From NCBI GenBank assembly GCA_009392915.1, contig CP045477.1, forward strand, positions 1-64,000: a stretch of DNA of 64,000 nt. Reading direction: 5' to 3'. This stretch comes from Candidatus Forterrea multitransposorum CG_2015-17_Forterrea_25_41 (GTDB lineage: Archaea > Iainarchaeota > Iainarchaeia > Iainarchaeales > CSSED10-239). A model generated the notes under the pieces. That model had not been told where the DNA came from. It made no database searches and saw only the letters and a program-made list of their open reading frames with translations. The position numbers and the translations under genes were made by a program. Below are positions 1-64,000 of the stretch, piece after piece. How positions within the stretch are numbered: the stretch's first letter is position 1; each line of letters opens with the position of its first letter.

Positions 1-1092
1 ATGCCAATTTCAAAAAAAAACATATTTTCAAATGTTAAAAACATAGAAGAGTCTATCTTTAAAGATGAACAAGTCTTTTATCCAGACTTTACTCCAGAAA
101 ACATTTTTTCAAGAGATTCACAAATTAAAGAACTTTCTTTTTCTTTAAAACCATTAATTTCAAATAAAAAAGCAAATAATTTTTTAATATATGGACCTCC
201 AGGAACAGGTAAAACTTTAACTTCAAGATTTGTTTTAGAAGAACTTATAAATTATTCTTTAAAAGTTAAATATCTATATGTTAATTGTATACAAGATAAT
301 ACAAGATTTTCTGTATTTTCAAGAATAGTTTCTTTCTTTGGAGGAATAATGCCAAGAAGAGGTCTTGCAGTTGATGAAATTTGGCAAAGAATTAAAGAAC
401 TTTTTTCAAAATCTTCTTTTTCACCAGTAATTATTTTAGATGAAATTGATAAACTTAAAAAAGAAGATCTTTCTGTACTTTTATATGATCTTTCAAGATT
501 TTCTTCAAATAATAAATATTTTACATTAATCTTAATTACAAACAATAAATCTTTTATTTTAGACTTAGATTCAAGAACCCAAAGCTCTTTATTTTTAAAA
601 GATTTAGAATTTAAAAAATATTCTTCTCAAGACCTAAAACTAATCTTAAAAGAAAGAGTTAATTATGGGCTTATTGAGAATGCAATTTCAGAAGATTTAA
701 TAGGGTATATTGCAGGATATGCAGCAATAAGAGATGGAGATGCAAGAATTGCTATTGATCTACTATATAAAGCTGCAAAGCAATCTGAAAGAGAGGGTAA
801 TTTGATGATCTCTAAAGAGGTTTTATTGTCTGTTTCAAACTTAATAGATTCTATTAAACTTAATGAAAAGATAGCTTCTCTTTCAAAAGAAGAATTTATG
901 TTTTTAAAATCTCTAAAAGAAGATCAAACAACAACAGAAGCATATTCTTCTTTAAAAGAAATTGCTCAAAGAACAAAAAGTAGATATCTTTTAAAATTTG
1001 AAAAATTAGGTTTTATTTCTTTTTCTCCAGTAAAAGAAGGAAAAGGTAATGTTAGAATAATATCTTTAAATTTTAATAAAGAATTATTATAA
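1..1092 (+). CDS. cdc6: Orc1/Cdc6 replication initiator (AAA+ ATPase plus winged helix)
   Basis: Walker A GPPGTGKT, Walker B ILDEID, Orc1-type N-terminal and C-terminal winged-helix region; 363 aa. Confidence 0.85.
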   Translation: MPISKKNIFSNVKNIEESIFKDEQVFYPDFTPENIFSRDSQIKELSFSLKPLISNKKANNFLIYGPPGTGKTLTSRFVLEELINYSLKVKYLYVNCIQDNTRFSVFSRIVSFFGGIMPRRGLAVDEIWQRIKELFSKSSFSPVIILDEIDKLKKEDLSVLLYDLSRFSSNNKYFTLILITNNKSFILDLDSRTQSSLFLKDLEFKKYSSQDLKLILKERVNYGLIENAISEDLIGYIAGYAAIRDGDARIAIDLLYKAAKQSEREGNLMISKEVLLSVSNLIDSIKLNEKIASLSKEEFMFLKSLKEDQTTTEAYSSLKEIAQRTKSRYLLKFEKLGFISFSPVKEGKGNVRIISLNFNKELL

Positions 1093-1111
1093 AAAAACAG
1101 GTGATTAAATC

Positions 1112-1366
1112 ATGGGCTTTTTAAAAACTGATAAAAAAAAAGTAGAAGTTAAAGATGGAGATAAAGTAATTAAAGCTGCAGAAAAATTAGGTGTGCCTTT
1201 TAGTTGTAGAGAAGGTATTTGTGGTACTTGTAAAGTAAAGGTTGTAGATGGTTATGATAATTTAGCTGAAAAAACAAGTAATGAAGAATTTATGGATTTA
1301 AAAAAAAATGAAAGATTAATGTGTCAATGTAAACTTAAGTCAGGAGAAGTAAAAATTAAATTTTAA
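1112..1366 (+). CDS. 2Fe-2S ferredoxin-like protein
   Basis: CREGICGTCK (Cx4CxxC) motif plus a downstream Cys; 84 aa; RBS-like GGTGA upstream; convergent with the OFOR genes. Confidence 0.55.
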   Translation: MGFLKTDKKKVEVKDGDKVIKAAEKLGVPFSCREGICGTCKVKVVDGYDNLAEKTSNEEFMDLKKNERLMCQCKLKSGEVKIKF

Positions 1367-2207
1367 TTATTTTTTTTAGTTTCTCTAAATTTCTTTTTCT
1401 TTTAAAAAGAGGATTTTTATTTTTTTGATAAACATTTTGCATTTCTTCAAAGGTTTTTTTCTTTTTAGAAATATAAATTATTCCTAAAGGCATTTTTTCA
1501 GTTTCTAAAGCTTTTAAAATTGCATTTTCTTTATTTTCTGGATTATAATCTTTTTCTAAATAATATGTGTTTTCTTTAAACCATTCAAAAGTATTTATTT
1601 TATTAAAAGTTACACATGGTTGAAGAATATCTACAATTGATAAGCCTTTATGATAAATTGCTTTTTGTAAGATTTCTTTTGTTTCTTTCAAGTCCCCTAT
1701 GTTTGCTCTAGCAACAAAAGATGCATCTAAAGAAATAGCTAGAGAAATTGGGTTTAAGGGCTCTAAAATAACCCCTGTTGTCTGAACTATAGTTTTCATT
1801 CCTTTTTTACTTGTAGGAGATGCTTGTCCTTTTGTTAAACCATAAATCATATTGTTGTGCACAATTATTGTAATATCTGGATTTCTTCTAATAGCATGTA
1901 AAAAATGATTTCCACCTTCTCCATACATATCTCCATCTCCACTTGTAACAATTACTTTTAAATCAGGATTAACAGCTTTAATAGCGGTTGCAGGAGGAAG
2001 TGATCTTCCGTGAAGTCCATTAAAAAAATTTGTATTAATATATTGTGGTGTTTTTGCCGCTTGTCCTATTCCTGAAACTAAAACTATATTTTCTGGTTTT
2101 AGTTTGGTTTCTTCTAGTACTTTTTTTAAAACTAAGTGTATTCCAAAATTTCCACATCCAGGGCACCATGCAATTTCTGTTTGGTTTGAAAAATCTATTT
2201 TGTTCAT
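1356..2207 (-). CDS. korB: 2-oxoacid:ferredoxin oxidoreductase beta (TPP-binding) subunit
   Basis: N-terminal WCPGCGNFGI and TPP-binding GDGD motif; 283 aa; immediately downstream of the fused gamma-alpha ORF. Confidence 0.85.
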   Translation of the reverse strand: MNKIDFSNQTEIAWCPGCGNFGIHLVLKKVLEETKLKPENIVLVSGIGQAAKTPQYINTNFFNGLHGRSLPPATAIKAVNPDLKVIVTSGDGDMYGEGGNHFLHAIRRNPDITIIVHNNMIYGLTKGQASPTSKKGMKTIVQTTGVILEPLNPISLAISLDASFVARANIGDLKETKEILQKAIYHKGLSIVDILQPCVTFNKINTFEWFKENTYYLEKDYNPENKENAILKALETEKMPLGIIYISKKKKTFEEMQNVYQKNKNPLFKRKRNLEKLKKIIKI

Positions 2208-2210
2208 ATT

Positions 2211-5093
2211 TTAATCTAACCTCTCTGTTATTTCTTGCATGACCTCTTCTACAAAGAATTGCAATCCATTATATTTTAATATTTTAATAACTTCTTTATT
2301 TGTTTCTTTTTTAATAAGTTCTGCAAATTGCCCTGTTGCATTTCCTTCAATAACTATTATTTTTTTTGCAGATTTAAGTAAGTCTTTTGTTCCAGGATAA
2401 ATTGGATATAATTGTTCATAATGAAGATATTTTATTTTTTTATTATCTATTTTTTCAACAGCTTCTTTAATTGTTTCAAAAGTACTTCCCCATCCAATAA
2501 TAATTATTTCATTACCTTTTCCAATAATTGTTGGCTTTAAACTTTCAAAAGTTATATCTTCTATTCTTTTTAATCTTTTTTTAACCATTTTAATTCTTAA
2601 AGAAAAATCTTCTGTAATATGTCCTGTTTGGTCATGTTCGTCACTATCCACACAAACTAAACCTTTTCCAAAGCCAGGGATTGCTCTAGGGGAAATTCCA
2701 CTTTCTGTAAAAGCATATCTTTGATAATCTTTTTTACTTTCTATAATATATTTTTCTTTATCTTCTTTTATTTCTATTTTTTCAAAAGGATAAAGATTTT
2801 CCATAAAATATTGATCTGTTAATATAAAAACAGGAATTTGGTATTTTTGAGAATCAATAAAAGCTTTGTTTGTAATCTCTACAGCACTTTTTAAATTTTT
2901 AGGAGCATATACAATTCTTGCAAATTCTCCATGTCCAGCGTGCATAACTAAATTTAAATCTTCTTGAGCTGTTCTTGTTGGAAGTCCAGTTGCAGGTCCT
3001 GGTCTTTGAGCTACATGTATGACTAATGGAGTTTCTATCATTCCTGCAAGGCTTACACCTTCACACATAAGTGCAAATCCTCCACCAGATGTGTTTGTAA
3101 GTGATCTTGCACCTGCAAAAGATGCTCCTAAACACATGTTTATTGCTGAAATTTCATCTTCTGCTTGTTCTACAATAATATCAAAATTTTCTCTTAATTT
3201 TGCTAGATTTTGTAAAACACCTGTTGATGGTGACATTGGGTATGCTGATATAAAATCACACCCTCCAGCAATTGCTCCGTATGCTATTGCTTGAGCACCT
3301 GTAAATAAATTATTTAATTTTATTTGTTTATTTTTTTTAATTTTTGGTAAATTTTTAACTATTTTTAAAATTTCTTTTCCTTTTAAAATACCTTTTTCTG
3401 CTGCTTGAATATTTTTTAAAACAATTTCTTTTCCTTTTTTTGAAAAACTTTCTTTTAGTTGTTTTATAAAATATTTTTTATTAATATTTAGTATTCCTAA
3501 AAGAGTTCCTGTTGCAACAGTGTTTGCAAAAACTTTATTTCCTATTTTTTCTGCAATTTCTTTAAAGGAAACATCAATTGTTTTATTTTTAAGCCCTAAT
3601 TTTCTAACTTCTTCTTTATTTCCAATAATAATTGTATTTTCATCAATTCTTTCTTTTAAATGTTCTATAGTATTTTTATCTAAAGCAAGTAAAATATCTA
3701 TTTTTTTTAAATTTCCTCTTCTTTCTTTTTCTGTAAGTCTAATAGATATGGTGTTAACTCCTCCTCTAACTCTTGACATATATTCAGAGTTTGAAGAAAA
3801 GTAAAAACCTTCTTCTTTAAGTATTTTAAGTAAAACATTTTGAACAGATACAAGACCTTGGCCTGCTTCTCCAGAAAGTACAATTGATAATTCTTTTTCA
3901 TCTATTTTTTTATTTTTAATTTCTTTTTTAAAAAGTTCTTTTGTTTTTTCAGTAATTATCTTTGAAAATTCATTTAATTTTTTAAAGTTTTCTTTTTTAG
4001 GAATTCCTGTTGAAATTTCTCCTAAAATAACTTCTGCTTCAAAATTATTTGTAATATTTTCAAATTCTTTAAAGGCTTCCCCACCCCATTCTTTAGATCC
4101 AATAAATCCAATAATTTTTGTTTTTGGTTTTAATTTATTTAAAGTACTAACTGTTGTTGAAACAATAGGGTGAAGCCCACCTAAAAAAGTAGGAGATGCT
4201 ATAATTAAAGTTGACGCATCTACCATTTCAATTGCAAGTTGTCCTATCTCTGTAGTTGTAAGATTATATTCTTTAACTTTATTGCCTTGGTTAATAAGTT
4301 TAGAAGTTAAATATTCAACCATTTTTTTTGTACTTCCGTGCATAGAAGTATACCCAATAATTATTTTTGGTTTGGTTTCTTTTTTTGACCAATTATAGTA
4401 TTTATCAATTATCCAATCAACATCTTGGTATATTTTTCCATGACTTGGAGCTATTATTTTTGGATTATATTCTTTTATTTTTTCTAAGTTTTTAAGAATA
4501 TAATTTCTAAAAGGCATCATTATTTCTGCATAATATCTTTTAGCAGGTAATTCTATTTCTTTTGTATCTTTAACAAATAATTCGCTTGTTGCAAGATGTG
4601 CTCCAAAAAAATCACAAGAAAACAAAATTTTATCTTCTTTTAAAAAAGTAGACATAGTTTCTGGCCAATGAACCCAAGGAGTATAAATAAATTTTAAGGT
4701 TTTATCTCCTAAGCTAATTTCTTCTAAGTCTTTAATAACTTGTATTCTTTTTTCCTCAATTACCATTTCATCTAAAAGTATTTTTTTACAAAGAGGATTA
4801 CAAATTAATTTTGCTTTTGGAAATTTATTTAAAATTATAGGTATTGATCCAGAGTGATCTTGTTCTGCATGATTAGATATAATATAATCTATATTTTTAA
4901 TATTTAATTTTTCTAAGTTTAAAATAAGTTCTTCTGTTTTTGTAATGTCAACAGTGTCTATTAAAGCTGTTTTTTTAGATCCAATTATTAAGTATGAATT
5001 GTAGCTAGTTCCATCTGGAAGATAGATTAGTTCATCAAAAAGCTTTCTATCCCAATCAATGGCTCCAACTGAATATATGTTTTTCTTAATCAT
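2211..5093 (-). CDS. Fusion protein: flavodiiron protein (MBL-like diiron domain plus flavodoxin domain) joined to OFOR gamma and alpha subunits
   Basis: N-terminal ~400 aa carry the FDP diiron ligand motif NHAEQDHSGS and downstream His/Asp ligands, then a flavodoxin-type SMHGSTKKM; a lysine-rich linker; a KorC-like segment (LSGEAGQGLV); a KorA-like segment (TGAQAIAYGAIAGGCDFISAYPMSPST). Single uninterrupted 960-aa ORF. Confidence 0.7.
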   Translation of the reverse strand: MIKKNIYSVGAIDWDRKLFDELIYLPDGTSYNSYLIIGSKKTALIDTVDITKTEELILNLEKLNIKNIDYIISNHAEQDHSGSIPIILNKFPKAKLICNPLCKKILLDEMVIEEKRIQVIKDLEEISLGDKTLKFIYTPWVHWPETMSTFLKEDKILFSCDFFGAHLATSELFVKDTKEIELPAKRYYAEIMMPFRNYILKNLEKIKEYNPKIIAPSHGKIYQDVDWIIDKYYNWSKKETKPKIIIGYTSMHGSTKKMVEYLTSKLINQGNKVKEYNLTTTEIGQLAIEMVDASTLIIASPTFLGGLHPIVSTTVSTLNKLKPKTKIIGFIGSKEWGGEAFKEFENITNNFEAEVILGEISTGIPKKENFKKLNEFSKIITEKTKELFKKEIKNKKIDEKELSIVLSGEAGQGLVSVQNVLLKILKEEGFYFSSNSEYMSRVRGGVNTISIRLTEKERRGNLKKIDILLALDKNTIEHLKERIDENTIIIGNKEEVRKLGLKNKTIDVSFKEIAEKIGNKVFANTVATGTLLGILNINKKYFIKQLKESFSKKGKEIVLKNIQAAEKGILKGKEILKIVKNLPKIKKNKQIKLNNLFTGAQAIAYGAIAGGCDFISAYPMSPSTGVLQNLAKLRENFDIIVEQAEDEISAINMCLGASFAGARSLTNTSGGGFALMCEGVSLAGMIETPLVIHVAQRPGPATGLPTRTAQEDLNLVMHAGHGEFARIVYAPKNLKSAVEITNKAFIDSQKYQIPVFILTDQYFMENLYPFEKIEIKEDKEKYIIESKKDYQRYAFTESGISPRAIPGFGKGLVCVDSDEHDQTGHITEDFSLRIKMVKKRLKRIEDITFESLKPTIIGKGNEIIIIGWGSTFETIKEAVEKIDNKKIKYLHYEQLYPIYPGTKDLLKSAKKIIVIEGNATGQFAELIKKETNKEVIKILKYNGLQFFVEEVMQEITERLD

Positions 5094-5159
5094 TCTAGAG
5101 TCTATATATAAAACACCTCATAATAAAAAAAAGAAAAATAGTTTTTTTAAAATAAAAAA

Positions 5160-5912
5160 CTATTCTTGGTCAACTCTTGGTGCTAAGAAATATCTAATAG
5201 CAGAAGAGCCGATTGTGTAATTAATTTCAAGTGGCATATCGTCTTTAAGTTTTAAAGTGATTATGCTTTTTGCATTCTTAATCATATTTTGTAAATAGTC
5301 TAAAGTATACATTGCTTTTGCTTTGCTTCCTGAAATTAAAAGATTATTATCATTTGCTTCAATCTCTTGTTTGAATTTCCCTTTACTACTTTGTGTTTCT
5401 AAATAAAATTTATTATTTTCAACTTTTAAAGTGATATGGGAGCTAAAAAGACTTGCATCTTTTAAACCTGCAAGTAATTGATCAGAAGAGATTTGAACTG
5501 TTACATCAAATTGTATTTTAGGAAGAGGTTGTTCTTGTTCTGATACATCTATTAAAGGGATATGGAAGCTTCTTTTTGATTTTCCAATAAGTTCTATTAA
5601 GATAAATGATTTATCATCTTTAATTTCTAAACTTAATTTATCGTCACTTGATGAGTGGTTTAAGATTTGTAAGAAATTATTTATATTTATTCCAAAAGCA
5701 ATATTTTTTTCATCATCTTTAATATCTACTAAAAATTCTTCAAATGAATCTTTTGGCATTACAAAATCAACTAAACTTATTTGTCCAGGATCTGTTGCTC
5801 TTAAAAACATTTTTTCACTATCGATTGTAAATAAACCTTCGTTTATTAATACTCCAATAGCATCCATACTTTTTTGGAATTCTTTTACATCTTTTATTAT
5901 TAATTTAATCAT
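5160..5912 (-). CDS. pcn: DNA polymerase sliding clamp PCNA
   Basis: 250 aa; typical archaeal PCNA N-terminus MIKLIIKDVKEFQKSMDAI and two-domain length. Confidence 0.8.
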   Translation of the reverse strand: MIKLIIKDVKEFQKSMDAIGVLINEGLFTIDSEKMFLRATDPGQISLVDFVMPKDSFEEFLVDIKDDEKNIAFGININNFLQILNHSSSDDKLSLEIKDDKSFILIELIGKSKRSFHIPLIDVSEQEQPLPKIQFDVTVQISSDQLLAGLKDASLFSSHITLKVENNKFYLETQSSKGKFKQEIEANDNNLLISGSKAKAMYTLDYLQNMIKNAKSIITLKLKDDMPLEINYTIGSSAIRYFLAPRVDQE

Positions 5913-5976
5913 CTTTAAATCTCCCCCTTAGCTAATATATTATATAAGCGATAATATTAAAATACTAATCATTTGT

Positions 5977-6495
5977 TTATAAAACTAATAATACATAAAC
6001 CCAACCTAATATTAAAACTACTCTTATTAAAAAAGATTGATCTAATACTTTAAATAACCAAGAAAGTATTAAAATTAGAATAGTTAAAGGAAGTAGTAAT
6101 ATCTTATAAAACCACTTAAACAAAGATTGTTTCAATCTGTAGCTTTTTTTTACAGAATCAAAAATGTTATTTGCATCTTGTCTTGAAGGTATTGAAAAGA
6201 AAAGCGCTGATATTGAAACCCATATAATTAATAATTTATAAATTAAAATCATTTCTTTTTTTAAAAGCAAAATTCCTATTATGGCTATTGCAATATTAAA
6301 AAAGAACGGAAATATAGAAATTATTATATTTTTATAAGATCTAGATTCATCATGAACTACATAACCATCTGAAAAACTAAATAATTTAATTTTTCTAATC
6401 CTTACTCCTAAAATAATACATGCAAATGCATGTGCAAGTTCATGGATAGTAATTCCAATAAATAATATTTTGGAAATAAAAACATTAAGGTTCAT
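5977..6495 (-). CDS. Polytopic membrane protein with HExxH motif (putative intramembrane zinc metalloprotease)
   Basis: HELAHAF within a hydrophobic segment; several predicted TM helices; 172 aa. Confidence 0.3.
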   Translation of the reverse strand: MNLNVFISKILFIGITIHELAHAFACIILGVRIRKIKLFSFSDGYVVHDESRSYKNIIISIFPFFFNIAIAIIGILLLKKEMILIYKLLIIWVSISALFFSIPSRQDANNIFDSVKKSYRLKQSLFKWFYKILLLPLTILILILSWLFKVLDQSFLIRVVLILGWVYVLLVL

Positions 6496-6497
6496 AA

Positions 6498-6887
6498 TTA
6501 TTTTTTCTCAATATATATTTTTTTATTTTCTTTTCTAAAGAGGATTGTTTCTTTTTTAATTTCTCTAAAATCTACTTTAATTTCAATATTACTTTCTAAA
6601 AAATATTCTTTTTCTTCATTTGATATTTTATATTTTGAATCTATTTTTTCAATAGTCCATGTCTTTTTAGGTAATGCTTGAATCTCTTCAGAATAATTTT
6701 CTAATATTTCAGAAATATCTATATTTCCTTGTAATTTTTCAGAAAAACTTTTAATCTCTCTATTATCTATTATTTGCATATTTTTAGAATAAAGAGAGGT
6801 TGCTTGAATAATAATTAAGGAAAGCACAACTACAATAGAAAGCGATATTAAGATATACTCTAAACTAACTTGTGCTTTTTCATTCAC
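6498..6887 (-). CDS. Archaeal type-IV-pilin-like protein (class III signal peptide)
   Basis: N-terminus MNEKAQVSLEYILISLSIVVVLSLIII: short polar n-region then a hydrophobic helix typical of archaeal pilin/archaellin N-termini. Confidence 0.45.
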   Translation of the reverse strand: MNEKAQVSLEYILISLSIVVVLSLIIIQATSLYSKNMQIIDNREIKSFSEKLQGNIDISEILENYSEEIQALPKKTWTIEKIDSKYKISNEEKEYFLESNIEIKVDFREIKKETILFRKENKKIYIEKK

Positions 6888-6901
6888 AGTTAATTTTTCC
6901 T

Positions 6902-7093
6902 TTAGTCTATTTTTTCTATTTGTTTAAACACATCATCTGCTTTGTCATCAACAGTTTTATTTGCTTTAGTTGTTGTTTTTTGTAACTGTGTTACAACTAC
7001 TAAAACTATAGCGATTATTGCAGCTATTAAAATTATCATTTCAGCAGAAATTTGTGCTTTTTGATCTTTAAATAAATATTTTAATTTATTCAT
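6902..7093 (-). CDS. Small archaeal type-IV-pilin-like protein (class III signal peptide)
   Basis: KAQISAEMIILIAAIIAIVLVVV N-terminal motif; 63 aa. Confidence 0.5.
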   Translation of the reverse strand: MNKLKYLFKDQKAQISAEMIILIAAIIAIVLVVVTQLQKTTTKANKTVDDKADDVFKQIEKID

Positions 7094-7169
7094 AATTCTT
7101 CAAATAATTTATTGGTTATAAGATTATTTAAACCTTTTGTTCTTTATTTTTATTAAATATAATTAATAA

Positions 7170-7919
7170 ATGATTATCATGCAAAGATTAATAATTGTAA
7201 CTGGTGCAACTGGTGATTTAGGTAAAGAATATGTGAAAGTTTATTCCAAATTATCAGAAAATAAAGTTTATGCTATTTCAAGGCGAAAAGAAGACTTTCC
7301 AATAGAAGGTGTAATTTATCTTAATTGTGATTTAGAAAATAAAGATATAACTTTAAATGAAATTAATAAAATTTCTTTAGAGCACACCACTGAAATAGTA
7401 TTTATTCATCCTGTTGGAAAATTTAAGTTTGAAGAAAATGGAGACTTAATAAATAGTATTGATCAAGAAATATTTAAATCTAATTTAGATAGTTTTCATA
7501 ATGTTTTAAACCCTTTATTATTATTAAGAAAAGATAAAAATATTTTAATTAAATTAATTGCTTTTGGATCTTTAAGTGATTCTTTTAATGTACCTTGGTG
7601 GATTTCTTATAGTAAATCAAAACTTGCACTGAGAGCTGATATGAAGTCAATTTCTTTTTCTAAAAAAAATATTTGTTCTCTTTTTTTAAATTTAAGTAGT
7701 GTGAAAACTTTTAATGAACATAAAACAAGACCTTTTGCAGAAACTTCTTTTTGGCTTTCAGTTGATGAAATTGTAAAGAGATCTTTATCTATAATTGATT
7801 CTTTAAAAGAAAAATATACTGAAATTAATTTATATAATAATTCTCCTGAATATTATGAAGGTTATTACAAAGATTTTAATTTTTTAAAAGAAAAATGGTT
7901 AAAAGAAATGAAGGGCTAG
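7170..7919 (+). CDS. NAD(P)-binding Rossmann-fold protein (SDR-like)
   Basis: VTGATGDLG glycine-rich dinucleotide-binding motif at the N-terminus; 249 aa. Confidence 0.4.
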   Translation: MIIMQRLIIVTGATGDLGKEYVKVYSKLSENKVYAISRRKEDFPIEGVIYLNCDLENKDITLNEINKISLEHTTEIVFIHPVGKFKFEENGDLINSIDQEIFKSNLDSFHNVLNPLLLLRKDKNILIKLIAFGSLSDSFNVPWWISYSKSKLALRADMKSISFSKKNICSLFLNLSSVKTFNEHKTRPFAETSFWLSVDEIVKRSLSIIDSLKEKYTEINLYNNSPEYYEGYYKDFNFLKEKWLKEMKG

Positions 7920-7934
7920 AAGTCTTCTTTTTAT

Positions 7935-10253
7935 TTGTTTTTATCTATAATATATATATTTATGATTAAATCAATATATCTTGAAAATTGGAAAACCCAC
8001 CTTGATTCTAAGCTTTCCTTTCAAAAAGGAACAAACATACTCTTAGGTGTAATTGGTTCTGGAAAATCAAGTGTTGTTGATGCTATTTGTTATGCTTTAT
8101 ATGGTACATTTCCAACACTTTCAAACAGGAAAATAACTTTAGATGAAACTATAATGTTTAAACCTGTACAAAAAGAAAGTTTTAAGGTTATTTTAGAGCT
8201 TGTTCAAGAAAATAAATTATATTTAATAGAAAGAGAAGTATTTTCTGGAAATAAATCAAACTCTGCAAAAGTATATCTTGAAGGAAAGTTATTGGCTGGT
8301 CCTAAAAAAAGTGATGTTGATGAATTTATTTCAAAACTTTTAGGTATTGATTATAATCTTTTTATAAAAGTTGTATATTCTCAACAAAATGAAATTGATT
8401 ATTTTTTAAAAATAGCTCCTTCTAAAAGAAAAGAACAGTTTGATGATCTTTTTGGTATATCTCATTTTGAAAATATTAAAGTTTCAACAAGAGAAATTGA
8501 TAGACTTTTAAATCATGAAATTGATAAAAATGAACTTTTATTAAAACAAATAACTACTCAAATTTCAAATTATAATATAGAAGAACTTTTAGAAAAAGAA
8601 AAAGAAATAGCTGAAAAAATAACTTCTCTTGAAAAAGAAATTTTAGAAAAAGAAGTAAAAACTTTTTCTTTAAGTAAAGTAATTTCTGAAAAGAAGCTAG
8701 TTAAAGAAAAGCATGAATCCTTAACTTCTCAAATATCTTTATTTTCGTCCAGGCTTGAAGACTTTAATAAAGAATATACCTCTCTTTTAGAAAAAACTAA
8801 TCTTTCTTCTAAAGAAGAACTTGATCTCTTTGAAAAAGAGGTTTTTAAGAAAGAAAAATTCTTTAAAGAAAAACAAAATAAAAACAAAGAAACTGAGATT
8901 TTAAAAAAATCTTTAGATAACAAAATTTCTTTTTATGAAAATAATATTTTTCAAAACCAAGAAAGGATAAAAGAGCTTCTTTTAAAAATAGAAAAAGAAG
9001 AATTAACTATTCCTTTAATAGAGGAAAAGAAAAAATATCTTTTAGAAGAAATTGATTCTCTTAATATTTTAAAAATATCTTTACTTTCAAAACAAAAAGA
9101 TTTAGAAAAATCTTTTTATGAAATTTCTAAAGGCTTTTCAAACTGTCCTGTCTGTCAAACCCCTTTTACTGCAGATAAATTAACTGAAACTAAAGAGCAT
9201 ATAGATAAAGAGCTTTCAAGTCTATCTTTAAACCTAAAGGATTATTTAGAAAAAATAAAAGAAAAAGAAGATTTATTAAATCTGTTAAAAATAAAAGAAA
9301 AAACTTTAGAAAGAAATTTCTTAATTGAAAAACAAATTGAACAATTAAACAAAATAATTCTAGAAAATACTTATTTAAAAGAAAATGCCTTAACTGAAAT
9401 TAATTCTTTAGAAAAAATAGATGACTTGTCTGCTTTAGAAAAAGAAATTTTAAAAATAAAAGAGAGTCTTTCTCTTAAAAAAGAACTTTTAAAAATATCT
9501 GAAAAAATAAAAGAATACACCGAAAAAACAAAATTACAAAAAGAAGAGCTTTCAAAAATAAATTTTTCTCAAGAAGAATATCTAAATCTTTTAACAGATT
9601 ATAAAGGCTTAGAAAATAATTTCCTGCAAATAAAAGAATCCTTAACAAACTATAAATCCTTAAAAGAAAATTTAAAAAAACAATTAGAAAACCTAACCTC
9701 TCTTTCAAAACAAAAAGAAGAAGTAAGCCTTTCTTTTACAAAAATAAATAATAAAAAACAAGATCTTTCTTATTTTTTAAAAGCAATTGATAATAGCCAA
9801 CTACAGTTAAGAAAAGTTTTAATAGATAACATAAATCAAGCTCTTTCAATCATCTGGCCAAAAGTATATCCTTACAAAGATTATTTATCAGCAAGATTAA
9901 ATGCAGATAATGATTATATCTTAGAGGTCTTAACTTTAAAAAATAACTGGATAAGGGTTGAAGGTTTATTAAGTGGAGGAGAGAGGGCTTGTGCTTCACT
10001 TTCCATAAGGATTGCAATTTCTTTGATTCTTACAAAGAAATTAGGCCTTTTAATTCTTGATGAACCAACACATAATTTAGATGAAAAATCAATAGAGGCT
10101 TTATCAAATGTCTTAGAGGAAGAGCTTCCTGATCTTGTTGAGCAAATATTTATTGTGACTCATGATAATAAGCTTCTTGAAACAGTAAATGCAACTAAGT
10201 TTATAATAGAGAGAGATAAAGAAAACGATTCTGCTTCAAGAGTTAATTTTTAA
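7935..10253 (+). CDS. rad50: Rad50/SbcC-like SMC ATPase with zinc hook
   Basis: Walker A GVIGSGKSSVVDAI, long coiled coil, CPVC zinc-hook motif mid-protein, signature LSGGER, Walker B LLILDEPTHNLD. True start possibly the Met at 7962. Confidence 0.7.
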   Translation: MFLSIIYIFMIKSIYLENWKTHLDSKLSFQKGTNILLGVIGSGKSSVVDAICYALYGTFPTLSNRKITLDETIMFKPVQKESFKVILELVQENKLYLIEREVFSGNKSNSAKVYLEGKLLAGPKKSDVDEFISKLLGIDYNLFIKVVYSQQNEIDYFLKIAPSKRKEQFDDLFGISHFENIKVSTREIDRLLNHEIDKNELLLKQITTQISNYNIEELLEKEKEIAEKITSLEKEILEKEVKTFSLSKVISEKKLVKEKHESLTSQISLFSSRLEDFNKEYTSLLEKTNLSSKEELDLFEKEVFKKEKFFKEKQNKNKETEILKKSLDNKISFYENNIFQNQERIKELLLKIEKEELTIPLIEEKKKYLLEEIDSLNILKISLLSKQKDLEKSFYEISKGFSNCPVCQTPFTADKLTETKEHIDKELSSLSLNLKDYLEKIKEKEDLLNLLKIKEKTLERNFLIEKQIEQLNKIILENTYLKENALTEINSLEKIDDLSALEKEILKIKESLSLKKELLKISEKIKEYTEKTKLQKEELSKINFSQEEYLNLLTDYKGLENNFLQIKESLTNYKSLKENLKKQLENLTSLSKQKEEVSLSFTKINNKKQDLSYFLKAIDNSQLQLRKVLIDNINQALSIIWPKVYPYKDYLSARLNADNDYILEVLTLKNNWIRVEGLLSGGERACASLSIRIAISLILTKKLGLLILDEPTHNLDEKSIEALSNVLEEELPDLVEQIFIVTHDNKLLETVNATKFIIERDKENDSASRVNF

Positions 10254-10273
10254 ACTTTTTATTAAAAATAACC

Positions 10274-11557
10274 TTGTTTTTAAACATTTTTATCTATATA
10301 TTATTTATGTCTTATATCCCTGATTTTCATAAGATTAAATACTTTACAGAAAAGTTTAAAGAATACTATCAAAATAATTATATCTCTTGTATATTGGATG
10401 TTTCAAAAAGAGAGTTTGGAATTGGTACTATACAATCTAAAATAAGTCAAAGACATTTATCTTTTGTATCTTTAGAAGATTTTAATAATTATTTAAGAAT
10501 TACTCCTCCTTTTTATGTTTCTTATTCAACAAGTTATTTTAAATATCCAGATAGAAGACCAATGGATAATAAAATATGGGAAGGTTCAGACATTGTTTAT
10601 GAGTTTGATTCAGATGATTATGATCTACCATGCCATGATAGACATAATACTTGGCAATGTACAAGTGAAGAATGTAATGAATGGGGTTATGGAAATTTAA
10701 CAGAATGCCCTAAATGTTTTTCAAAAACAAAGATTACAGAATGGACTTGTGATGAATGTTTAGGAAAAGCAAAAGAAGATACCTTAAGATTAGTTGATTT
10801 TTTAGAAAAAGAATTTAAATTAAATCCAGCAAGCTTTATTATTAGTTTTTCAGGTGCTAAAGGGTATCATGTAAGAATAACTGATAGAACAATAATTTCT
10901 TTATCTAAACCTGCAAGACTACAGATGATGAACTATATTTTAGCAAATGATTTAGAGCTTGAAAAATTAGGTTTTATAAAACAGAAAAAACTTTGGAAAA
11001 TACCACCTATAAAAGAAGCAGCTGGATGGTCTAAAAAGATTTTACATGGAATAATTGATATTTTTTCTTATGATGAAAAAAAGCTTATTAATTTATTTGG
11101 ACTTTCTCCAAAAAAAGCAAAACTTTTAAAGGATACAAAAGAAGATATTTTAAATAAGATGTATCATAATAATATATTAGTTGCTGATTTTTCTTCAAGT
11201 GATAAATTCTTTGAAGATGTTATAAATCATGTAATAAACAAGACTAGACTTAAAATAGACCCTCAATCATCTTCAGATATTTTTAAGATAATGAGGGTTC
11301 CAGATACTATTCATGGTGGTACTGGTTTTTTATCAACATATATTAAGACAAAAGAAGATTTAATTAATTTTGATCCTTTCAAAGATCCTGTTGTTTTAGG
11401 TACTATGGATCTAAAAAAAATAAAATTATTAAAACCAACACCTAAATTTAGAATAATTGACCAATATTATGGTCCTTATAATAAAGATGAGGTTTTAAAA
11501 CTTCCAGAAAAAGTATCAATGTTTTTAGTTCTTAAAGGGGTGGCAAATTTTGAGTGA
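10274..11557 (+). CDS. priS: DNA primase small (catalytic) subunit PriS, archaeo-eukaryotic primase family
   Basis: Acidic EFDSDDYD motif, AEP signature SFSGAKGYHVRI, zinc-binding CPKC/CDEC pair; the Met at 10307 is a plausible alternative start. Confidence 0.65.
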   Translation: MFLNIFIYILFMSYIPDFHKIKYFTEKFKEYYQNNYISCILDVSKREFGIGTIQSKISQRHLSFVSLEDFNNYLRITPPFYVSYSTSYFKYPDRRPMDNKIWEGSDIVYEFDSDDYDLPCHDRHNTWQCTSEECNEWGYGNLTECPKCFSKTKITEWTCDECLGKAKEDTLRLVDFLEKEFKLNPASFIISFSGAKGYHVRITDRTIISLSKPARLQMMNYILANDLELEKLGFIKQKKLWKIPPIKEAAGWSKKILHGIIDIFSYDEKKLINLFGLSPKKAKLLKDTKEDILNKMYHNNILVADFSSSDKFFEDVINHVINKTRLKIDPQSSSDIFKIMRVPDTIHGGTGFLSTYIKTKEDLINFDPFKDPVVLGTMDLKKIKLLKPTPKFRIIDQYYGPYNKDEVLKLPEKVSMFLVLKGVANFE

Positions 11558-12116
11558 AGATTATAGTTTAGATTACGATGAATTAAGAAAAATTTATAGA
11601 CTTGAAACAAAGTCTCCCAAACTTACAAAATTAAATACTGATTTTTATAAGGAACTTAAAAAATTTCTTTCAGATGAAAGAAAAAAATATACTTCAGAGA
11701 TTGAAGAGTCTTTTTCTCATGCCACTATAAAAAAGTTTGAAACTTTAAAAAAAATGGTTGAAAAAATAAGAGAAATAAGAATGAAAAAATGTCTTAACCT
11801 TTGTTTAATGTATAGTAGAACAAATGATTTTGAAGAAGAAGGTTTAATTGATTTTGAAATTGATTTTGCAAAAGGTGTGATTAAATTAATTGATAAACAA
11901 ACAGAATTTTCACAAAATGTTTTTGGACTTTCTAAAAAAGCTAAAAAAATTGAAAATCAAAATCTTTGTAAAGTAAAATTTTTAGAGGAAGTTCCAACAT
12001 TTATTGGTGCTGATTTAAAGGAGTATGGTCCTTTTGAAAAAGAACAGGTTTGTGAGATTCCTGAAGATATGATTAAAATATTAGAATCAAAAAATCTTAT
12101 TAAAAAAATAGATTAA
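11550..12116 (+). CDS. Hypothetical protein, possibly GINS51/Gins15-type subunit
   Basis: 188 aa, helical; overlaps the priS stop by 8 nt (operonic). gins15 sits adjacent to priS in many archaea; assignment rests on context and size only. Confidence 0.3.
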   Translation: MSEDYSLDYDELRKIYRLETKSPKLTKLNTDFYKELKKFLSDERKKYTSEIEESFSHATIKKFETLKKMVEKIREIRMKKCLNLCLMYSRTNDFEEEGLIDFEIDFAKGVIKLIDKQTEFSQNVFGLSKKAKKIENQNLCKVKFLEEVPTFIGADLKEYGPFEKEQVCEIPEDMIKILESKNLIKKID

Positions 12117-12132
12117 AAAGAGTTGATAATTA

Positions 12133-12897
12133 ATGGTTGATTTTCCAAATATAAACGATGTGGTAATTTGTAAAGTTACAAAAATAGCTGATTTTGGTGT
12201 TTTTGCAGAGCTTTTAGAGTATGATAATATGGAAGGGTTTGTGCATATTTCACAAATATCTTCTACATGGATAAAAAATATTCATAACCATGTAAAACAA
12301 AATCAAATAAGAGCTGCAAAAGTTTTAAAAGTTGATGAAGAAAAAAAACATATTGATATTTCTTTTAGTAGGATCACAGCTGCAGATGAAAAAAGAAAAA
12401 TTTCTGAATATAGATTATTTTTAAGATCTCAAAGTCTTTTGGGTGTAATTGCTCAAGAAATTGGTGAGTCTCAAGAAAAAATTTGGGAAGAAGTTGCAGA
12501 TCCAATTATTGAAGAAGAAAATTCTCTTTATAAAGGATTTTTAAATATCTTAAAACATGGTGGAGATTATTATTCTCAAATTGATCCTAAATATCATAAA
12601 GTTTTATTTGAAATTTTAGATAAAAATATTACTTTGAAAGATAAAGATATTTTAGGAATTATGACAATTACTTCAAGTAATTCAAATGGTTTTGAAAATA
12701 TTAAAAAAGTACTTTCTGAAGTTACTGAAAAATATCCTGACTGTAGAATAATTTATTTAGGTCCTGGAAAATATGAACTTAAAGTAACTTCTAAAGAATT
12801 TAAAACTTCTGCAAAAAAATTTGATTTAATTGTAGATGAAATTTCTAAAGGATTAAAGAAACATGCTTCTTTTGAAGTTGTTAAAAAAGATTCTTAA
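12133..12897 (+). CDS. eif2a: Translation initiation factor aIF2 alpha subunit
   Basis: N-terminal S1 domain (GFVHISQISSTWIKNI) followed by helical and alpha-beta domains; 254 aa. Confidence 0.8.
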   Translation: MVDFPNINDVVICKVTKIADFGVFAELLEYDNMEGFVHISQISSTWIKNIHNHVKQNQIRAAKVLKVDEEKKHIDISFSRITAADEKRKISEYRLFLRSQSLLGVIAQEIGESQEKIWEEVADPIIEEENSLYKGFLNILKHGGDYYSQIDPKYHKVLFEILDKNITLKDKDILGIMTITSSNSNGFENIKKVLSEVTEKYPDCRIIYLGPGKYELKVTSKEFKTSAKKFDLIVDEISKGLKKHASFEVVKKDS

Positions 12898-12911
12898 ATA
12901 TTTATATAAAG

Positions 12912-13730
12912 GTGAGTTGTAATATGGTTACAGAAATAAAATTAATTAAAAACATAAAAACTTTAAAAAACCCAGTTCTTTTTGTAGGACTTCCTGGAAT
13001 TGGTTTAGTTGGAAAAATATCTGTTGATTATTTAATTAAAGAATTATCTCCAAAACCAACATTGATTGGAAAAATATTTTCTGATTCATTTCCTCCTGCA
13101 GTTCACGAAAAGAATTCTGTTTTAGAGCTTATTTATGATGAAATTTATTTATATAAAACAAAAACAAAAGATTTTTTATTTATAGCAGGCCCTGTACAAC
13201 CTCCTTTAACAAACACAATTAATAGTGATCAACATTATGAATTTTCAGAAAAAATTGCTTTATTTGCAAAAAAACATAAAATTAAGGAAATATATACTTT
13301 TGCAGGTCTTAATATAGGTGATAAAAGAATAACTTCTAAACCAAAAGTAATTTGTGTTTCTACAGACTTAAAAACTAAAGAAAATATTTTAAAAAAGAAA
13401 ATATCAAATCTTCATTTTCAAGATAAAGGACAAGATGCTTTAATCTCTGGAGTTGCAGGTTTACTTTTAGGTATTTCTTTTGAATCTTATAAAATCCCAG
13501 GTGCTTGTTTAATGGGTGAGACAAATAGTAAATTAACTTATGGAGATCCTTCTTCTGCAAAACAACTTTTAGAAGTAGTTGATTCTTTATTTAAATTAAA
13601 AATTAATTTGAAAAAAATAGATGAGAGTGCAAAAAAGATTGAAAAATCATTTAGTGAAATTTCAAAAAATTTAGAACAAATTTCTCAAAAACAAGAAGGT
13701 CCTTCAACTCAATCTAATTATATAAGATAA
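12912..13730 (+). CDS. PAC2-family (proteasome assembly chaperone 2-like) protein
   Basis: FVGLPGIGLVGKIS motif characteristic of the PAC2/COG1938 family; 272 aa. Confidence 0.55.
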   Translation: MSCNMVTEIKLIKNIKTLKNPVLFVGLPGIGLVGKISVDYLIKELSPKPTLIGKIFSDSFPPAVHEKNSVLELIYDEIYLYKTKTKDFLFIAGPVQPPLTNTINSDQHYEFSEKIALFAKKHKIKEIYTFAGLNIGDKRITSKPKVICVSTDLKTKENILKKKISNLHFQDKGQDALISGVAGLLLGISFESYKIPGACLMGETNSKLTYGDPSSAKQLLEVVDSLFKLKINLKKIDESAKKIEKSFSEISKNLEQISQKQEGPSTQSNYIR

Positions 13731-13751
13731 TTTTTTTGGTGAAAAATAAAT

Positions 13752-15299
13752 ATGGTCTTTAAAGAAAATGAACTTGGAATTGTTGTTTCAACAATGGATT
13801 CACCTTCAACTTCAAAGATCACTTTTGTTTGTACCAAAAAAGTTTATAAAGGACAGTATGTTCAAATAGAATACTCTCAAGGTAGTTTAATTGGGCTTGT
13901 AACAGATGTATCTTCTCAGAATAGATATTTTGAAAATAATGAATCTGTAAAAGAATTTGAAAGTTCTGATTATAATATCAATGATCAATTTCCAACTAGT
14001 GATTGGGAATTTTTAATTGCAAATATAAAGCCTTTAGGGGTTCTTTCAAAAGAAAATTTTTTTGTAAGATCTACTCTTCCAGTATCTCCTGGTTCAAAAG
14101 TTTTAATTTGTGAAAAAGAAGTTTTATTTAAATTTCTTCATTTAAAAAAGAATGGACTTAATCTTGGACAAATTGAATTTCCTACTCTTCCTGTTACTTT
14201 TTGTATGGATAGACTTTTACAAAAACATTTAGCAATTTTAGCACAGTCTGGGGCAGGAAAAAGTTATTTAACCTCTGTTGTTTTAGAAGAACTTTTAGAC
14301 AGAACTAAAGAAGAAGGGCAAGTTGCAATTTTATTATTTGATGTTCATGGAGAGTATTCTCATTTTTCACACCCTATAAAAGATTCTTCTCAACATAAAG
14401 ATTATTCTTCAAAGACAATAAAGATTAATTCTTTTGAAATAAAGATTGGAGTTTCTACTCTTTCTTTAAATTTCTTTTCATCTCTTTTACCTTCTTTAAG
14501 TTCTGCACAAAAACGTGAACTTGGAAGTGTTTTAAAAAAATTAAATGAAGATAAAAAAAATGGTTTAGGTCCTTTTGATCTAAAAGACATTATTAAAGAA
14601 ATTGAAAGACAAGAAGTTAAAGAAAATGTTTCAAAACCTTTAATTAATGCTTTAGGTGAACTTTTAGATTATCATCTTTTTGCAAAAATAGATTCACCTT
14701 CAATTTTTGATATTGTAAAACCTGGAAAATTAACCATTATTGATTTATCTAGAGAGATAAATCTTAAAAAGAAACAATTAATACTTTATTATTTTGCACA
14801 TAAACTTTTTTACTCAAGAACAAATCCTTCTTTAAATGTACCTCCATTCCTTTTAGTTGTTGAAGAAGCCCATCAATTTGCTCCAGAAAGTGCAAGTAAA
14901 GATAGAGCTATGGCAAAATCAATTTTAGAAACTATTGCAAGAGAAGGTAGAAAGTTTGGATCTTGTCTTTGTTTAATTTCTCAAAGACCTGTAAAATTAT
15001 CTACCACTGTGCTTTCACAGGCAAACACACATATAATTTTAAGAATAACTAATCCTTATGACTTAAAACATATAGGAGAATCATCTGAAGGACTTGATTC
15101 TAAATCAGTAGAAATGATAACTTCTTTAAGAGTTGGAGAGGCTTTAGTTGTTGGTGAAGCTTCATCTTATCCTGTGTTTTTTAAAGTTAGAAAAAAATAT
15201 TCTCAAGATTCTCATTTAGATGTTTCTCTTTCAGGGCTTGCTAAAAATTATTTAAAAAATACTTCTAATCAAGAGAAAGATATTGAAGGCTTTTTATAG
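13752..15299 (+). CDS. herA: HerA/FtsK-like ATPase (DUF87 family)
   Basis: Walker A AQSGAGKSYLT, Walker B LLVVEEAHQFAP, conserved GSCLCLISQRP region; 515 aa. Confidence 0.6.
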   Translation: MVFKENELGIVVSTMDSPSTSKITFVCTKKVYKGQYVQIEYSQGSLIGLVTDVSSQNRYFENNESVKEFESSDYNINDQFPTSDWEFLIANIKPLGVLSKENFFVRSTLPVSPGSKVLICEKEVLFKFLHLKKNGLNLGQIEFPTLPVTFCMDRLLQKHLAILAQSGAGKSYLTSVVLEELLDRTKEEGQVAILLFDVHGEYSHFSHPIKDSSQHKDYSSKTIKINSFEIKIGVSTLSLNFFSSLLPSLSSAQKRELGSVLKKLNEDKKNGLGPFDLKDIIKEIERQEVKENVSKPLINALGELLDYHLFAKIDSPSIFDIVKPGKLTIIDLSREINLKKKQLILYYFAHKLFYSRTNPSLNVPPFLLVVEEAHQFAPESASKDRAMAKSILETIAREGRKFGSCLCLISQRPVKLSTTVLSQANTHIILRITNPYDLKHIGESSEGLDSKSVEMITSLRVGEALVVGEASSYPVFFKVRKKYSQDSHLDVSLSGLAKNYLKNTSNQEKDIEGFL

Positions 15300-15341
15300 C
15301 AAAGATGTTTTTATATATCTTATGATATAATATTATATAGT

Positions 15342-15809
15342 ATGTACAAAGTATCGTGGACAGAGTTTGAAAGTCTAGCAATTGATCTTACTAAAAAGAT
15401 TAAATCTTCAAATAAAAACTTTTCATTTATAGTTGGGGTTAGTAGAGGTGGTCTTTTACTTTCAAGATTATTATCTTCAACTTTAGATTTACCTATGGGT
15501 GTAATTGCAGCAAAACATGTAGATGGAATTTATCATGTTGATAATTATATATCAACAATATATGATGTTGAAGGGGATATTCTTTTAGTTGATGATGTTA
15601 TGGATCAAGCTTCTGTTAATGTAATTTCAAAAATAAATAAAAATTATAAAAATATAAATTCTATAACTTCAGCATGTGTTTTTTATAAAGGTACAGAAAA
15701 AAGTTTTAAACCTGATTTTTATACAAGTAAAGTTGATGATTTTATAACCATTGTTTTTCCTTATCAAGAAAAATCAATTTTGAAAAATTTAGAAAACTGT
15801 GAGGATTAA
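15342..15809 (+). CDS. Phosphoribosyltransferase-domain protein
   Basis: PRPP-binding-like ILLVDDVMDQAS motif; 155 aa. Confidence 0.45.
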   Translation: MYKVSWTEFESLAIDLTKKIKSSNKNFSFIVGVSRGGLLLSRLLSSTLDLPMGVIAAKHVDGIYHVDNYISTIYDVEGDILLVDDVMDQASVNVISKINKNYKNINSITSACVFYKGTEKSFKPDFYTSKVDDFITIVFPYQEKSILKNLENCED

Positions 15810-15817
15810 GATTAATT

Positions 15818-16279
15818 ATGAAAAAAAAAATGTCTAATAAACAAAATTTAATAATAGCTTTATTAATTATTTTAATAATTTTAGTAATATTTTTTATTGT
15901 TATATTTTCTGCAAATATTTTATATAGTAATATAAAAGAAAATAATTTAGATAATATAGATTATAATTTAACAATTTCAAAAGTAGATTTTAATTCTGAT
16001 AGGTTAGTAAATGTAGAAAATGATGTGAATTTGTCAGAATTAAATGAATTTACTTTACCAGAAAGTAAGCTTATTAATGAATATTTAATCACAAGTATAA
16101 ATATTTCTGATTTAAGAAATAAATATTCTTTTTTATTTGATGAAGCCTTAGTTTCTTCTTATGGTTATCTTCAAACAGAAAAAGGAGATTATATTTTAGA
16201 ATATAAAGATTATATTTTAGTTTTTAATAAAGATGAAAATCAAACAAAAAGTATCTGGATGATTGAATATTTAGAATAA
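15818..16279 (+). CDS. Hypothetical membrane-anchored protein
   Basis: Single N-terminal TM helix (LIIALLIILIILVIFFIVIF); no recognisable domain. Confidence 0.3.
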   Translation: MKKKMSNKQNLIIALLIILIILVIFFIVIFSANILYSNIKENNLDNIDYNLTISKVDFNSDRLVNVENDVNLSELNEFTLPESKLINEYLITSINISDLRNKYSFLFDEALVSSYGYLQTEKGDYILEYKDYILVFNKDENQTKSIWMIEYLE

Positions 16280-16297
16280 TTTTAAATTTTAAAAAAT

Positions 16298-18844
16298 GTG
16301 TTTTTTATGGATGATGCAAATTTAATGCTTTTAAAAAAGAAAGTAAAAGCTATAAAACAATATAAAGGCCAAGGTACTCAACTTATAAGTCTTTATCTTC
16401 CACCTGATGCAGATAGAAGTTCTGCAACAAAACAATTAACTGATGAAATGAGTCAATCTTCAAATATTAAGAGTGCTCAGACTAGAAAAAATGTACAAGC
16501 AGCTTTAAAAAGAATTATTAATTATTTAAAACAAATTGATTTTAAACTTCCTGAAACAGGTTTAGTTTTATTTTCTGGAGATGTTTCAACTAATCCTTCT
16601 AAATCAGATGTAATTTTACTTGCAATTGCACCTCCTGTAAGACTTACAACTAAGCTTTATTGGTGTGATTCAACATTTCACATAGCTCCTTTAGAAGATA
16701 TGGCACAAACAGATGATGTTTATGGTTTAGTTGTTCTTGACAAACGAGAAGCAACAGTTGCTATTTTAAGAGGAAAATCTAAAGAAATTCTTTTTTCAGA
16801 AACCTCAAATGTTCCTGGTAAAACAAAAGCCGGGGGGCAATGTTTAAAAGATGCTTTTGTATCTTTATCTGATGGGAATTTAATAGATGTTAGTGAAATT
16901 TCTAAAAAGGATATTCTTTCTTCTATGAATTTTAAACAAAATAAATTAATTAATTCTAAGGTTTTAGATAATTGGTCAGTTTCTAAAAATAAAACATATA
17001 TTATTAAAACAAAAGCTCCTGGTACAGAAATAAAAGCTAGTGAAGATCATATATTTTTTGTTTTAACTCCAGATGGTGTTGTTGAAAAAGCTTCAAAAGA
17101 TTTAACTTTAAATGATTATTTGTTATTTCCAGAAAAATTATCTTATAAAAATAAAATTTGGTCTTTTGATACTAAAAAATATATTTCTAAATTAAATAAA
17201 CCTTCTATAAAGATACCTATAAAACTTAATAATGTATTTGCTAAATTTTTAGGTTATTTATTAGGTGATGGTTCTATTGAAACTGATAGATTAACTTTTT
17301 ATGAATCTAGAAAAGATGTTATTTTAGAATATAAAAAGTTATTTGATAAATATTTTAATGTAAATTCTTCTTTAACTTTTAGAGATTCTAAAAATTATTA
17401 TCAATTAAGAGTTAATTCAACTGCTCTTGTAAGATTAATTAAAGAAGAATTTAAGGAAATTAAAAAAGCAAGAGATTCTTTAATACCTTCTAAAATATTA
17501 ACTTCTTCTAATAAAATATTAGCTAATTTTTTAAAAGGATTTTATGATGCTGAAGGTTATATTAATACTTCTAGAAAATCAATAGATATTGGAATAAATA
17601 ATAAAAAAATTGCACAACAACTTCAATTATCATTATTAAGATTTTCAATTATTGGATCTTTACAAGAATATGATAATAAACAAAATCCTTATACAAATAA
17701 CCATAGGTTTGTGATTTCAATTTCTGATAAAGAGTCAATAGATTCTTTTGAAAAAAATATTAATTTTACTTCTTTTGAAAAGCAAAAAAAAATAAAAAAA
17801 ATTCAAAAATTAAAAACAAACATGAGTTTCTCAAGAACACTTCCTGTATATGGTAGTCAGGTTAGATCTGTTGTTACAAAACATGGTTATAATTTAGAAC
17901 TTTTCCCAAAAGTGAGTAGTTTTTTCAATAATAATAGAATGCTTAGTAAATGCTTTTTTAAAAGTTCTGTTTTAGATTATGTTAAAGATAAATCTCTTTT
18001 AAAAGATTTAATTAAATTTTATAATATGCCATTTTTTGCTGCAAAGATAAATTCTATATTTATTGAAAAAAAGAAAACAATTATGACAGACATTTCTGTT
18101 GCTAATAAATCTTTTATTGCAAATGGATTAATTGTTCATAATTCAGCACATAGATTCGAAAGACTAAGAGATAAATATGAAGAAGAGTTTTATAAGAGAG
18201 TAGGTTCTAAAGTAAATACTGCTTTTGTAGATCTTGATAATTTTAAAGGAATGATTGTTGGTGGTCCTGGACTTACTAAAAATGAATTTTTAGAAATTGG
18301 TGATTTAGACCACAGAATAAAAGATAAAGTTTTAGGAACTGTAGATACTTCTTATACAGATGAGTCAGGTATAAAAGAAGTTTTAGATAAATCTGAAGAT
18401 ATTTTAAAAGAAACTGGTTTAGTTCATGAAAGAAAATTAATTAATAAGTTTTTTGAAGACTTAGCAAAAACAGGCCTTGCAAATTATGGTTTTCAAGATG
18501 TAATTGATGCCTTAAATATTGGTAAAGCTTCAACTGTTTTAGTGTCTGAAGGTTTAGAATGGACTGTTTTAATTTTTAAATGTTTATCAGACAAATCTAG
18601 ATTTATAAAAATTGTTAAAGATAAACATGAAGTTTCTGATACTATCTCAAAATTTGAAAATTCTCCAACAGATTGTCCAGAAGGTAAAGCAGAACTTGTT
18701 GAAGAAGTTGATATATATGATTATTTTATAGATATTTCTAAAAATACAAGTGCAAAAGTTGAACTTATTTCTATTGAAACTTTAGAAGGTAAACAATTTT
18801 TTGAAACTTTTGGAGGGCTTGCAGCTTTCTTAAGATATAGGTAA
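16298..18844 (+). CDS. prf1: Peptide chain release factor aRF1 interrupted by an intein
   Basis: NIKS motif (SSNIKSAQ), GGQ motif immediately followed by the intein's Cys; C-extein SAHRFERLR... is the aRF1 continuation; the exteins sum to 414 aa. Confidence 0.85.
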   Translation: MFFMDDANLMLLKKKVKAIKQYKGQGTQLISLYLPPDADRSSATKQLTDEMSQSSNIKSAQTRKNVQAALKRIINYLKQIDFKLPETGLVLFSGDVSTNPSKSDVILLAIAPPVRLTTKLYWCDSTFHIAPLEDMAQTDDVYGLVVLDKREATVAILRGKSKEILFSETSNVPGKTKAGGQCLKDAFVSLSDGNLIDVSEISKKDILSSMNFKQNKLINSKVLDNWSVSKNKTYIIKTKAPGTEIKASEDHIFFVLTPDGVVEKASKDLTLNDYLLFPEKLSYKNKIWSFDTKKYISKLNKPSIKIPIKLNNVFAKFLGYLLGDGSIETDRLTFYESRKDVILEYKKLFDKYFNVNSSLTFRDSKNYYQLRVNSTALVRLIKEEFKEIKKARDSLIPSKILTSSNKILANFLKGFYDAEGYINTSRKSIDIGINNKKIAQQLQLSLLRFSIIGSLQEYDNKQNPYTNNHRFVISISDKESIDSFEKNINFTSFEKQKKIKKIQKLKTNMSFSRTLPVYGSQVRSVVTKHGYNLELFPKVSSFFNNNRMLSKCFFKSSVLDYVKDKSLLKDLIKFYNMPFFAAKINSIFIEKKKTIMTDISVANKSFIANGLIVHNSAHRFERLRDKYEEEFYKRVGSKVNTAFVDLDNFKGMIVGGPGLTKNEFLEIGDLDHRIKDKVLGTVDTSYTDESGIKEVLDKSEDILKETGLVHERKLINKFFEDLAKTGLANYGFQDVIDALNIGKASTVLVSEGLEWTVLIFKCLSDKSRFIKIVKDKHEVSDTISKFENSPTDCPEGKAELVEEVDIYDYFIDISKNTSAKVELISIETLEGKQFFETFGGLAAFLRYR
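16841..18142 (+). mobile_element. Intein (434 aa) with LAGLIDADG homing-endonuclease domain, inserted in the aRF1 GGQ motif
   Basis: Begins with Cys right after AGGQ, ends with HN followed by Ser; LAGLIDADG-like blocks LGYLLGDGSI and LKGFYDAEGYI. Confidence 0.8.
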
Positions 18845-18856
18845 GGTGTTATTTTT

Positions 18857-19363
18857 TTGATAAAGACATTTAAAGCAAGAAAGATTACAAAAACTAATAT
18901 TGGTTCTAAATGTGGAATCGTAGATATTCGTAAAAGAATTCTAGAAAATAAAACTTATTCTATTTCCTATACTATAAAAGGTAAGTCTTTAGAACTTAAT
19001 TTTTTAAAACGATATCGAAAATCTAATCTTAGTGATTTTAAAAATATTTATTCTGATCTTTTAAATATTGCAAAAGAAAAAAAAGTTAAAAAAATATATA
19101 CTAGTTCTTGGGTATTTTCAGAAACTAAAGGTTTATCTGAAAGATTAGGTTTTAAACTTGTTAAGGGTACTGATAAAAAATTAAATCTAATTAAAGAAAA
19201 ATATCCTGATTATAAAATTATAGGTATTGAACAAAGATTTTCTACAGATTCAATAAATTATGGTGTAATTCCTTGTTTAGTTTTAGAAAATAAATCTTTA
19301 AAAAAAGAAGTTATAATAAATATGGATAAAAATATGCTCCCAATATATGTAAAGGAACTTTAA
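18857..19363 (+). CDS. Hypothetical protein
   Basis: 168-aa ORF co-directional with and directly downstream of aRF1; no motif recognised. Confidence 0.3.
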   Translation: MIKTFKARKITKTNIGSKCGIVDIRKRILENKTYSISYTIKGKSLELNFLKRYRKSNLSDFKNIYSDLLNIAKEKKVKKIYTSSWVFSETKGLSERLGFKLVKGTDKKLNLIKEKYPDYKIIGIEQRFSTDSINYGVIPCLVLENKSLKKEVIINMDKNMLPIYVKEL

Positions 19364-19366
19364 ATT

Positions 19367-20638
19367 ATGGATTATAGATATGTTACAGATACAAAAGGTT
19401 TAGGTGGAAGAATAAAACAACTTCCACAAGATTTCATTGTTGAGGAAATTGGTTTAGATTATGAAACTTCTGTAAAATACTTGCCTGATAAAAAAATAGA
19501 AACTATTGATTGGGAAAAAATATTTGAAAATAAAGAAGAAGGAAAAGATCATTTAATTTTAGATTTAGAAAAACATAATCTTTCTACTATGCAGGCAATT
19601 TCTCAAATGTCAAGATTTTTAAGACTTTCAAAATCAAGATTTGGTTATGCTGGATTAAAAGATAAAAGATCTATTTCTTCTCAAAAAATTTCTCTTTATA
19701 ATCCTGAATTGGAAAGACTTTCAAAATTTTATTTTAAAGACATTAAAACATATAACCCTTTTTGGTCTTCTAAAAAAATAGATATTGGTGATTTAAAAGA
19801 AAATAGATTTATTATAACTATTAGACAAATAGAAGGATTATCAAAAGAAGAAATAAAAGAAATTATTGAAACAAATTTTCTTAAAATAAATCAAAAAGGA
19901 TTAATTAATTATTTTGGTGAACAAAGGTTTGGAGGAGCAAGGGAAGTTACTGCTAAAGTTGGAAAACATTTAATATTAAAAGAATATAAAAAAGCAATTA
20001 TGCTATACTTAACCTCTCCTTCTCCTTATGAAGATCAAGATTTAAAAAATGCAAGAGAAGATATTTTAAAAACAAATGATTTTAAAAAATGGGCTTCTTC
20101 TTTTCCATCTAAATCTGGTTTTGAAGTTCCTATTTTAAATCATTTAGCAATTAATCCTGAAGATTATTTAGGAGCTTTTAAATCTCTTTCAAAATCTATG
20201 CAATATTTATTTATTCATGCTTATCAATCTTATTTGTTTAATGAAATTATTAATTATAGAATTGATAAAGGTTTATTTTTAAAACCATTAGATGCTGATA
20301 ACGTTATAAATGGTGTTTTACATTTACCTTTATTTGGTTATGATTCTAAATTTTTAGATGGTAGGGCAGGAGAAATTGAAAAAGAAATTTTTAAAAGAGA
20401 AGGAATTGATTTTAGACATTTTTTTAATAAAGATTATTCTGTTCTTTCTTGTAGAGGAGACTTAAGGCCAGTTATTACTTTTCCAAAAGAATTAAAGTTA
20501 ATTTCTATAGAGGAAGATGATTTAAATCAAGAAGAAATTCCAGGATCAAAAAAAGCAACAATTTCTTTTATTTTAGATAAAGGGCAATACGCCACTGTCT
20601 TGATTAGAGAGATTATTAAAAAAGAAAATATTGGTTAA
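19367..20638 (+). CDS. truD: tRNA pseudouridine synthase TruD/Pus7 family
   Basis: N-terminal IKQLPQDFIVEEI and catalytic GLKDKRS motif; 423 aa. Confidence 0.7.
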   Translation: MDYRYVTDTKGLGGRIKQLPQDFIVEEIGLDYETSVKYLPDKKIETIDWEKIFENKEEGKDHLILDLEKHNLSTMQAISQMSRFLRLSKSRFGYAGLKDKRSISSQKISLYNPELERLSKFYFKDIKTYNPFWSSKKIDIGDLKENRFIITIRQIEGLSKEEIKEIIETNFLKINQKGLINYFGEQRFGGAREVTAKVGKHLILKEYKKAIMLYLTSPSPYEDQDLKNAREDILKTNDFKKWASSFPSKSGFEVPILNHLAINPEDYLGAFKSLSKSMQYLFIHAYQSYLFNEIINYRIDKGLFLKPLDADNVINGVLHLPLFGYDSKFLDGRAGEIEKEIFKREGIDFRHFFNKDYSVLSCRGDLRPVITFPKELKLISIEEDDLNQEEIPGSKKATISFILDKGQYATVLIREIIKKENIG

Positions 20639-20803
20639 AATAAATATATTTGTTTTTTAGTGGAAAAATAATTTATGGTCCAAAAGGAATTCAGTGGATT
20701 TATAAACCTCCATTATATCTAAAGGACATAAAAAAAAGTACTTTGGAGATTTAACTTAAAATCTAAATAATATAATAAATTGAATTGATATAAATAAAAA
20801 GGA

Positions 20804-21088
20804 GTGATGAAAAATATGAAAAAAGAAGTTTTAGAAAAACTAAATATATTATTAACTAGTGCTTTTGGTTTAGTTGCTGCTCTTGCATGGAATGATGCTA
20901 TTAAAGCTTTGTTCGTTGCTATTTTTGGACAAGCTGGAACAATAATTGCAATGTTTTTATATGCTATAGTGGTTACAATAATAGTTGTTTGGGTTACAAT
21001 GAGACTTTCTATTTTTTCTGAAAAAACTGGTGACTTAGCAAATAAAGTTGTAAGTACTGCTAAAAAACCTTTAAAGAAAAAGAAGTAA
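20804..21088 (+). CDS. Small membrane protein
   Basis: Two predicted TM helices, lysine-rich C-terminus; GGAG RBS upstream. Confidence 0.3.
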   Translation: MMKNMKKEVLEKLNILLTSAFGLVAALAWNDAIKALFVAIFGQAGTIIAMFLYAIVVTIIVVWVTMRLSIFSEKTGDLANKVVSTAKKPLKKKK

Positions 21089-21126
21089 CTTATTTTTTAA
21101 AAAAAGTGAAAAAGTAAAGAAAAATT

Positions 21127-23268
21127 TTATTCTTTCTTTATTTTTTCATTTATTGTTTTTTCTTGATATTCAATTTTTAATTCTTTTAAAGTATCAAGTC
21201 CAAATTTTCCAACTAAATTAATAAATTTGTCAGTATTATTTTTAATATCGTTAGCGCTCTTTATACCATTATTAAAAAGTCTTCTAGCTCTTACTCTTCC
21301 AATATTTCTAAGTTCAACTAATGGAACAAGTTCTTGTTTAATACCATACTTAATCCTAGAAAGAAGATTTGAATATTCTTTTATAGTTATAATACTTGAT
21401 TTAGTGTGTTTTAAAAGTTCAATTGTAGAGTGACAGATCCATTCTGCTCTTGATATTAAATCTCTTATTTGTCCTGGTGTGGTATTATACTCATCAATAA
21501 TGTAGTTTTCTTCTTTTTCTTCAATCCAGTCAGCTATAAGTTTTGTTAAATATATTTTTTGTAAAAGATAAATATCTTCATAATCAAAGAAAATATTAGG
21601 TCTAATTTCTTCAAAGATTGTAAATATATTATTTTCTTTTTCTTGTTTATATTTTAAATATGGATACATTTCAGATGTGTTTGAAATAGTAAATATTTTT
21701 TCCATAATTTTAGTATCTTTATTTTTTTTAATCTCAAGATCTTTTAAAATATTATTTGCAGATAATGGATCAATGTATAAATAACATACTTTTTTACCAA
21801 GAGAAGTTATTAAAAAATCATTTTCATTTTTCTCTAAAAAACCATATTCATAGAATTCATAGACAATATCTTGTATATTTTTTCTAATTTCATGATTATC
21901 TCCATATGTGAAATAGTAAAATGTTTTTGATAAATAATTAATAAGTTCTTCTATACTTTTTAGTTCATTAACTAAAATCATAGAAAGCAAATGTCCTCTA
22001 AGAATATTTATTTTAGAAAGTTGAGAATCTATATTGGAAGGACCAGAAATAATATATGTGTTGTATATCTTTGGAATATCACTTTCTTTATTTACAACAC
22101 AAATAGCTTCTCCTTTTTTATCATATTTAGGTCTTCCTGCTCTTCCTGCCATTTGTTGAAATTCATTAACCGGTATTGGAACCATTGATCCTTCTGAAAA
22201 TCTAAACACACTATTAATAACAACTCTATATGCAGGTAAATTAATTCCTGCTGCAAGAGTTGGTGTTGCAAAAATTGCTTTAATATTTCCTTTTTTAAAA
22301 TTATTTTCAACAATTTCTCTTTGTTTATAAACAAGTCCTGCATGATGGAAAGCAGACCCCATTAAAAGAGAAAGAGAAAGTTCTTCACATTGTTTTGTAG
22401 GATTTTCTAAGGCTTCAAGAGCTTCTTTTGAAATTTGTCTTAGTTTTTTATATTCTTCTGGATTTATATGGGTTGATATTATTTTTCCATATTTTTTAGC
22501 AAACGACATTGCATTTTTTCTAGATGCACAAAAAACAATAATTTGTTTTTCTTTTTTTAAAGTGTCTCTAATGATTGATCCTAAATTAATGTTTTTAACT
22601 GCAAGAGAAGTTAAATCTTCTTTTCTATCTTCAAAATAAATAGAGTCGTTATAAAAAACCCCAGTCTCTAAAGGAACTGGCCTATAATTACTTAAAACTA
22701 GTTTTGCAGAAAGCCAATCAGATATTTCTTTTGAATTTTTAATAGTTGCAGATAAACCTAAAAGAGTAATTTCCTTGTAGTTATGTTTTAGTTGTGTTAT
22801 TATTACTTCTAAGGTAGATCCTCTGTTTGATCCAAGTTCATGTATCTCATCAATGGTTAAAAGTCCAACTTGTTTAAGCCAGGATGGCTCATGTCTTATG
22901 ATTGAATCAAATTTTTCGTATGTTAAAAATAAAACATCATAACTTTCAAGATATTTATTACTTGAATCAAGATCTCCTGTTGAGAGTGCTATTTTTACAT
23001 CAAGTTCTTTTGCAAACTTTCTTTTAGTTTCAAGATAATGTTCTGTAGTTAATGCTTTTAAAGGAGATATATATATTACTTTTTTTTTCTTATTTAAAAG
23101 ACAATCAAGCATATACATTTCAAAGACTGTTGTTTTACCTGAAGCAGTAGGTGTTGTTATGAGTGTATTTTCTCCTATGTTTTCTTTTGCTAAGATTTGC
23201 ATAGGGTTAAGTTTATCATAACCGTTAATCTTTAAGATTTTTTGAATAATTTCTTCTTTTGAATGCAT
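21127..23268 (-). CDS. hel308: Ski2-like DNA helicase Hel308/Hjm
   Basis: Walker A PTASGKT, DEIH box (TIDEIHEL), helicase C motifs (QMAGRAGR), C-terminal winged-helix/HhH region; 713 aa. Confidence 0.8.
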   Translation of the reverse strand: MHSKEEIIQKILKINGYDKLNPMQILAKENIGENTLITTPTASGKTTVFEMYMLDCLLNKKKKVIYISPLKALTTEHYLETKRKFAKELDVKIALSTGDLDSSNKYLESYDVLFLTYEKFDSIIRHEPSWLKQVGLLTIDEIHELGSNRGSTLEVIITQLKHNYKEITLLGLSATIKNSKEISDWLSAKLVLSNYRPVPLETGVFYNDSIYFEDRKEDLTSLAVKNINLGSIIRDTLKKEKQIIVFCASRKNAMSFAKKYGKIISTHINPEEYKKLRQISKEALEALENPTKQCEELSLSLLMGSAFHHAGLVYKQREIVENNFKKGNIKAIFATPTLAAGINLPAYRVVINSVFRFSEGSMVPIPVNEFQQMAGRAGRPKYDKKGEAICVVNKESDIPKIYNTYIISGPSNIDSQLSKINILRGHLLSMILVNELKSIEELINYLSKTFYYFTYGDNHEIRKNIQDIVYEFYEYGFLEKNENDFLITSLGKKVCYLYIDPLSANNILKDLEIKKNKDTKIMEKIFTISNTSEMYPYLKYKQEKENNIFTIFEEIRPNIFFDYEDIYLLQKIYLTKLIADWIEEKEENYIIDEYNTTPGQIRDLISRAEWICHSTIELLKHTKSSIITIKEYSNLLSRIKYGIKQELVPLVELRNIGRVRARRLFNNGIKSANDIKNNTDKFINLVGKFGLDTLKELKIEYQEKTINEKIKKE

Positions 23269-23405
23269 ATTTATTTTTTTAAAAAATTTATTTTTCTGTT
23301 TATATATTATTTTTTTCTTTCTATATATTATTATAAAGAAGATAATATAATACCTCTTTTTATTAATTAATTACTTTTAAAAAGATTATTATAAATAATA
23401 TATTT

Positions 23406-23609
23406 ATGGATATAAATAATAAATTATCTAAAAATCTAAAGTTAGCTTTTAAAGCATATGAAACAAGAAGTATTTCTTTATCAGAGGCAGCAGACATCGC
23501 TGGTATTTCATATAAGGATTTTTTAGATAAAATGGCTGTAAATAATGTTAAGTTTGATTTTTCAAGTATTGGAAAAGATGTGAACTATTTTGTTAAGAAA
23601 ACTAAGTAG
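23406..23609 (+). CDS. UPF0175-family small protein (antitoxin-like), orphan
   Basis: 67 aa; LAFKAYETRSISLSEAADIAGISYKDFLDKM resembles UPF0175; no DUF3368/PIN partner adjacent. Confidence 0.35.
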   Translation: MDINNKLSKNLKLAFKAYETRSISLSEAADIAGISYKDFLDKMAVNNVKFDFSSIGKDVNYFVKKTK

Positions 23610-23622
23610 TTTAATCTTTTTT

Positions 23623-24739
23623 TATAATTGTGTTGCATAACTCTTTTTAAAAGTATTGTCTAACCTATTTTATTACTAGATAAAGGAGGTTAGACAATAT
23701 GAATATTAAGAACGAAAAGATTAATAAAAGGAACTGGTCAAAGATAAATTATGGAAAAACAAGACAAATCTTGTTTTTACTAGATAAAAACATTATTTTT
23801 AGTGAAAATGAAAGACTAGTTTCCCAAAATAAAAACAAACCAGGAAGACAATTTATATATAGTGATAGAATAATAGAACTATTAATTGATCTTAAAAATT
23901 ATTTTAAATTTGATTATCGTAAACTACAGGCATTCTGCCTGTTGTTTAATAATGTTATAAAAATAAAAACACCTGACTTTACAACTATTTGTAGAAGAAT
24001 GCACAAATTAGAATTATTTCTAAAAAATATAAAAACAAAAAAAGAACCAACCTTTATAGCTATAGATGGTTCTGGACTTCAAACTACTAATCGAGGAGAA
24101 TGGCTTAGATTAATACACAAAAAAGGAAAAATAAACTTAAGAAATGGATTTGTAAAATTAGTGATTGCAACAGATGTTGCATCTGGAGAAATAACTGGAG
24201 TGTATATTTCAGATGATTCTGATTTTGAAAATAAAAGCTTATCAGATTTATTATACCAAACAATAAATAATCAAAACCAAGAAGTCAAAGGACTTCTTGG
24301 AGATGGGGCATACGATTCTTATGATAACTTTGATATGCTTGATGATATGGGAATAAAACCAATTATCAAAATCAGAAAGAATGCAATTACAACAGAACCT
24401 AATGACGATTATTTAAAAAGAAGAAGAAAACTTGGAAAAAAGAAAAAAATAAAAAGAATTGAAGTTGCAAAAAAGCAACTTAAAAATGTAGATGACTGGA
24501 AACAAAAAAATGAGTATAATAAAAGGTGGGTTGTTGAATACACGTTTAGTGTATTCAAAAGACTATTCGGACATAGTGTGTACTCTAAAAGAAAGAAATA
24601 TGTCAAAAATGAAGTAATTTCTAAAGTAAATTTGTATAATAAATTATTAAATATCAATTAAGAAAAAAATAAAATGAATTAAAAAAAGAAATAAGCTAAA
24701 AATATTGTGTAAAACACAATATTTGTGCAACACAATTTT
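23623..24739 (+). mobile_element. IS5-family-like insertion sequence with ~17-bp imperfect terminal inverted repeats
   Basis: Left end ATAATTGTGTTGCATAA (23623-23639) and right end TTGTGCAACACAATTTT (24723-24739) are reverse complements, with a 12/12 core AATTGTGTTGCA (23626-23637) / TGCAACACAATT (24726-24737); single transposase ORF inside. Confidence 0.6.
23699..24661 (+). CDS. DDE transposase, IS5-like (DDE_Tnp_1 type)
   Basis: IAIDGSGL (D), LLGDGAYDS (D), C-terminal VVEYTFSVFKRLFG (E...K) typical of IS5/IS4-type transposases; 320 aa. Confidence 0.75.
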   Translation: MNIKNEKINKRNWSKINYGKTRQILFLLDKNIIFSENERLVSQNKNKPGRQFIYSDRIIELLIDLKNYFKFDYRKLQAFCLLFNNVIKIKTPDFTTICRRMHKLELFLKNIKTKKEPTFIAIDGSGLQTTNRGEWLRLIHKKGKINLRNGFVKLVIATDVASGEITGVYISDDSDFENKSLSDLLYQTINNQNQEVKGLLGDGAYDSYDNFDMLDDMGIKPIIKIRKNAITTEPNDDYLKRRRKLGKKKKIKRIEVAKKQLKNVDDWKQKNEYNKRWVVEYTFSVFKRLFGHSVYSKRKKYVKNEVISKVNLYNKLLNIN

Positions 24740-24818
24740 TTTTATCTTTTTTAGTTACATTTATAAATATAATCTTCTTTAATATTAGTACCTTATATAT
24801 ATTATACTCAGATCATTT

Positions 24819-26192
24819 ATGGCTATAGACAAAAGATTTTTTTTAGGGATAACTATTAGTAAAAAAAGAAAAGCAATTTCTCCTTTAATTGCCACTATTC
24901 TTTTAATAGTTGTTGCCGTTGCAATTATAGCTATTATTGTTTCCTGGGGAAAAGGATTTACCAATGATTCTTTAAGCAAAGCCTCTGGTCTTGAAATTTA
25001 CACTGAATCAGAAACTTCTTTTTACTTGCAAGTAAAAAATTCAATAAACGGAAGAACTGTTGTTCAATATAATCCTCCTTATAATTCTCCTCACACCTCT
25101 TTAACCATAACAGGTTATAGCCTACATGGTAACACGAATATTAATCCCATAGATCCACCAATTACAATAACTGCAAACCAAACTGCAGTTATTGATCATG
25201 GTATTTTATTTCCAGAATTAAATTTAGTTTTATATTTGGATAATGATCGAATGATTATTAAAACTGATCTTTTACAAACTATTAAATCTCCTCTTTCTTG
25301 TCCAGAAGGTTATGTTTCTGTTCCAGGAAACCACTTATATGGAACTATGAATGAAAGTGGGGGTTTTTGTGTTTCAAAATATGAGATGAAAATGGATAGA
25401 ACAGGAGATGGAATAGGAAATCTTGTAGCTGATTATCCTGATTGTAACACCGGTTCTTTAACATATAATACTTATAGTTATGAATTATGCCCTACACCAG
25501 GCACTTTAGTTTCTACTCCAGAAGGTTCTCCCATAGCAAGAATCACACAAACTGAAAGCATATCAGCCTGTGAAGCTATTGGTGGTCATTTAATAACAAA
25601 TAACGAATGGATGACCATTGTACGAAACATAGAACAAGTTCCATCTAATTGGTCAGGTGGAGCAGTTGGTGATGGCTACCTTCCAAGAGGGAATTCATCT
25701 TCTTCAGGAGCTATGGAAGGCTTTGATCAACTTTCAGGAACTACCAAAAGAACCTTGACCTTAACAAACGGAGAGGTAATTTGGGATTTAGCAGGAAATG
25801 TAAGACAATGGACCAGTGACACTATTCAAAGAAAGGACCAGCCTGATGGTTTTAATAATGTAGATGATAGTAATAATACTTCTGGTTTTAATTGGTTTGA
25901 TTATTTTAAGGGCGGTGGAGTAGATCAATATATTTATTCTGATAATTTAGGTAACACCACCTTAAAGTATAAAGATTTATTTTTATTAACTAGTAATACT
26001 TATAATGCAACAGATAATGGTGTTGGAAGGATTTATACTTATAGTGATTTTAGTGATACTAGTACAACTGAGTACGCGTTTTTGCGCGGTGGTCACTGGG
26101 GCAATGGCACTAATGCCGGGGTCTTGCACCTGGTCTTGAACAAGACTCCTGGGTCCCGGAGCATCCTCATCGGCCTGCGCTGTGTCAAGTAG
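24819..26192 (+). CDS. DGR target: pilin-like (class III signal peptide) surface protein with C-terminal FGE/C-type-lectin-fold variable region
   Basis: N-terminus KAISPLIATILLIVVAVAIIAII (archaeal pilin-like); C-terminus YAFLRGGHWGNG...LIGLRCVK resembles the FGE-sulfatase/CLec fold used by DGR variable proteins; its last ~120 nt form a GC-rich VR matching the TR. Confidence 0.75.
   Translation: MAIDKRFFLGITISKKRKAISPLIATILLIVVAVAIIAIIVSWGKGFTNDSLSKASGLEIYTESETSFYLQVKNSINGRTVVQYNPPYNSPHTSLTITGYSLHGNTNINPIDPPITITANQTAVIDHGILFPELNLVLYLDNDRMIIKTDLLQTIKSPLSCPEGYVSVPGNHLYGTMNESGGFCVSKYEMKMDRTGDGIGNLVADYPDCNTGSLTYNTYSYELCPTPGTLVSTPEGSPIARITQTESISACEAIGGHLITNNEWMTIVRNIEQVPSNWSGGAVGDGYLPRGNSSSSGAMEGFDQLSGTTKRTLTLTNGEVIWDLAGNVRQWTSDTIQRKDQPDGFNNVDDSNNTSGFNWFDYFKGGGVDQYIYSDNLGNTTLKYKDLFLLTSNTYNATDNGVGRIYTYSDFSDTSTTEYAFLRGGHWGNGTNAGVLHLVLNKTPGSRSILIGLRCVK
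26072..26192 (+). repeat. DGR variable repeat (VR), 3' end of the target gene
   Basis: ~55% GC in a ~25% GC genome; near-identical to 27297-27417 with 13 mismatches, 12 of them at template adenines; identical 3' 24 nt CATCGGCCTGCGCTGTGTCAAGTAG (IMH-like). Confidence 0.8.
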
Positions 26193-26498
26193 TTTTTAGA
26201 AAAAATATATTTCATCCCCAAACCATGTATTTAGACGGGTGAGACGGCAAGACGGCCAGACGGAAGAAGCCATGGCAACCTAAACGTTTCAAGATTGTTT
26301 TTGCAAAAAAATGAAAAAACGTATTTGTGAAGTTTTAAAAAAAAGAAATGAGTGTGATTTTTGCAAATTTTTTTGATTTTTTTCAAAAAAATTTGCTAGC
26401 CGTTAAACCAAATGGTTTTTTAATGTAAAAATAATTTTTATAATAATTAAGTTTTAAAGAAAAAATACTTTATATCTTGGACAAACAATGTGATTTAA

Positions 26499-26885
26499 AT
26501 GAGTTTAGTTGGAAATGAAAAAGGAATTCTAAATTTTGGTGTTTACAAGGAGCTTTTCCCAATCGTTATTGAAACTTATAATTTTTTAGAAAATAATAAA
26601 TCTTTATTTAAAGTAGATTTTGTTTATACAGATACTGTTAAAAATTTAATAGATATTCTTTCTTTTCTTTCCAAAGGGTATAATAAATTTCATTCTAATG
26701 AAAAATCTTTACTTTACTCTTATTCAAGAGATTGTGTTTCTACAACCCAATCTAATCTTTTAATATTATCTGAACTTAATAAAGATCTCTCAAAAGAAAA
26801 AACCTTATATTTTTATAATCAATTTGAGGATAAAATAAAGTATTTTAATGGTTTAATAAAAAAGATTGAAGAAAATAAAAACTAG
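26499..26885 (+). CDS. Hypothetical protein inside the DGR cassette
   Basis: 128-aa ORF between the target gene and avd; no recognisable motif. Confidence 0.3.
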   Translation: MSLVGNEKGILNFGVYKELFPIVIETYNFLENNKSLFKVDFVYTDTVKNLIDILSFLSKGYNKFHSNEKSLLYSYSRDCVSTTQSNLLILSELNKDLSKEKTLYFYNQFEDKIKYFNGLIKKIEENKN

Positions 26886-26896
26886 GGTATATTATT

Positions 26897-27226
26897 ATGT
26901 TATTTGACTTAAAGTTATATAAAGAAACTTATAACTTTTTACTTTATATTTATCCTGAAATAAATAAATTCCCTAAATCAGATAAATATTCTTTAGGAGA
27001 GGATATTAAAAAAACAACTATTTCTTTAATGTCAAATATTGTTCTTTTTTCAAAGCATAATGAAAATACTTTAAAAGAAGCAGATAAAAACTTAGAATTA
27101 CTAAGAATATATATTAGGCTTTCTTTTGATTTAAAAATAATCTCTTTTAAAAAATATGAGGTTATTTCAAGGCAATTAAATGATATTGGTAATTTATTAG
27201 GTGGTCTTTTAAAACAAAAGATTTAA
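26897..27226 (+). CDS. avd: Accessory variability determinant (Avd)-like four-helix-bundle protein
   Basis: 109 aa, predicted all-helical, basic; sits immediately upstream of TR and RT (canonical avd-TR-RT order). Confidence 0.55.
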   Translation: MLFDLKLYKETYNFLLYIYPEINKFPKSDKYSLGEDIKKTTISLMSNIVLFSKHNENTLKEADKNLELLRIYIRLSFDLKIISFKKYEVISRQLNDIGNLLGGLLKQKI

Positions 27227-27296
27227 ATATTTTTTCAACTAATAGTTATGTTGTTCTTTTAAATAAAAAGAATAGGGCTTTTACAGAAAAAAACAG

Positions 27297-27417
27297 GTGC
27301 GCGTTTTTGCGCGGTGGTAACTGGAACAATGGCACTAATGCCGGGGTCTTGAACCTGAACTTGAACAATACTCCTGGGAACCGGAACAACAACATCGGCC
27401 TGCGCTGTGTCAAGTAG
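27297..27417 (+). repeat. DGR template repeat (TR)
   Basis: GC-rich noncoding copy of the VR containing AAC/AAT codons (would encode N-rich ...NWNNGTNAGVLNLNLNNTPGNRNNNIGLRCVK); located between avd and the RT. Confidence 0.8.
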
Positions 27418-27678
27418 TTTCTCCTTATTATTTTTAATAATAAGGTTTTATCAGAGTTTGTATGTTTATTTTTTTATCTAAAAAAACATATAAAGCGAAT
27501 ATTTTAAAAAACTACATCTGTAAAATGTTTCCTGATTGCACATAATGTGTGCCATAAGAACTATTTTGTTTTTATGTTAAAAAATCAAATATAAAGATAA
27601 GTTATTACATTTAGTATTTTTATAGTCTGTAAAAAGAAATCTGTAATAACTCTTAACTTTAAATAAGGCTTTTTAAAA

Positions 27679-28695
27679 ATGAAATCATACAATAACCTTT
27701 GGCAAGAATTCACTTCTTTTAAAAATATTTTTAATGCCTATAAAAAAGCAAGAAAGTCCACACCAAACAAAAAGTATATCTTGCAATTTACCACAAATTT
27801 AGAAAAGGAGTTATTCTTATTACAAGATCAATTAATTTCAGAAAATTTTCAATTTTCTCCTTACAGAAGTTTTAAAGTTTATGAACCTAAAGAAAGAACA
27901 ATAAGTGCACCTATTTTCAGGGATGTTGTTGTTCAGCATGCCATAATAAACATTATTGAACCTATTTTTGATAAAACCTTTATAGATAACTCTTTTGCTT
28001 GTAGAAAAGGAAAAGGCACACATAAAGGGCTTTTTGAAATTAAAAAAGTAATTCAAACCCCAAATCATCCAAAATACTATTTAAAACAAGATGTAAAGAA
28101 ATACTTTCCTTCAGTTCATAAACCTACCTTAAAAGAAATAATTTTTAAAAGAATTAAGGATGCAAGATTACTTTCTCTAATATATAAAATAATTGATAGT
28201 TATTCTTTTGATTTAAATCAAATTCAAAAAGGTATCCCTATAGGTAATTTAACCTCTCAGTTGTTTGCAAATATTTATTTAAACCATTTAGATCAGTATG
28301 TTAAGCATTCTTTAAAAATTAAACATTATTATAGATATGTAGATGATTTTTTAATATTTTCAAACAATAAAAGAAAATTACATGTTTTTAGAAGAAAAAT
28401 AAAATTATTTTTAAGTAAAGAACTATTATTAGATGTTCCAAAAAATAAAACTTATATAAACTTAGTAAGTAAAGGAGTTGATTTTTTAGGTTATAAGGTA
28501 TTTCCTTCAAACATAAGATTAAGAAAATCAAATCTTAAAAGATTTCTTCTAAGACAAAATAAAAATAACTTTCTTCTAAAAAAAAATCAAATTTCTAAAC
28601 TTAACTATAATTTTTCTCTTTTTTCTTTTTTAGGTTATGCAAAGCATGCAAACTCTTATAATCTCTTAAGTACTTTAAATATTAATGAGTTATAG
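27679..28695 (+). CDS. DGR-type reverse transcriptase
   Basis: RT motifs: ISAPIFRDVVVQHAI, IGNLTSQLFANIYL (the DGR-specific SQ variant of QGxxxSP), YYRYVDDF (YxDD catalytic motif); 338 aa. Confidence 0.85.
   Translation: MKSYNNLWQEFTSFKNIFNAYKKARKSTPNKKYILQFTTNLEKELFLLQDQLISENFQFSPYRSFKVYEPKERTISAPIFRDVVVQHAIINIIEPIFDKTFIDNSFACRKGKGTHKGLFEIKKVIQTPNHPKYYLKQDVKKYFPSVHKPTLKEIIFKRIKDARLLSLIYKIIDSYSFDLNQIQKGIPIGNLTSQLFANIYLNHLDQYVKHSLKIKHYYRYVDDFLIFSNNKRKLHVFRRKIKLFLSKELLLDVPKNKTYINLVSKGVDFLGYKVFPSNIRLRKSNLKRFLLRQNKNNFLLKKNQISKLNYNFSLFSFLGYAKHANSYNLLSTLNINEL
28589..28687 (+). repeat. 99-bp direct repeat, copy 1 (3' end of the RT gene)
   Basis: Identical to 30138-30236. Confidence 0.85.
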
Positions 28696-28838
28696 TTTAT
28701 TTTTATTATGGGCACTTGAGCGTCTATTTTAAACTTAAATTATAATCTTTTACTAACGCACTATACCTTAATTATAATCTTCTATCAAAAGACTATATTT
28801 AAAAATGTTTTTATTATATATTATATTAGTGATAAAAT

Positions 28839-30104
28839 ATGGATAAAGCTTTTTTAAGAAACGTTGTTTCTGACCAGTATGAAGATTTAAAAGATGTTTC
28901 AAAAACAATACAAAGATATGATTCAAAAGAAATAGCGCGCTTTGTAAATAATCCTGCTATATCTATAATTTCAGGAGTAAGGCGTTGTGGTAAGTCCACT
29001 TTTTTAGAGCAGATAATAAATTTATATTATAAAAATAACTTTTATTATTTTGATTTTTCTGATGAAAGAATTGCAAAATTTGAAACTGCTGACTTTCAAA
29101 CATTATATGAGGTGTTTTTAGAAAAATTTGGAAAAAGACAGGCTTTTTTCTTTGATGAAATACAAGGAGTTCCAGAATGGAATAAATTTGTTAATAGAAT
29201 GAAAAAGATTGGGCATAAATGTTTTGTAACCGGTTCAAATTCAAATTTGTTAAGTCAAGAAATATCTACTTATCTAACAGGAAGACATATTGATAAAATC
29301 TTATTCCCTTTTTCCTTTAAAGAATATTTAACGTATAAAAATATTAATGTAGATTTAGATTCTACAAAATCAAGAACCTTAATTATTAAAGAGTTTAAAA
29401 ATTACTTTAAAATAGGTGGTTTTCCAGAGGTTGTTTTAACAAACGATACTTCAATTTTATTAAATATTTATTCTGACATAATTTCTAAAGATATAATTGA
29501 AAGATTTAGGATTAATGATGTTTCTTTATTTAAAGAATTTTGTAATTATGTAATTTCTTTATCTACGAATGAATTTACTTTTAAATCATTAAAAGATAAT
29601 TTTAATATTCAGAATATTACTACTGTTTCAAACTATCTTGATTATCTTAAATTAACTTACCTTGTTTATGAAGTTAAAAGATTTTCTTCTTCATTACAAA
29701 AATTAAATAAATATCCAAAAAAATATTATTGTATAGATAATGGTTTATTAAATAAAGTGGGTTTTGGATATTCAATAGAGGAAACTAGATTTTTAGAAAA
29801 TCAAGTTTTTATTGAACTTTGGAGAAATAATCCGCAATCTGAAATTTATTATTATAGAGATAAGGATAATAAAGAATGTGATTTTTTATTGTTAAATGAT
29901 AGAAAAGTAGTTAAGGCTATTCAAGTGTGTTTTGCTTTTAAAAAGATAGATACTAGAAAAAGAGAAATAGAAGGTTTACTATCTGCTTTAAAAGAGTTTA
30001 ATCTAAATTATGGCGAAATTATTACTTTTGAGCATAAAGAAAAATTAAAGATAGATGGAAAAGTAATAGAGATGATTCCTGTATATGAGTGGTTATTAAA
30101 ATAA
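28839..30104 (+). CDS. AAA+ ATPase of the COG1373 / DUF4143 family
   Basis: Walker A SGVRRCGKST, Walker B FFFDEIQ, C-terminal DUF4143-like region; 421 aa. Confidence 0.65.
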   Translation: MDKAFLRNVVSDQYEDLKDVSKTIQRYDSKEIARFVNNPAISIISGVRRCGKSTFLEQIINLYYKNNFYYFDFSDERIAKFETADFQTLYEVFLEKFGKRQAFFFDEIQGVPEWNKFVNRMKKIGHKCFVTGSNSNLLSQEISTYLTGRHIDKILFPFSFKEYLTYKNINVDLDSTKSRTLIIKEFKNYFKIGGFPEVVLTNDTSILLNIYSDIISKDIIERFRINDVSLFKEFCNYVISLSTNEFTFKSLKDNFNIQNITTVSNYLDYLKLTYLVYEVKRFSSSLQKLNKYPKKYYCIDNGLLNKVGFGYSIEETRFLENQVFIELWRNNPQSEIYYYRDKDNKECDFLLLNDRKVVKAIQVCFAFKKIDTRKREIEGLLSALKEFNLNYGEIITFEHKEKLKIDGKVIEMIPVYEWLLK

Positions 30105-30137
30105 TTTTTTTTAATTTTAAAAAAGGCTTTACCTTTA

Positions 30138-30236
30138 AAATTTCTAAACTTAACTATAATTTTTCTCTTTTTTCTTTTTTAGGTTATGCAAAGCATGCAA
30201 ACTCTTATAATCTCTTAAGTACTTTAAATATTAATG
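30138..30236 (+). repeat. 99-bp direct repeat, copy 2 (duplicated RT 3' end)
   Basis: Identical to 28589-28687; here it reads ...INGFIV* instead of the RT's ...INEL*. Confidence 0.85.
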
Positions 30237-30336
30237 GTTTTATAGTGTAGATTCTCTTTGCATTAAAAATATTGTTTTTGAAAAAAACAAAGCTTTAAAT
30301 TTTGTTTATTTATATAATATATTAGGTGAAAGCAAT

Positions 30337-30549
30337 ATGAAATATAGAGTTTTAATAGAACAAGACGAAGATGGTATCTTTGTTGCTGAATGCCCTAGTC
30401 TTCCAGGTGCAATTTCTCAAGGAAAAACAAGAGAAGAAGCAATAATAAATATTAAAGAAGCCATAAAAGGTTATCTTGAAAGTTTAAAGATAGCTAATGA
30501 ACCAATTCCTTCTCCAATATCTGAAGAAATAATTGATATTTATGGATAA
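30337..30549 (+). CDS. hicB: HicB-family antitoxin (UPF0150)
   Basis: MKYRVLIEQDEDGIFVAECPSLPGAISQGKTREEAIINIKEAI is a classic HicB/UPF0150 fold signature; overlaps hicA by 17 nt. Confidence 0.7.
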   Translation: MKYRVLIEQDEDGIFVAECPSLPGAISQGKTREEAIINIKEAIKGYLESLKIANEPIPSPISEEIIDIYG

Positions 30550-30766
30550 ACTGCCTATTATATCTGGTCAAGATTTAATCAAATTACTTCTAAAATTAGA
30601 TTATCAAGTTCATCATCAAACTGGATCACATATTATCTTAAGACAAAATAAAGAACCTTTTAGAAGATTAACAATTCCAAACCATAAAGAAATTTCAATA
30701 GGGACTTTAAGAGCAATTATAAGGCAAGTTGGAATAACAAGAGAAGAATTTGTTAAATTATTCTAA
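30533..30766 (+). CDS. hicA: HicA-family mRNA interferase toxin
   Basis: QTGSHIILRQ ... motif of the HicA/YcfA family; 77 aa. Confidence 0.7.
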   Translation: MIFMDKLPIISGQDLIKLLLKLDYQVHHQTGSHIILRQNKEPFRRLTIPNHKEISIGTLRAIIRQVGITREEFVKLF

Positions 30767-31041
30767 ATTAAATTGTTCTTTTAATTATTATTTTTAATTT
30801 TTTTAAAGTAAAATAAATAATTTTTAACCTAATTTAAATGTTTTTAAGTAATTTATAATATTTTTTTAATTTACTACATAAAAACAAATCTTTTTAAGCA
30901 ATTCGGTCTATAATTATATTATATAAAAAATCTACTTTTATAAATATCCTATTTTTTGCGGCTGTTTTAATTATTAAAAACAGTAGTAGATAGGTTATTG
31001 ATTTTTAGTTTCTATGATTAGAAGACAAGAGGTTAATTAAC

Positions 31042-31719
31042 ATGATAAAAACAAAAGATATTATTGAAATTGATCTAATTTTAAAAGATGTAAATACTAA
31101 TGAAATTTTAGATACTACAAAAAAAGAAATTGCGAAAGAAAATAATTTAAATTTAAAAAATGAATATAAACCTTTAAATTATGTTTTTGGTACTGGAGAA
31201 CTTTTAAAAGGTATTGAAGATAATATTTCTGATTTAGAAGTTTCTAAAACAAAAACATTTGTTTTAAAAAAAGAACAAGCTTTCAAAGATAAAGACCCTA
31301 AAAAAATAGAATTAGTTTCTTTAAATGAATTTAAAAAAGAAAATGTAAGACCAGAAGTTGGTTTATTTGTAAATATTGGAAATAGATCTGGAAAAATAAT
31401 TTCTGTTTCTGGTGGAAGAGTTAAAGTTGATTTTAATCCTATTTATGCAGGAAGAGATTTAGAATATACTGTAACAATAAATAAAGTTATTTCTAAAGAT
31501 TCTGATAAACTTCCTTTACTTTTAGAAAAGGCATTTTATTTTATGCCAAAAGAACAAATTAATTTAATTTCTAAAGAAGATGAAATTGAAGTTGAAATGC
31601 CTTTAGGTGTTCCTCAAGAAATTGATTATTTTAAACAATTTTTTGCAAAACTAGTTTTTGATTCAACTAATTATGAAAATGTTAAGTTTGTTCAAAAATT
31701 AACTAAGAAAAAAGGGTGA
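31042..31719 (+). CDS. FKBP-type peptidyl-prolyl cis-trans isomerase (SlyD-like with insert domain)
   Basis: LNYVFGTGELLKGIED and VDFNPIYAGRDLEYTVTI motifs typical of archaeal FKBPs. Confidence 0.65.
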   Translation: MIKTKDIIEIDLILKDVNTNEILDTTKKEIAKENNLNLKNEYKPLNYVFGTGELLKGIEDNISDLEVSKTKTFVLKKEQAFKDKDPKKIELVSLNEFKKENVRPEVGLFVNIGNRSGKIISVSGGRVKVDFNPIYAGRDLEYTVTINKVISKDSDKLPLLLEKAFYFMPKEQINLISKEDEIEVEMPLGVPQEIDYFKQFFAKLVFDSTNYENVKFVQKLTKKKG

Positions 31720-31725
31720 ATTATT

Positions 31726-32331
31726 TTGAATGATAAAACATTAAAAACAGGTACAACAACAGTTGGAATTGTTGCAAAAGATGGTATTGTTTTAGCAGCT
31801 GATATGCAAGCTACAATGGGTAATTTAGCAGTTAATAATAATACTACTAAAATATACAAAATTAATGATTCTATTGCAATGACAATTGCAGGTTCTGTAG
31901 GGGATGCTATGGTTTTAATTAGATATCTTCAAAATCATGCAAATCTTTATGAACTTGAACATAAGAGGGCTTTAAGTACAAAATCATGTGTAACTCTTTT
32001 GTCAAATATTTTAAATTCTAGTAAAATGCTTCCGTTCTATTCTCAATTAATTCTTGCAGGAGCAGATCAAGAACTTTATTCTCTAGATATGCTTGGAGGA
32101 TTTTCAAAAGAAGATAATTTTTCATTTTCAGGTTCAGGTTCAGAACTTGCTTTAAGTGCACTTGATAAAGGTTATAAATCTAATATTTCTATTAAGGATA
32201 CTATTGAACTTGCAAAAGAAGCTATTACTTCTGCTAAGAAAAGAGATGTTTTTACTGGCGGAGATGGAATAAAAGTTGTAATTATTAAAAAAGATGGTAT
32301 TGAAGAACTACCTATTGAAAAATACAAATAG
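31726..32331 (+). CDS. psmB: Proteasome beta subunit
   Basis: TGTTTVGIVAKDGIVLAADMQAT, with the catalytic Thr after the propeptide; 201 aa. Confidence 0.85.
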   Translation: MNDKTLKTGTTTVGIVAKDGIVLAADMQATMGNLAVNNNTTKIYKINDSIAMTIAGSVGDAMVLIRYLQNHANLYELEHKRALSTKSCVTLLSNILNSSKMLPFYSQLILAGADQELYSLDMLGGFSKEDNFSFSGSGSELALSALDKGYKSNISIKDTIELAKEAITSAKKRDVFTGGDGIKVVIIKKDGIEELPIEKYK

Positions 32332-32483
32332 TTCTTTTTTTATTTTTTTTTAAAAATTACTTTTAAATTTTTTATACTTTATAATCTTTATATTTATTTT
32401 AAATAAATTATAAAGAAAATTAATCTAAATTATACAATTAAATATATGATATTTATACTTTTTTAAAAATAATGTGAACAAAT

Positions 32484-34376
32484 ATGGACTTATTCGATAA
32501 TATTAAAAAACAAATTTCTTCTCTCTTAAATGAGAAAAAAATGTCGTTTTCAAAGATAGAACCTGAAGCTTCAGAGATTGCTATCTATACAAATGACCCT
32601 TATTCTTTTTTCAGTAATAAAACAATTGTTGGTGAAATTGCTGATAAATTTAAAAAAAGAATTAACATTAGAACTGAAAAATCATCTCTTATGGATTCAG
32701 CTGAAGCCTATAATAAAATAAAAGAAATAATTCCAGAAGATGCTGGTATTAAATCAATTGCTTTTGATGGAGTTTTTTCAGAAGTTGTAATTGAAGCAGA
32801 TAAGCCTGGTGTAGTTATTGGAAAACAAGGAGATGTTTCAAAATCAATTATAAAAGAAACAAAATGGATTCCAAAAATATTAAGAGCACCACTTGAACCT
32901 TCTGAAATAATTAAAAAAATAAGAGGGTATGCAATTAAAAATAATACTGAAAGAAGACAATTTCTAAAAGAAGTTGCAAAAAAAATATATTCTCCTCCTG
33001 TTAGTAATAAAGAATGGGTTAGAATGACAGCTCTTGGTGGTTTTAGAGAAGTTGGAAGAAGTGCTATACTTTTAGAAACTCCTGATACAAAAATACTTTT
33101 AGATTGTGGAATTAATCCTGCAGATAAAAATGAAGAAGCACCTTTCTTTGGTGTTATAAGATTTCCTTTAGATGAACTTGATGCTGTAGTAATTACACAC
33201 GCTCACATAGATCACGTAGGATTTTTACCATATCTTTTTAGAGCAGGTTATAGAGGTCCTGTATATTGTACAGAACCTACAAAAGATATTATGGCTCTTT
33301 TACTTTTAGATGCAATTTCAGTTTCTGAAAAAACAGGTAGAGAAGCTCTTTATGGAGAAGAAGATGTTAAGGAAGTTATAAAACACTGTATAACTAAAAA
33401 CTTTAGAGAAGTTACAGATATCGCTCCTGGAATAAGACTTACTTTCCATAATTCAGCACATATTTTAGGTTCTGCTTCTGCACACTTACATATAGGTGAT
33501 GGAAAACATAACTTAGTTTATTCTGCAGATATTAAATATGGTTTTACAAGATTATATAACAATATGGATGCAAATTATCCTAGAGTAGATACTTTAATTT
33601 TAGAAAGTACTTATGGTGGTAAACCATTAAATCCTTCTAGAAATAAATCAGAAGATCGTTTAATAGAAGTTTTAAATGAAACACATGATAAAGGAGGAAT
33701 TACTTTAATTCCTGTTTTTTCTGTAGGTCGTGCTCAAGAAGTTATGATTGTTTTAGAAGAATATTTTAGACGTGGAAAATTAAAAGCAGAAAATGTTTTT
33801 ATAGATGGTATGACAAGAGAAGCTTCTTTAATACATACTGTTTATCCTGAATATTTAAAAATGAATATTAAAACTAGAGTTTTACAAAATAATTCTCCAT
33901 TTTCTTCAAAACTTTTTAGATCAGTTGATTATGAAGAAAATTCTAGAGAAAATGTTTTAAATTCTCCTGGTTCAATTATTATAGCATCATCAGGTATGCT
34001 TACAGGTGGACCTTCAGTTGCATATTTTAATGAACTTGCAGATAACCCTAATAATTCTTTAGTTTTTGTTGGTTATCAAGCAAGAAATAGTTTAGGACAA
34101 AAGGTGCAAAAAGGTTTAAAATCAATGATTATTAATGATTCTAAAGGAAAAACAAAAACATTAAATGTTAATCTTAGAATTGAAACTATTGATGCCTTTT
34201 CAGGTCACGCTTATCGTCAAGAGTTACTAAATTATGTTACAAGTTTAAATCCTAAACCAAAAACAATTTTAGTAAATCACGGTGATTCTTGTCCTGAATT
34301 TGCAAGATTTGTTGCAAAGAAATTCCATATTAATACACTTTCAATTCAAAATTTAGAGAGTGTTAGATTAAGGTAA
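32484..34376 (+). CDS. Archaeal CPSF1 homolog (KH domains plus MBL plus beta-CASP ribonuclease)
   Basis: N-terminal KH region, MBL motif HAHIDHVGFLP, beta-CASP region, ~630 aa typical of aCPSF1. Confidence 0.8.
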   Translation: MDLFDNIKKQISSLLNEKKMSFSKIEPEASEIAIYTNDPYSFFSNKTIVGEIADKFKKRINIRTEKSSLMDSAEAYNKIKEIIPEDAGIKSIAFDGVFSEVVIEADKPGVVIGKQGDVSKSIIKETKWIPKILRAPLEPSEIIKKIRGYAIKNNTERRQFLKEVAKKIYSPPVSNKEWVRMTALGGFREVGRSAILLETPDTKILLDCGINPADKNEEAPFFGVIRFPLDELDAVVITHAHIDHVGFLPYLFRAGYRGPVYCTEPTKDIMALLLLDAISVSEKTGREALYGEEDVKEVIKHCITKNFREVTDIAPGIRLTFHNSAHILGSASAHLHIGDGKHNLVYSADIKYGFTRLYNNMDANYPRVDTLILESTYGGKPLNPSRNKSEDRLIEVLNETHDKGGITLIPVFSVGRAQEVMIVLEEYFRRGKLKAENVFIDGMTREASLIHTVYPEYLKMNIKTRVLQNNSPFSSKLFRSVDYEENSRENVLNSPGSIIIASSGMLTGGPSVAYFNELADNPNNSLVFVGYQARNSLGQKVQKGLKSMIINDSKGKTKTLNVNLRIETIDAFSGHAYRQELLNYVTSLNPKPKTILVNHGDSCPEFARFVAKKFHINTLSIQNLESVRLR

Positions 34377-34382
34377 GGTATT

Positions 34383-34877
34383 ATGTATTTTGTAATAACA
34401 GGTTCTGTTGCAAGCGGTAAAACTACGCTTGCACAAGAAGTTAAAAAAAAATTTCCTTTTCAAAAGTTTTTAGTTGTTAATGATAAAGATTTTTCTAAAG
34501 AAAATAATATTGCTATCTTAAATGAAGAAACAAAAGAATATGAAATAGATACTTCACTTCTTTCAAAAAAATGTTTAGAACTTTTAAAAAAGAAAAAAAA
34601 TATTATTTTTGAAGGACATTTGTTTTGTGAAGTTTCTAAACTTTTTTTAAAAAAAATGGATTTTGTTTTTTTATTATTATCTTCTGAAAAATTATTAAGA
34701 GATAGAATGTCTGAGAGAAATTATTCTGTTTTAAAAATTGAAGAAAATATTCTTTGTCATAAGACAAGTTATTTTCAAGAAAAATTAAATTCTAAAAAAA
34801 TAGATTATATTCCTATAGAGGTTTCAAAAGACCTTAAATTAAATTTAAAAAAAATAAATAAATATTTAAAATTATAA
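34383..34877 (+). CDS. P-loop NTPase / nucleoside(-monophosphate) kinase-like protein
   Basis: Walker A ITGSVASGKTTLA at the N-terminus; 164 aa. Confidence 0.4.
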   Translation: MYFVITGSVASGKTTLAQEVKKKFPFQKFLVVNDKDFSKENNIAILNEETKEYEIDTSLLSKKCLELLKKKKNIIFEGHLFCEVSKLFLKKMDFVFLLLSSEKLLRDRMSERNYSVLKIEENILCHKTSYFQEKLNSKKIDYIPIEVSKDLKLNLKKINKYLKL

Positions 34878-34890
34878 AATGTGATAAAAA

Positions 34891-35724
34891 ATGGTTCAAG
34901 CATTAGTTTCTGCAAAAACACAAACTGTTAAAGAAATTAAAAAGAAATCTTCTATTAAAAGAAGAAATAAATTAATTGTTAAATTGATTTTAATAACTAT
35001 TGTTGCAATATTAATTGCATTGATATTAAGCAAAATAGTTGTTGAAACAAGAACTTCTTTTACAAATAATGATATTGACTTTAAATCAGTAAACTTTCAT
35101 ATACATGAAGGTTTTGAAATATTTGGAACTGATAAAAATTATTTATTAGTTTTTAATTACTATTACCAAGATACAAATTATTTATCTTCAGTAATTGATG
35201 GCCTTGTATTTTCTCAATCCATGCTTTCTGCTAAAAATAAAAATACAATTCTTTTAATTTCTGTAATTGATAATGAAAATAATCTTCTTTATTGTCAATC
35301 AAATAATGGAAATGTTTTAGAAAATATTGAACTTACAAGTGAAGAATGTTTATCTCTTTTAGATACTAATCATTCTGTAATTATGGTTAATTATCCTTTT
35401 GGAGATGTTGAAAAATCAGAAGTTGTTTTAAATTTAAATGAAAAATTATTATTAATTAATCCTAAATCAAAAGAATTTGTTTATGACTCTTTATATGTTT
35501 CTTTTAATCAAATGTATAAAGATGCTAAAATGATTGAAGATTCTTTAACAGATATTCAAAATAAATTAAGCACTTCTAAAGAAAAGTCTTTGGTTGATAA
35601 AAATATTATTGATGAAAATATTGTTGATGAAAACTTTTATGATCAAAATATTTTAATTGATGAAAATTTTTCTGATGATAATTCTTTAAACGATGATAAC
35701 TTTTCACAAGATATTAATAATTAA
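34891..35724 (+). CDS. Membrane-anchored hypothetical protein with C-terminal acidic D-E-N repeats
   Basis: N-terminal TM helix; C-terminal degenerate repeats IDENIVDENFYDQNILIDENFSDDNSLNDDNF. Confidence 0.3.
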   Translation: MVQALVSAKTQTVKEIKKKSSIKRRNKLIVKLILITIVAILIALILSKIVVETRTSFTNNDIDFKSVNFHIHEGFEIFGTDKNYLLVFNYYYQDTNYLSSVIDGLVFSQSMLSAKNKNTILLISVIDNENNLLYCQSNNGNVLENIELTSEECLSLLDTNHSVIMVNYPFGDVEKSEVVLNLNEKLLLINPKSKEFVYDSLYVSFNQMYKDAKMIEDSLTDIQNKLSTSKEKSLVDKNIIDENIVDENFYDQNILIDENFSDDNSLNDDNFSQDINN

Positions 35725-35786
35725 ATATTTTTTTAAAAATAACTTTATAAAACAATTTATATTGTTTATGTTCTATAATTATAATT

Positions 35787-37157
35787 ATGTCTTCAATAAA
35801 TCTTGATAAATCAAAAGTATCAATTTATAGAGATACTAGAAAGAAATTACTTTCTCAAATCAAACCTAGTACTTCTCAAAATATAAAAGAAAAAAGATTT
35901 ATTGATAATGTTATTAAAAAAATAGAAAAGATGCCAGGACCACATTTATCTGCTGTTTGTGCAGGTTCTTTTGGAAAAGGTACTAATTTAAAAGATACAA
36001 AAGATTTTGATGTTTTTGTAATTTATCCTCCTTCTCTTGAAAAAACAAAATTTATTGAAGAAGGTTTAATGTTAGGTCAAAAAGCTTTTAAAGGATATTT
36101 TTGGGAAAAAGCATATTCTCAACATCCTTATATAAGAGGTGTAATTGACGGACATAAAGTTGAAGTTGTGCCTGCATATAAAATAGAACCTAATGAACCT
36201 ATAATTTCTGCAGTTGATAGAACTGTTTTACATTTAATGTTTGTTTTAAAAAATATGTCTGAAACACAAAAAGATGAAACTAGACTTTTAAAATATTTTT
36301 TAAAACAAATAGGGTCTTATGGTGCAGATACTTCTGTATCTGGATTTTCTGGTTATTTATGTGAACTTTTAATTCTATTTTATGGAGATTTTATAACTGT
36401 TTTAGAGAATGCTTCAAATTGGCAATATCCTATAAAATTTACTTTACTTAAAGAACAACATGTTAACTTAGCAAGATTTTCTGAAAGCTTAGTTGTAATT
36501 GATCCTATTGATGATACTAGAAATGTAGCATCTGCTGTAAGTTTAAAACAATTAAGTTTATTTATAGCTTCTTCAAGAAAATTTTTAGAAAATCCTTCTA
36601 TTGATTTCTTTAATACTAAAGTTATTCCAAAAGTTACATATCATCAATTAATAGGGAAACTTGAAAATTTTTCACTAGTAATTGTAAGTTTTGAAGTAAA
36701 AGATATGTTAAAAGAAATTATTTGGTCTAAAGTTAAAAGTAATACTTCAAAGTTAATTACTCATTTAGAATTTTCTGATTTTGATATTTTAAAATATGAA
36801 GTTTATCATAAAGAAGGTCAAGATAGATGTTATCTTGTATTATTATTAAATACTTTAGAACTTCCTAAATTTAAAAAAATTAATGGACCTTTAGTTTCTG
36901 ATTTTAAAAGTTCTCAAAATTATTTAACTAATAATCGTTCTGTACTTGGTCCATATATTAAAGAAGATAGATGGTATGTTGTAAGAAAAAGAGATAAAAC
37001 TTCTGCAAAGGCAATAATTTTAGATTTCTCACAAGTCTTTAATTTAAAATCTAAGATTTATTCTGGAACAGAGATCAATGATTTATTTTTAGAAGATGAT
37101 GACTTATCTGAATATTTAACTGATTTTTTTATTACTAAAGAGAAATTTTTAATTTAA
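35787..37157 (+). CDS. cca: CCA-adding enzyme (archaeal class I tRNA nucleotidyltransferase)
   Basis: Nucleotidyltransferase motif GSFGKGTNLKDTKDFDVFV; ~450 aa typical of archaeal CCA enzymes. Confidence 0.7.
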   Translation: MSSINLDKSKVSIYRDTRKKLLSQIKPSTSQNIKEKRFIDNVIKKIEKMPGPHLSAVCAGSFGKGTNLKDTKDFDVFVIYPPSLEKTKFIEEGLMLGQKAFKGYFWEKAYSQHPYIRGVIDGHKVEVVPAYKIEPNEPIISAVDRTVLHLMFVLKNMSETQKDETRLLKYFLKQIGSYGADTSVSGFSGYLCELLILFYGDFITVLENASNWQYPIKFTLLKEQHVNLARFSESLVVIDPIDDTRNVASAVSLKQLSLFIASSRKFLENPSIDFFNTKVIPKVTYHQLIGKLENFSLVIVSFEVKDMLKEIIWSKVKSNTSKLITHLEFSDFDILKYEVYHKEGQDRCYLVLLLNTLELPKFKKINGPLVSDFKSSQNYLTNNRSVLGPYIKEDRWYVVRKRDKTSAKAIILDFSQVFNLKSKIYSGTEINDLFLEDDDLSEYLTDFFITKEKFLI

Positions 37158-37617
37158 TTTTTTTAGTTATATATAAGTTAATTATTTAATATTAATATCT
37201 TATTTTTTCCTTTTTTATCCTAAGTAATTATAATCTGGTATGTTATTTTAGATTAAGGTGTTTTTTTTTGTACACTTATTTAGGGTTAATATATATATAT
37301 TACACAAATTATAGTTATATTGGATTTGAGACCTTGGAGACAAGTAGTTTCCTAAAGAATGATTTTCAGGTGAGTTTTTTCATCTAGGAGGTGGTGATAA
37401 AGTAATATGACGATAAACGACTCGAACGATAGTTAGGGAAGCAAACCCAAACCAGGTTTATATGGTAAACTGATGTGATTTGAAGGCTTCCCTATCTTTA
37501 ACAAATATTTTTTCTATTTCTCTAATTTTATTTAAATTCTATAAGCTTTATATATCTTTTCTATATATATTATATATATAGTACCTTTTTTTTATCAAAG
37601 ACTATATGGTAAAAAAT

Positions 37618-37699
37618 GCAGAGGTGGCGGAGTGGTCAAACGCGCCAGCCTTGAGAGCTGGAGCCTTGCGCTACACGAGTTCGAATCTCGTCCTCTGCG
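37618..37699 (+). tRNA. tRNA-Ser (anticodon UGA)
   Basis: Cloverleaf with acceptor stem GCAGAGG/CCTCTGC, anticodon loop CUUGAGA, long variable arm, T-arm ACGAG-TTCGAAT-CTCGT; no encoded CCA. Confidence 0.8.
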
Positions 37700-37730
37700 C
37701 TTTATCTTTTAAAATATAGGAATTTTTATT

Positions 37731-38063
37731 ATGATTAAAGAAAACATTTCTTTTCAAGATTTTTTAAAACTTGATATAAGAATTGGAACAATTGTTGAGG
37801 CTGAAGCTGTTGAGGGTTCTGATAAATTAATAAAATTAATAATTGATTTTAAAGATTTTAAAAGACAGATTTTAGCTGGTATTAAAACAAAATATCAACC
37901 AACTGATTTATTAAACAAACAAATTCCTGTTATTGTAAATTTAGAACCTAGAAAAATGATGGGTTTTGAAAGTCAAGGAATGATCTTAGCTGTTGGAGAT
38001 AAAACTTTAGATGCTTTACTTTTACCATCTGAGCCTGTATCGGAAGGCTCGATTGTACACTAA
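37731..38063 (+). CDS. tRNA-binding domain protein (CsaA/Trbp111/EMAP-like OB fold)
   Basis: LDIRIGTIVEAEAVEGSDKL ... PVIVNLEPRKMMGFESQGMILAV is the canonical Myf/tRNA-binding domain signature; 110 aa. Confidence 0.75.
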   Translation: MIKENISFQDFLKLDIRIGTIVEAEAVEGSDKLIKLIIDFKDFKRQILAGIKTKYQPTDLLNKQIPVIVNLEPRKMMGFESQGMILAVGDKTLDALLLPSEPVSEGSIVH

Positions 38064-38084
38064 TTTTTTTTTAAAACTAAAAAT

Positions 38085-38166
38085 GCAGAGGTGGCGGAGT
38101 GGTCAAACGCGCAAGCCTGGAAAGCTTGAGCCTCGTGCTACGCGAGTTCGAATCTCGTCCTCTGCG
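38085..38166 (+). tRNA. tRNA-Ser (anticodon GGA)
   Basis: Near-identical backbone to tRNA-Ser(UGA); anticodon loop CUGGAAA. Confidence 0.8.
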
Positions 38167-38197
38167 CTTTTTTCTTTTTTAATTTAATATTTATTTT

Positions 38198-38286
38198 GCA
38201 GAGATGGCGGAGTGGTCAAACGCACAAGTTTCGAAAACTTGATTAAGGTTTTTTCCTTTACATGAGTTCAAATCTCATTCTCTGCG
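38198..38286 (+). tRNA. tRNA-Ser (anticodon CGA)
   Basis: Acceptor GCAGAGA/TCTCTGC, anticodon loop UUCGAAA, ~20-nt variable arm with AAGG/CCTT stem, T-arm ATGAG-TTCAAAT-CTCAT. Confidence 0.7.
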
Positions 38287-38462
38287 TAGCTGGTTTCGGT
38301 CAGCTAGCACCCAATGATTTTGCGTTTGTTAACGCTTATTTAAACTTTCTTTTTAAAAGAAGTGATTTTCCCCCAAAACTTTTTTTCTTTAAAAATTGTG
38401 TTTTAAAAATTTTTAATCTATTTTATATCTATTTAAAATACTTTTGCCTCTCTTTAATATTT

Positions 38463-39584
38463 ATGACTGAAAAAATGATTGTAAATCCATACCAAGTAGA
38501 AGGAGAAGTTGATTACCAAAGACTTGTAAAAGAATTTGGTCTTCAAGAAATAACTCCTGAAATTTTAGAAAAAATAAAACAAATAACTAAAGGTCTTCAT
38601 CCAATGTTAAAGAGAAAAATCTTTTTTGCACATAGAGACCTTAACTGGGTGTTAGATGAATATCTAAAAGGAAATAAATTTTTTCTATATACAGGTTGTG
38701 GTCCATCAGGTCCAATCCATCTAGGGCATGCATTAGTATGGTATTTTACAAAATACTTACAAGATACTTTTGATGTTGAATTATATTTTCAGTTTACAGA
38801 TGATGAAAAATTTTTATACAAAGATAAACCTTATGAAGAAATACAAAAATGGGTCTATGAAAACATGCTTGATGTTATAGCTATAGGTTTTGACCCTAAA
38901 AAAACATTTTTCATAGTAGACACAAAGCATGCTGGTCTTCTTTACCCAGAGGCAATAAAGGTTGCAAAGAAATTAACTTTTTCAACAGTTAAATCTTCTT
39001 TTGGTTTTACAGATAGCAATAATGTTGGATCTATTTTTTATACCTCTATGCAAGCAGTTCCTTCTTTTTTGCCATCAGTTTTAAAAAAGAAAAACATTCC
39101 TTGCCTTATTCCTCATGCAATAGATCAAGATAATCATTTTAGAATAACAAGAGATATTTTACCAAAGCTTGGTTTTTATAAACCTGCAAGCATACAATGT
39201 TCTTTTCTTCCTCCATTAACAGGAGCTTTTGGAAAAATGAGTAGTACTGGAGAAGCTAAAGGAATATTCATGACAGACTCTCCAAAAGAGATTAAAGATA
39301 AAATAAATAAATATGCCTTCTCTGGAGGACAACCAACTTTAGAAGAACATAGAGAAAAAGGTGGAAACACAGAGATTGACATTCCTTTCCAATATTTAAA
39401 ATATCTTTTCGAAGAGGATGATGAAAAATTAGCAGAGATTGAAAAAGATTATTCTTCTGGAAAGATGTTAACTGGAGAGATTAAAAAATATTTAATTGAT
39501 AAAATAACTGCTTTCCTTTTAGCTCATCAAGAAAGAAGAAAAGATGCTCACAAGAAAATAGATGATTTTCTTTTAAAGGTTTAA
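38463..39584 (+). CDS. trpS: Tryptophanyl-tRNA synthetase (class I aaRS; Trp versus Tyr not fully resolved)
   Basis: HIGH-type motif GCGPSGPIHLGH and KMSKS-type motif KMSSTGE; 373 aa counted from the Met at 38463 (the upstream part of the reported ORF overlaps the tRNA and is not coding). Confidence 0.65.
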   Translation: MTEKMIVNPYQVEGEVDYQRLVKEFGLQEITPEILEKIKQITKGLHPMLKRKIFFAHRDLNWVLDEYLKGNKFFLYTGCGPSGPIHLGHALVWYFTKYLQDTFDVELYFQFTDDEKFLYKDKPYEEIQKWVYENMLDVIAIGFDPKKTFFIVDTKHAGLLYPEAIKVAKKLTFSTVKSSFGFTDSNNVGSIFYTSMQAVPSFLPSVLKKKNIPCLIPHAIDQDNHFRITRDILPKLGFYKPASIQCSFLPPLTGAFGKMSSTGEAKGIFMTDSPKEIKDKINKYAFSGGQPTLEEHREKGGNTEIDIPFQYLKYLFEEDDEKLAEIEKDYSSGKMLTGEIKKYLIDKITAFLLAHQERRKDAHKKIDDFLLKV

Positions 39585-39596
39585 ATTAGGTGTTTT

Positions 39597-40364
39597 ATGA
39601 ATTTATTATTTTTAGGATTAGGTAATACAGGTATTTCTATTGCCGATAGATTATCTAAAAATAATAATATATTCTATTATGATGTAGTTAAAAAAAATGT
39701 AGCTTATAAGTATTTACCTTTAACAAAGTTAAAAAAATCTAATTTTGATTATATAATAGTTACACTTTCTTCAATTTCGATATTAAACCGACTTAAATTA
39801 TGCTCTAAATATAATACTACTTATGATTTAAGAAAATATGAGTTGGTTAAAAATAAAAATAGTTTGAAAAAAATTATAAATTACCTCCCTAATTCTAAGG
39901 TAATTGTAGTTTCTAATCCTGTGGATGATATTGTTACTTTTTTATCAAAAAATACTAATTTAGATGTAATTGGTTTTGGGATTTCTTTAGATGCTTTAAG
40001 ATATTCTAATTATTTTAAACAAAAAATTAATTGTATTGGTTTACATGGTTTTTCAGTTCCTTTAAAGGTATTAAAAAGTAAAACTCATTTTTTAAAAAGT
40101 TATTCGGCGGTTGATCTAAAATTATTTAACTCTTTTAAAGTTAATGGTATTAATTATGATCTAGTATCAAAAGAATTTGAATTATTTTTTAATAAACTTA
40201 ATTCAGATAAACAAAATACATTATATTTATCTAAATATATTTCAAAAGACATTCTAGGATTAGAAAATATATCTTTATCTCTCCCTTATTTTGTAAAAAA
40301 AGGAAAAGTAGTTGGTCTTAAACAAATAAAACTAACTAGTCTTGAAAAAAATCTATTAAAATAA
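39597..40364 (+). CDS. Lactate/malate dehydrogenase-family protein (short or degenerate)
   Basis: GLGNTG N-terminal dinucleotide-binding motif and VIVVSNPVDD motif of the LDH/MDH family; only 255 aa. Confidence 0.4.
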   Translation: MNLLFLGLGNTGISIADRLSKNNNIFYYDVVKKNVAYKYLPLTKLKKSNFDYIIVTLSSISILNRLKLCSKYNTTYDLRKYELVKNKNSLKKIINYLPNSKVIVVSNPVDDIVTFLSKNTNLDVIGFGISLDALRYSNYFKQKINCIGLHGFSVPLKVLKSKTHFLKSYSAVDLKLFNSFKVNGINYDLVSKEFELFFNKLNSDKQNTLYLSKYISKDILGLENISLSLPYFVKKGKVVGLKQIKLTSLEKNLLK

Positions 40365-40366
40365 AA

Positions 40367-40879
40367 TTATTTTCCTAATTTTCCAGGTCTTTCAAAGACA
40401 ATTGATTTATGAGCAGAAAATCTAGTTAAGTTCATTATTAAATCTGCAAGAAGTTTTGCATATATAGGTGGAAAGTTTAAAAATTCAACAAAACCAATAA
40501 CCATTATAAAAATAACAATTACTGCAGAAAAGTTAATTACATAATATCTTCCAAAAGCAAAAAGGTTTTTCTTAGAAAAAGCTTTTACATCATTTTTAAA
40601 AACAAATTTTTTATGAAGATTAAAATTTGTAAATGTTTTTACAAAATCAGAAATAAATGTAACCCATAAGTAATTATAAGCAAGTATATTATGTAAACCA
40701 AAAATCATTAATATATCTATTATTGTTCCTGCAAGACCTAAGACTGCATATTTTAAAAATCTCTTCATTCTATACATTAAAGGAAAAGAAATTAACCAAT
40801 AATATATTTGATATACAAAATTACTTTTTTTAATAGTAATTAATGAATGTGTGAATTTATCATTTTTATCTAAAGCCAT
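40367..40879 (-). CDS. GtrA-family membrane protein
   Basis: Four TM helices; NFNLHKKFVFK motif matches the GtrA signature. Confidence 0.55.
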   Translation of the reverse strand: MALDKNDKFTHSLITIKKSNFVYQIYYWLISFPLMYRMKRFLKYAVLGLAGTIIDILMIFGLHNILAYNYLWVTFISDFVKTFTNFNLHKKFVFKNDVKAFSKKNLFAFGRYYVINFSAVIVIFIMVIGFVEFLNFPPIYAKLLADLIMNLTRFSAHKSIVFERPGKLGK

Positions 40880-41013
40880 ATTTTAAAAACTCTAATTAAC
40901 TATATTATATATTATTTATAACCCTTAAGTTTTAAAAAGAATAACTATTTATATCTTTTACATATATAATATATTGTTATGATTTTTTAATAACTATTAA
41001 ACTTTGATAAAAT

Positions 41014-44000
41014 ATGTCCGTAGAGAAATATAAAGCAACAAATGATAAAGATTTATTTGATGAAGTAGAATCTTCTAATAGAAAGTATGTTAATGAAGAT
41101 ACTATTAAAGATATTGAAGATAAATTAAAAAAATCAAGAGAAGAACATCCTTTAGAAGATGTTGAAAATTTTTCTGAAATTGATGATTCTGAAGATGATG
41201 ATTCTGAAGATGATGATAACTTAGATGAAGTTGATTTAGAAGAAAACTCTGAAGATGAAAATTCAGAAGATAATAATTCAGAAGATAATAATTCAGAAGA
41301 TAATAATTCAGAAGATAATAATTCAGAAGATAATAATTCAGAAGATAATAATTCAGAAGATAATAATTCTGAAGATAATGATATAGATGAAGCTGATTTA
41401 GAAGAAGACTCTGAAGATAATAATTTAGAAGAAGATAATGTTGAAAAAGACCTAAATGAAATTGATTCTAAAGAATCAGATTTAAAAGAAGATTTTACTA
41501 AAAACTCAAATATATCAAAAGAGATTACTAAAGATAAAGATATACCTGCTAAAAGTTCAGAAATTATAATTAAACCAGCACTTAAATTCTTAGAAGATTT
41601 ACAAGACCCTAATGTAGTTTATTTAGGTAGAAAAAAATCTGTTTTAAAACAATATGGAAAGATAGCTACAGCATATATAGGAAAAGTTGCTGAAAATCAA
41701 CAAGAAGGCAAACAAGTTAACATAGATGGTCTAAATCCACACGTTATTTTCTTAGATGGTGCTAGAGGAACAGGTAAGAGTTATCTTTTAGGGGTAATAG
41801 CAGAAGAGCTTGCAAGAACAAACCCATATATAGGGCAAATAGTAATTGATCCTGTAGGTGTTTTCTGGTCAATGAAATTTCCAAACAGAGATTCAAAAGA
41901 ATTAAAAATTTTAGAAGAATGGGGTTTAAAGGCAGAAGGTCTTAAAAACTTAAAAGTCTTTGTTCCAGAAGGTATAGTTTCTCAAGTTTCAAAAGATACT
42001 TATGATGACACTTTTTCAATGTTTCCTTCTCTTTTAACTCCAGAAGATTGGTGTTTAACTTTTGGTATTGAAAGATTTTCTCCATCAGGCTTACTTTTAG
42101 AAAAAACTTTAGAGTCTGTAAAGAAAGGATATGTTACAGGTGGAACAAAAGATGTTCCTGATGTTAAAAAAATATCAGCAAAAGGAAATCATTTTACTTT
42201 AGAAGATATTATTAACTGTCTTCAAAACAATTCTGAATTTCAATCTTCTCAAAAAGGTTATAAACCAGATTCTATAAGAGCTTTAGTTTCAAGATTTGAA
42301 GCTGCAAGATCTTGGGGTATATTTTCAGATTCTGGAACTCCTCTTTCAAAACTTTCAAGAGAAAATCAATTAACTGTGCTTGATACTTCTTTTTTAGATG
42401 AAAATATTACTGCTTTAGTTATTGGTATTTTAGCTAGAAGAATTCTTTCTGCAAGAAAACTTCTTGCAAGACAAGAAGCTGTTAAAAAATATGGTGATTC
42501 AACACAAAAAGCAGAAGAACTTTTAGAAATTGAAATTCCTCCAACATGGATGTATATTGATGAAGCACACACTTTAATTCCTTCTGGAAATTCTCAAACA
42601 CCAGCAACTGCAGGAATTATAGAGTATGTTAAGCAAGGAAGAAGACCTGGTTGTTCTTTAGTTTTTGCAACACAACAGCCTTCTGCAATAAACACTAAAG
42701 TTTTATCACAAGTTGATATATTAATCTCAAATAAATTAGTTTTTAATGATGATATTTCTGCAATTCAAAAAAGAATGCCTGCAATAATACCAAAGCAATA
42801 TAAAGAACCAAATTTTATAAAGACTTTGCCTTTTGCAACTGCTCTTGTAGGAGATAGATCAGAAGAAACTTCTAGAGCTTTTATTTTAAGAGCAGCACCA
42901 AGAAGATCTCAACATGAAGGTCGTGATGCAGAAACAATTAGAGAGATTCCTAAAAAAAATAAATCTGAAGTTTTAGAAATTGCTTTTAAAATGGTTTATG
43001 AAAAATTAGAAAAAACAAAAGAAATTAAAGTGTCTTTTGCAAAAGATATTTTAGATGTTATTAATATTAAATATAGAGGAACTGTTGAATATGATGAACT
43101 TTTAGAAAAACTTTTAGAAAAAAATGTTTTACTTAAAGAAGATCTTCTATATCTTAATGAAAATTTTTTCAAAGAATATAATCAAGAAGAAAAATTAGTT
43201 TCTAATGATTCCGAAAATACTGATGAAATAAATTCTTTAGATGAAAATGAGCTTGAAAATATTGAAGAAAATTTAGAACATGTTAAAAGTAGTGTTTCAA
43301 AAGTAAAAGTAAGAAATACTATTGCAGAAAGAATTTCAAAAGCAAATATTGAAGAAATTGCAAATCAAAATATTAAAAAATCTTTATTATTTAAACCAAA
43401 AGAAGAAATTTTAAATATTGTTTTAAAATATAGAACAATTTATAAAATAAGTTATAATGTTTATGATTCACAAGATTCTTTTAAGACAAATACTTGTTTT
43501 GTGGATTCTGTAACTGGTGAGTTTATACATTTTTTAAATGGAGAGTTTAAGATTTCTTCTGGTTTAAATGTTTTAGATAAAATTAATGAAGATTATTTAG
43601 AGATTCTTTATCTTTTAAATAAACAACATACTTTGTTTTCTTTAAATCAAGAAACAGATATTGAAGAAAAAGATTTAATTGAAATGATTGATTCTTTTAA
43701 AGAATTAAATTTAATTACTGTTAAAAATAATTCTGGTATAGATGTTTATAAAATAGATTCAAAAGCTTTTGATATTCCTTTTAACCCGACTATTAAAGTT
43801 CTTTCATCTTTAGATGTTTTACCTTTAAAAAAACAAGATGTTGAGTTTTTAGAATCAATAAACTATTCTTTAAATGTTATTCAAGATAATTTAAAGAAAT
43901 TATGGGGTGAAATTGAATTTACTTCTCTTCAAGAAATCTATTGGCCAATTTGGCAAATTACTTATAATAATAAAGAAGGAAATAGAGTTTTAAAAGTAGA

Positions 44001-44025
44001 TGCTGTAACAGGCAAAAAAATGTGA
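41014..44025 (+). CDS. Large HerA/FtsK-like P-loop ATPase with N-terminal acidic tandem-repeat region
   Basis: Walker A LDGARGTGKSYLL, Walker B MYIDEAHTL, conserved GCSLVFATQQPSAINTKVLSQVD block paralogous to the 13752-15299 ATPase; N-terminal SEDNN repeats; 1003 aa. Confidence 0.5.
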   Translation: MSVEKYKATNDKDLFDEVESSNRKYVNEDTIKDIEDKLKKSREEHPLEDVENFSEIDDSEDDDSEDDDNLDEVDLEENSEDENSEDNNSEDNNSEDNNSEDNNSEDNNSEDNNSEDNNSEDNDIDEADLEEDSEDNNLEEDNVEKDLNEIDSKESDLKEDFTKNSNISKEITKDKDIPAKSSEIIIKPALKFLEDLQDPNVVYLGRKKSVLKQYGKIATAYIGKVAENQQEGKQVNIDGLNPHVIFLDGARGTGKSYLLGVIAEELARTNPYIGQIVIDPVGVFWSMKFPNRDSKELKILEEWGLKAEGLKNLKVFVPEGIVSQVSKDTYDDTFSMFPSLLTPEDWCLTFGIERFSPSGLLLEKTLESVKKGYVTGGTKDVPDVKKISAKGNHFTLEDIINCLQNNSEFQSSQKGYKPDSIRALVSRFEAARSWGIFSDSGTPLSKLSRENQLTVLDTSFLDENITALVIGILARRILSARKLLARQEAVKKYGDSTQKAEELLEIEIPPTWMYIDEAHTLIPSGNSQTPATAGIIEYVKQGRRPGCSLVFATQQPSAINTKVLSQVDILISNKLVFNDDISAIQKRMPAIIPKQYKEPNFIKTLPFATALVGDRSEETSRAFILRAAPRRSQHEGRDAETIREIPKKNKSEVLEIAFKMVYEKLEKTKEIKVSFAKDILDVINIKYRGTVEYDELLEKLLEKNVLLKEDLLYLNENFFKEYNQEEKLVSNDSENTDEINSLDENELENIEENLEHVKSSVSKVKVRNTIAERISKANIEEIANQNIKKSLLFKPKEEILNIVLKYRTIYKISYNVYDSQDSFKTNTCFVDSVTGEFIHFLNGEFKISSGLNVLDKINEDYLEILYLLNKQHTLFSLNQETDIEEKDLIEMIDSFKELNLITVKNNSGIDVYKIDSKAFDIPFNPTIKVLSSLDVLPLKKQDVEFLESINYSLNVIQDNLKKLWGEIEFTSLQEIYWPIWQITYNNKEGNRVLKVDAVTGKKM
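41266..41385 (+). repeat. 15-bp coding tandem repeat (GAAGATAATAATTCA, ~7.5 copies; encodes [SEDNN]n)
   Basis: Perfect copies at 41266, 41281, 41296, 41311, 41326 and 41341, then degenerate copies. Confidence 0.9.
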
Positions 44026-44031
44026 TAAAGT

Positions 44032-44328
44032 ATGGTTTTAACTGAAAAAGATTTTATACAAGATACATGTAAAGCAACACCAGGATTTGAATATTATCCA
44101 AAGAAGTTCTTAGAATTAAATGTTTCAAAATTACTCCCTATATTAAAAGAAAATGATTTTTATATATCTAAAGATAATTCTCCTTTTTATCTGCATGTAA
44201 AAAAAAAAGAATTAGAAGCATCTATTTTTTCATCAGCTAAGATAATTATTAAGAATACTACTGTTGAAGAAGATGCTAGTTTATTTTTACTTGATATTTT
44301 AGTTTGTTTAAATAAAGTTATGGAATAA
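44032..44328 (+). CDS. Hypothetical protein
   Basis: 98-aa ORF directly downstream of the large ATPase. Confidence 0.25.
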   Translation: MVLTEKDFIQDTCKATPGFEYYPKKFLELNVSKLLPILKENDFYISKDNSPFYLHVKKKELEASIFSSAKIIIKNTTVEEDASLFLLDILVCLNKVME

Positions 44329-45328
44329 TTTTTTTTAAAATTTTTTCCATTCTTTCAATAACTTCTCTTTTTTCTTTTTTTTCAATATATTTTTTATGTC
44401 TTTTAATTATTTCTTTTCTAGCAGCTTCTTTAATTTTCTCTTCATTTATAATTGAGCTTTTAACTGTATTTATGCCCATATCTGTAGGAGATTTATACTC
44501 GTGCATTTTATTTTTTTTTGAAATAATTTTGTTAATTATTTTTTTTAAAATTTTAAAATTTTCAATATCTCTATTATAGTTAATAGCTGTAATTCCATAT
44601 GCTTTTTTATGATAAGGGTCAATAATATTTTTATCTCCAATATCTGCTGTTGCAGCTTCATATGCAAGATTAATAGGATGATTTAAAGGAAGATTAAATA
44701 CTGGGAAAGTTTCAGATTTAAAATATCCTGAATTAATTTTATTTTTTGAATCTAAAAATATTTGTGCTAAACAAATCCCCATTTTTCCTGAATTTGCAAC
44801 TGCACCAATTACAACATTTATTTTTTTATTTGTTTGGATATATGGTTGTTCAATAAATCCTTTTTGTCCTAATATTTCATCTAAATCATTTGGATAGTCT
44901 TTAATTGTTTTTGAGAAATAAACTTTTATGTTTTTCTTTTTCATTTCTTTTTCTAAAACTTTTCCTGAATTTTCATTTTTATATCTTGTTATTACTATAT
45001 CAATTTTTTCAAATTTTTTATGCAATTTTTCAATTTCTTCTAATACTAATTTTCTAAATTCTAGATTACTATTATAATCTCTTCCATTTTCTAGATGTTT
45101 TGAATAAATACAATATATTATTCCTACATCTTTTTTTATTTTTTCAAGAATCTTTACTTTTGTATCTTTTTTATAATCTATTAATACTCTATTTGCATGA
45201 TAGTCTCTTAAAAGATGTCCTCCAAACTCAATATAGACTTTATCAAAGTTTTTAATTCTTTTTTTAATTTCATTTACTTGTAATTGAATATATTTATCTT
45301 CATCAAATGCTATTTTCTTTGTAATCAT
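44318..45328 (-). CDS. Hypothetical conserved protein
   Basis: 336-aa ORF; no motif confidently recognised. Confidence 0.3.
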   Translation of the reverse strand: MITKKIAFDEDKYIQLQVNEIKKRIKNFDKVYIEFGGHLLRDYHANRVLIDYKKDTKVKILEKIKKDVGIIYCIYSKHLENGRDYNSNLEFRKLVLEEIEKLHKKFEKIDIVITRYKNENSGKVLEKEMKKKNIKVYFSKTIKDYPNDLDEILGQKGFIEQPYIQTNKKINVVIGAVANSGKMGICLAQIFLDSKNKINSGYFKSETFPVFNLPLNHPINLAYEAATADIGDKNIIDPYHKKAYGITAINYNRDIENFKILKKIINKIISKKNKMHEYKSPTDMGINTVKSSIINEEKIKEAARKEIIKRHKKYIEKKEKREVIERMEKILKKIIP

Positions 45329-45398
45329 AATTATTTTTTCCTATATCTTTAATATACGATATTACTATCAAAGAGATTATAAATATTTATCTTTATAA

Positions 45399-47465
45399 AT
45401 GTTTTGGTTTTCTTTTTTATATATGTATCTTAATAAAAATGCTATTTCTCCATTAATAGCAAGCATTTTAATTATTGTTGTAGTTGTTGCAGTTATTGGT
45501 GTGATTCTATTATGGGGTAAAAACTTTACAAATGAAAGTTTAACTTCCACTTATACTTTTTCACAAGATAAAACTGTTTCTGATTTTGTTTGGCAAGATG
45601 ATATTACTGGTAAAAATCTTTTTATAAAAAACACACATATATCATTAAGTAAAACTATTATTGGTTATAAAATAAACAGTTCCTTAGATTATGCTTATCT
45701 TAATAAATATCATTATCTTGATGAATCTTTTTTATTATCTAAAAATTCCATTGCTCAATTAACTTTAGGTTGTGTTCCAGAAAAGAATTTTTCAATTGAA
45801 CTTTTAACAGACTCTAATGAATATATTTCTTTTCCTGTCACTTCTAAGTTTTTTGATCCTTCAGAATGTACTTTTTCTTTTTCAATAACTTCTCCTTTGG
45901 AAAATTCAATCAATGCTTTAAATTCTAGTATTTCATTTACTTCTGAAATTTTAAATTCTTCAGGTACTCCTTCTTGTACTTGGATTTCTTCAATTGATGG
46001 TACTTTTTCAACATCTTGTGATGCAACTTATTCTTCTTTATCTTCTGGTTCTCATGATATTAATTTAGTTGTTGAAGATTCTGGTGATATTTTAACACAA
46101 TCAACTTCAATTATTGTAAAAGATTCTTTAGAAAGTATTATTTCTACTCCTTCAAATTCATCAAATCATTTATTTAGTGATACAATTTCATTTAGTGGTA
46201 CTGCAGATAATAATTTTGGTTCTCACACTTGTTCTTGGACTTCTTCTTTAGATGGTTCTCTTTCAAGTGATTGTAGTTTTAGTTCTAGTTTATCTCCAGG
46301 CACACATACTATTACTTTACAAGTAACTGATTCTCTTGAAACAGCATCTTCAAATATTTCTATAGATGTTTATGCTTTATTAGTTGCTTCTGTTTCTCTT
46401 CCTGCTAATAATTCTACAAAATCTTTAGGAAGTCCTATCTCTTTTTCATCAAGCATTTCTGGAGGCGATGGATCTTATTCTTGTAGTTGGACAGATAATG
46501 GTTCTCCTTTAAGTTCTAGTTGTTCATTTAGTCATACTTATCCACAAGGAAGTTGGTCTGAATATCAAGATATGCCTCAAGGTAGAGATTATCATGATTG
46601 TGTAGGTGTTGGTGATAAACTATATTGTTTTGGAGGAGATGATTCTACTTATAATGTAGAAAGAACTACTCAAATTTATAATTCTACAACAAATACTTGG
46701 TCTTTAGGTGCAAATATGCCTGCAGATAGAGAGCTTCCAGCATGTAGTTATTATAATGGAATAATTTATTGTATAGGAGGATTTAATAGTTCTTGGGATT
46801 ATGTTAATTCAAATTATGCTTATAATATTTCTACAAATTCTTGGTCTAGTAAAACTTCTATGCCAACAGTAAGAGCTGAACATGATTGTACTGCCTTAGA
46901 TGGAAAAATTTATTGTTTTGGTGGAAATAAAGATGGTGGAGGTGCAAGTAATCTTCTTGAAATATATAATATTTCAACAAATTCTTGGTCAACAGGTACA
47001 AGTTCACCTTCAGGAAAAGCAAATCATAATTGTGAGGGTTTAAATAATAAGGTTTATTGTATTGGTGGTACAACTACTACTTTAATATATGATGTTTTAT
47101 CTGATTCATGGTCTACAGGTACAACTATCTCAACATCAAAATCATCTGGAGCTTCTGATTTATATGGTACTAAAATTTATTATGGAGGAGGTTCTTCTGC
47201 TGCACTTTTAGTTTACGATACTGTTTTAAATAGTTGGTCAACTCTTGCTAGTTTACCTTATTCTAACAGATCTTATATAGGTTGTGGAATTGCAGATAAT
47301 ACTTTTTATTGTGCAGGAGGAGATTCAAGTCAAGGTAGAGAAACATACATGGATAAATTACATGGATATTCTATAGGTGCTACAGGAACACATGAAATTG
47401 AATTAAATGTAAGTGATGGTTATGGTCAAACTGCTTCTAATACAATAAATATTAATGTTCAATAG
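45399..47465 (+). CDS. Pilin-like (class III signal peptide) surface protein with Ig/PKD-like Ser/Thr-rich repeats and a Kelch-type beta-propeller
   Basis: N-terminus NAISPLIASILIIVVVVAVIGVILLWGKNFTNESLT (paralogous to the DGR target N-terminus); repeated ...CSWTS(S)LDGS... modules; Kelch-like repeats LYCFGG / IYCIGG / IYCFGG / VYCIGG. Start probably the Met at 45423. Confidence 0.55.
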   Translation: MFWFSFLYMYLNKNAISPLIASILIIVVVVAVIGVILLWGKNFTNESLTSTYTFSQDKTVSDFVWQDDITGKNLFIKNTHISLSKTIIGYKINSSLDYAYLNKYHYLDESFLLSKNSIAQLTLGCVPEKNFSIELLTDSNEYISFPVTSKFFDPSECTFSFSITSPLENSINALNSSISFTSEILNSSGTPSCTWISSIDGTFSTSCDATYSSLSSGSHDINLVVEDSGDILTQSTSIIVKDSLESIISTPSNSSNHLFSDTISFSGTADNNFGSHTCSWTSSLDGSLSSDCSFSSSLSPGTHTITLQVTDSLETASSNISIDVYALLVASVSLPANNSTKSLGSPISFSSSISGGDGSYSCSWTDNGSPLSSSCSFSHTYPQGSWSEYQDMPQGRDYHDCVGVGDKLYCFGGDDSTYNVERTTQIYNSTTNTWSLGANMPADRELPACSYYNGIIYCIGGFNSSWDYVNSNYAYNISTNSWSSKTSMPTVRAEHDCTALDGKIYCFGGNKDGGGASNLLEIYNISTNSWSTGTSSPSGKANHNCEGLNNKVYCIGGTTTTLIYDVLSDSWSTGTTISTSKSSGASDLYGTKIYYGGGSSAALLVYDTVLNSWSTLASLPYSNRSYIGCGIADNTFYCAGGDSSQGRETYMDKLHGYSIGATGTHEIELNVSDGYGQTASNTININVQ

Positions 47466-47517
47466 ACTTTATATAAAATAAATATGTTTTTAAACATTAA
47501 CTCTATATAATTATATA

Positions 47518-48375
47518 ATGAACTATAAAATTATATTTTTATTTTTAACATTAATTATATTAACTCCAGGGATTTTTTCTCATGTTAATTTATCAGTAGA
47601 TCCTTCTGTTTCAAATAATACTGTTTATTTATCAAAAAATATTTCAAAAGATGTTTTATTTAATTATACTTCAAATTATTCTTCAACAATTAATAATACT
47701 TATAGAGCTGAATATGATTTAAAAATATATTCTCAAGAACTAAAAGAAATAGATTTATCTTTATCAAAAACAGAAGAATATTTTGTTTCAGATGTCTTTT
47801 CATCTTTTGCTTTAAATATAAGAAGTTTAAATTATATTGATCAAACAATTAATTTAAGAATAAAAGTTTCAGTCTATGATTCTTTAAATAATTTGGTTGA
47901 TAGTGATTATTTATTTTTAAAAATAATTTCAAATAATTCTGAATATGAATTTTCAGAGTCTCCAATAAATAAAGTTCCAGAATATAAAGGTTATTCTTTA
48001 TCTAGAGATAAGATGATACTTTTAAATTATTTAGATAAAGATAAGATTTCAATTAAAAATCATGTAGATTATTCTTTTGTATATGATGTTAATTGTACTT
48101 CAAATAGTAAAGATCTTTCTTTAGATTTAAGATATGATGGAGATAATAAACATATTTTAGAAGTTTCAATAGCTAATAATTCTGTTCAAGAAGATTTATT
48201 TTATATATCTTGTTATGCTTTTAATAAAGATGATATTAAAGACATTAGAACAATTACTGTTAATTATTTAAATCAAGATATTAATGTTAGTGATGAAACT
48301 ATTATTGAAGAAGAAGTTATAGAAGATAACAAAATTAAAACTTTTTTTAAAAATATTTTTGAAAAATTAAAATAA
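47518..48375 (+). CDS. Secreted or membrane-anchored hypothetical protein
   Basis: N-terminal signal peptide/TM (IIFLFLTLIILTPGIFS); Asn/Ser-rich. Confidence 0.3.
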   Translation: MNYKIIFLFLTLIILTPGIFSHVNLSVDPSVSNNTVYLSKNISKDVLFNYTSNYSSTINNTYRAEYDLKIYSQELKEIDLSLSKTEEYFVSDVFSSFALNIRSLNYIDQTINLRIKVSVYDSLNNLVDSDYLFLKIISNNSEYEFSESPINKVPEYKGYSLSRDKMILLNYLDKDKISIKNHVDYSFVYDVNCTSNSKDLSLDLRYDGDNKHILEVSIANNSVQEDLFYISCYAFNKDDIKDIRTITVNYLNQDINVSDETIIEEEVIEDNKIKTFFKNIFEKLK

Positions 48376-48383
48376 GTTTATTT

Positions 48384-48812
48384 CTAAAAACTATCTGCAA
48401 GTAAGTGTACTACAACTCCTAAAAAACCTGCAAAGAAATAAACTGGATCTAAAAAAAGTAAAGGACTTGCTGTTAATATTCCAAAAGTAAAAGAATGAAG
48501 TGGCCCTCTATGTTTAATGACAGTTAAAATAATTTCTAATAATAAAAGTATCCCTGCAATAATTAAAGCTGTTTGATCATTATTAATAATACTTATTCCT
48601 GTAAAAAATATTAATAAAAGAATAATTATTTTATCTAATTGTTTTCTTATCCATGAATTATTTTTATCAATATCTGGAAGAAGTGTGTATACTATGAATA
48701 TAAAGTATGCAATTAATATTTTTTCAATCTCAAGTTCCATTAAGTTTGAGATTACAACATATACAAAAGTAAATATAAATGTTGCAAATAGAACATGCCC
48801 TAATTTATTCAT
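48384..48812 (-). CDS. Small polytopic membrane protein (possibly DUF457/YdjM-like membrane-bound hydrolase)
   Basis: Four TM helices; LLPDIDK and HSFTFG motifs. Confidence 0.3.
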   Translation of the reverse strand: MNKLGHVLFATFIFTFVYVVISNLMELEIEKILIAYFIFIVYTLLPDIDKNNSWIRKQLDKIIILLLIFFTGISIINNDQTALIIAGILLLLEIILTVIKHRGPLHSFTFGILTASPLLFLDPVYFFAGFLGVVVHLLADSF

Positions 48813-48915
48813 TTCTAAAAAATCCTTTTTTTCTTATAATATATATACTATAGATTTATTTATAAATTCTTATCTTCTTTAATATATATTAAATATATTT
48901 TAAAATAGACTAAAA

Positions 48916-49746
48916 ATGAATGAAATAATAAGTTATATAATAATTGGTATTTTACAAGGGGTAGTTGAATGGCTTCCTATAAGTTCTCAAGGAAACTTAA
49001 TGGTTTATTTATCAAATGTTTTAAATTTATCTTCTCAATTAAGTTTAAATTATTCTATTCTTTTACACATAGGTACTCTTTTAGCAGCTATTGTTTATTT
49101 TTATAAAGAAATTAAATCTCTTTTAACTGTTAAAAATATTTCTTTACTTTTTAAATATAATTTTAAATTATTAAAAATTAAAGAAAGTAATTTAGATAAA
49201 GATTTTTCTTACTTAAGATTTATTTTTATAACAGTTATTGTAACTCTTTTAATTTCAGGTCCAATTTATTTTTTAATAAGTGATGGAATAAATAATTTCA
49301 ATATACTTTTAATAAATTTAATTATTGGTCTATTATTATTTATTACTGGTTTTTTAATATTCTTTTCAAGAAAAATATTTTCAAAAAAACCTGTTCTTTC
49401 AATAAAAAATTCTTTTCTTTTAGGTTTATTTCAAGGTTTTTCAATACTTCCAGGGTTAAGTAGAAGTGGGCTTACAACTTCTTTACTTCTTTTTAGAGGT
49501 TTTAGTCCAGAGAAAGCTTTCAGAATTAGTTTTTTAGTTTCAATTCCAACTATTTTTATTGGAGAAATAGCACTTTTAGTTTTTAATGGTTTATTTTTCT
49601 CTCCATATATTTTAATTTCAATAGTTGTTTCTTTTATTGTTGGTTATTTTACAATTGATCTTTTGATTAAATTTGCAAAGAAAATTAATTTTTCATATTT
49701 TTGTTTTATTTTAGGATTTATATATATTCTAACTTATTTTATTTAA
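48916..49746 (+). CDS. uppP: Undecaprenyl-diphosphatase UppP/BacA
   Basis: VVEWLPISSQGNL and LPGLSRSGLTTS motifs diagnostic of UppP; 276 aa, polytopic. Confidence 0.8.
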   Translation: MNEIISYIIIGILQGVVEWLPISSQGNLMVYLSNVLNLSSQLSLNYSILLHIGTLLAAIVYFYKEIKSLLTVKNISLLFKYNFKLLKIKESNLDKDFSYLRFIFITVIVTLLISGPIYFLISDGINNFNILLINLIIGLLLFITGFLIFFSRKIFSKKPVLSIKNSFLLGLFQGFSILPGLSRSGLTTSLLLFRGFSPEKAFRISFLVSIPTIFIGEIALLVFNGLFFSPYILISIVVSFIVGYFTIDLLIKFAKKINFSYFCFILGFIYILTYFI

Positions 49747-50320
49747 ATTCTAATAATATTCCTTTAATTCTTTCATATGTGATTTTAGGATCATTCAATC
49801 TTATTAGTAATTCATTTATGTGATTTTTATTATTTTTTAATTTTTTAATCAAAACATTTGTTATATTTTCTTTTTTAATTTTAGGTATTTTTTTTAAGAA
49901 TTTCGCAAAATTAATTATTATTTCTCTTGCTTCTTTTGAATTATAATTAAGAGAAACTAATGATATTATTTCTTTTGCTTTCTTAGAAGAAACTTCTTTA
50001 TTGATTAAAAACTTTAAATATATTTTTTTTTGTGCTGTAGTTAGTTTCTCTTCTTCGACAACTTTTCTTTTACTAACTTTTTTTAAGATTTCTTCTTCTT
50101 TTTTTAAACTGTTAAAAAACTGTTTTACACTAAACTTATTTTCTTCAATAGATTTTTTTATTCTTTCATAAATAATAGGATCTTTTTTAATGGTTTTTGT
50201 TAAAAGATTAATTTCGTTTATAGTTAAGTCTAGCCTATAAAGTTCAGGATATTTTTTATCCATTTTAACTAAAACTTCTTTTGTTCTTTTTAATGCTCTA
50301 TTATTTATATTTCTTGGCAT
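49739..50320 (-). CDS. Hypothetical lysine-rich protein
   Basis: 193-aa ORF; helical and basic; no motif recognised. Confidence 0.3.
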   Translation of the reverse strand: MPRNINNRALKRTKEVLVKMDKKYPELYRLDLTINEINLLTKTIKKDPIIYERIKKSIEENKFSVKQFFNSLKKEEEILKKVSKRKVVEEEKLTTAQKKIYLKFLINKEVSSKKAKEIISLVSLNYNSKEAREIIINFAKFLKKIPKIKKENITNVLIKKLKNNKNHINELLIRLNDPKITYERIKGILLEFK

Positions 50321-50425
50321 GTTTAATCTTTCTTTTATTTATATTTATTTAGAAGATGTATATTCTTTTAAATGTATTCTATAATATATATATTATATAA
50401 AAATATTTCAAGGAGTGAATTAAAT

Positions 50426-50743
50426 ATGTCAGAAAATGTAACTGAATTAAATGATACTAATTTTAAAGAAACAATTACTGGAAAAGAAATTGTAGTTGTT
50501 GATTTTTGGGCTGCATGGTGTGGACCTTGTCAGATGTTTGCTTCAATTTTTGAAAATTTTGCAAAAGAAAATACTAATGTTTTTTGTGTAAAAGTTAATG
50601 TTGATGATTCTCCAAATATTTCTAAAGAATATCAAGTAATGTCAATTCCTACAATACTTTTTATAAAAAATGGAGAAGTTGTTAAAAAACAAGTAGGTGT
50701 ACTTTCTAAAGAAATTATTAAGCAAATTGTTAATGAATTATAA
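50426..50743 (+). CDS. trxA: Thioredoxin
   Basis: WAAWCGPCQM active site; AAGGAGTGA RBS 8 nt upstream of the Met at 50426 (the reported ORF start at 50372 is likely too far upstream). Confidence 0.85.
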   Translation: MSENVTELNDTNFKETITGKEIVVVDFWAAWCGPCQMFASIFENFAKENTNVFCVKVNVDDSPNISKEYQVMSIPTILFIKNGEVVKKQVGVLSKEIIKQIVNEL

Positions 50744-50782
50744 AATTATTTTTTTTAAAAATTTAAAAGGAGTTTATCAAAA

Positions 50783-52288
50783 ATGAAACTAGAATTAAAA
50801 ATAAAAATATTAGATATTTATGCAAATTATCCAATAGTTATTATGCATCCAAGATCATCATTAAGTTTAGGTGCACAAAATTTAGATAGATTAGAAGTTA
50901 AAAATGAAAAAATTGATACAGCTTTTGTTTTAGACACTTCAAATTCTTATGTTACAGAAAATGAATTAGGTATTTTTAAAGATACAGCAAAAGATCTAAG
51001 TTTAAACAACGGAGATAAAGTAGTTGTAAAATTACAAACACCTCCTCTTGCAACTAAATATATAATGGATAAAATAAAAAATAAAACTTTAGAAAAAGAA
51101 GAAATTGATGAAATTGTAAAATCTATAGAAAACAATTCTTTATCAGAAGTTGAATTATCTGCTTTTGTAACTGGAGTTTTCATAAATGGTCTTAATTTAG
51201 AAGAAACTAAATTTTTATGTAATTCTTTAGTTGATATTGGAGATAGAATTGATTTTGGAGAAAACATTATTTTAGATAAACATTCTATTGGTGGAATTAA
51301 TGGTAGAGTTTCAATGATATTAACTCCAATTATTGCATCTTTAGGTTATAAAATTCCAAAAACAGCGTCTAGATCAATAACTTCTGCAGCAGGTACTGCT
51401 GATGCCATGGAAGTTTTAGCTCCTGTAAGCTTTGATGTTGAAGAAATTAAAGAAATTATAAATAAAGCAGGTGGAGTTGTTGCATGGGAAGGTAAATTTG
51501 ATCTTTGTCCTGTAGATAATAAATTAATTGATATTGAACATGCTTTAGGAATTAATCCAGAAGGAATAATGATTGCATCTATTCTTTCAAAGAAAAAAAG
51601 TATAGGTTCAACTCATCTTGTAATTGATATTCCTGTTGGAAGAGATGTTAAAGTTAAAAATAAAGAAGATGGAGAACGTCTTGCAAAGAAATTTATAACT
51701 ATTAGTGAATCTTTAGGTATTAAATCTAAGGTTGTTTTAACTGATGGTGATAAACCTTGTGGGGATTTCTTTGGTCCAGCTCTTGAAGCTAAAAATGTTT
51801 TAGAACTTTTAGAAGGTAAATATCAAGACTCTGTTTTAGAGAAAGCATGTCTTCTTGCAGGTGAACTTTTAGAGCTTGTTGGAAAATCAAAAAATGGAGA
51901 AGGTTATCTTCTTGCAAAAGAAATTGTAACTTCTGGAAAAGCTTTAGATAAATTTATTGAAATTATTAAAATTCAAGGTGGAAGTATTTTAAGATCAGAA
52001 GATGTTCCAAAAGCTAAGTTTATACAAAAGATTTATTCTTCACAAGCAGGGGATGTAAATAATTTTGATGTTTCAAAAATAACTCATTTAGCAAAACTTT
52101 TAGGTGCTCCAAAAGATATTGAAGCAGGTGTTGTTTTATTCTGTCAAGTAGGAGATTCTGTACAAGTAAATGATGCTATATTAGAGTTCCATGCAAATAC
52201 AGAAGAAAAAATATCAAGAGCTATTGAGTATTTAAAAGATAATAATCCTGTTATCTTTGATAAAATGGTTTTAGAAGAGTTTGAATAA
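50783..52288 (+). CDS. AMP phosphorylase / thymidine phosphorylase-family protein (glycosyltransferase family 3)
   Basis: ~500 aa with an N-terminal extension as in archaeal AMP phosphorylase (DeoA type); phosphate/nucleoside-binding core SIGGINGRVS, TASRSITSAAGTAD. Confidence 0.65.
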   Translation: MKLELKIKILDIYANYPIVIMHPRSSLSLGAQNLDRLEVKNEKIDTAFVLDTSNSYVTENELGIFKDTAKDLSLNNGDKVVVKLQTPPLATKYIMDKIKNKTLEKEEIDEIVKSIENNSLSEVELSAFVTGVFINGLNLEETKFLCNSLVDIGDRIDFGENIILDKHSIGGINGRVSMILTPIIASLGYKIPKTASRSITSAAGTADAMEVLAPVSFDVEEIKEIINKAGGVVAWEGKFDLCPVDNKLIDIEHALGINPEGIMIASILSKKKSIGSTHLVIDIPVGRDVKVKNKEDGERLAKKFITISESLGIKSKVVLTDGDKPCGDFFGPALEAKNVLELLEGKYQDSVLEKACLLAGELLELVGKSKNGEGYLLAKEIVTSGKALDKFIEIIKIQGGSILRSEDVPKAKFIQKIYSSQAGDVNNFDVSKITHLAKLLGAPKDIEAGVVLFCQVGDSVQVNDAILEFHANTEEKISRAIEYLKDNNPVIFDKMVLEEFE

Positions 52289-52304
52289 AACTCTTTTTCT
52301 TTTT

Positions 52305-53102
52305 TTATTTTTTAATTAAATTATATATTTTTTCAAATTCCTTTACAGATATTTGTTTTACTTTTTTAGTCTGTAATTTTTCTGGAATAAGTTTTATTTT
52401 ATCTAAAGAAATTATTTCTTTATTTTCAGAATTAGAATGTTTAAAGCTATTAACTATATCTTTATTTGGATATCTAAAAATATTTTTAATAAACTGATTA
52501 TAATTATCATCTACTTTTGTGTTCTTTTTTGGAATTATTGAAACTATTGAAGAATCAACTTTTGGTTTTGGAAAAAAAGATGCTTTTCTAATGTTTCTAA
52601 TATTTTTTATATCACTATGTGATTGTAAAAGTACACTGATTGAAACATAATTTGCAAAACCTTCATATGCAACTAATTTTTCTGCAAATTCTTTTTGTAC
52701 AACTAGACATGCTGGTTTAGTTGCTATTATCTTATCAATTATTTTTAAAGATATTGAATAAGGAATAAATCCAACAATTTTATCAAATTTAAGTTTAGAT
52801 AGATCTACTTCTAAAAAATCAGAATGGATTATTTCTAGATTTTTATCTGGATATTCTTTTTTTAAGATTTCAACCATTATTGGATCTTTTTCAATAGCAA
52901 TTACTTTTTTAAAAACTTTTAAAAGTTCTTTTGTTACAAATCCAAGTCCAGGCCCAATTTCTAGAACTGTTTCTTCTTTATTAGGTTTAATTGTTTCAAT
53001 TACTTTAGAAATAGAGTTTTTATCTATTATAAAATTTTGATCTAATTTATGGTTAGGTTTAAATCCATGAATAAGCATTAATCTATATATTTCTTTTTGC
53101 AT
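52305..53102 (-). CDS. rsmA: 16S rRNA (adenine1518/1519-N6)-dimethyltransferase KsgA/Dim1
   Basis: SAM-binding VLEIGPGLGFVT motif; 265 aa; conserved position next to DUF655/rpoF/rpl21e. Confidence 0.8.
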   Translation of the reverse strand: MQKEIYRLMLIHGFKPNHKLDQNFIIDKNSISKVIETIKPNKEETVLEIGPGLGFVTKELLKVFKKVIAIEKDPIMVEILKKEYPDKNLEIIHSDFLEVDLSKLKFDKIVGFIPYSISLKIIDKIIATKPACLVVQKEFAEKLVAYEGFANYVSISVLLQSHSDIKNIRNIRKASFFPKPKVDSSIVSIIPKKNTKVDDNYNQFIKNIFRYPNKDIVNSFKHSNSENKEIISLDKIKLIPEKLQTKKVKQISVKEFEKIYNLIKK

Positions 53103-53116
53103 AATAATTAATTTTT

Positions 53117-53638
53117 TTATTTTTTAATAAGATATGGCATTGTAAATAAATTATATTTAATTTCTTCGCCACCGATGATTTCATCAATAACCCTATTTAC
53201 AACAACCTTTACAGGATCTGGCATCATTTCTATTTCTCTAATGTCATCAAAAGAAGTGAATTTACCTTTTTTCTTAATATGTTCAATGATTGCCATTCTA
53301 TGTTTTACACCTATCATTGGTAAAAGATCAAGTTGATGTCTTCTAAGACCAATTGGTTTTGCATTATTGAAAAAATTTACAAATTTATCTGAGTGTTCAG
53401 TTACAATTGTTTCAATTGCTTTGTCAAGTTCTTTTTTTCCAACATTTGATAATCTATTATAATTTATTCTTCTTACAATTAAATTTTCTGTGGAAATTTT
53501 TTCTTGAATCTTATGATTTTCTGAAGTAACAATTTCAAGTAAAGAAAAGTTAGAGCTACCAATACAGTGAATAACATCTGTTTGTTTAAATTTAATATCT
53601 TTCTTTAGTCTATCTAAAACTATTGCTTCTTTCATCAT
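53117..53638 (-). CDS. DUF655/COG1491-family predicted nucleic-acid-binding protein
   Basis: 173 aa; sits between ksgA and rpoF as in many archaea. Confidence 0.45.
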   Translation of the reverse strand: MMKEAIVLDRLKKDIKFKQTDVIHCIGSSNFSLLEIVTSENHKIQEKISTENLIVRRINYNRLSNVGKKELDKAIETIVTEHSDKFVNFFNNAKPIGLRRHQLDLLPMIGVKHRMAIIEHIKKKGKFTSFDDIREIEMMPDPVKVVVNRVIDEIIGGEEIKYNLFTMPYLIKK

Positions 53639-53647
53639 AAAATTTAA

Positions 53648-53971
53648 TCACTCTTTTTTGTATTTCTTTAAAATTTCTATGATTTTTTCTTTTTTATCAT
53701 CATCAATATCTTTTTCTTTTTCTAATATTAAGTTTAATTCTGTAACATTAGGCAAGATATCAGTTATTTTTGTTGCAAGTTCATCAGATAATTCTATTTC
53801 AATTAAAGCTGATTTTAACTTTTCTGCTGTTGCAGGAGTTAAACTTGCAAATAACTTTGCATGCTCGTGTGCATGTTTTTGTTCGAAATTTAATTCTTTT
53901 TCTTTTGCTTTTTCAGTTAATACTTTCTTAACTTCATTTAATGTTACGTCTTCAACATATTTATAATTCAT
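53648..53971 (-). CDS. rpoF: DNA-directed RNA polymerase subunit Rpo4/F
   Basis: 107-aa acidic helical protein in the conserved L21e-RpoF-DUF655-KsgA neighbourhood. Confidence 0.5.
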   Translation of the reverse strand: MNYKYVEDVTLNEVKKVLTEKAKEKELNFEQKHAHEHAKLFASLTPATAEKLKSALIEIELSDELATKITDILPNVTELNLILEKEKDIDDDKKEKIIEILKKYKKE

Positions 53972-54288
53972 TTTTTCACCTTTTTAACTTTAGGTATTTG
54001 TTTTATAGGTTTTAAATGAACTCTTTCAGTTATAACTTTCTTTTTTAAATTTCCATCATAAATTTCCATAACTGGGGCTTTTCCTTGGAAAGAAACTAAT
54101 TTACCTGTTTTTCCTTGCATTCTTTTATGAGGAAGTCCTTGATGTTTAGAACTGTTAATGTTTATTTGGTATGTTCCACCAATTTCAACTGGTTTTAGTA
54201 CTTCATTAACTGTTGTTTTTGCTCTAACATTTCTTTTCATTAAACTTCTTGTTTTTGCTCTTTTTCCGTGTGCTTTTTTTCCTGACAT
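53968..54288 (-). CDS. rpl21e: 50S ribosomal protein L21e
   Basis: MSGKKAHGKRAKTRSL... basic N-terminus and L21e length. Confidence 0.8.
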   Translation of the reverse strand: MSGKKAHGKRAKTRSLMKRNVRAKTTVNEVLKPVEIGGTYQININSSKHQGLPHKRMQGKTGKLVSFQGKAPVMEIYDGNLKKKVITERVHLKPIKQIPKVKKVKK

Positions 54289-54527
54289 ATTTAATTACCT
54301 TTTTTTATATTTTTTAAGACTTTGAAAAATTAAGTCACTAGACTAATAAATATCAAAATCTATTAATTATTCAATATATATTAATAGAATAGATATGTTT
54401 TAAAAGAGATTCTTAGGGGAAGAGGGTTTTGAAAATTCATTTTATTTATATTCCTTTAAATACCCCTTTATAAATATTTTGCTTTATAATATATCTAAAG
54501 TGCATATATAAAAATAGGTGATTTCTT

Positions 54528-55136
54528 ATGTCTTATAAAATACAAAATTTAGTTGCATCTTCTAATCTTGAAACTACATTAGATCTTTATAATCTTGCAG
54601 CTGCAATACCTGATGTTGAATACGAACCAGAACAATTTCCAGGAGCTATATTTAAACTTAAAGAACCAAAAGTAACTTTACTTTTATTTAAGAATGGAAA
54701 ATTAATAATCTCTGGAGCTTCAAATGAAGATGATATTGTTGCAGGAATTAAAAAAGCAACAAAGTTAATTAATGAAATTCAAAAAGAAGTTAAAATTAAA
54801 AAATCAGTAAATTATACCATTGTTAATTTAGTTGCAACTTCAAATCTTAATAAACCAGTTGATTTATTCCAAGCTGCAGTAACTTTAGATGATATTGAAT
54901 ATGAACCAGAACAATTTCCTGGTGCAATAATTAGAATTCATAATCCAAAAATTACAATTCTTTTATTTAAGAATGGTAAAATGATTTGTGCTGGTGCAAA
55001 ATCAGAAGCAGATATTAAGAAAAGTATTACTGTTGTAAAGAAATTATTAAAAGACAACAATTCTGAAGGTGAAGAAAAGTTATCTTTTAAACCAGAAAAG
55101 AAAGCAATTGCAAAGAAATCAGTTAAAAAGAAATGA
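54528..55136 (+). CDS. tbp: TATA-box-binding protein
   Basis: Two direct repeats (IQNLVASSNLETTLDL...YEPEQFPGAIF and IVNLVATSNLNKPVDL...YEPEQFPGAII); TATA/BRE-like TTTATAAATATTTTGC ~70 nt upstream. Confidence 0.85.
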   Translation: MSYKIQNLVASSNLETTLDLYNLAAAIPDVEYEPEQFPGAIFKLKEPKVTLLLFKNGKLIISGASNEDDIVAGIKKATKLINEIQKEVKIKKSVNYTIVNLVATSNLNKPVDLFQAAVTLDDIEYEPEQFPGAIIRIHNPKITILLFKNGKMICAGAKSEADIKKSITVVKKLLKDNNSEGEEKLSFKPEKKAIAKKSVKKK

Positions 55137-55211
55137 TTTCTTTTTTTCTTATTTTTTAATAAAATATTTAAAAAGAATCTATTTATAAACTTTGTGGTTC
55201 TTATTATTTAT

Positions 55212-55327
55212 GTTAGCGGCCATAGGGATGGAGAAACACCTGGACCCTTTCCGAACCCAGAAGTTAAGTCTATTGCCGTTTTAGTTCGCTGTTAGTTCAT
55301 GCTAGTAGCGTCTTTAAAGCTGCTAAC
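55212..55327 (+). rRNA. 5S ribosomal RNA
   Basis: GTTAGCGGCCATAGGGATGGAGAAACACCTGGACCCTTTCCGAACCCAGAAGTTAAGTC matches the 5S helices I-III/loop C consensus; terminal helix pairs GTTAGCGGC with GCTGCTAAC; AT-rich divergent 3' half. Confidence 0.75.
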
Positions 55328-55537
55328 ATTTAATATTTTCTATTTTATAAAAAAGAATTATTAAAAGCTATTTTTTTTAAAAATAATTTTTCTACAAGCA
55401 AAACTTATTTTTTTATAAATAATTTAGTTCTTGTTTAGATAAACTTAAATTAAATCTATTTTTTAAAATTAAATATCTTTTAATATATTTCCCTACACAT
55501 TTATTTATTATAATTATTTATTTAAGGGGAAAAATAT

Positions 55538-57490
55538 ATGATAGATACAAAAACAGAATCAAATGCATTTAATACTTTTTTTACAAAACATAAAAAAATT
55601 ATATTTATATTACTTATTTTTTTAATGGCTTTTGCTGTTAGGGGACATCTTTTAAAATATGACAATATGTTTGAATTTGATACATATTGGCACTTAAGAA
55701 TGACAGGTTATGTTCTTCAAGGAGATTTACCTGATTATGATCCATTAGGTTTCTATGCAGAAGGAGGAACTCCACTTTCAGATAGACCCTCTTTTGTATG
55801 GTATTTAACTTCATTTTTATATATTTTATTTACTCTCGGAGCTCCCTACAATAAAGCTTTACTTATGGAGTTTGCAAGGTTTTTGCCAGCAATCTTTGGT
55901 GCTTTAATCTCAGTTGCAATGTATTTTTTAGGTAAAGAAATTTATAATCGTAAAGCTGGATTTATAATGGCAATAGTTACAGCTACAATTCCTGCATTTG
56001 TTTATAGAACCATGGCTGGTTTTTATGAAGAAGATGCTTTAGGATTTTTATGGATGATTTTAGGTTTTATTTTCCTTGTTAAAGCAATAAAAAATATGCA
56101 TTCAAGAAAACAAAATATAAGATACTCTTTATTATCTGGTTTGTTTTTTGGACTTATGGCTTTTACTTGGTCTGCATTTATTTTGATACCTTTAATTATA
56201 GTTTCATTTTTAATTGCAAATTTAATATACATGGCTTATAAGAATTATTCAAATAAAGATATTGCTTTATTTTTAAAAACCATTGTAATTTCTTTTGTAA
56301 TTTTTGCAGCTTTAGCTTCAATTGCTCAACCTGGTTGGGTAAAGACTACAGGTAATTATGTAATTGATAATATACCTTTAAATAAAGAAAACATAGATAA
56401 ACTTTCAAATAATGTAACTTCAGAAACTGATGTTGTAAAAGCATCTGTTGGTGAGGAAAATACAGGAAAGCAATTTTTCTTATATAAGTATAGTTTCCTT
56501 TTATGGATTCCGTTTGTTGTACTTTTAATAATGCCACTTAATTTATTATTTTCAAAAAAGAAAGATAATTTAACTTTATTACTTTTCTTTTGGATTTTAA
56601 TAACTTTATTGATGGCTTGGTCAAAATTAAAGTTTACATTTTATTTTGGAATACCGATAGCTGTATCTGCTGGATTTTTAATTTATTTTATAAATGAATG
56701 GATTAATAAAAATTCTACAGTTTTAAGAAAAAGAGTGTTTGCAATATTTATTGGTTTAATATTATTAACATCTATTGCTGCAGGTACACATGAAGTTTAT
56801 TCTAAAGTTCCACATATTGTTGAAAAAACAGATTGGAGGGAATCAATCTTTTGGATTGCAGAAAATACGTCTCCTGATGCAAAAATATTTAACTGGTGGG
56901 ATTATGGTCACTGGATAACTTATTTTTCAGAAAGAAAGGCCAGTACTGATAATACTAATTCCAATATATCAGGTACTAGTGACTTTGGATTATTTATTTT
57001 AAGTCAAGATTTAAATTATACAGCAAATCTTATGAAAAAATATGATGCTGATTATTTTATAGCAGATAATGGTTATTTTAATAGATATGCTTCATTTGGA
57101 TCTTACGGTTTTATTACTACAAATTATCAAGACCCAAGAATTAAAAGTTATGTTTCATTTTCTTTAGATTGTTATCCTGGCTCTGTAGGTGATGGTAAAC
57201 TTGCATACAAATGTGGAGAAAATATATTTACAGAAGAAGAATTTAATTCATTTCCAACAGTCTGGAATGATAAACCAAAAGATGTAATGAATGGAGTTCC
57301 AATCTTTATGTATCGTTTAGAAGATAACTCTAAATTATTTATTTTAAATACATCTTCAAATAATTCTACATTTGCAAAAATATGGTTTAATGAAAATATT
57401 CATTCTCAATTATTTTCTTTAGCTTATGAAAATGGGGCTGTAAGAATCTATGAAGTTAATAAAGAAAAAGTGAACGAGTATGCAGAATAG
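55538..57490 (+). CDS. aglB: Oligosaccharyltransferase AglB (STT3 homolog)
   Basis: Polytopic N-terminal domain and diagnostic WWDYGHWI motif; 650 aa. Confidence 0.85.
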   Translation: MIDTKTESNAFNTFFTKHKKIIFILLIFLMAFAVRGHLLKYDNMFEFDTYWHLRMTGYVLQGDLPDYDPLGFYAEGGTPLSDRPSFVWYLTSFLYILFTLGAPYNKALLMEFARFLPAIFGALISVAMYFLGKEIYNRKAGFIMAIVTATIPAFVYRTMAGFYEEDALGFLWMILGFIFLVKAIKNMHSRKQNIRYSLLSGLFFGLMAFTWSAFILIPLIIVSFLIANLIYMAYKNYSNKDIALFLKTIVISFVIFAALASIAQPGWVKTTGNYVIDNIPLNKENIDKLSNNVTSETDVVKASVGEENTGKQFFLYKYSFLLWIPFVVLLIMPLNLLFSKKKDNLTLLLFFWILITLLMAWSKLKFTFYFGIPIAVSAGFLIYFINEWINKNSTVLRKRVFAIFIGLILLTSIAAGTHEVYSKVPHIVEKTDWRESIFWIAENTSPDAKIFNWWDYGHWITYFSERKASTDNTNSNISGTSDFGLFILSQDLNYTANLMKKYDADYFIADNGYFNRYASFGSYGFITTNYQDPRIKSYVSFSLDCYPGSVGDGKLAYKCGENIFTEEEFNSFPTVWNDKPKDVMNGVPIFMYRLEDNSKLFILNTSSNNSTFAKIWFNENIHSQLFSLAYENGAVRIYEVNKEKVNEYAE

Positions 57491-58508
57491 TGTTTTATTC
57501 TTTATATTTTTAGGTTTTTCTTTTTTCTTTTCTTTATTTTTATCTTTATTTTTAGTTCCAATGTTTATTAAAATTATTTCTAAGACTTCATATTTAGGAA
57601 AAGATATGAATAAATACAATAAAAATTTAGTTTGTGAACTTGGAGGAGTTCCAGTTTTTTTAAGTTTTATTTTTTCAATTTTTTTAATAATGTTATTAAA
57701 TTTTGTTTTAATTTCAATTTTTAGTTTTAATTTTTCAGTAATTGATTTCATTCAGTTTAGTTTAATTATTATTGCTTTATTTTCAATCTTTTTTGTAGGA
57801 TTTATTGATGATATTTTAGGTTGGAAAAAAGGAATTAGTCAAATTCAACATTTTATATATCCTTTAGTATTTTCAATTCCTTTAATCATATATGCTTTAA
57901 TTTATGAAATTACAACTCTTTATGTTCCTTTACTAGGTGTTTTTAATGTTGGCTTACTTTATGCATTTATTCTAGTTCCAATTGCATTTACTGCAACTAC
58001 AAATCTTTTAAATTTACTTGCTGGATTTAATGGTCTTGAAGCTGGTATGGGAATTATAGTTTTTTTAACAATTTCAATTTTTTCTATTTTTCAAGGAAAC
58101 ATTACTCTTGTAATTATTTTATTTGCATGGATTGGTGCACTTTTAGGTTTTTTAAAATTTAATAAATTTCCATCTAAAATGTTTCCAGGAGATATTATTA
58201 CTTTAATTAATGGATCTTTAGTTGGAATTTCTGCAATTGTTTTAGGTTTAGAATTATTAATTGCTTTTTTAATTGTTCTTTTTATAATTGAATTTATAAT
58301 TAAAGCAAAACACAAGTTTAAAACAGAATGTTTTGGATTAATTTCAAAATCTGGAATTATAAAACCAAATCCTAAGGGTGGTTCTTTAACTCATGTAGTT
58401 TTAAGCAAAGGAAGGTTTACTGAAAAGAAATTAGTTAATGTTTTTTATATTTTACAAGGAGTAATTTCTGCAATTTCATTAATTCTTTTCTTTATTGTGT
58501 ATATTTGA
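57480..58508 (+). CDS. Glycosyltransferase family 4 (MraY/WecA/AglH-like polyprenyl-phosphate sugar-1-phosphate transferase)
   Basis: Polytopic; NLLNLLAGFNGLEAG motif (the NxxNxxDGxDGL equivalent); overlaps the aglB stop. Confidence 0.6.
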   Translation: MQNSVLFFIFLGFSFFFSLFLSLFLVPMFIKIISKTSYLGKDMNKYNKNLVCELGGVPVFLSFIFSIFLIMLLNFVLISIFSFNFSVIDFIQFSLIIIALFSIFFVGFIDDILGWKKGISQIQHFIYPLVFSIPLIIYALIYEITTLYVPLLGVFNVGLLYAFILVPIAFTATTNLLNLLAGFNGLEAGMGIIVFLTISIFSIFQGNITLVIILFAWIGALLGFLKFNKFPSKMFPGDIITLINGSLVGISAIVLGLELLIAFLIVLFIIEFIIKAKHKFKTECFGLISKSGIIKPNPKGGSLTHVVLSKGRFTEKKLVNVFYILQGVISAISLILFFIVYI

Positions 58509-58514
58509 TGTATT

Positions 58515-59348
58515 ATGAGGTTAATTTCTTTTAATAAATTTTTAATAATTTCAAGGCCTATTCTTTTCCCACTTATTTTTATTTGTTTATTGGTTGCTTT
58601 TTTTTATACTTTTAAATCTTTTAAATTTTTAAATTTAATTGATTTAATATTTATTTTATTATTAACTTTTTTAGTTCCTTTTTTTACATTTTCAATAAAT
58701 GACCTTGGAGATTATTATTCTGATAAAAAAAATGTTAGGAAAAAAAATATTCTTTTTGGTAAATTTCAAAAAGATTTATTATTTTTTAAAGATTCAATTT
58801 ATTTATACAATTTTTTAATATTTTTAATTTTATTTATTTATTCTTTAATATTTTATAATTTAGAAACAGTAATTATTTTGTTATTACTTTTATTTTTTAT
58901 TTATTTTTATTCTGCAAAACCAATTAGATTTAAAGAAATTTTTATTTTAGATTTTTTATCAAACGGAATAATTACATTGCTTTGTTTTGCTTTAATTTAT
59001 TCTTTTAAATATTCTTTTTTTGATTTACCATTAGGAATTTATTTAATTTCTTTGGCAATTTCTTCCTATCATTTAATTGCTGCTCAATTAGATTATTCTC
59101 CAGATAAACTTGCAAATCAAAAGACAACTATAATATTAATAAATAATAGACATATAATTTATTCATTAACTTTATTACTAAATGTACCTTTATTTTTAAT
59201 TTCTTTTAATTCTATTTTTAGATATTTAGTTTATTTAAATATAATAATAATCTTAACTTTATGGTTTTTTCCAAAGATAAATAAAAAAATAGTTTTTTGT
59301 GTATTTATTATTTTTTGGACTTTTATTTGTATTTTTTATTTTATTTAA
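58515..59348 (+). CDS. UbiA-family-like polytopic prenyltransferase
   Basis: Multiple TM helices; INDLGDYYSDKKN resembles the Asp-rich NDxxDxxxD UbiA motif. Confidence 0.4.
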   Translation: MRLISFNKFLIISRPILFPLIFICLLVAFFYTFKSFKFLNLIDLIFILLLTFLVPFFTFSINDLGDYYSDKKNVRKKNILFGKFQKDLLFFKDSIYLYNFLIFLILFIYSLIFYNLETVIILLLLLFFIYFYSAKPIRFKEIFILDFLSNGIITLLCFALIYSFKYSFFDLPLGIYLISLAISSYHLIAAQLDYSPDKLANQKTTIILINNRHIIYSLTLLLNVPLFLISFNSIFRYLVYLNIIIILTLWFFPKINKKIVFCVFIIFWTFICIFYFI

Positions 59349-60412
59349 AAATCAAATATTCTTTTTTGAAATTTCAATCCTTTTAAAATTTCTGATTTTT
59401 GCAAAATCCATTTAAGATTTAAATTTTCTTTAATATATTCAATTACTTGATTTAAATCTTCAAAAACAATTTCTTCTTTTTCTAAAGATTCTTTTATTGC
59501 TTCTCTTATAACCCAAACTCCTTTAGAATTATATTTTTCATCAATATCTCTAAGGACAATAACGCTTGCTTTTTTATTTATTTTTTTTAAATATTCTAAA
59601 ACAACTTCTCTTGCTGCATAGTATGCACCAGTTATTTGATTTGCATATTCTTTTTTAGGTGAATTTATTTCATAGTCCTGAGCAATTAAATTTCCATTAA
59701 CATACTCAAACATTTCAAAACTCCAAGAATACGGCATAAATATAACATAAAATGTGTTGTTATAAAAACTATATTTATGCATCTTAAATCTATCAATTGT
59801 TTGATTGTTTTCAACATCTTTAAAAAATTCTTTTCCTAAAATATCATCAATTGATGTTATTGACCATCTAGTAGGTACAAAAATCCTATTTTTTTTAAGA
59901 CCTAAAAGACCAATAGATAATAGTTGTTCAATCTTATATACATCATTTGTTTTATTATAATATTCAACAATTGCATCTTTTGCTTTTATTTGAGTATCTC
60001 CTGTAATTTTATCTACAGTTCTTGAAACTTTAATATTGTCTACTATTTTTATTTTTTCAAGTTCTAAAGCTTTATTATTTATTCCTGTTATTTTTTCATT
60101 AATGTTTATTTTTTTAATATTGTAATTAATTTCAACTTCAGTTTCTTTATCTGATTTTATTAAATTTTGAATTTCAATAATTTCATTTTTATTTTTAACA
60201 GCATCTATTTTAGAATAATTTTTAACTGCAAAAACTTGTTTTTGTCTATTTTTTTCAACTTCAGATATTTCACTTTTGATCCATTTTTCAGGAGTATTTG
60301 AAAAAGCTTCTTTTTTATCATTAAATATTCCTGGACCTATCATTAAGTTAGGATAATTGTTTTCATAAACTATGTTATATGGCTTTGAATAGGCTTGTTT
60401 TTTAATACTCAT
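59345..60412 (-). CDS. Hypothetical protein with C-terminal PIP-box-like motif
   Basis: 355 aa; C-terminus ...KFQKRIFDF. Confidence 0.3.
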   Translation of the reverse strand: MSIKKQAYSKPYNIVYENNYPNLMIGPGIFNDKKEAFSNTPEKWIKSEISEVEKNRQKQVFAVKNYSKIDAVKNKNEIIEIQNLIKSDKETEVEINYNIKKININEKITGINNKALELEKIKIVDNIKVSRTVDKITGDTQIKAKDAIVEYYNKTNDVYKIEQLLSIGLLGLKKNRIFVPTRWSITSIDDILGKEFFKDVENNQTIDRFKMHKYSFYNNTFYVIFMPYSWSFEMFEYVNGNLIAQDYEINSPKKEYANQITGAYYAAREVVLEYLKKINKKASVIVLRDIDEKYNSKGVWVIREAIKESLEKEEIVFEDLNQVIEYIKENLNLKWILQKSEILKGLKFQKRIFDF

Positions 60413-60573
60413 ACTATTTTTCTATTTTCTCTTCTTTTAACTATATATTATTTTAAGATAGGTTTATAAATTATTTTATAGATAATTAATATATTATATT
60501 TATCGTTTCGCCATAGAAACAAAATTATAAAGGATTTTATAAGACCTTTAAAAAAAAGGATAGTGATTAGTGT

Positions 60574-61053
60574 ATGTTTAAATTTTTAAGTTTATTTATT
60601 GATAAAAGCAAATCTCCTAAAATGTCAAGGAGAAATAATATTGCAATTTTTGTAGATGGTCCTAATATTTTAAGAAAAGAATTTAATGTTGATTTATCAA
60701 AAATAAGAAGATATTTACAAAAAGAAGGTGTTTTAAAAGTTGCAAGAGTATATCTTAATCAATATGCAACTGATAAGCTTATGGAAGCAGTTGTTAATTT
60801 AGGTTTTGAAACAATAATTACAGTTGGAGATGTTGATGTTGCAATGGCAGTTGATGCAACAGATATTGTTCACAATAAAGAAATAGATACTATTGTTTTT
60901 GTAACTAGAGATTCAGATTATCTTCCTGCAATTTTAAAAGCTAAAAAGCATGGAAAGAATACAATGGTTTTCTTAGTTGAAGAAGGTTCTGCAACAGCTC
61001 TTAAAAACACAGTTGATAAAGTTGTTTTCATGGACAAATTAAAATATGAATAG
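60574..61053 (+). CDS. NYN-domain (LabA-like, PIN-related) ribonuclease-family protein
   Basis: IAIFVDGPNILRK plus downstream acidic residues (VGDVDVAMAVDA, TRDSDY) typical of the NYN domain. Confidence 0.6.
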   Translation: MFKFLSLFIDKSKSPKMSRRNNIAIFVDGPNILRKEFNVDLSKIRRYLQKEGVLKVARVYLNQYATDKLMEAVVNLGFETIITVGDVDVAMAVDATDIVHNKEIDTIVFVTRDSDYLPAILKAKKHGKNTMVFLVEEGSATALKNTVDKVVFMDKLKYE

Positions 61054-61056
61054 ATT

Positions 61057-61551
61057 ATGAATTTACCAATATCAAAACCAATAGTTGAAAATGTTTTCTT
61101 AGATGTAATAGATCCAGTTAAATTGTTATCTGATCTTAATCAAAAGCAATTTACTGGCTTTATTTATCTTACTATTCATTCTTTGAATAATTTTGAAGAA
61201 AATATTTTATTGTTTTTAAAAGGTAATATTTCTGGTTCTATTTATTTAAATAATACTTATAATGTTGAAATTTTTGGAAAAGAAGCATTTGATTTTTCAA
61301 TTAATAATTTAGGTTATAATGATGGGACAATAAATATTTATGAATTGTCTGCAGAACAATTAAAATTAATATTAATTTTTAATGATAAAATAAAATATGA
61401 AACAAAAATTGATGAAAAATCACTCTCTAAATTAAGTTTTAAATACAATGAAGATTTATTTAGAGAAAGATTGAAAAATAAGATTTTAAATGTTAAATTA
61501 AGAGAAGAATTATTTGACAAATTTAAAATTAATGAGTTATTAAGGTTATAA
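61057..61551 (+). CDS. Hypothetical protein
   Basis: 164-aa ORF in an operon-like arrangement with the Roadblock and MinD genes. Confidence 0.25.
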   Translation: MNLPISKPIVENVFLDVIDPVKLLSDLNQKQFTGFIYLTIHSLNNFEENILLFLKGNISGSIYLNNTYNVEIFGKEAFDFSINNLGYNDGTINIYELSAEQLKLILIFNDKIKYETKIDEKSLSKLSFKYNEDLFRERLKNKILNVKLREELFDKFKINELLRL

Positions 61552-61554
61552 TTT

Positions 61555-61995
61555 ATGAAAAAAATATTATCTAGATTTCTAACAAGATTATCTACAAAAA
61601 TGTTAAATATTGATGATTTAAAAACTCCTAAAGAGTTAGAACCATTATTAGAGTATAGGCCAGTTAATTTATGTTCAAAAAACTTAGATGATTTTTTATT
61701 AAAATTAAGACATAAACATCTTGTAAATCATATAATTGTAACTGATCTTGAAGGAATAGTAATTGGTAGTACAGAAAAAGACTTAAGAGAGGGTTTTAAA
61801 AGTGCTGCAATGTATAATTATATTAATACAGAAATTAAAGAATTATCAATCATCTTAATTGAATCAAAAGGATGGAACATAATATTTAAATATAGTGACA
61901 ATGTATATTTTATTAAAGCAAATGATAGTCTTAGTAGAATAGAAGTAATGGCTATTGTAAATGATTTAGAAAATTATTTAAAAGTTATAAAGTGA
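61555..61995 (+). CDS. Roadblock/LC7-domain-like protein
   Basis: HLVNHIIVTDLEGIVIGST resembles the Roadblock/MglB fold signature; 146 aa. Confidence 0.35.
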   Translation: MKKILSRFLTRLSTKMLNIDDLKTPKELEPLLEYRPVNLCSKNLDDFLLKLRHKHLVNHIIVTDLEGIVIGSTEKDLREGFKSAAMYNYINTEIKELSIILIESKGWNIIFKYSDNVYFIKANDSLSRIEVMAIVNDLENYLKVIK

Positions 61996-62002
61996 AATTT
62001 AT

Positions 62003-62791
62003 ATGGGTGAAATATTAACAATTGCATCAGGAAAAGGCGGTGTTGGAAAAACAACACTAACAGCTAATTTAGGGATTGCTTTAAGTGATTTAGGTTTTAA
62101 AGTATTATTGATAGATGCAGATATTGCAATGTCAAATCTTAGTCTATTAATTGGTCTTGAAAATCCACCAATTACTTTACATGATATTTTATTAGGTTCT
62201 TCTTCAGCTCAAGATGCAGTTTATGATGGACCTAATGGAATTAAGATTATCCCTTCTGGACTTTCAATTTCTAATTATCAAAGAGTAGATGCTGAAAGAT
62301 TAATTTCTGTTGCAAAAAGTTTAATTTCAGATTTTGATTATATTTTAATTGATGCTCCTGCTGGTATTGATAAAAATGTTTTATCAGCAATTTCAGCTTC
62401 AACACAAGTTTTATTAATAACTGAACCAACATCTCCTTCTGTAGCAGATGTTTTTAAAGTTAAAATTGTTTGTGAAAGATTAAATCAAAAAGTTTTAGGA
62501 ATTGTTGTAAATAAAGTAAGTAGTACTAAGGGTGAAATTTCTGAAAAAGAAATTATGAAAATGCTTGAACTTCCAAGTTATGGAACTATACCTTACAGTG
62601 CAGACATTAGAGAGTCTTTCTTACTTAAAAAAATAAAACCTATCTTAATACATAATCCTAATAGTCCTTCTGCAAATTCTTTTAGATATATTGCAATAAG
62701 ATTATCAGGAAGAGAAGTTAAAGTTAAAGACGAAAAAAAGAAAAGTGGCTTTTTTAGTTTTTTAAAAAGATTATTTTCAAAAAAAAAATAA
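62003..62791 (+). CDS. minD: MinD/ParA-family ATPase (archaeal MinD-like)
   Basis: Deviant Walker A ASGKGGVGKTT, LLIDAD, IVVNKV motifs. Confidence 0.8.
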   Translation: MGEILTIASGKGGVGKTTLTANLGIALSDLGFKVLLIDADIAMSNLSLLIGLENPPITLHDILLGSSSAQDAVYDGPNGIKIIPSGLSISNYQRVDAERLISVAKSLISDFDYILIDAPAGIDKNVLSAISASTQVLLITEPTSPSVADVFKVKIVCERLNQKVLGIVVNKVSSTKGEISEKEIMKMLELPSYGTIPYSADIRESFLLKKIKPILIHNPNSPSANSFRYIAIRLSGREVKVKDEKKKSGFFSFLKRLFSKKK

Positions 62792-62802
62792 GGTGATTTA
62801 AA

Positions 62803-63033
62803 ATGAGTGATTCAAAAATAACAAGACCATTTGACATGTTAAATAATGCAATAAATAAGCAAGTTTTAATACAGTTAAAAGAAAATGTTCAAGTTAGAGG
62901 TAAATTAAAAGCATTTGATGTACATATGAATATAGTTATTGAAGATGCTGAAGAAATAATTGATGGAAAGATGAAAACTAAATATGTTGAAACTTTAGTT
63001 AGAGGAGATAATATAGTTTGGATAACTGTTTAA
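62803..63033 (+). CDS. Sm-like archaeal protein (LSm/SmAP)
   Basis: Sm1/Sm2 motifs (VLIQLKENVQVRGKLKAFDVHMNIVIEDAEE ... VRGDNIVWI); 76 aa. Confidence 0.75.
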   Translation: MSDSKITRPFDMLNNAINKQVLIQLKENVQVRGKLKAFDVHMNIVIEDAEEIIDGKMKTKYVETLVRGDNIVWITV

Positions 63034-63054
63034 AATTTAATTTTAAAATAAGAT

Positions 63055-63999
63055 GTGTGTTATATGATATTGGCTATATTTACTAAATTTATTGAAAATT
63101 TTAATAATAATGTTAAAGATAGCCTTTATGATATAATTCCTCTTAACTATATTTTTATTTTTGTAATTATAATATTTGTTTTAGTTGCAATTTTAGTTTT
63201 CTCAACACTAATTTTACCGTTATTTAAAAAGTCTTCAAAAAGACTTTATAAAAGATATCTTTTTTTAAGAGATGAAATGAAAAGAGTAGATACTCTTTAT
63301 TCTCAAAAAAAAATTATATTTGATGAATATGTATCTTTACAGTTTCAGAATGCACAAGAATATTATCAAATTGTAAAAATATTATCTTCAGATCCAAAAT
63401 TTAAATCTAAACTTCAAAGTTACACTCTTCAGGATAATTTATCAAACCCAAAACCTCCTTCAAGAAAACCTTTAACAAAAGAAGAAAAAGATTTACAACA
63501 AATTGAAAAATTAACTTCTGTTTTAAAACCAAGAGCTAGTGATTTTACAAAAGAAGATATATATAGTGTTTTGCTTTATGAAGGTTTTGAAGAAAATATT
63601 ATTCAAAGTGTATTAAAAGCTTTAGTCTCTCAGAATGTGACCTTTTCAAAAATATCTTCTACTGAAAATAAAAAAGATTTATCTTCTTTCTTAGATAATT
63701 TAATTAAAGGAAAAGAATCTGATCTTAAAAATCAAGGTGAAACTTCTCAATCAATTTCATTTGATAAAAATAAAGAGAATGATTTCTTTAAAGAAGATTT
63801 TAAAAGAAAAGAACTTAATTTTGATAATATTAAAGATGTTGATTATACTTTTAAGGTTGAACCTGAAAAGAAAGAAAAAGTTGGTTTCTTTAAAAGACTA
63901 TTTGGAAAAAAGAAAAAACCACCTGTTAAAGCATCTATAACAGAAGTTGACAGTATCTTAAAGAATATTGAAAATGAATTAAAGACTAAAGAAATTTAA
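63055..63999 (+). CDS. Membrane-anchored hypothetical protein
   Basis: One N-terminal TM helix; lysine-rich helical remainder. Confidence 0.3.
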   Translation: MCYMILAIFTKFIENFNNNVKDSLYDIIPLNYIFIFVIIIFVLVAILVFSTLILPLFKKSSKRLYKRYLFLRDEMKRVDTLYSQKKIIFDEYVSLQFQNAQEYYQIVKILSSDPKFKSKLQSYTLQDNLSNPKPPSRKPLTKEEKDLQQIEKLTSVLKPRASDFTKEDIYSVLLYEGFEENIIQSVLKALVSQNVTFSKISSTENKKDLSSFLDNLIKGKESDLKNQGETSQSISFDKNKENDFFKEDFKRKELNFDNIKDVDYTFKVEPEKKEKVGFFKRLFGKKKKPPVKASITEVDSILKNIENELKTKEI

Positions 64000-64000
64000 T

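Follow-up and report, generated by a model that had tools for sequence, protein, structure and literature searches.

The 3' flank of the DGR target gene in the window, which is the whole 64-kb stretch of DNA analysed here, carries a periodic direct-repeat array made of four exact copies of AGACGG. The core sequences and their spacing are conserved among related DGRs, the array is confined to the VR side of the retroelement, it forms no secondary structure and has no complementary segment in the DGR RNA, and it occupies the same slot as the 21-bp part of the BPP-1 IMH. On balance, and by a modest degree, we favour the interpretation that the array acts in cis at the DGR target site, as a VR-side-specific tag, read by its sequence, that marks the recipient copy. 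Its position and its conservation suggest a role in retrohoming, action as DNA and the kind of partner that might bind it, and each of these is put forward as a reading of the sequence.

The window contains a complete DGR on its plus strand (Table 1), with a TR/VR pair whose differences are sited at adenines, and with RT and Avd genes adjoining the TR. The VR and the TR form a 124-nt repeat of 89% identity in which 12 of the 14 mismatches fall at TR adenines; the two others are G26144 in the VR against T27369 in the TR, and the 5' boundary, where the VR has A and the TR has G. Homology ends at 26195, and the last 28 nt of the VR (26168-26195), the segment that fits an IMH in the window, are identical to the TR, so that IMH and IMH* are the same. 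The homologs of the RT come from loci with matching gene order, the closest named ones being from DPANN archaea. An archaeal-type helicase, tRNAs and a 5S rRNA are also present in the window and, with the RT homologs, point to a cellular, probably DPANN-like, archaeon as the source. An IS-type DDE transposase ORF (PF01609 and PF13737; 23699-24661) separates the helicase gene from the DGR target gene, at a position where two loci syntenic with the window, L081 and L293, have only small UPF0175-type genes. Next after the RT gene, in the window (28839-30104) as in L303/L304 (RT 64% identical), comes an AAA_14/DUF4143 ATPase gene, possibly an accessory gene or one of a mobile cassette; L081, L291 and L293 lack it at that place. 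The hairpin on the 3' side of the TR is AT-rich with a 10-bp stem, and its counterpart at the same place in L081 is CCTTATT-GAA-AATAAGG.

Table 1. Coordinates of the DGR features in the window, counted from its first nucleotide.
Feature	Position	Strand	Remarks
DGR target gene	24819-26192	+	457 aa, FGE-sulfatase / C-type-lectin-like domain; Pfam PF03781, E 7e-7
Variable region (VR), 3' end of target gene	26072-26195	+	
Target-gene stop codon	26190-26192	+	
AT-rich spacer box, from end of VR/TR homology to array (AAAAAATATATTTC ... ATGTATTT)	26196-26232	+	two TRTATTT blocks kept across the DPANN clade
AGACGG x4 direct-repeat array	26233-26263	+	copies 26233-26238, 26242-26247, 26250-26255, 26258-26263; linkers GTG, CA, CC
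AT-rich perfect inverted repeat, 14-bp stem (GCAAATTTTTTTGA / TCAAAAAAATTTGC)	26363-26396	+	fold -12.5 kcal/mol, z -4.4
ORF128, 128 aa	26499-26885	+	divergent, predicted Avd-like; second beside bAvd
Canonical bAvd accessory protein	26897-27226	+	PF22296, E 2e-21
Template repeat (TR)	27297-27420	+	no AGACGG array 3' of the TR
Hairpin directly 3' of TR, CCTTATTATT-TTT-AATAATAAGG	27423-27445	+	donor/RNA side; DNA fold -6.6 kcal/mol, z -6.2
DGR reverse transcriptase (RT)	27679-28695	+	PF00078, E 1.5e-21

A first-pass annotation of this DNA had noted GACGG pentamers at 26234, 26243, 26251 and 26259, in a locally GC-rich element just 3' of the target-gene stop codon. The positions agree with the sequence, and so does the setting, the GC content being 0.54 at 26225-26274 against 0.1-0.3 in the flanks. 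The real repeat unit is the hexamer AGACGG (26223-26276 reads CCATGTATTTAGACGGGTGAGACGGCAAGACGGCCAGACGGAAGAAGCCATGG), and Tandem Repeats Finder returns a period-8 array at 26242-26267. The first copy starts 41 nt past the stop codon and 38 nt past the end of the homology at 26195. On both strands of the window AGACGG has four matches in total, all of them in the array and spaced by 9, 8 and 8 nt; dinucleotide shuffles give 1.08 matches per window, and four copies within 31 nt are far beyond chance. Neither AGACGG nor CCGTCT occurs near the TR, so within the window the array belongs to the VR side only. It also lies outside the TR/VR repeat and has no TR counterpart, which is not the position of an IMH. 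For the comparisons below, we define a VR-flank periodic direct-repeat array as at least three copies of one 4-6-mer, at a period of 7-9 nt, lying on the sense strand no more than about 80 nt 3' of the VR, which describes a class of our own and not a published family; the window array belongs to it with its four copies at spacings of 9, 8 and 8 nt. The repeats had further been described as bracketed by CCATG (26223-26227) and CATGG (26272-26276). The former is where it was placed and the latter is one base off, at 26271-26275, but this bracket is found in the window only and is absent in relatives, and is therefore a chance feature.

It had been proposed that the element plays the part of the hairpin or cruciform found downstream of the IMH in characterised DGRs, with the caveat that it looks nothing like a simple hairpin. 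The caveat is borne out, and the hairpin-like role as such is not supported. Neither strand of the 111-nt region 26190-26300 folds better than dinucleotide shuffles, as DNA (z +0.98) or as RNA (z -0.20 for the plus and +0.14 for the minus strand), and the array alone has a z of +0.15, while the true hairpins of these loci reach z -4 to -9 with the same folding tool. The array contains no 7-10 bp GC-rich inverted-repeat stem, its sense strand shows no 4-nt loop of the GRNA type (GRA in nanoarchaea), and by starting 38 nt after 26195 it lies outside the interval of 4-34 bp downstream of the VR in which DGR hairpins are placed. A GRNA or GRA loop is present in the related loci L082, L209 and L305, in an element separate from the array. 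Conserved structure and pair covariation, to which the first-pass annotation had looked, are absent from the array across relatives; the element itself is present in homologous DGR loci, where primary sequence and spacing are conserved instead.

Several other candidates were rejected. G-quadruplexes were not chosen by the gquad option of ViennaRNA for either the GACGG or the ATCGG array. No Rfam family matches the array, whether at the gathering threshold or with the cut-off relaxed to E <= 1, and the only Rfam hits in the region are two chance microRNA matches on the AT-rich inverted repeat. A 51-aa ORF on the minus strand (26231-26386) includes part of the array, yet coding is disfavoured by the repeat period of 8-9 nt and by the indels that distinguish the relatives. 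A scan for bacterial promoters and terminators, with bacterial models applied to an archaeal host, gave nothing informative. Pairing of the array with the DGR RNA was not supported either, as CCGTCT is found nowhere in the window. The same holds for pairing between VR flanks and TR flanks in general: the longest complementary match averages 6.16 nt over 123 loci, compared with 6.06 for permuted pairs and 5.97 for shuffles.

The loci of close relatives, obtained by exact look-ups of the proteins homologous to RT and ORF128, show how strictly the array is maintained. Eight lineages (the window, L082, L081, L206, L291/292, L293, L295 and L296-299, with RT 72-99% or ORF128 66-100% identical to the window) carry four copies of (A)GACGG about 30-40 nt after the VR, always at spacings of 9, 8 and 8 nt. 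When these loci are aligned, each of the 20 GACGG core columns is invariant; the invariant columns number 5 of 10 between the cores, 15 of 37 in the AT-rich spacer that leads up to the array and 10 of 67 downstream of it. Two sub-clades share the array even though the sequence just before it is wholly different (CCCCAAACCATG in one, CGAGAATATTG in the other), and its orientation relative to the target gene is fixed at all loci. Our results thus uphold the assignment of the element to the 3' flank of a DGR VR, and answer the question of its conservation: cores and spacing are invariant in eight related lineages, and linkers and flanks drift. Fixed cores in a fixed register, free linkers and the lack of pairing together fit an element that is read by a protein or through its sequence. 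Slippage readily yields short tandem repeats, and one could regard the array as a neutral, microsatellite-like repeat hitch-hiking beside the VR. Slippage would give identical units in variable copy number, whereas here the copy number of four and the spacing stay fixed with RT identities down to 72%, and the cores remain invariant as linkers and flanks change. We give such an origin hardly any weight.

Outside the eight lineages, the AT-rich AAAAATRTATTTC...TRTATTTT box that precedes the array also occurs in L301 and L303/L304, as it does in L081, and an nhmmer profile of the AT box plus array matched only members of this clade among all the loci compared. No array was found in the 145 nt of readable flank of L203 (RT 65% identical). 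Searches for the four-copy AGACGG pattern in viral contigs gave a single unrelated hit, and a metagenome scan for three AGACGG copies separated by 2-3 nt yielded only unrelated simple repeats among the matches listed. In L296-L299 (e.g. L296 at 3792-3880) the target gene, VR, GACGG array, ORF128 and bAvd are kept, the TR is truncated at its 3' end and the RT gene is gone. These may be decaying DGRs, in which case retention of the array may reflect recent decay, or DGRs that are served in trans. The contigs of L203, L207, L208, L301 and L302 begin inside the VR or inside the intergenic region between VR and ORF128; assembly breaks at the VR are consistent with VR diversity at the population level, and they reduce the number of flanks that can be read. 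L304 (5427 nt) and L303 (5482 nt) have the gene order ORF131-Avd-TR-RT-ATPase-target. The first and the last 30 nt of L304 are identical, and both ends of L303 lie inside differing copies of the VR, as would be seen either for a small circular DGR-bearing replicon or for an assembly wrapped around a diversified VR.

In more divergent members of the clade the core changes by degrees. The corresponding position, again behind the AT-rich box, holds ATCTGG-ATCGG-ATCGG-ATCGG in L209 and L303/L304 (RT 62-64% identical), TATCGG-TATCGG-AACGG-AATCGG in L301 (RT 60%), and ATCTG-ATCTG-ATCTCG in L305 (RT 56%), where the hairpin GGCCTTGCC-GTAA-GGCAAGGC comes next. The GACGG arrays would thus be related to arrays of the ATCTG type, a relationship suggested by this gradation of forms rather than by an alignment.

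The same loci indicate how the array stands to the DGR hairpin. A hairpin directly follows the VR in L082 and L301, and follows the array in L209, L303/L304 and L305. The one in L082 (AGCCTTTCTT-GAA-AAGAAAGGCT) is perfect and has the GRA/GRNA loop typical of DGRs. The RT of L082 is 99% identical to that of the window, and this locus has 38 extra bases right after the VR (L082 645-682), hairpin included, which are missing from the window at 26195/26196; hence nearly identical DGRs exist with and without the classical hairpin. Because array and hairpin co-occur in relatives, the array does not replace the hairpin, and is instead a separate, additional element. As a structural substitute for the hairpin or cruciform, or as a G-quadruplex or slipped DNA, the array would have in its favour a fitting neighbourhood, a locally high GC content and four GG runs. 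This reading is largely refuted, and its probability is very small, by folds that equal those of shuffles, the failure to find a G-quadruplex, a flanking palindrome that is unconserved, the true hairpins that relatives have as well, and the single G per unit of the ATCTG arrays found more generally. Another hairpin position is conserved in this clade. The AT-rich inverted repeat of the window (Table 1) lies about 100 nt after the array and about 100 nt upstream of ORF128, and L203, L209, L296 and L303-L305 have hairpins at the matching relative place that are GC-rich and unrelated in sequence (GCGCGCCCC-GTTA-GGGGCGCGC in L203, AGACAGCCCTT-GAA-AAGGGCTGTCT in L209 and GGGCCCG-N7-CGGGCCC in L296). 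For the hairpin before ORF128, position is conserved and sequence is replaced.

How general such arrays are was assessed with a set of more distant DGRs. RT profile searches of genome and viral contigs returned only distant DGRs (RT 35-51% identical), from bacteria, phages and archaea, in which TR/VR pairs were detected through their adenine-biased mismatches. The 80 nt after each of 124 distinct VRs were then compared with the 80 nt after the matching TR. At least three copies of the same 4-mer at spacings of 6-10 nt are found in 62 of 124 VR flanks, 8 of 124 TR flanks and 106 of 2480 shuffles, that is, in half of the VR flanks as opposed to 6% on the TR side and 4% of shuffles. For at least four copies, the counts are 31 of 124, 0 of 124 and 6 of 2480, respectively. 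The other half of the 124 distant VRs have no array under this strict 4-mer criterion. By far the most frequent spacings in the distant arrays are 7 nt (73 cases) and 8 nt (67 cases), and in most DGRs the array starts about 9 nt after the end of homology, as compared with 38 nt in the clade of the window. A GC-rich hairpin with a GATA, GGTA, GAGA or GAAA loop occurs in 63 of 123 flanks, and the order is VR, array, GRNA-loop hairpin in 28 of the 29 loci that have both. The possibility that the repeats form a three-frame stop trap, through the TGA in ATCTGA or CTTGA, was rejected, since many arrays lack TGA yet keep ATCTG. On the other side of these elements, the TR 3' flanks of many bacterial and archaeal DGRs (e.g. 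L011, L012, L019, L023, L032 and L035) contain GCCAGA(A/T), a hairpin and then CAGWGC, 10-60 nt past the TR; this motif presumably belongs to the spacer RNA by which RT-Avd is recruited.

The core types sort by DGR lineage into ATCTG, CTTGA, CCCTTT, ATCGG and GACGG. ATCTG is the core of phage, Firmicutes and Proteobacteria elements and of some archaea, with a clear fourfold array in the L012-type element of Desulfofundulus; CTTGA, repeated as many as 7 times, comes mostly from Patescibacteria, and CCCTTT characterizes a group in which the TR comes after the RT. A core bound to the lineage is expected if its partner is encoded by the element. The odds are slightly in favour of the window array being the DPANN-lineage version of the arrays between VR and hairpin (3-7 copies, period 7-9 nt) that are common in DGRs.

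Three further readings have to be weighed here, the main one being that the array serves the accessory operon. The AT box would then be an archaeal TATA/BRE with transcription starting at or in the array, and the repeats would be an operator, or an RNA-level site in the leader of the ORF128-avd-TR-RT transcript (the DGR RNA), for instance for Avd-like proteins. About 25 nt separate the end of the conserved A/T box from the first repeat, which is the usual archaeal distance from TATA box to transcription start, and the array lies in the intergenic region between target gene and ORF128 in every clade member read. This same gene order makes 'after the VR' inseparable from 'upstream of ORF128' within the clade. 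The distant DGRs argue against such a function: in the multi-target elements L010 (three VRs), L038, L045, L032 and L285 there is an array after each VR, even where no accessory gene lies downstream, so that it is the VR, rather than the accessory operon, that the array accompanies. Besides, a conserved TATA-like box (TTTATATC...TTGGACAAA) about 30 nt before ORF128 makes a promoter 265 nt upstream unneeded. We regard a leader or operator function as unlikely, although it is the principal competitor of the target-site interpretation.

The two others are less likely, as is the microsatellite origin discussed above. A signal in the 3'-UTR of the target gene, acting in termination, processing or stability and read on the mRNA, would agree with an array on the coding strand, 41 nt past the stop codon and after a run of five T at 26193-26197, in an orientation that is fixed at all loci. 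It is difficult to reconcile with the lack of structure and of an Rfam match, and with the fact that the oligo-T run, which is of the archaeal terminator type, precedes the array; nor does it give a reason why the motif should change with the DGR lineage rather than with the host. We consider it improbable. Alternatively, the repeats, being on the cDNA-pairing strand, could attract or position lagging-strand priming or pause the replication fork and so keep the VR single-stranded, without any docking of DGR proteins. The commonest bacterial core does contain CTG, which is the trinucleotide preferred by E. coli primase. In our sample, however, the core follows the DGR lineage and not the host phylum, and the archaeal and CPR cores are different. 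According to the available text of a 2026 study (PLoS Genet 2026, PMC12875486), editing is favoured with the cDNA-complementary strand as the template of lagging-strand synthesis, as a replication-linked signal would have it, and altered DnaG left editing unchanged, which goes against such a signal. It seems to us a shade less probable still than a 3'-UTR signal.

Among known cis elements, the closest in position is the IMH of BPP-1 (AY029185). Its VR ends in GGGGCGCGCGGCGT-CTGTGACCACCTGATTCTTGAGTAG, followed by the hairpin CGGGGCC-GAAA-GGCCCCG, and the 21-bp part of its IMH (CTGTGACCACCTGATTCTTGA) stands between (GC)14 and the hairpin, the same slot as the arrays. These 21 bp contain CTG-N7-CTG-N4-TTG, i.e. 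three YTG units at 7-10 nt spacing, and the TR copy differs within the segment. The available text of Guo et al. (2011; PMC3240598) states that, for a sequence to serve as recipient, its (GC)14 and 21-bp elements must be functional and the hairpin must be there as well, and that of Wu et al. (2018; PMC5758913) that recognition must extend downstream where IMH equals IMH*. Since the last 28 nt of the VR are the same as in the TR, this last situation applies to the window. The array resembles the 21-bp part of the BPP-1 IMH in being 3' of the mutagenised VR and before the hairpin and, as proposed here, in being read as sequence and in discriminating recipient from donor. It differs in that the IMH is part of the VR/TR repeat and has an imperfect IMH* at the TR, whereas the array is outside the repeat and has no TR counterpart; moreover, the window array is non-coding, has a GACGG core in four exact copies and lies 38 nt beyond the repeat. 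With the DGR hairpin or cruciform (Guo et al. 2011) it shares the nature of a VR-side-only cis element, the flank and the conservation among relatives, but the hairpin has a GC stem of 7-10 bp with a GRNA loop and free stem sequence, and the array consists of direct repeats whose sequence is fixed and which do not fold. The nanoarchaeal DGRs of Paul et al. (2015) are likewise archaeal, and the available text describes an IMH and a hairpin with a GRA loop, of which the GAA-loop hairpin of L082 is an example; that text reports no direct-repeat array, and the window has no hairpin beside its VR. In the available text of the DGR literature searched, an incomplete library (Guo 2011, Wu 2018, Paul 2015, Roux 2021, Benler 2018, a 2024 Bacteroides preprint and the 2026 PLoS Genetics paper), we found no description of a periodic direct-repeat array, nor of a periodic nature of the IMH.

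We propose that such an array solves the problem posed by a VR and a TR with identical 3' ends, where the IMH cannot tell recipient from donor. Being absent beside the TR, the array would mark the VR copy as the recipient. The lack of CCGTCT, together with the lack of excess complementarity between VR and TR flanks, makes pairing unlikely, and we infer that a protein or RNP is the reader. The array is probably a docking site, on the sense strand with which the cDNA must pair, for an oligomeric factor encoded by the DGR. Short fixed cores that recur at a fixed period, with free linkers between them, are the hallmark of a reader that binds each repeat with one subunit, as known for the ring-shaped oligomer TRAP, with spaced GAG/UAG triplets on the trp leader RNA, and for plasmid iterons. 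The array has the same several short fixed cores and short free linkers in fixed period; its own period is 8 nt with 4 copies, and the potential partner Avd is a pentamer, so that the comparison is an analogy only. Candidate readers would be the Avd pentamer, the Avd-like ORF128, or an RT-Avd-RNA particle attached to the 5' end of the cDNA. For the last of these, the available text of PMC12875486 reports that the cDNA 5' end stays joined to spacer RNA held by RT-Avd. Pairing of this end with the IMH, which terminates the VR, would place the particle over the sense strand just 3' of the IMH, which is where the array is found.

The second candidate is restricted to the clade in which the GACGG arrays occur. 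The ORF128 family comprises 14 clusters in 5.8 billion proteins (E <= 1e-5), all of them in this DGR clade, and PF05635 is hit by 4 of 14 family members. An AF2 model of ORF128 (pLDDT 84) has four helices, and its top Foldseek matches are 2rld/2gsc and the Avd structures 8ub7/4dwl; Avd itself is a pentamer of four-helix bundles. By this model the DGR would encode, immediately ahead of bAvd, a further Avd-like four-helix-bundle protein of high divergence, and we regard ORF128 as a natural candidate for the reader of the clade-specific GACGG/ATCGG cores.

Recognition elements that flank the VR are already known, and what is new is the architecture of the array and its core. There is a moderate chance that the array exposes a general, undescribed feature of DGR target sites. 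A more far-reaching proposal, which we offer tentatively and think more likely wrong than right, is that in bacteria, phages and archaea alike periodic arrays are a third general DGR cis element, additional to IMH and hairpin, with 3-7 repeats at a period of 7-8 nt on the strand that pairs with the cDNA and a core co-evolving with the retroelement. Each repeat would be read by one subunit of pentameric Avd or of ORF128, steering the cDNA towards the VR rather than the TR, and the GACGG array of the window would be the most divergent and most clear-cut form.

How the cDNA replaces the VR, and how the VR is discriminated from the TR, is still incompletely understood in 2026, according to the available text of PMC12875486. 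A sequence-specific, periodic and VR-only element predicts a binding partner, rules of spacing and copy number, and a lineage-specific code, and the latter could explain why DGRs act solely on their own targets. Knowledge of the arrays would lead to better annotation of VRs and of remote targets in metagenomes, and in engineering, where DGRs are used for targeted hypermutation, a cognate array might be needed to port DGRs other than that of BPP-1.

Follow-up and report, generated by a model that had tools for sequence, protein, structure and literature searches.

A bare candidate defence gene has probably inserted, together with its own upstream region, behind the reverse transcriptase (RT) gene of an archaeal diversity-generating retroelement (DGR), giving a long target duplication. 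The gene encodes an AAA_14-DUF4143 ATPase (COG1373; PADLOC candidate defence gene PDC-S01) and lies in a 64-kb stretch of DNA, referred to here as the window. The window offers a clean empty-site case in which PDC-S01 would have moved as a bare promoter-plus-ORF unit with ~100 nt of target duplicated. Flanking duplications that recur elsewhere in the family suggest how this very common gene may move without a transposase or integrase.

The insert is bounded by two direct repeats (28589-28687 and 30138-30236, both on the + strand), which are 99 nt long, 100% identical and spaced 1549 nt from start to start, as the earlier note had described. The window has a composition of 24.6% G+C, giving a per-base match probability of ~0.315. 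Composition arithmetic then places the longest repeat expected by chance in 64 kb at ~18-19 nt and the chance expectation for a 99-mer repeat at ~1e-40; the 99-nt repeat is therefore not a product of chance. It is present in only two copies within the window, where the remaining exact repeats of at least 25 nt are the template and variable repeats of the DGR, paralogous tRNA-Ser genes and a tandem repeat at 41260. Copy 1 covers RT codons 304-337, from the second base of codon 304 to the first base of codon 337, within the functional RT ORF (27679-28695, + strand; 338 aa). The description of this copy as the last 99 nt of the RT coding region needs a small correction: it does lie in the RT 3′ end but stops short of the end of the ORF, excluding the last two codons and the stop (28688-28695). 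Copy 2 is a displaced, non-functional RT tail inside a 53-codon ORF (30089-30250) that ends in ...INGFIV*, the remnant that had been reported after the second repeat. An exact look-up of this 53-aa tail ORF in a collection of 15 billion proteins found no called protein. JGI and ENA assemblies of different samples together supply 15 contig records with both copies at the same spacing. The copies are perfect in 14 of these records, and the 15th (L017) carries one SNP, in copy 1 only.

The direction of the change is indicated by two syntenic relatives that hold natural empty sites. In GCA_015657875.1 (L034), an intact DGR with a single RT tail is followed by a 349-nt spacer and then FKBP26. The sister genome GCA_964526055.1 (L019) also has a single RT tail, one per tandem unit. 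In both, the tail is followed by sequence that matches the window downstream of copy 2; the alignment to the window runs through the RT up to its tail, continues in 30237-30277 and resumes at 30874. This short segment (30237-30277, + strand) contains the old tail ...GFIV*, aligns with L019 at 83% and with L034 at 77%, and is read here as ancestral RT-downstream sequence. Because both relatives have one RT tail joined to the sequence downstream of copy 2, the ~1.45 kb between the repeats is a gain. The suggestion of an insertion at the RT 3′ end thus finds support in the empty sites that a search of related genomes was to look for. A HicB/HicA toxin-antitoxin pair (30337-30766, + strand; Pfam), found in neither L034 nor L019, lies farther downstream; here window positions 30278-30873 replace L034 11049-11197, pointing to HicBA as a second, separate gain within the same RT-to-FKBP26 spacer. 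Small cassettes appear to have a hotspot behind the RT, where the window carries the ATPase and HicBA and the sister genome an ATPase remnant.

Between the repeats lie 1450 nt with one gene, the ATPase (28839-30104, + strand), which matches Pfam AAA_14 (2.1e-34) and DUF4143 (6.2e-23); the earlier reading of a single-gene segment was correct. Copy 1 is followed by a degenerate continuation of the duplicated target (28688-28712, + strand), made up of the last two RT codons, the stop and ~17 nt, with a boundary that we place at ~28712. BLAST homology to the empty-site genome L034 extends through copy 1 to 28705. The stretch shares TG.GTT(T)ATAGT.TA with the sequence following copy 2 and resembles the sequence downstream of the L034 RT at marginal significance (p ~0.05). 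Next comes the cassette upstream region (28713-28838, + strand), in which homology to cassettes elsewhere begins at 28731-28774. It holds two 32-nt tandem repeats (28730-28793) that are probably regulatory and have equivalents in L021 and L026. On the other side of the gene, the cassette 3′ flank (30105-30137, + strand) leads into copy 2; homology to other cassettes stops at 30097-30120, and the diverged strain L027 shares this junction to copy 2. The content of the insert is this one gene, with no recombinase, transposase, integrase or phage gene inside it and no methyltransferase between the repeats, so the cargo is not a restriction-modification system. Pfam scans of 60 ORFs across the 64-kb window, in which Phage_integrase was sought, gave no integrase or serine recombinase match. 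The sole mobility gene among these ORFs is an IS5-like DDE transposase (23699-24661), 4 kb upstream and beyond the DGR. Terminal inverted repeats were sought at the ends of this insert and nine others, and none was significant; the best inverted matches across the 10 inserts scored 6-11, with shuffle p of 0.02-0.8.

The ATPase matches PADLOC PDLC04787 (PDC-S01) over its full length (residues 22-421, E = 1.5e-102), which upholds the proposed link of COG1373 to defence, the literature placing the family among the commonest candidate defence genes. PDC-S01 is reported to rank fourth in frequency among prokaryotic (candidate) defence systems, with enrichment in Archaea; its anti-phage function has candidate status only, pending validation (PMC12988326). 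The family is also enriched in small-genome symbionts and consists of an ATPase fused to a PD-(D/E)XK-superfamily domain (PMC12988326, PMC3424549). The ATPase in the window is alike in its full-length match and in this architecture, and is taken to be an AAA+ ATPase of STAND-like type whose C-terminal domain is of the PD-(D/E)XK type. Nuclease activity in this ATPase clade is uncertain because the canonical motif (D/E)xK reads QVC or QVS. A profile of the ATPase gave no match among PDB sequences, and a fold search returned only generic AAA+/STAND relatives. This left the idea of a transposition ATPase unsupported, as TnsC and MuB scored no higher than other AAA+ proteins.

The arrangement recurs across the ATPase family. 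We surveyed loci retrieved with a protein profile from species-representative genomes, using same-length segments shifted by 3.5 kb as controls and the null maximum of 31.5 bits as the threshold. Flanking direct repeats above this threshold were found at 12 of 51 ATPase genes versus 1 of 81 controls (Fisher p = 4e-5). The lone positive control turned out to be a second COG1373 gene, flanked by a 116-nt repeat; when it is counted as a homologue, flanking direct repeats of ~25-124 nt are present at 13 of 52 genes versus 0 of 80 controls. Inserts at the repeat-flanked loci measure 1328-1514 nt. The repeats of the loci inspected are mutually unrelated, lack a shared core and come from different neighbouring genes. 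For example, the L080 repeat (124 nt, 97.6%) is taken from the 3′ end of a convergent gene and the L038 repeat from the 3′ end of an upstream gene, the repeats of L051, L069 and L097 are promoters and/or 5′ ends of downstream genes, and those of L025 and L057 are tRNA 3′ ends. Cassettes with ~81-84% nucleotide identity (81-83% protein) sit in unrelated contexts, their homology confined to the interval from 28731/28774 through 30097/30120. Together with the enrichment for flanking direct repeats, this supports the mobility suggested for the cassette. Target duplication at loci other than the window is deduced from pieces of neighbouring genes in the repeats, an empty site being proven for the window only. 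These results suggest that flanking target duplication is a family property, seen at about a quarter of loci and extending across archaea, CPR bacteria and other phyla. Plasmid matches to the family are mostly from Acinetobacter, with none from E. coli. A further locus, L045 from an Asgard archaeon, has a ~350-nt duplication of complex structure and was left out of the evidence.

Our preferred reading is an insertion with long target duplication. A unit of ~1.43 kb, consisting of only the PDC-S01 gene and its own upstream region and encoding no recombinase, would have inserted ~17 nt past the RT stop codon. The insertion would not be site-specific: the ends of the unit would have been joined to the target at points ~100-125 nt apart, and the interval between the two joints would have been left on both sides. 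The data establish the insertion itself, the derivation of the repeat from the target, the lack of mobility genes and terminal repeats, ongoing DGR activity and the recurrence of this architecture in the gene family. The copies show 0 differences in their first 99 nt and 4-5 in the next 14 nt, within a differing stretch of 14-25 nt, which simple neutral divergence does not fit, so that a second event is needed. This could have been later homogenisation by gene conversion between the copies, or allelic recombination replacing one tail. In L027, where the ATPase is 96% identical and the cassette-to-copy-2 junction is the same, copy 1 has diverged strongly in its right half, so alleles or copies must have recombined at some point in the past. 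After insertion, the repeats may serve homologous recombination to delete, amplify or circularise the cassette, and a circle that retains a single repeat could integrate again at this site in other strains.

This last step could also account for the repeats in the window through a Campbell-type integration, a reading that we consider possible but rather unlikely. A circle with the cassette and one copy of the RT tail, excised earlier from this site in the present strain or a relative, would have recombined with the resident RT tail, and the 99-nt repeats would be the homology used and not a duplication created at insertion. In its favour, identity stops sharply on either side of the 99 nt, beyond which the tails are still recognisably related. 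The L027 contig (1567 nt) covers almost exactly a single 1550-nt period of tail and cassette; its ends overlap by 17 nt and its tail is a mosaic. However, it could equally be an assembly-graph loop arising from flanking repeats, and no circular or tandem junction was seen. At least two COG1373 genes are present in 11 of 78 loci, and in L025 and L021 cassette arrays are spaced by copies of one short sequence that occurs three times, between successive cassettes. Re-integration of an att-type or homology-driven kind would explain this triplication better than independent target duplications would. On the other side, the repeats at other loci derive from many unrelated targets. A Campbell-type event also only shifts the problem, since the first association of the cassette with an RT tail still needs an illegitimate event.

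A second alternative gives the ATPase itself the active part. The cassette would be an autonomous mobile element of one gene, able to insert itself with the AAA_14-DUF4143 protein as its only product, and this protein would not, or not only, act in defence. Assembly of the ATPase on the target DNA would set two cuts tens to more than 100 bases apart, and joining of the cassette would be followed by fill-in of the interval on either side. We regard this as distinctly unlikely. If true, prokaryotes would have a new class of transposable element, marked by target duplications that are long and variable, and one of the most abundant 'candidate defence systems' would be largely a selfish element.

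Still less probable, to the point that we give it little credence, is that a tyrosine or serine recombinase, with its gene elsewhere in the genome, integrated the cassette site-specifically. The cassette would then be a non-autonomous integrative element, like those that target tRNA 3′ ends, and the 99 nt would be a block of att identity. Some loci do have tRNA associations of this kind: the 3′ 25 nt of tRNA-Thr are repeated after each of two successive cassettes in L025, tRNA genes lie less than 400 nt upstream of the ATPase in three loci, and decayed tRNA-like fragments are found 3′ of related cassettes. However, the scans of the window described above yielded no integrase, the repeats across loci have no common core and range from ~25 to at least 124 nt, and the targets include 5′ ends, 3′ ends and intergenic sequence. 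In L080 the ATPase ORF is still in its final codons when the downstream repeat starts, so that a conserved end site would not fit. Finally, an assembly artefact in which two strain variants are joined through a collapsed or chimeric repeat has virtually no chance of being correct: the L015 and L016 contigs show that assemblies do sometimes break at this point, as they start 3 nt into copy 1, but collapse or chimerism is made very unlikely by the 15 contig records from independent assemblies, by the presence of both the RT and ATPase genes on 37-38 contigs (the longest 839 kb) and in four NCBI protein records, and by identical junctions in the diverged strain L027.

Under the preferred reading of a long target duplication, excision or loss of the cassette through its repeats, as the earlier note proposed, is plausible. 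Neither a deleted nor a circular form was detected in the sequences examined. The deleted form would encode a predicted RT of 340 aa, and an exact look-up did not find it in the collection of 15 billion proteins, which counts weakly against a common deleted allele. A DNA scan of metagenome_contigs for the junction of RT body, 99 nt and hicB gave 0 matches; the control pattern, which lies inside the repeat and matches the window twice, also gave 0, as that collection does not contain this population.

The closest precedent comes from bacterial restriction-modification genes, which insert with long, variable target duplications and without other mobile elements (PMC2853133). The phenomenon goes back to Nobusato et al. 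2000, cited by Furuta, Abe & Kobayashi 2010, NAR 38:2428 (PMC2853133). As in the window, the inserts are small, self-contained units that are present in one genome and missing from a relative, and they are flanked by long direct repeats (>30 bp, variable) that are single in the empty site and frequently extend over a neighbouring gene's 3′ end. The likeness extends to the absence of a transposase or integrase in or beside the insert and of terminal inverted repeats, to nuclease-family cargo with a defence or selfish role, and to repeats that are proposed to permit amplification and release. The window insert is a variant and not a member of this class because its cargo is AAA_14 plus DUF4143 (PDC-S01), with no restriction-modification system. 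It also differs in carrying a single ATPase gene, in its DPANN-type archaeal host, in its target (the end of a DGR RT gene), in the altered canonical nuclease motif of the present clade and in a pattern that is family-wide, at about a quarter of loci. No archaeal case survived the screen in the restriction-modification study (PMC2853133), and in the literature on DUF4143, COG1373, PF13173/PF13635 and PDC-S01 we found no account of family mobility or flanking target duplications. The present case would thus extend a poorly understood mode of insertion, previously one of bacterial restriction-modification genes, to another gene family and to Archaea, and PDC-S01 insertions offer a tractable system for finding its mechanism.

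Other mobile elements resemble the cassette in part. Integrative elements that target tRNA genes, and 'tycheposon'-type islands, carry cargo arrays flanked by partial tRNAs. Like the cassettes described here, they have repeats that derive from the 3′ end of a target gene left intact, and tandem units spaced by repeat copies, as in L025. They differ in that the present family has varied, mostly non-tRNA targets and variable, coreless repeats, and that no integrase was found in the window. Classical IS elements and DNA transposons are also discrete inserts flanked by a direct target duplication, but theirs is fixed at 2-15 nt, whereas the repeats here span 25-124 nt or more and vary in length; the insert also has no terminal inverted repeats and no recognisable transposase. 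Unlike typical integron cassettes, the present cassettes carry their own upstream regions; no integrase was found in the window.

The DGR that received the insertion is complete. It comprises the RT (Pfam RVT_1), whose homologues are DGR-type RTs of DPANN archaea, the accessory protein Avd (26897-27226, + strand; Pfam bAvd, E = 2.2e-21), an adenine-specific pair of template repeat (TR; 27297-27420, + strand) and variable repeat (VR; 26072-26195), and a target gene (24819-26192, + strand) with the VR at its 3′ end and an FGE-sulfatase/C-type-lectin-like C-terminus (Pfam FGE-sulfatase). The ATPase was considered as a DGR accessory and rejected, given the intact DGR of L034 without it and close homologues in unrelated contexts. 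Retroposition by the neighbouring RT was rejected as well, since the upstream regulatory region is part of the insert and an RT is missing from the vicinity of most other repeat-flanked loci. The TR and VR align over 124 nt at 89% identity with 14 differences, 12 of them at TR adenines. Among population contigs the VR has 18 variable positions, 14 at TR adenines, while the TR, the RT and both repeat copies show no differences in the contigs compared. Because the VR varies at TR adenines while these other parts stay identical, the DGR, on the chromosome of an AT-rich DPANN-type archaeon, stayed active after the ATPase insertion, with a functional RT. The RT ORF was kept intact because the duplicated interval includes its last 35 codons; a DGR can thus take such an insertion at its RT gene and remain active, the duplication preserving the ORF.

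In the window, a candidate defence gene has been inserted with a long duplication of its target, and the insertion is real and well supported. The earlier note had described identical 99-bp direct repeats around a lone ATPase gene at the 3′ end of a reverse transcriptase (RT) gene, and 28589–28687 (copy 1) and 30138–30236 (copy 2) indeed match over all 99 nt, with starts 1549 nt apart. At 24.6% G+C, chance exact repeats in the window are expected to reach no more than ∼19 nt, and its other exact repeats of at least 25 nt are all accounted for: the template/variable repeat (TR/VR) pair of a diversity-generating retroelement (DGR), tRNA-Ser paralogues and a tandem repeat at 41260. Equating the repeat with the RT 3′ end needs a small correction, as it does lie within the RT tail (second base of codon 304 to first base of codon 337) while the last two codons and the stop fall outside it. 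The sole gene in the 1450 nt between the copies (28839–30104) encodes an AAA_14 plus DUF4143 (COG1373) ATPase. Copy 2 lies within a 53-codon ORF that ends in INGFIV*, the tail described in the earlier note, and that no gene caller had recorded in the protein collection consulted. An assembly artefact as the source of the repeats is effectively excluded, because 15 contig records from different samples in JGI and ENA assemblies all show the two copies 1549 nt apart; one of these (L017) has a single SNP, confined to copy 1. Two contigs from different assemblies (L015 and L016) both start at the same base, 28592, 3 nt into copy 1, and this shared start could reflect an assembly-graph branch from a strain variant or a rearranged form.

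The repeat is located at the end of a complete DGR, which comprises a target gene (24819–26192) with the VR (26072–26195) in its region, a 128-aa ORF of no assigned function, Avd (26897–27226), the TR (27297–27420) and the RT (27679–28695). In the alignment, 12 of the 14 TR/VR differences fall at TR adenines. Between population samples (the window versus L003 and L013), the VR differs at 18 positions, 14 at TR adenines and 4 at non-adenines, and the TR, the RT and both repeat copies are identical in population contigs whose VR differs. The DGR has thus diversified its target since the insertion, direct evidence that diversification is ongoing. Core archaeal chromosome genes surround it: Orc1/Cdc6, PCNA, Rad50, primase, GINS, HerA, an intein-containing aRF1, Hel308, proteasome, a CPSF-type nuclease, CCA enzyme, TBP and AglB. 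Neither an integrase nor a recombinase turned up in the window, whose only mobility gene is an IS5-like DDE transposase (23699–24661), flanked by a UPF0175-like gene and the DGR target. This gene is absent from the relatives L034 and L019, and many population contigs stop within its 3′ end, at ∼24597–24615, suggesting an IS that is polymorphic or present in several copies. The tandem repeat (41260–41373; 15-nt unit, ∼7 copies) lies inside a 1003-aa ORF (41014–44025) whose L034 counterpart is called as a DUF87/HerA-like gene.

Insertion at the RT 3′ end, as the earlier note had proposed, is borne out by two syntenic relatives that lack the cassette and have one RT tail each. In L034 (GCA_015657875.1) the DGR is intact, and the RT ends ...NIK* before a 349-nt spacer, with neither ATPase nor HicBA, that leads to FKBP26; in the sister genome L019 (GCA_964526055.1) the RT tail is likewise single. 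After the tail, both sequences align with 30237–30277, downstream of copy 2, and homology picks up again at 30874. Because the single tails continue as the sequence that here follows copy 2, the ancestral arrangement is copy 2 with what lies downstream of it, and the gain is ∼1.55 kb (one repeat plus the cassette). HicBA (30337–30766) is a second, separate gain that takes the place of 149 nt of spacer, and elsewhere in the same spacer L019 keeps a remnant (340 nt) of another COG1373 ATPase. With all three in it, the RT–FKBP26 spacer is a collector of small cassettes. The HicB/HicA segment (30278–30873), in which no flanking repeats were seen, replaces a 149-nt stretch of L034 with two hairpins, TTGGCACTGCTAGTGCCAA and TTGGCATTGTTGGTGCCAA, 3′ of the RT. 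In L019 (1962–4674, ∼window 24760–28705), VR and TR have fused to a single copy with loss of the intervening 1.2 kb (128-aa ORF and avd), as expected of VR × TR recombination, and the RT is split into 71-aa and 142-aa ORFs; this DGR looks to have been inactivated by recombination between its own repeats. The sister contig (L018/L019; CAZGHU010000001.1, ∼350.9–377.5 kb) holds a 6351-bp block in two tandem copies (Hel308, UPF0175, DGR target, RT fragments, ATPase remnant, FKBP26); the doubling may be genuine or may stem from assembly.

We interpret the 99-nt repeat as what is conserved of a putative target duplication of ∼113–125 nt, since copy 1 BLAST homology to the empty site extends 18 nt beyond the perfect block and TG.GTT(T)ATAGT.TA is common to both tails and absent from outgroups. 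Neutral drift after one event is contradicted by the differences between copies, 0 in 99 nt versus 4–5 in the next 14 nt. This disparity calls for a second event, which may have been conversion of one copy by the other or the replacement of one tail by an allelic version, perhaps with the arrival of HicBA. Support for such exchanges between copies or alleles comes from the mosaic tail of L027, a contig that covers tail plus cassette almost exactly once (1550 nt without its 17-nt end overlap). Its ATPase is 96% identical and its cassette-to-copy-2 junction is that of the window, even though its copy 1 diverges strongly in the right half. The junction therefore predates the split of these strains, and the tails have been reshuffled since.

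The ATPase cargo itself behaves as a mobile unit. Proteins 81–96% identical adjoin unrelated genes: an NYN-domain gene (L021), tRNA-Thr (L025), a hydrolase and an aminoglycoside-kinase-like gene (L026) and other ATPases (L028 and L033). Among L021–L026, nucleotide homology to the window runs only from 28731/28774 to 30097/30120, covering the gene, ∼65–110 nt 5′ of it and no more than a few nt 3′. In L025 and L021, one short sequence occurs in triplicate between consecutive cassettes, suggesting that excised circles bearing a single copy of the repeat may re-enter through homologous recombination. Such re-entry may also be the origin of the arrays and of cassette spread to other strains. No deleted or circular form was detected, and the predicted 340-aa RT of the deleted form is absent from the protein collection. 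In L025 (5017–7160), the last 25–28 nt of tRNA-Thr(CGT) occur in the tRNA, after an ATPase cassette and after a two-small-ORF cassette, and a second ATPase comes next. Mini-cassettes are arrayed here at a tRNA gene, and the 8.9-kb contig shows no integrase. Just 3′ of tRNA-Ser CGA in the window, TAGCTGGTTTCGGTCAGCTAGCACCCAATG (38288–38316) closely resembles the post-cassette sequence ...GAGCTGGTTTCGCTCAGCTCGCACCCAATGG of L026 and L033; it may represent the remains of an earlier insertion site that travelled with the cassettes, or a shared small element.

The defence link claimed for the ATPase is upheld by a full-length match to the PADLOC candidate PDC-S01 (E = 1.5e-102). A recent survey ranks PDC-S01, an ATPase fused to a PD-(D/E)XK domain, fourth by abundance among prokaryotic defence systems (candidates included) and describes it as enriched in Archaea, with validation pending (PMC12988326); a listing of the PD-(D/E)XK superfamily includes DUF4143/COG1373 (PMC3424549). 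The AlphaFold2 model (pLDDT 90) is closest in fold to the archaeal AAA+ proteins 2fna and 2qen, followed by STAND NTPases (NB-ARC, CED-4, Avs); the transposition ATPases TnsC and MuB match only as generic AAA+. Nuclease activity of the window protein is uncertain, because the (D/E)xK motif reads Q-V-C or Q-V-S in its clade. A paralogue at locus L099 keeps the canonical EVD...EVK.

[quoted passage not shown] Those duplications are long and variable, often overlap the 3′ end of a neighbouring gene and occur without another mobile element; breakage of DNA by the cargo is suspected as the mechanism, and the repeats are known to permit amplification (PMC2853133). Unlike that precedent, the present case involves another gene family, a candidate defence ATPase, and a host in Archaea, from which no case survived the restriction-modification screen (PMC2853133). 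A known but obscure insertion mode is thereby extended to a new gene family and to Archaea.

A subfamily profile search of species-representative genomes, archaeal and from many bacterial phyla, yielded 68 loci, and the 600 nt upstream of each gene were compared with the 600 nt downstream, with mismatched flank pairs as the null (maximum 31.5 bits). Repeats above 31.5 bits flanked 12 of 51 ATPase genes with full flanks versus 1 of 81 control segments of the same length, shifted 3.5 kb in the same loci (Fisher p = 4e-5). The lone positive control is another COG1373 gene (L099 1250–2995, minus strand), flanked by a 116-nt direct repeat, 85% identical, overlapping a nucleotidyltransferase-like gene at its 3′ end, so the true tally is 13/52 versus 0/80. 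The repeats differ at every locus and derive from neighbouring sequence: a convergent gene's 3′ end and the sequence downstream of it (L080, Thermoplasmata; 124 nt, 97.6%), the upstream gene's end (L038, Iainarchaeum; 27 nt), the downstream gene's promoter and start (L051, Paceibacterota; 79 nt), its start (L069, Saccharibacteria; 29 nt) or close to its start (L097, Margulisiibacteriota; 98 nt), and tRNA 3′ ends (L025 and L057; 25 and 34 nt). Repeat-flanked inserts measure 1328–1514 nt, with no terminal inverted repeats at their ends, and 11 of 78 loci hold at least two COG1373 genes. These data suggest that the long-target-duplication mode is typical for the PDC-S01/COG1373 family. In three bacterial phyla, the insert starts a few bases 5′ of a shared motif, TT(C)ATTGACA(A/G)TGAAAACTAT (L097 5915–5955; L051 5929–5970; L069 1467–1510); it resembles a −35 box plus operator, and the arrangement suggests that the mobile unit may start right at its own promoter. 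In a plasmid collection, 238 plasmids carry ATPase homologues; Acinetobacter, a genus in which small plasmid gene modules are known to move between XerC/D pdif sites, accounts for 170.

Follow-up and report, generated by a model that had tools for sequence, protein, structure and literature searches.

A HerA-clade ATPase of Iainarchaeota without a HAS barrel carries an acidic N-terminal tail and a family-specific C-terminal module

The analysed window, the first 64,000 nucleotides of contig CP045477.1 of Candidatus Forterrea multitransposorum, encodes two ATPases of the DUF87/HerA type, as the preliminary description of this DNA had stated: a 1003-aa protein (41014..44025, plus strand; ATG start, from the ORF list) and a 515-aa protein (13752..15299, plus strand), which match the Pfam HerA central domain DUF87 (PF01935) with 46.7 and 97.2 bits, respectively. 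In the 1003-aa protein, the match covers residues 249–477 (cut-off 23.2 bits). The sequence contains a Walker A motif, GARGTGKS (residues 249–256; 41758..41781, plus strand), a Walker B motif, WMYIDEAH (residues 512–519; 42547..42570, plus strand), and a strand, GCSLVFATQQPSA (42649..42687, plus strand), which is preceded by KQGRRPG and bears the conserved Gln typical of the FtsK-HerA superfamily. Across 37 homologues, the G, R, G, G, K and S of Walker A, the IDEAH of Walker B and the A, T, Q, Q, P, S, A and I of the Gln-bearing strand are invariant. This strand aligns with the HerA '(A/V)SQRPS' in PDB chains, and KQGRRPGCSLVFATQQPSA at residues 540–558 aligns with AREGRKYG...SQRPS of the PDB HerA chains; the G-R-K/R-x-G segment and the conserved Gln after Walker B, by which the HerA clade is recognized, are both present. 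The counterparts in the 515-aa protein are QSGAGKS, LLVVEEAH and GSCLCLISQRP (GCSLVFATQQP in the 1003-aa protein, residues 546–556), and the shared Walker A/B motifs and [G][SC][CS]L[VC][FL][AI][TS]Q[QR]P block reported earlier occur in both. No membrane segment is found in the 1003-aa protein, whose top 19-residue hydropathy is 1.33. The gene is a real, conserved HerA-family archaeal motor ATPase with unusual added tails and end domains.

The core (residues 190–640; 41581..42933, plus strand) comprises a short N-terminal β element and a HerA-type RecA-like domain with a helical insert, and terminates in the family motif PRRSQHEGRD (residues 629–638). The AF2 monomer model has a mean pLDDT of 80.5, with values of mostly 80–93 in the core. 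The best 50 PDB matches listed by Foldseek are all HerA, headed by 9x1m and 4d2i (E about 1e-13 to 3e-14), and VirB4, VirD4 and FtsK are not among them. Only ~50 ordered residues stand ahead of the P-loop strand in the model, Pfam detects no HAS barrel (PF09378) in the protein, and hhalign aligns residues 198–634 to residues 113–486 of the 515-aa protein, which is the part that follows the HAS barrel. The 1003-aa core folds like HerA, without a HAS barrel.

The 515-aa gene is a canonical HerA, composed of a HAS barrel (24.3 bits, slightly under the cut-off of 25.2) and the ATPase domain. Its best NCBIfam models are those of double-strand-break (DSB)-repair HerA, and in the locus of a homologue with 53% identity, NurA is encoded two genes upstream and Rad50 close by; Rad50 is also encoded within the window together with the canonical HerA. 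Comparison of the two family profiles by hhalign gives a probability of 99.3% (E 1.5e-20, 361 columns), which identifies the two proteins as paralogues, as had been proposed. The relationship is distant and ancient, with 23% identity and a pairwise BLASTP match of only E 3e-4 around the P-loop. Compared with canonical HerA (Saccharolobus solfataricus 4D2I, Thermococcus kodakarensis 9X1M and the 515-aa protein), the 1003-aa ATPase has the RecA-like core, the helical insert and the motifs in common, but it is only about 15–23% identical, lacks the HAS barrel, and adds a 185-aa acidic tail and a 365-aa C-terminal extension. Its best NCBIfam match is HerA_antiphage at 29.3 bits, against cut-offs of 800 or more for the HerA models, and the HerA_Thermprot and helicase_HerA models do not match it. 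Linkage to NurA, Mre11 and Rad50 belongs to canonical HerA and not to the 1003-aa ATPase. These results support the view, already put forward, that the large protein is not a canonical DSB-repair HerA; the canonical affinity and NurA adjacency that had been named as evidence to the contrary are found for the 515-aa gene only.

The C-terminal extension spans residues 641–1003, about 365 aa rather than the ~450 aa first estimated, and all its parts are encoded on the plus strand. It opens with a winged-helix domain of H-β-H-H-β-β topology (residues 647–715; 42952..43158; pLDDT 90–94 in an AF2 model of the C-terminus), which is followed by an acidic disordered linker (residues 718–763; 43165..43302; pLDDT below 50) with a net charge of -10 in the window protein and a family mean of -12.7. 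Behind the linker lie a PepSY-like α/β domain 1 with the motif DSxTGEFxHF (residues 765–850; 43306..43563; pLDDT 92–98), a second, TrmB/MarR/ArsR-like winged-helix domain (residues 851–915; 43564..43758), and a conserved connector (DLPxNPxHxLLxS...LP) with a PepSY-like α/β domain 2 (residues 916–1003; 43759..44022; pLDDT 92–98) that ends in YWPxW...IDAVxG. The α/β domain 1 reaches 20.7 bits with Pfam PepSY (PF03413), under the cut-off of 24; the same model gives 29.1 bits in the homologue P0080 at its extreme C-terminus, the position of α/β domain 2. The α/β domain 1 is mildly basic throughout the family (mean +4.5), while the charge of the winged helices averages about 0 and that of winged helix 2 in the window protein is -8. 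Neither winged helix is basic, and both may recognise protein instead of DNA.

The α/β–winged-helix–α/β module is family-specific and has no solved counterpart. It is found in 395 representative proteins, ten of which were scanned (334 to 1492 aa): eight, a Hadarchaeales protein among them, carry a DUF87 ATPase, and two, both short, show none. Between clades, identity is 24–30% in the module versus about 45% overall, and the module evolves much faster than the motor. Some family variants contain an inserted SAP DNA-binding domain and others an intein at the P-loop; inteins are found preferentially in essential proteins of replication and repair. An N-terminal wHTH in relatives, drawn from precomputed Pfam lists, was rejected, as the TrmB/MarR matches map to the C-terminal extension.

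At the other end, the protein begins with a short linear motif, KDLFDEVE (residues 12–19; 41047..41070, plus strand), of the consensus D-[ILPF]-F-[DE]-[EDK]-hydrophobic. Of 111 full-length homologues, 84 contain the D-Φ-F-[DE] motif, where 3.2 would be expected after shuffling of the N-termini; its median position is 18, and it precedes a variable acidic tail. In the window protein, this tail (residues 20–185; 41071..41568, plus strand) is of low complexity and probably disordered. Asp and Glu make up 40.5% of residues 1–185, which bears out the acidic N-terminus of ~180 aa noticed earlier. Homologues have 47 to 370 aa before Walker A, and their tails, where present, contain 13–54% D+E.

More than 595 homologues of full length are found. 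A set of species-representative genomes contains 269 matching stretches, nearly all of which bear the label Iainarchaeum, Diapherotrites or unclassified archaeon. Within Iainarchaeota (Diapherotrites) the family is conserved, 'core gene of the phylum' referring solely to these 269 matches and local synteny; shorter relatives occur in other archaea. The flanking genes are housekeeping genes that are conserved clade by clade. Across 84 related loci, the only recurrent same-strand partner is a small gene in one clade; the synteny of the other clade consists of convergent GlmU-like, PGM and GlmS genes. In the window, the small gene encodes a 98-aa single TBP-domain-like protein (44032..44328, plus strand), 7 bp downstream of the ATPase, and it lies downstream on the same strand in 20 of the 84 loci with a median gap of 13.5 bp. 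Two members of the small-protein family exceed the 22.9-bit cut-off of Pfam TBP, with 25.0 and 24.8 bits, and the profile-level link to genuine TBP is weak (E 0.012). The gene is absent from the two neighbourhoods of 44–47% identical homologues that were read gene by gene (L004 and L005). It is a possible lineage-specific partner of the ATPase. Homology of its product to the C-terminal α/β domains was rejected (hhalign probability 0.2%).

Further downstream, a DUF1846 gene (44318–45328, minus strand) is followed by a Kelch/PKD pilin-like gene (45399–47465), 1.4 kb downstream of the ATPase, whose pilin-type signal peptide was judged by eye. The ATPase gene had been placed just upstream of the Kelch gene, but the 98-aa gene and the opposite-strand DUF1846 gene intervene. 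No homologue of the Kelch/pilin gene is found in L001 (the locus of a 54% identical homologue), in L004 and L005, or in the recurrent neighbour clusters of the 84 loci. Beside the ATPase in the 84 related and 4 distant loci, there are no T4SS, pilus, NurA or Mre11 genes and no adjoining nuclease, Sir2, PglZ or other effector, and no rad50 linkage appears among the recurrent neighbours of the 84 or in the 4 distant loci. The genes of the distant family members are likewise solitary and surrounded by housekeeping genes; one of them overlaps the gene of a Hel308-like helicase, and RadA and an AP endonuclease are encoded near another. A search of the phage collection with the ATPase gave no match, and of the plasmid matches, the best and one weaker were inspected; both are HerA genes of the defence type and do not encode conjugation ATPases. 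A full-text literature search found no paper describing this HAS-less family.

The closest relative found in plasmid records is a stand-alone 389-aa HerA/FtsK ATPase (WP_251331428.1) of a Haloplanus sp. HW8-1 plasmid. It is co-linear with the core of the 1003-aa protein (30% identity, 428 columns, E 1e-60), starting shortly ahead of Walker A and ending at the terminal RPRxSQHxG motif. Such co-linearity of the entire core is expected of HAS-less HerA/FtsK translocases of the BRC-system (see below) or DndH-like type. Both proteins contain VDPxGxxWxM, ALVxRxExAxxWGIFSD and ATQQPSA and lack a HAS barrel, but the Haloplanus ATPase has no acidic N-tail, winged helices or C-terminal module. Its gene belongs to a defence island that also encodes a BREX ATP-binding-domain protein, a GNAT and a QueF-like protein; this ATPase gene is translationally coupled to an unannotated upstream gene, which by eye resembles the PglZ/alkaline-phosphatase type and has no Pfam match. 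The possibility that this upstream gene is a split C-terminal module was rejected (hhalign probability 0.9%). The neighbourhood matches the published BREX-related capture (BRC) system, in which the HerA/FtsK component is proposed to translocate DNA and the operon contains PglZ, a BrxC-like ATPase, a STAND NTPase and DUF4007 (PMC12839542). None of these four is found in the window or the related loci, and in contrast to the BRC gene in its defence island, the window ATPase gene stands alone among housekeeping genes.

The anti-phage HerA proteins (Sir2-HerA, DUF4297-HerA, TdpAB and MADS mad8) also have the HerA fold in common with the 1003-aa ATPase. Its best PDB sequence matches are anti-phage HerA partners (8xau, 28–30 bits), and the PADLOC HerA and mad8 models match it at 59.6 and 54.9 bits. 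However, the HAS barrels of the anti-phage partners dock an adjacent effector, whereas no effector gene adjoins the 1003-aa ATPase. FtsK/SpoIIIE has an analogous layout, in which a C-terminal winged helix comes after a superfamily motor, and the γ domain of FtsK guides loading on DNA. Unlike FtsK/SpoIIIE, the 1003-aa ATPase has no membrane anchor and its structure matches HerA; Pfam FtsK_SpoIIIE (PF01580) is hit below threshold in one homologue (E 0.005). The two winged helices after the motor are TrmB/MarR/ArsR-like and not basic, and the analogy with FtsK γ concerns the layout.

We propose, with a probability of about one half, that the 1003-aa protein is a DNA translocase that acts autonomously, targets itself and has a housekeeping role. 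The gene would be a chromosomal, vertically inherited member of a distinct HAS-barrel-less branch of the HerA-clade P-loop ATPases. Its core most likely forms a ring that pumps dsDNA through the pore at the expense of ATP, as judged from homology with HerA and the capture translocases. The HAS barrel is the NurA-docking surface in solved HerA-NurA complexes of the 9x1m type. Where canonical HerA docks NurA on this barrel, the 1003-aa protein would carry its own accessory parts in one chain, arranged as a winged helix straight after the motor, an acidic flexible linker and the α/β–winged-helix–α/β module. The module probably directs the motor either to a DNA structure or to a protein that acts as partner, and the D-Φ-F-[DE] peptide probably serves for docking, either of a partner or of the C-terminal module of the same chain; the highly acidic disordered tail between peptide and motor varies freely in length. 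The setting of the gene, alone among housekeeping genes, suggests a core DNA-handling role, e.g. chromosome processing, segregation or repair, and argues against secretion, pili or a classical two-gene defence system.

The defence-island location of the closest plasmid-record relative makes a defence role possible, and a minority chance remains with a single-gene anti-invader 'capture' ATPase, in which a motor fused to fast-evolving winged-helix sensors intercepts foreign DNA and the effectors are encoded elsewhere. The kinship of the core with the BRC HerA/FtsK component and the two PADLOC matches are consistent with such an ATPase, as is the faster evolution of the C-terminal module, since fast-evolving wHTH domains are typical companions of capture systems (PMC12839542). 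Nevertheless, the 84 related and 4 distant loci lack an adjoining effector, and the 269 matches belong essentially to one phylum and show conserved housekeeping synteny instead of variable islands. The 515-aa HerA outscores the 1003-aa ATPase on every PADLOC model common to both, which indicates that the PADLOC matches of the latter are not specific.

A second DNA-end-resection HerA, which would cooperate in trans with NurA, Mre11 and Rad50 from other parts of the genome, is unlikely. The HerA fold and motifs, the presence of Rad50 and canonical HerA in the same window, and the Hel308-like, RadA and AP endonuclease genes at the distant loci are in keeping with it; however, the protein lacks the HAS barrel, NurA never adjoins its gene, and a canonical HerA, with relatives that do adjoin NurA, is already encoded in the genome. 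We likewise doubt a role away from DNA, in which the motor would be a regulator or remodeller powered by ATP and would use its winged-helix and α/β domains to bind proteins. Ring ATPases that bear winged-helix domains are known to serve as protein-interaction scaffolds too, and the neutral to acidic winged helices, the two long acidic disordered segments and the docking-type N-terminal peptide would suit this function. Yet, to our knowledge, every HerA-clade member so far characterised works on DNA or is activated by it. The solved structures matched by fold or by sequence are without exception HerA entries, several of them determined in complex with DNA, and one family branch inserts the SAP domain.

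The motor for secretion, conjugation or pili (VirB4-, TraC- or CedB-like) serving the Kelch surface protein, which the preliminary description had suggested, draws on the position of an FtsK-HerA superfamily ATPase 1.4 kb upstream of a Kelch/PKD protein with a pilin-type signal and on the widely suspected exchange of material between DPANN archaea and their hosts, but it is very improbable and already largely refuted by gene context, as the Kelch gene is separated and not conserved, membrane or pilus partners, a membrane segment and phage matches are lacking, the inspected plasmid matches are of the defence type, neither the structural nor the sequence matches include VirB4, VirD4 or a pilus ATPase, and the NCBIfam CedD and TraC models match the 515-aa HerA instead.

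If the 1003-aa protein is a housekeeping translocase, a bolder and rather improbable extension is that the family constitutes an unrecognised DNA pump of Iainarchaeota, analogous to FtsK, for segregation, resolution or clearance at division, and was domesticated from, or is ancestral to, the HAS-less capture motors. Archaea that lack FtsK would then possess an FtsK-like motor equipped with targeting domains of its own and with a peptide for docking a partner, and the pump would have relatives in other archaea. How chromosomal DNA is moved, resolved and cleared at division in FtsK-less archaea is poorly understood. HerA has long been suspected in chromosome handling at division, but it has been tied only to end resection and, recently, to phage defence; the loss of the nuclease-docking barrel and the gain of its own module and docking peptide make the present family a concrete candidate for a different job. 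A chromosomal core gene linked to BREX-related capture motors would also point to a possible exchange of machinery between defence and housekeeping.

Within the acidic tail, a perfect 15-bp in-frame tandem repeat of 7.33 copies (110 bp; 41260..41369, plus strand) encodes (SEDNN)7. The repeat had been recognised before, with 7.5 copies at 41266–41385, and only its coordinates and copy number are revised here. The perfect run is the core of a wider imperfect array (41172–41451; TRF). The variability predicted for the repeat is observed, as alleles in other assemblies carry 7, 2, 1 or 0 SEDNN units and are otherwise identical, these copy numbers being from short-read assemblies, which are prone to repeat collapse. 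The sole difference between a 978-aa allele and the window protein is a 25-aa deletion. Replication slippage of the 15-bp unit would alter the length of the tail in this strain. The repeat amounts to a simple length polymorphism between strains, located in a disordered tail; it can serve as a strain marker and is otherwise unremarkable.

The large ATPase is encoded by the plus-strand ORF at 41014-44025 (1003 aa), in a window of about 25% G+C that also carries the archaeal information-processing genes Orc1/Cdc6, PCNA, Rad50, primase, GINS, TBP and AglB. Identical and almost identical database proteins bear the labels 'archaeon' or 'Candidatus ainarchaeum', which assigns the DNA to the Iainarchaeota (Diapherotrites), a DPANN lineage. 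The DUF87/HerA central domain lies at residues 249-477 (Pfam, 46.7 bits against a cut-off of 23.2), and the Walker A motif (GARGTGKS, residues 249-256), the Walker B motif (WMYIDEAH, residues 512-519) and the GCSLVFATQQPSA strand (residues 546-558) are present. Asp and Glu make up 40.5% of residues 1-185. The preliminary description of this ORF is correct apart from the repeat coordinates and the C-terminal extension, which spans about 365 aa beyond the ATPase rather than ~450 aa. When the protein is compared with the 515-aa DUF87 ATPase of the window (13752-15299, plus strand), the pairwise BLASTP match is confined to the P-loop region (E = 3e-4). The family profiles of the two align over 361 columns with a probability of 99.3% (E = 1.5e-20), which bears out the proposed paralogy as an ancient one. 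The aligned parts are residues 198-634 of the large protein and only residues 113-486 of the small one, so the HAS barrel of the latter (residues 17-74; 24.3 bits, just below the Pfam cut-off of 25.2) has no counterpart in the former. The large protein is an ATPase of the HerA clade. Its catalytic motifs are intact, it lacks a HAS barrel, and it carries a C-terminal module specific to its family.

Residues 181-1003 were modelled with AlphaFold2 from 37 homologues, at a mean pLDDT of 80.5. The best 50 PDB matches listed for this model are all HerA proteins (E = 3e-14 to about 6e-10), among them T. kodakarensis HerA-NurA, S. solfataricus HerA, D. radiodurans HerA, Sir2-HerA, DUF4297-HerA and TdpA, and PDB searches with the sequence agree with the structural matches. 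A separate model of residues 647-1003 (mean pLDDT 88) comprises winged helix 1 (residues 647-715), an acidic disordered linker (residues 718-763; net charge -10, family mean -12.7), α/β domain 1 with the motif DSxTGEFxHF (residues 765-850), winged helix 2 (residues 851-915), which is followed by the conserved connector DLPxNPxHxLLxS, and α/β domain 2 (residues 916-1003), which ends in YWPxW…IDAVxG. The two α/β domains, winged helix 2 and the connector form a compact module that is modelled very confidently. TrmB, MarR and HTH_27 matches in relatives (Pfam) map to winged helix 2, while PepSY matches map to the α/β domains (29.1 bits in the homologue P0080; 20.7 bits, sub-threshold, in the window protein).

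Searching 1.84 billion proteins with a profile of this module (244 positions) gives 395 representative proteins, 42 of them at E ≤ 1e-30, and in most of the best 150 listed the match stops within a few residues of the C-terminus. Ten of these proteins were scanned; a DUF87 ATPase lies N-terminal to the module in eight, and no ATPase match is found in the other two (532 and 334 aa). The eight are four short forms of 650-800 aa without the acidic tail, two with an intein inserted at the P-loop, and two forms of 1200-1300 aa with an inserted DUF835, one of these two, P0342, carrying a SAP DNA-binding domain as well. A further module match of 810 aa is labelled Hadarchaeales, and P0432, its mate in a 90% cluster, has a precomputed DUF87 match. 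The architectures of the scanned proteins indicate that the family's basic unit is the motor joined to the module. The main Iainarchaeota clade gained the acidic tail and an N-terminal motif.

More than 595 homologues align across the full query (residues 190-1003); the best 120 show 44-81% identity. Scanning a single genome for each GTDB species with a motif gave 269 matching stretches. Almost all of them bear the label Iainarchaeum, Diapherotrites or unclassified archaeon, and Ca. Iainarchaeum andersonii and Ca. Forterrea are among them; a few contigs are labelled bacterial or Micrarchaeota, and we take the bacterial labels as mis-binning. Across 37 sequences, over 130 columns are invariant, and nearly all of these lie within the ATPase. 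Homologues have between 47 and 370 aa ahead of Walker A, a stretch that is acidic nearly everywhere, and the C-terminal part keeps a constant length of about 360-400 aa. Near the N-terminus, D-[ILPF]-F-[DE]-[EDK]-hydrophobic occurs in 84 of 111 full-length homologues (median position 18) versus 3.2 for shuffled N-termini; in the window protein it reads KDLFDEVE (residues 12-19). This pattern resembles a short docking motif with a spacer of free length behind it. Public databases already list the large protein as 'ATP-binding protein' or 'DUF87 domain-containing protein', and a full-text literature search found no description of this domain architecture.

The acidic tail contains a perfect in-frame 15-bp repeat at 41260-41369 (110 bp, 7.33 copies, encoding (SEDNN)7) within a looser array at 41172-41451; the repeat exists as first reported, at coordinates that differ by 6-16 bp. 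The 90%-identity cluster of the large protein comprises 29 sequences drawn from many assemblies; they are 1003, 978, 973, 953 and 939 aa long. The 978-aa allele (10 and 2 contigs) matches the window protein at every aligned residue and differs solely by a 25-aa deletion of five SEDNN units. P0133, one 973-aa form, also has no mismatch and lacks five SEDNN units and one SEDDD unit. In more diverged alleles (22-35 mismatches), one tandem unit or none is left. The repeat number, suspected to be variable, is polymorphic among assemblies. Because every allele recurs in independent assemblies, length variation of the slippage type is likely real, although short-read assemblers may have collapsed the 110-bp repeat. 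The repeat is an ordinary coding microsatellite within a disordered tail.

In relatives with ≥54% identity, a same-strand gene of about 100 aa follows the ATPase (20 of the 84 related loci, median gap 13.5 bp). In the window it encodes 98 aa (44032-44328, 7 bp downstream), and since two members of its small family exceed the Pfam TBP cut-off, the product is a single TBP-domain-like protein; the genuine TBP lies at 54528-55136. JGI names some members 'ArsR family metal-binding transcriptional regulator'. The gene is absent beside the 44-47% identical homologues in the two neighbourhoods read, L004 and L005, where convergent GlmU-like, PGM and GlmS genes lie downstream; these three are the commonest neighbour clusters (24-27 of 84 loci). 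Four distant family members likewise stand alone among housekeeping genes. One, a 707-aa Diapherotrites form (locus L090, 2900-7160), overlaps the end of the upstream same-strand Hel308-like helicase gene by 29 bases, with Cdc6, SepF and ParA/MinD genes within 5 kb; another lies near RadA and an AP endonuclease. Within one archaeal phylum the family is widely conserved, its genes lying in housekeeping synteny with no partner gene.

We favour an autonomous housekeeping DNA motor, with a probability of about 0.5. Such a motor would form a ring and translocate dsDNA, and the winged-helix/α/β module would target it. The N-terminal peptide may dock a partner or the module, and the acidic tail may be a spacer or a DNA-mimicking autoinhibitor, its length drifting by slippage. 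Neither winged-helix domain carries a basic charge (the family averages about 0, and winged helix 2 of the window protein has -8), so it is uncertain whether they bind DNA. Of note to the specialist, the family has lost the HAS barrel, has a new module and is linked to the motors of capture systems; the analysis demonstrates no surprising mechanism for this ATPase.

The main rival, a stand-alone defence role, is possible but clearly less probable, and is suggested by a plasmid relative. In tblastn searches the large protein has no match in phage records, and its best plasmid match is a 389-aa 'ATP-binding protein' of Haloplanus sp. HW8-1 (30% identity, E = 1e-60), co-linear across the whole core up to a common RPRxSQHxG end motif. 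The gene upstream overlaps this ATPase gene and is PglZ-like by eye, with no Pfam match. The locus (L091; NZ_CP098519.1, 109107-124255) also has a BREX ATP-binding-domain protein, an AAA ATPase, GNAT and a QueF-like gene, and a PD-(D/E)XK nuclease and a helicase come next. This gene content fits the published BREX-related capture system, in which a HerA/FtsK translocase is the universal component and is proposed to reel in the DNA of invaders (PMC12839542). One weaker plasmid match inspected is a Sir2-HerA pair. Beside the large ATPase, the 84 related loci and the four distant members show no recurring NurA, Mre11, nuclease effector, T4SS or pilus gene.

A repair HerA acting in trans is improbable. 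The 515-aa protein is a canonical HerA: its best models are double-strand-break-repair HerA (168 and 158 bits, under the strict equivalog cut-offs), Rad50 lies 3.5 kb upstream, and in a homologue with 53% identity NurA lies two genes upstream and Rad50 is close by. No NurA or Mre11 is found among the window ORFs scanned. Rad50 (7935-10253, TTG start) has no adjacent Mre11 (stretch 7170-10253) and HerA lies 3.5 kb off behind other genes, which indicates that the usual repair operon is dispersed in the window. Primase, GINS, a 254-aa ORF (12133-12897) and PAC2 genes lie between the two; a short-chain-dehydrogenase-like gene is upstream of Rad50.

A motor for a non-DNA substrate is just as doubtful. 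The best 50 structural matches listed are all HerA. A secretion or transfer motor, proposed from the neighbouring Kelch and secreted-protein genes, is very improbable: no VirB4, VirD4 or FtsK is among the best 50 PDB matches listed, the Kelch/PKD protein is missing from the three neighbourhoods examined gene by gene and has no homologue among the recurrent neighbour clusters of the 84 loci, and the 285-aa secreted protein recurs in only a minority of them (14). The Kelch gene (45399-47465) encodes a surface protein of 688 aa in which Pfam identifies PKD and Kelch β-propeller repeats and whose N-terminus resembles, by eye, an archaeal pilin-type (class III) signal peptide.

Inteins occur in homologues of both ATPases (P0299 and P0307 in the large family, P0233 and P0235 in the 515-aa family); that of the large family sits at the P-loop, the DUF87 match picking up again at profile position 37. 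The aRF1 (release-factor-like) ORF (16298-18844, 848 aa) carries an internal insertion of about 400 aa that resembles, by eye, an intein with a homing-endonuclease part. A diversity-generating retroelement occupies 24819-28695, with a reverse transcriptase (27679-28695, RVT_1) and a putative target gene (24819-26192) whose C-terminus is FGE-sulfatase/C-type-lectin-like. The VR (26072-26195, 3' end of the target) and the TR (27297-27420, upstream of the reverse transcriptase) form a 124-nt repeat of 89% identity, and 12 of 13 mismatches counted from the alignment fall at TR adenines. A DDE transposase (DDE_Tnp_1, 23699-24661) adjoins just upstream, so the region could represent a mobile or variable island. 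A 960-aa fusion (2211-5093, minus strand) joins an ODP/metallo-β-lactamase-type domain, a weak flavodoxin match and the γ and α domains of pyruvate:ferredoxin oxidoreductase, and is followed by the β subunit gene (1356-2207).
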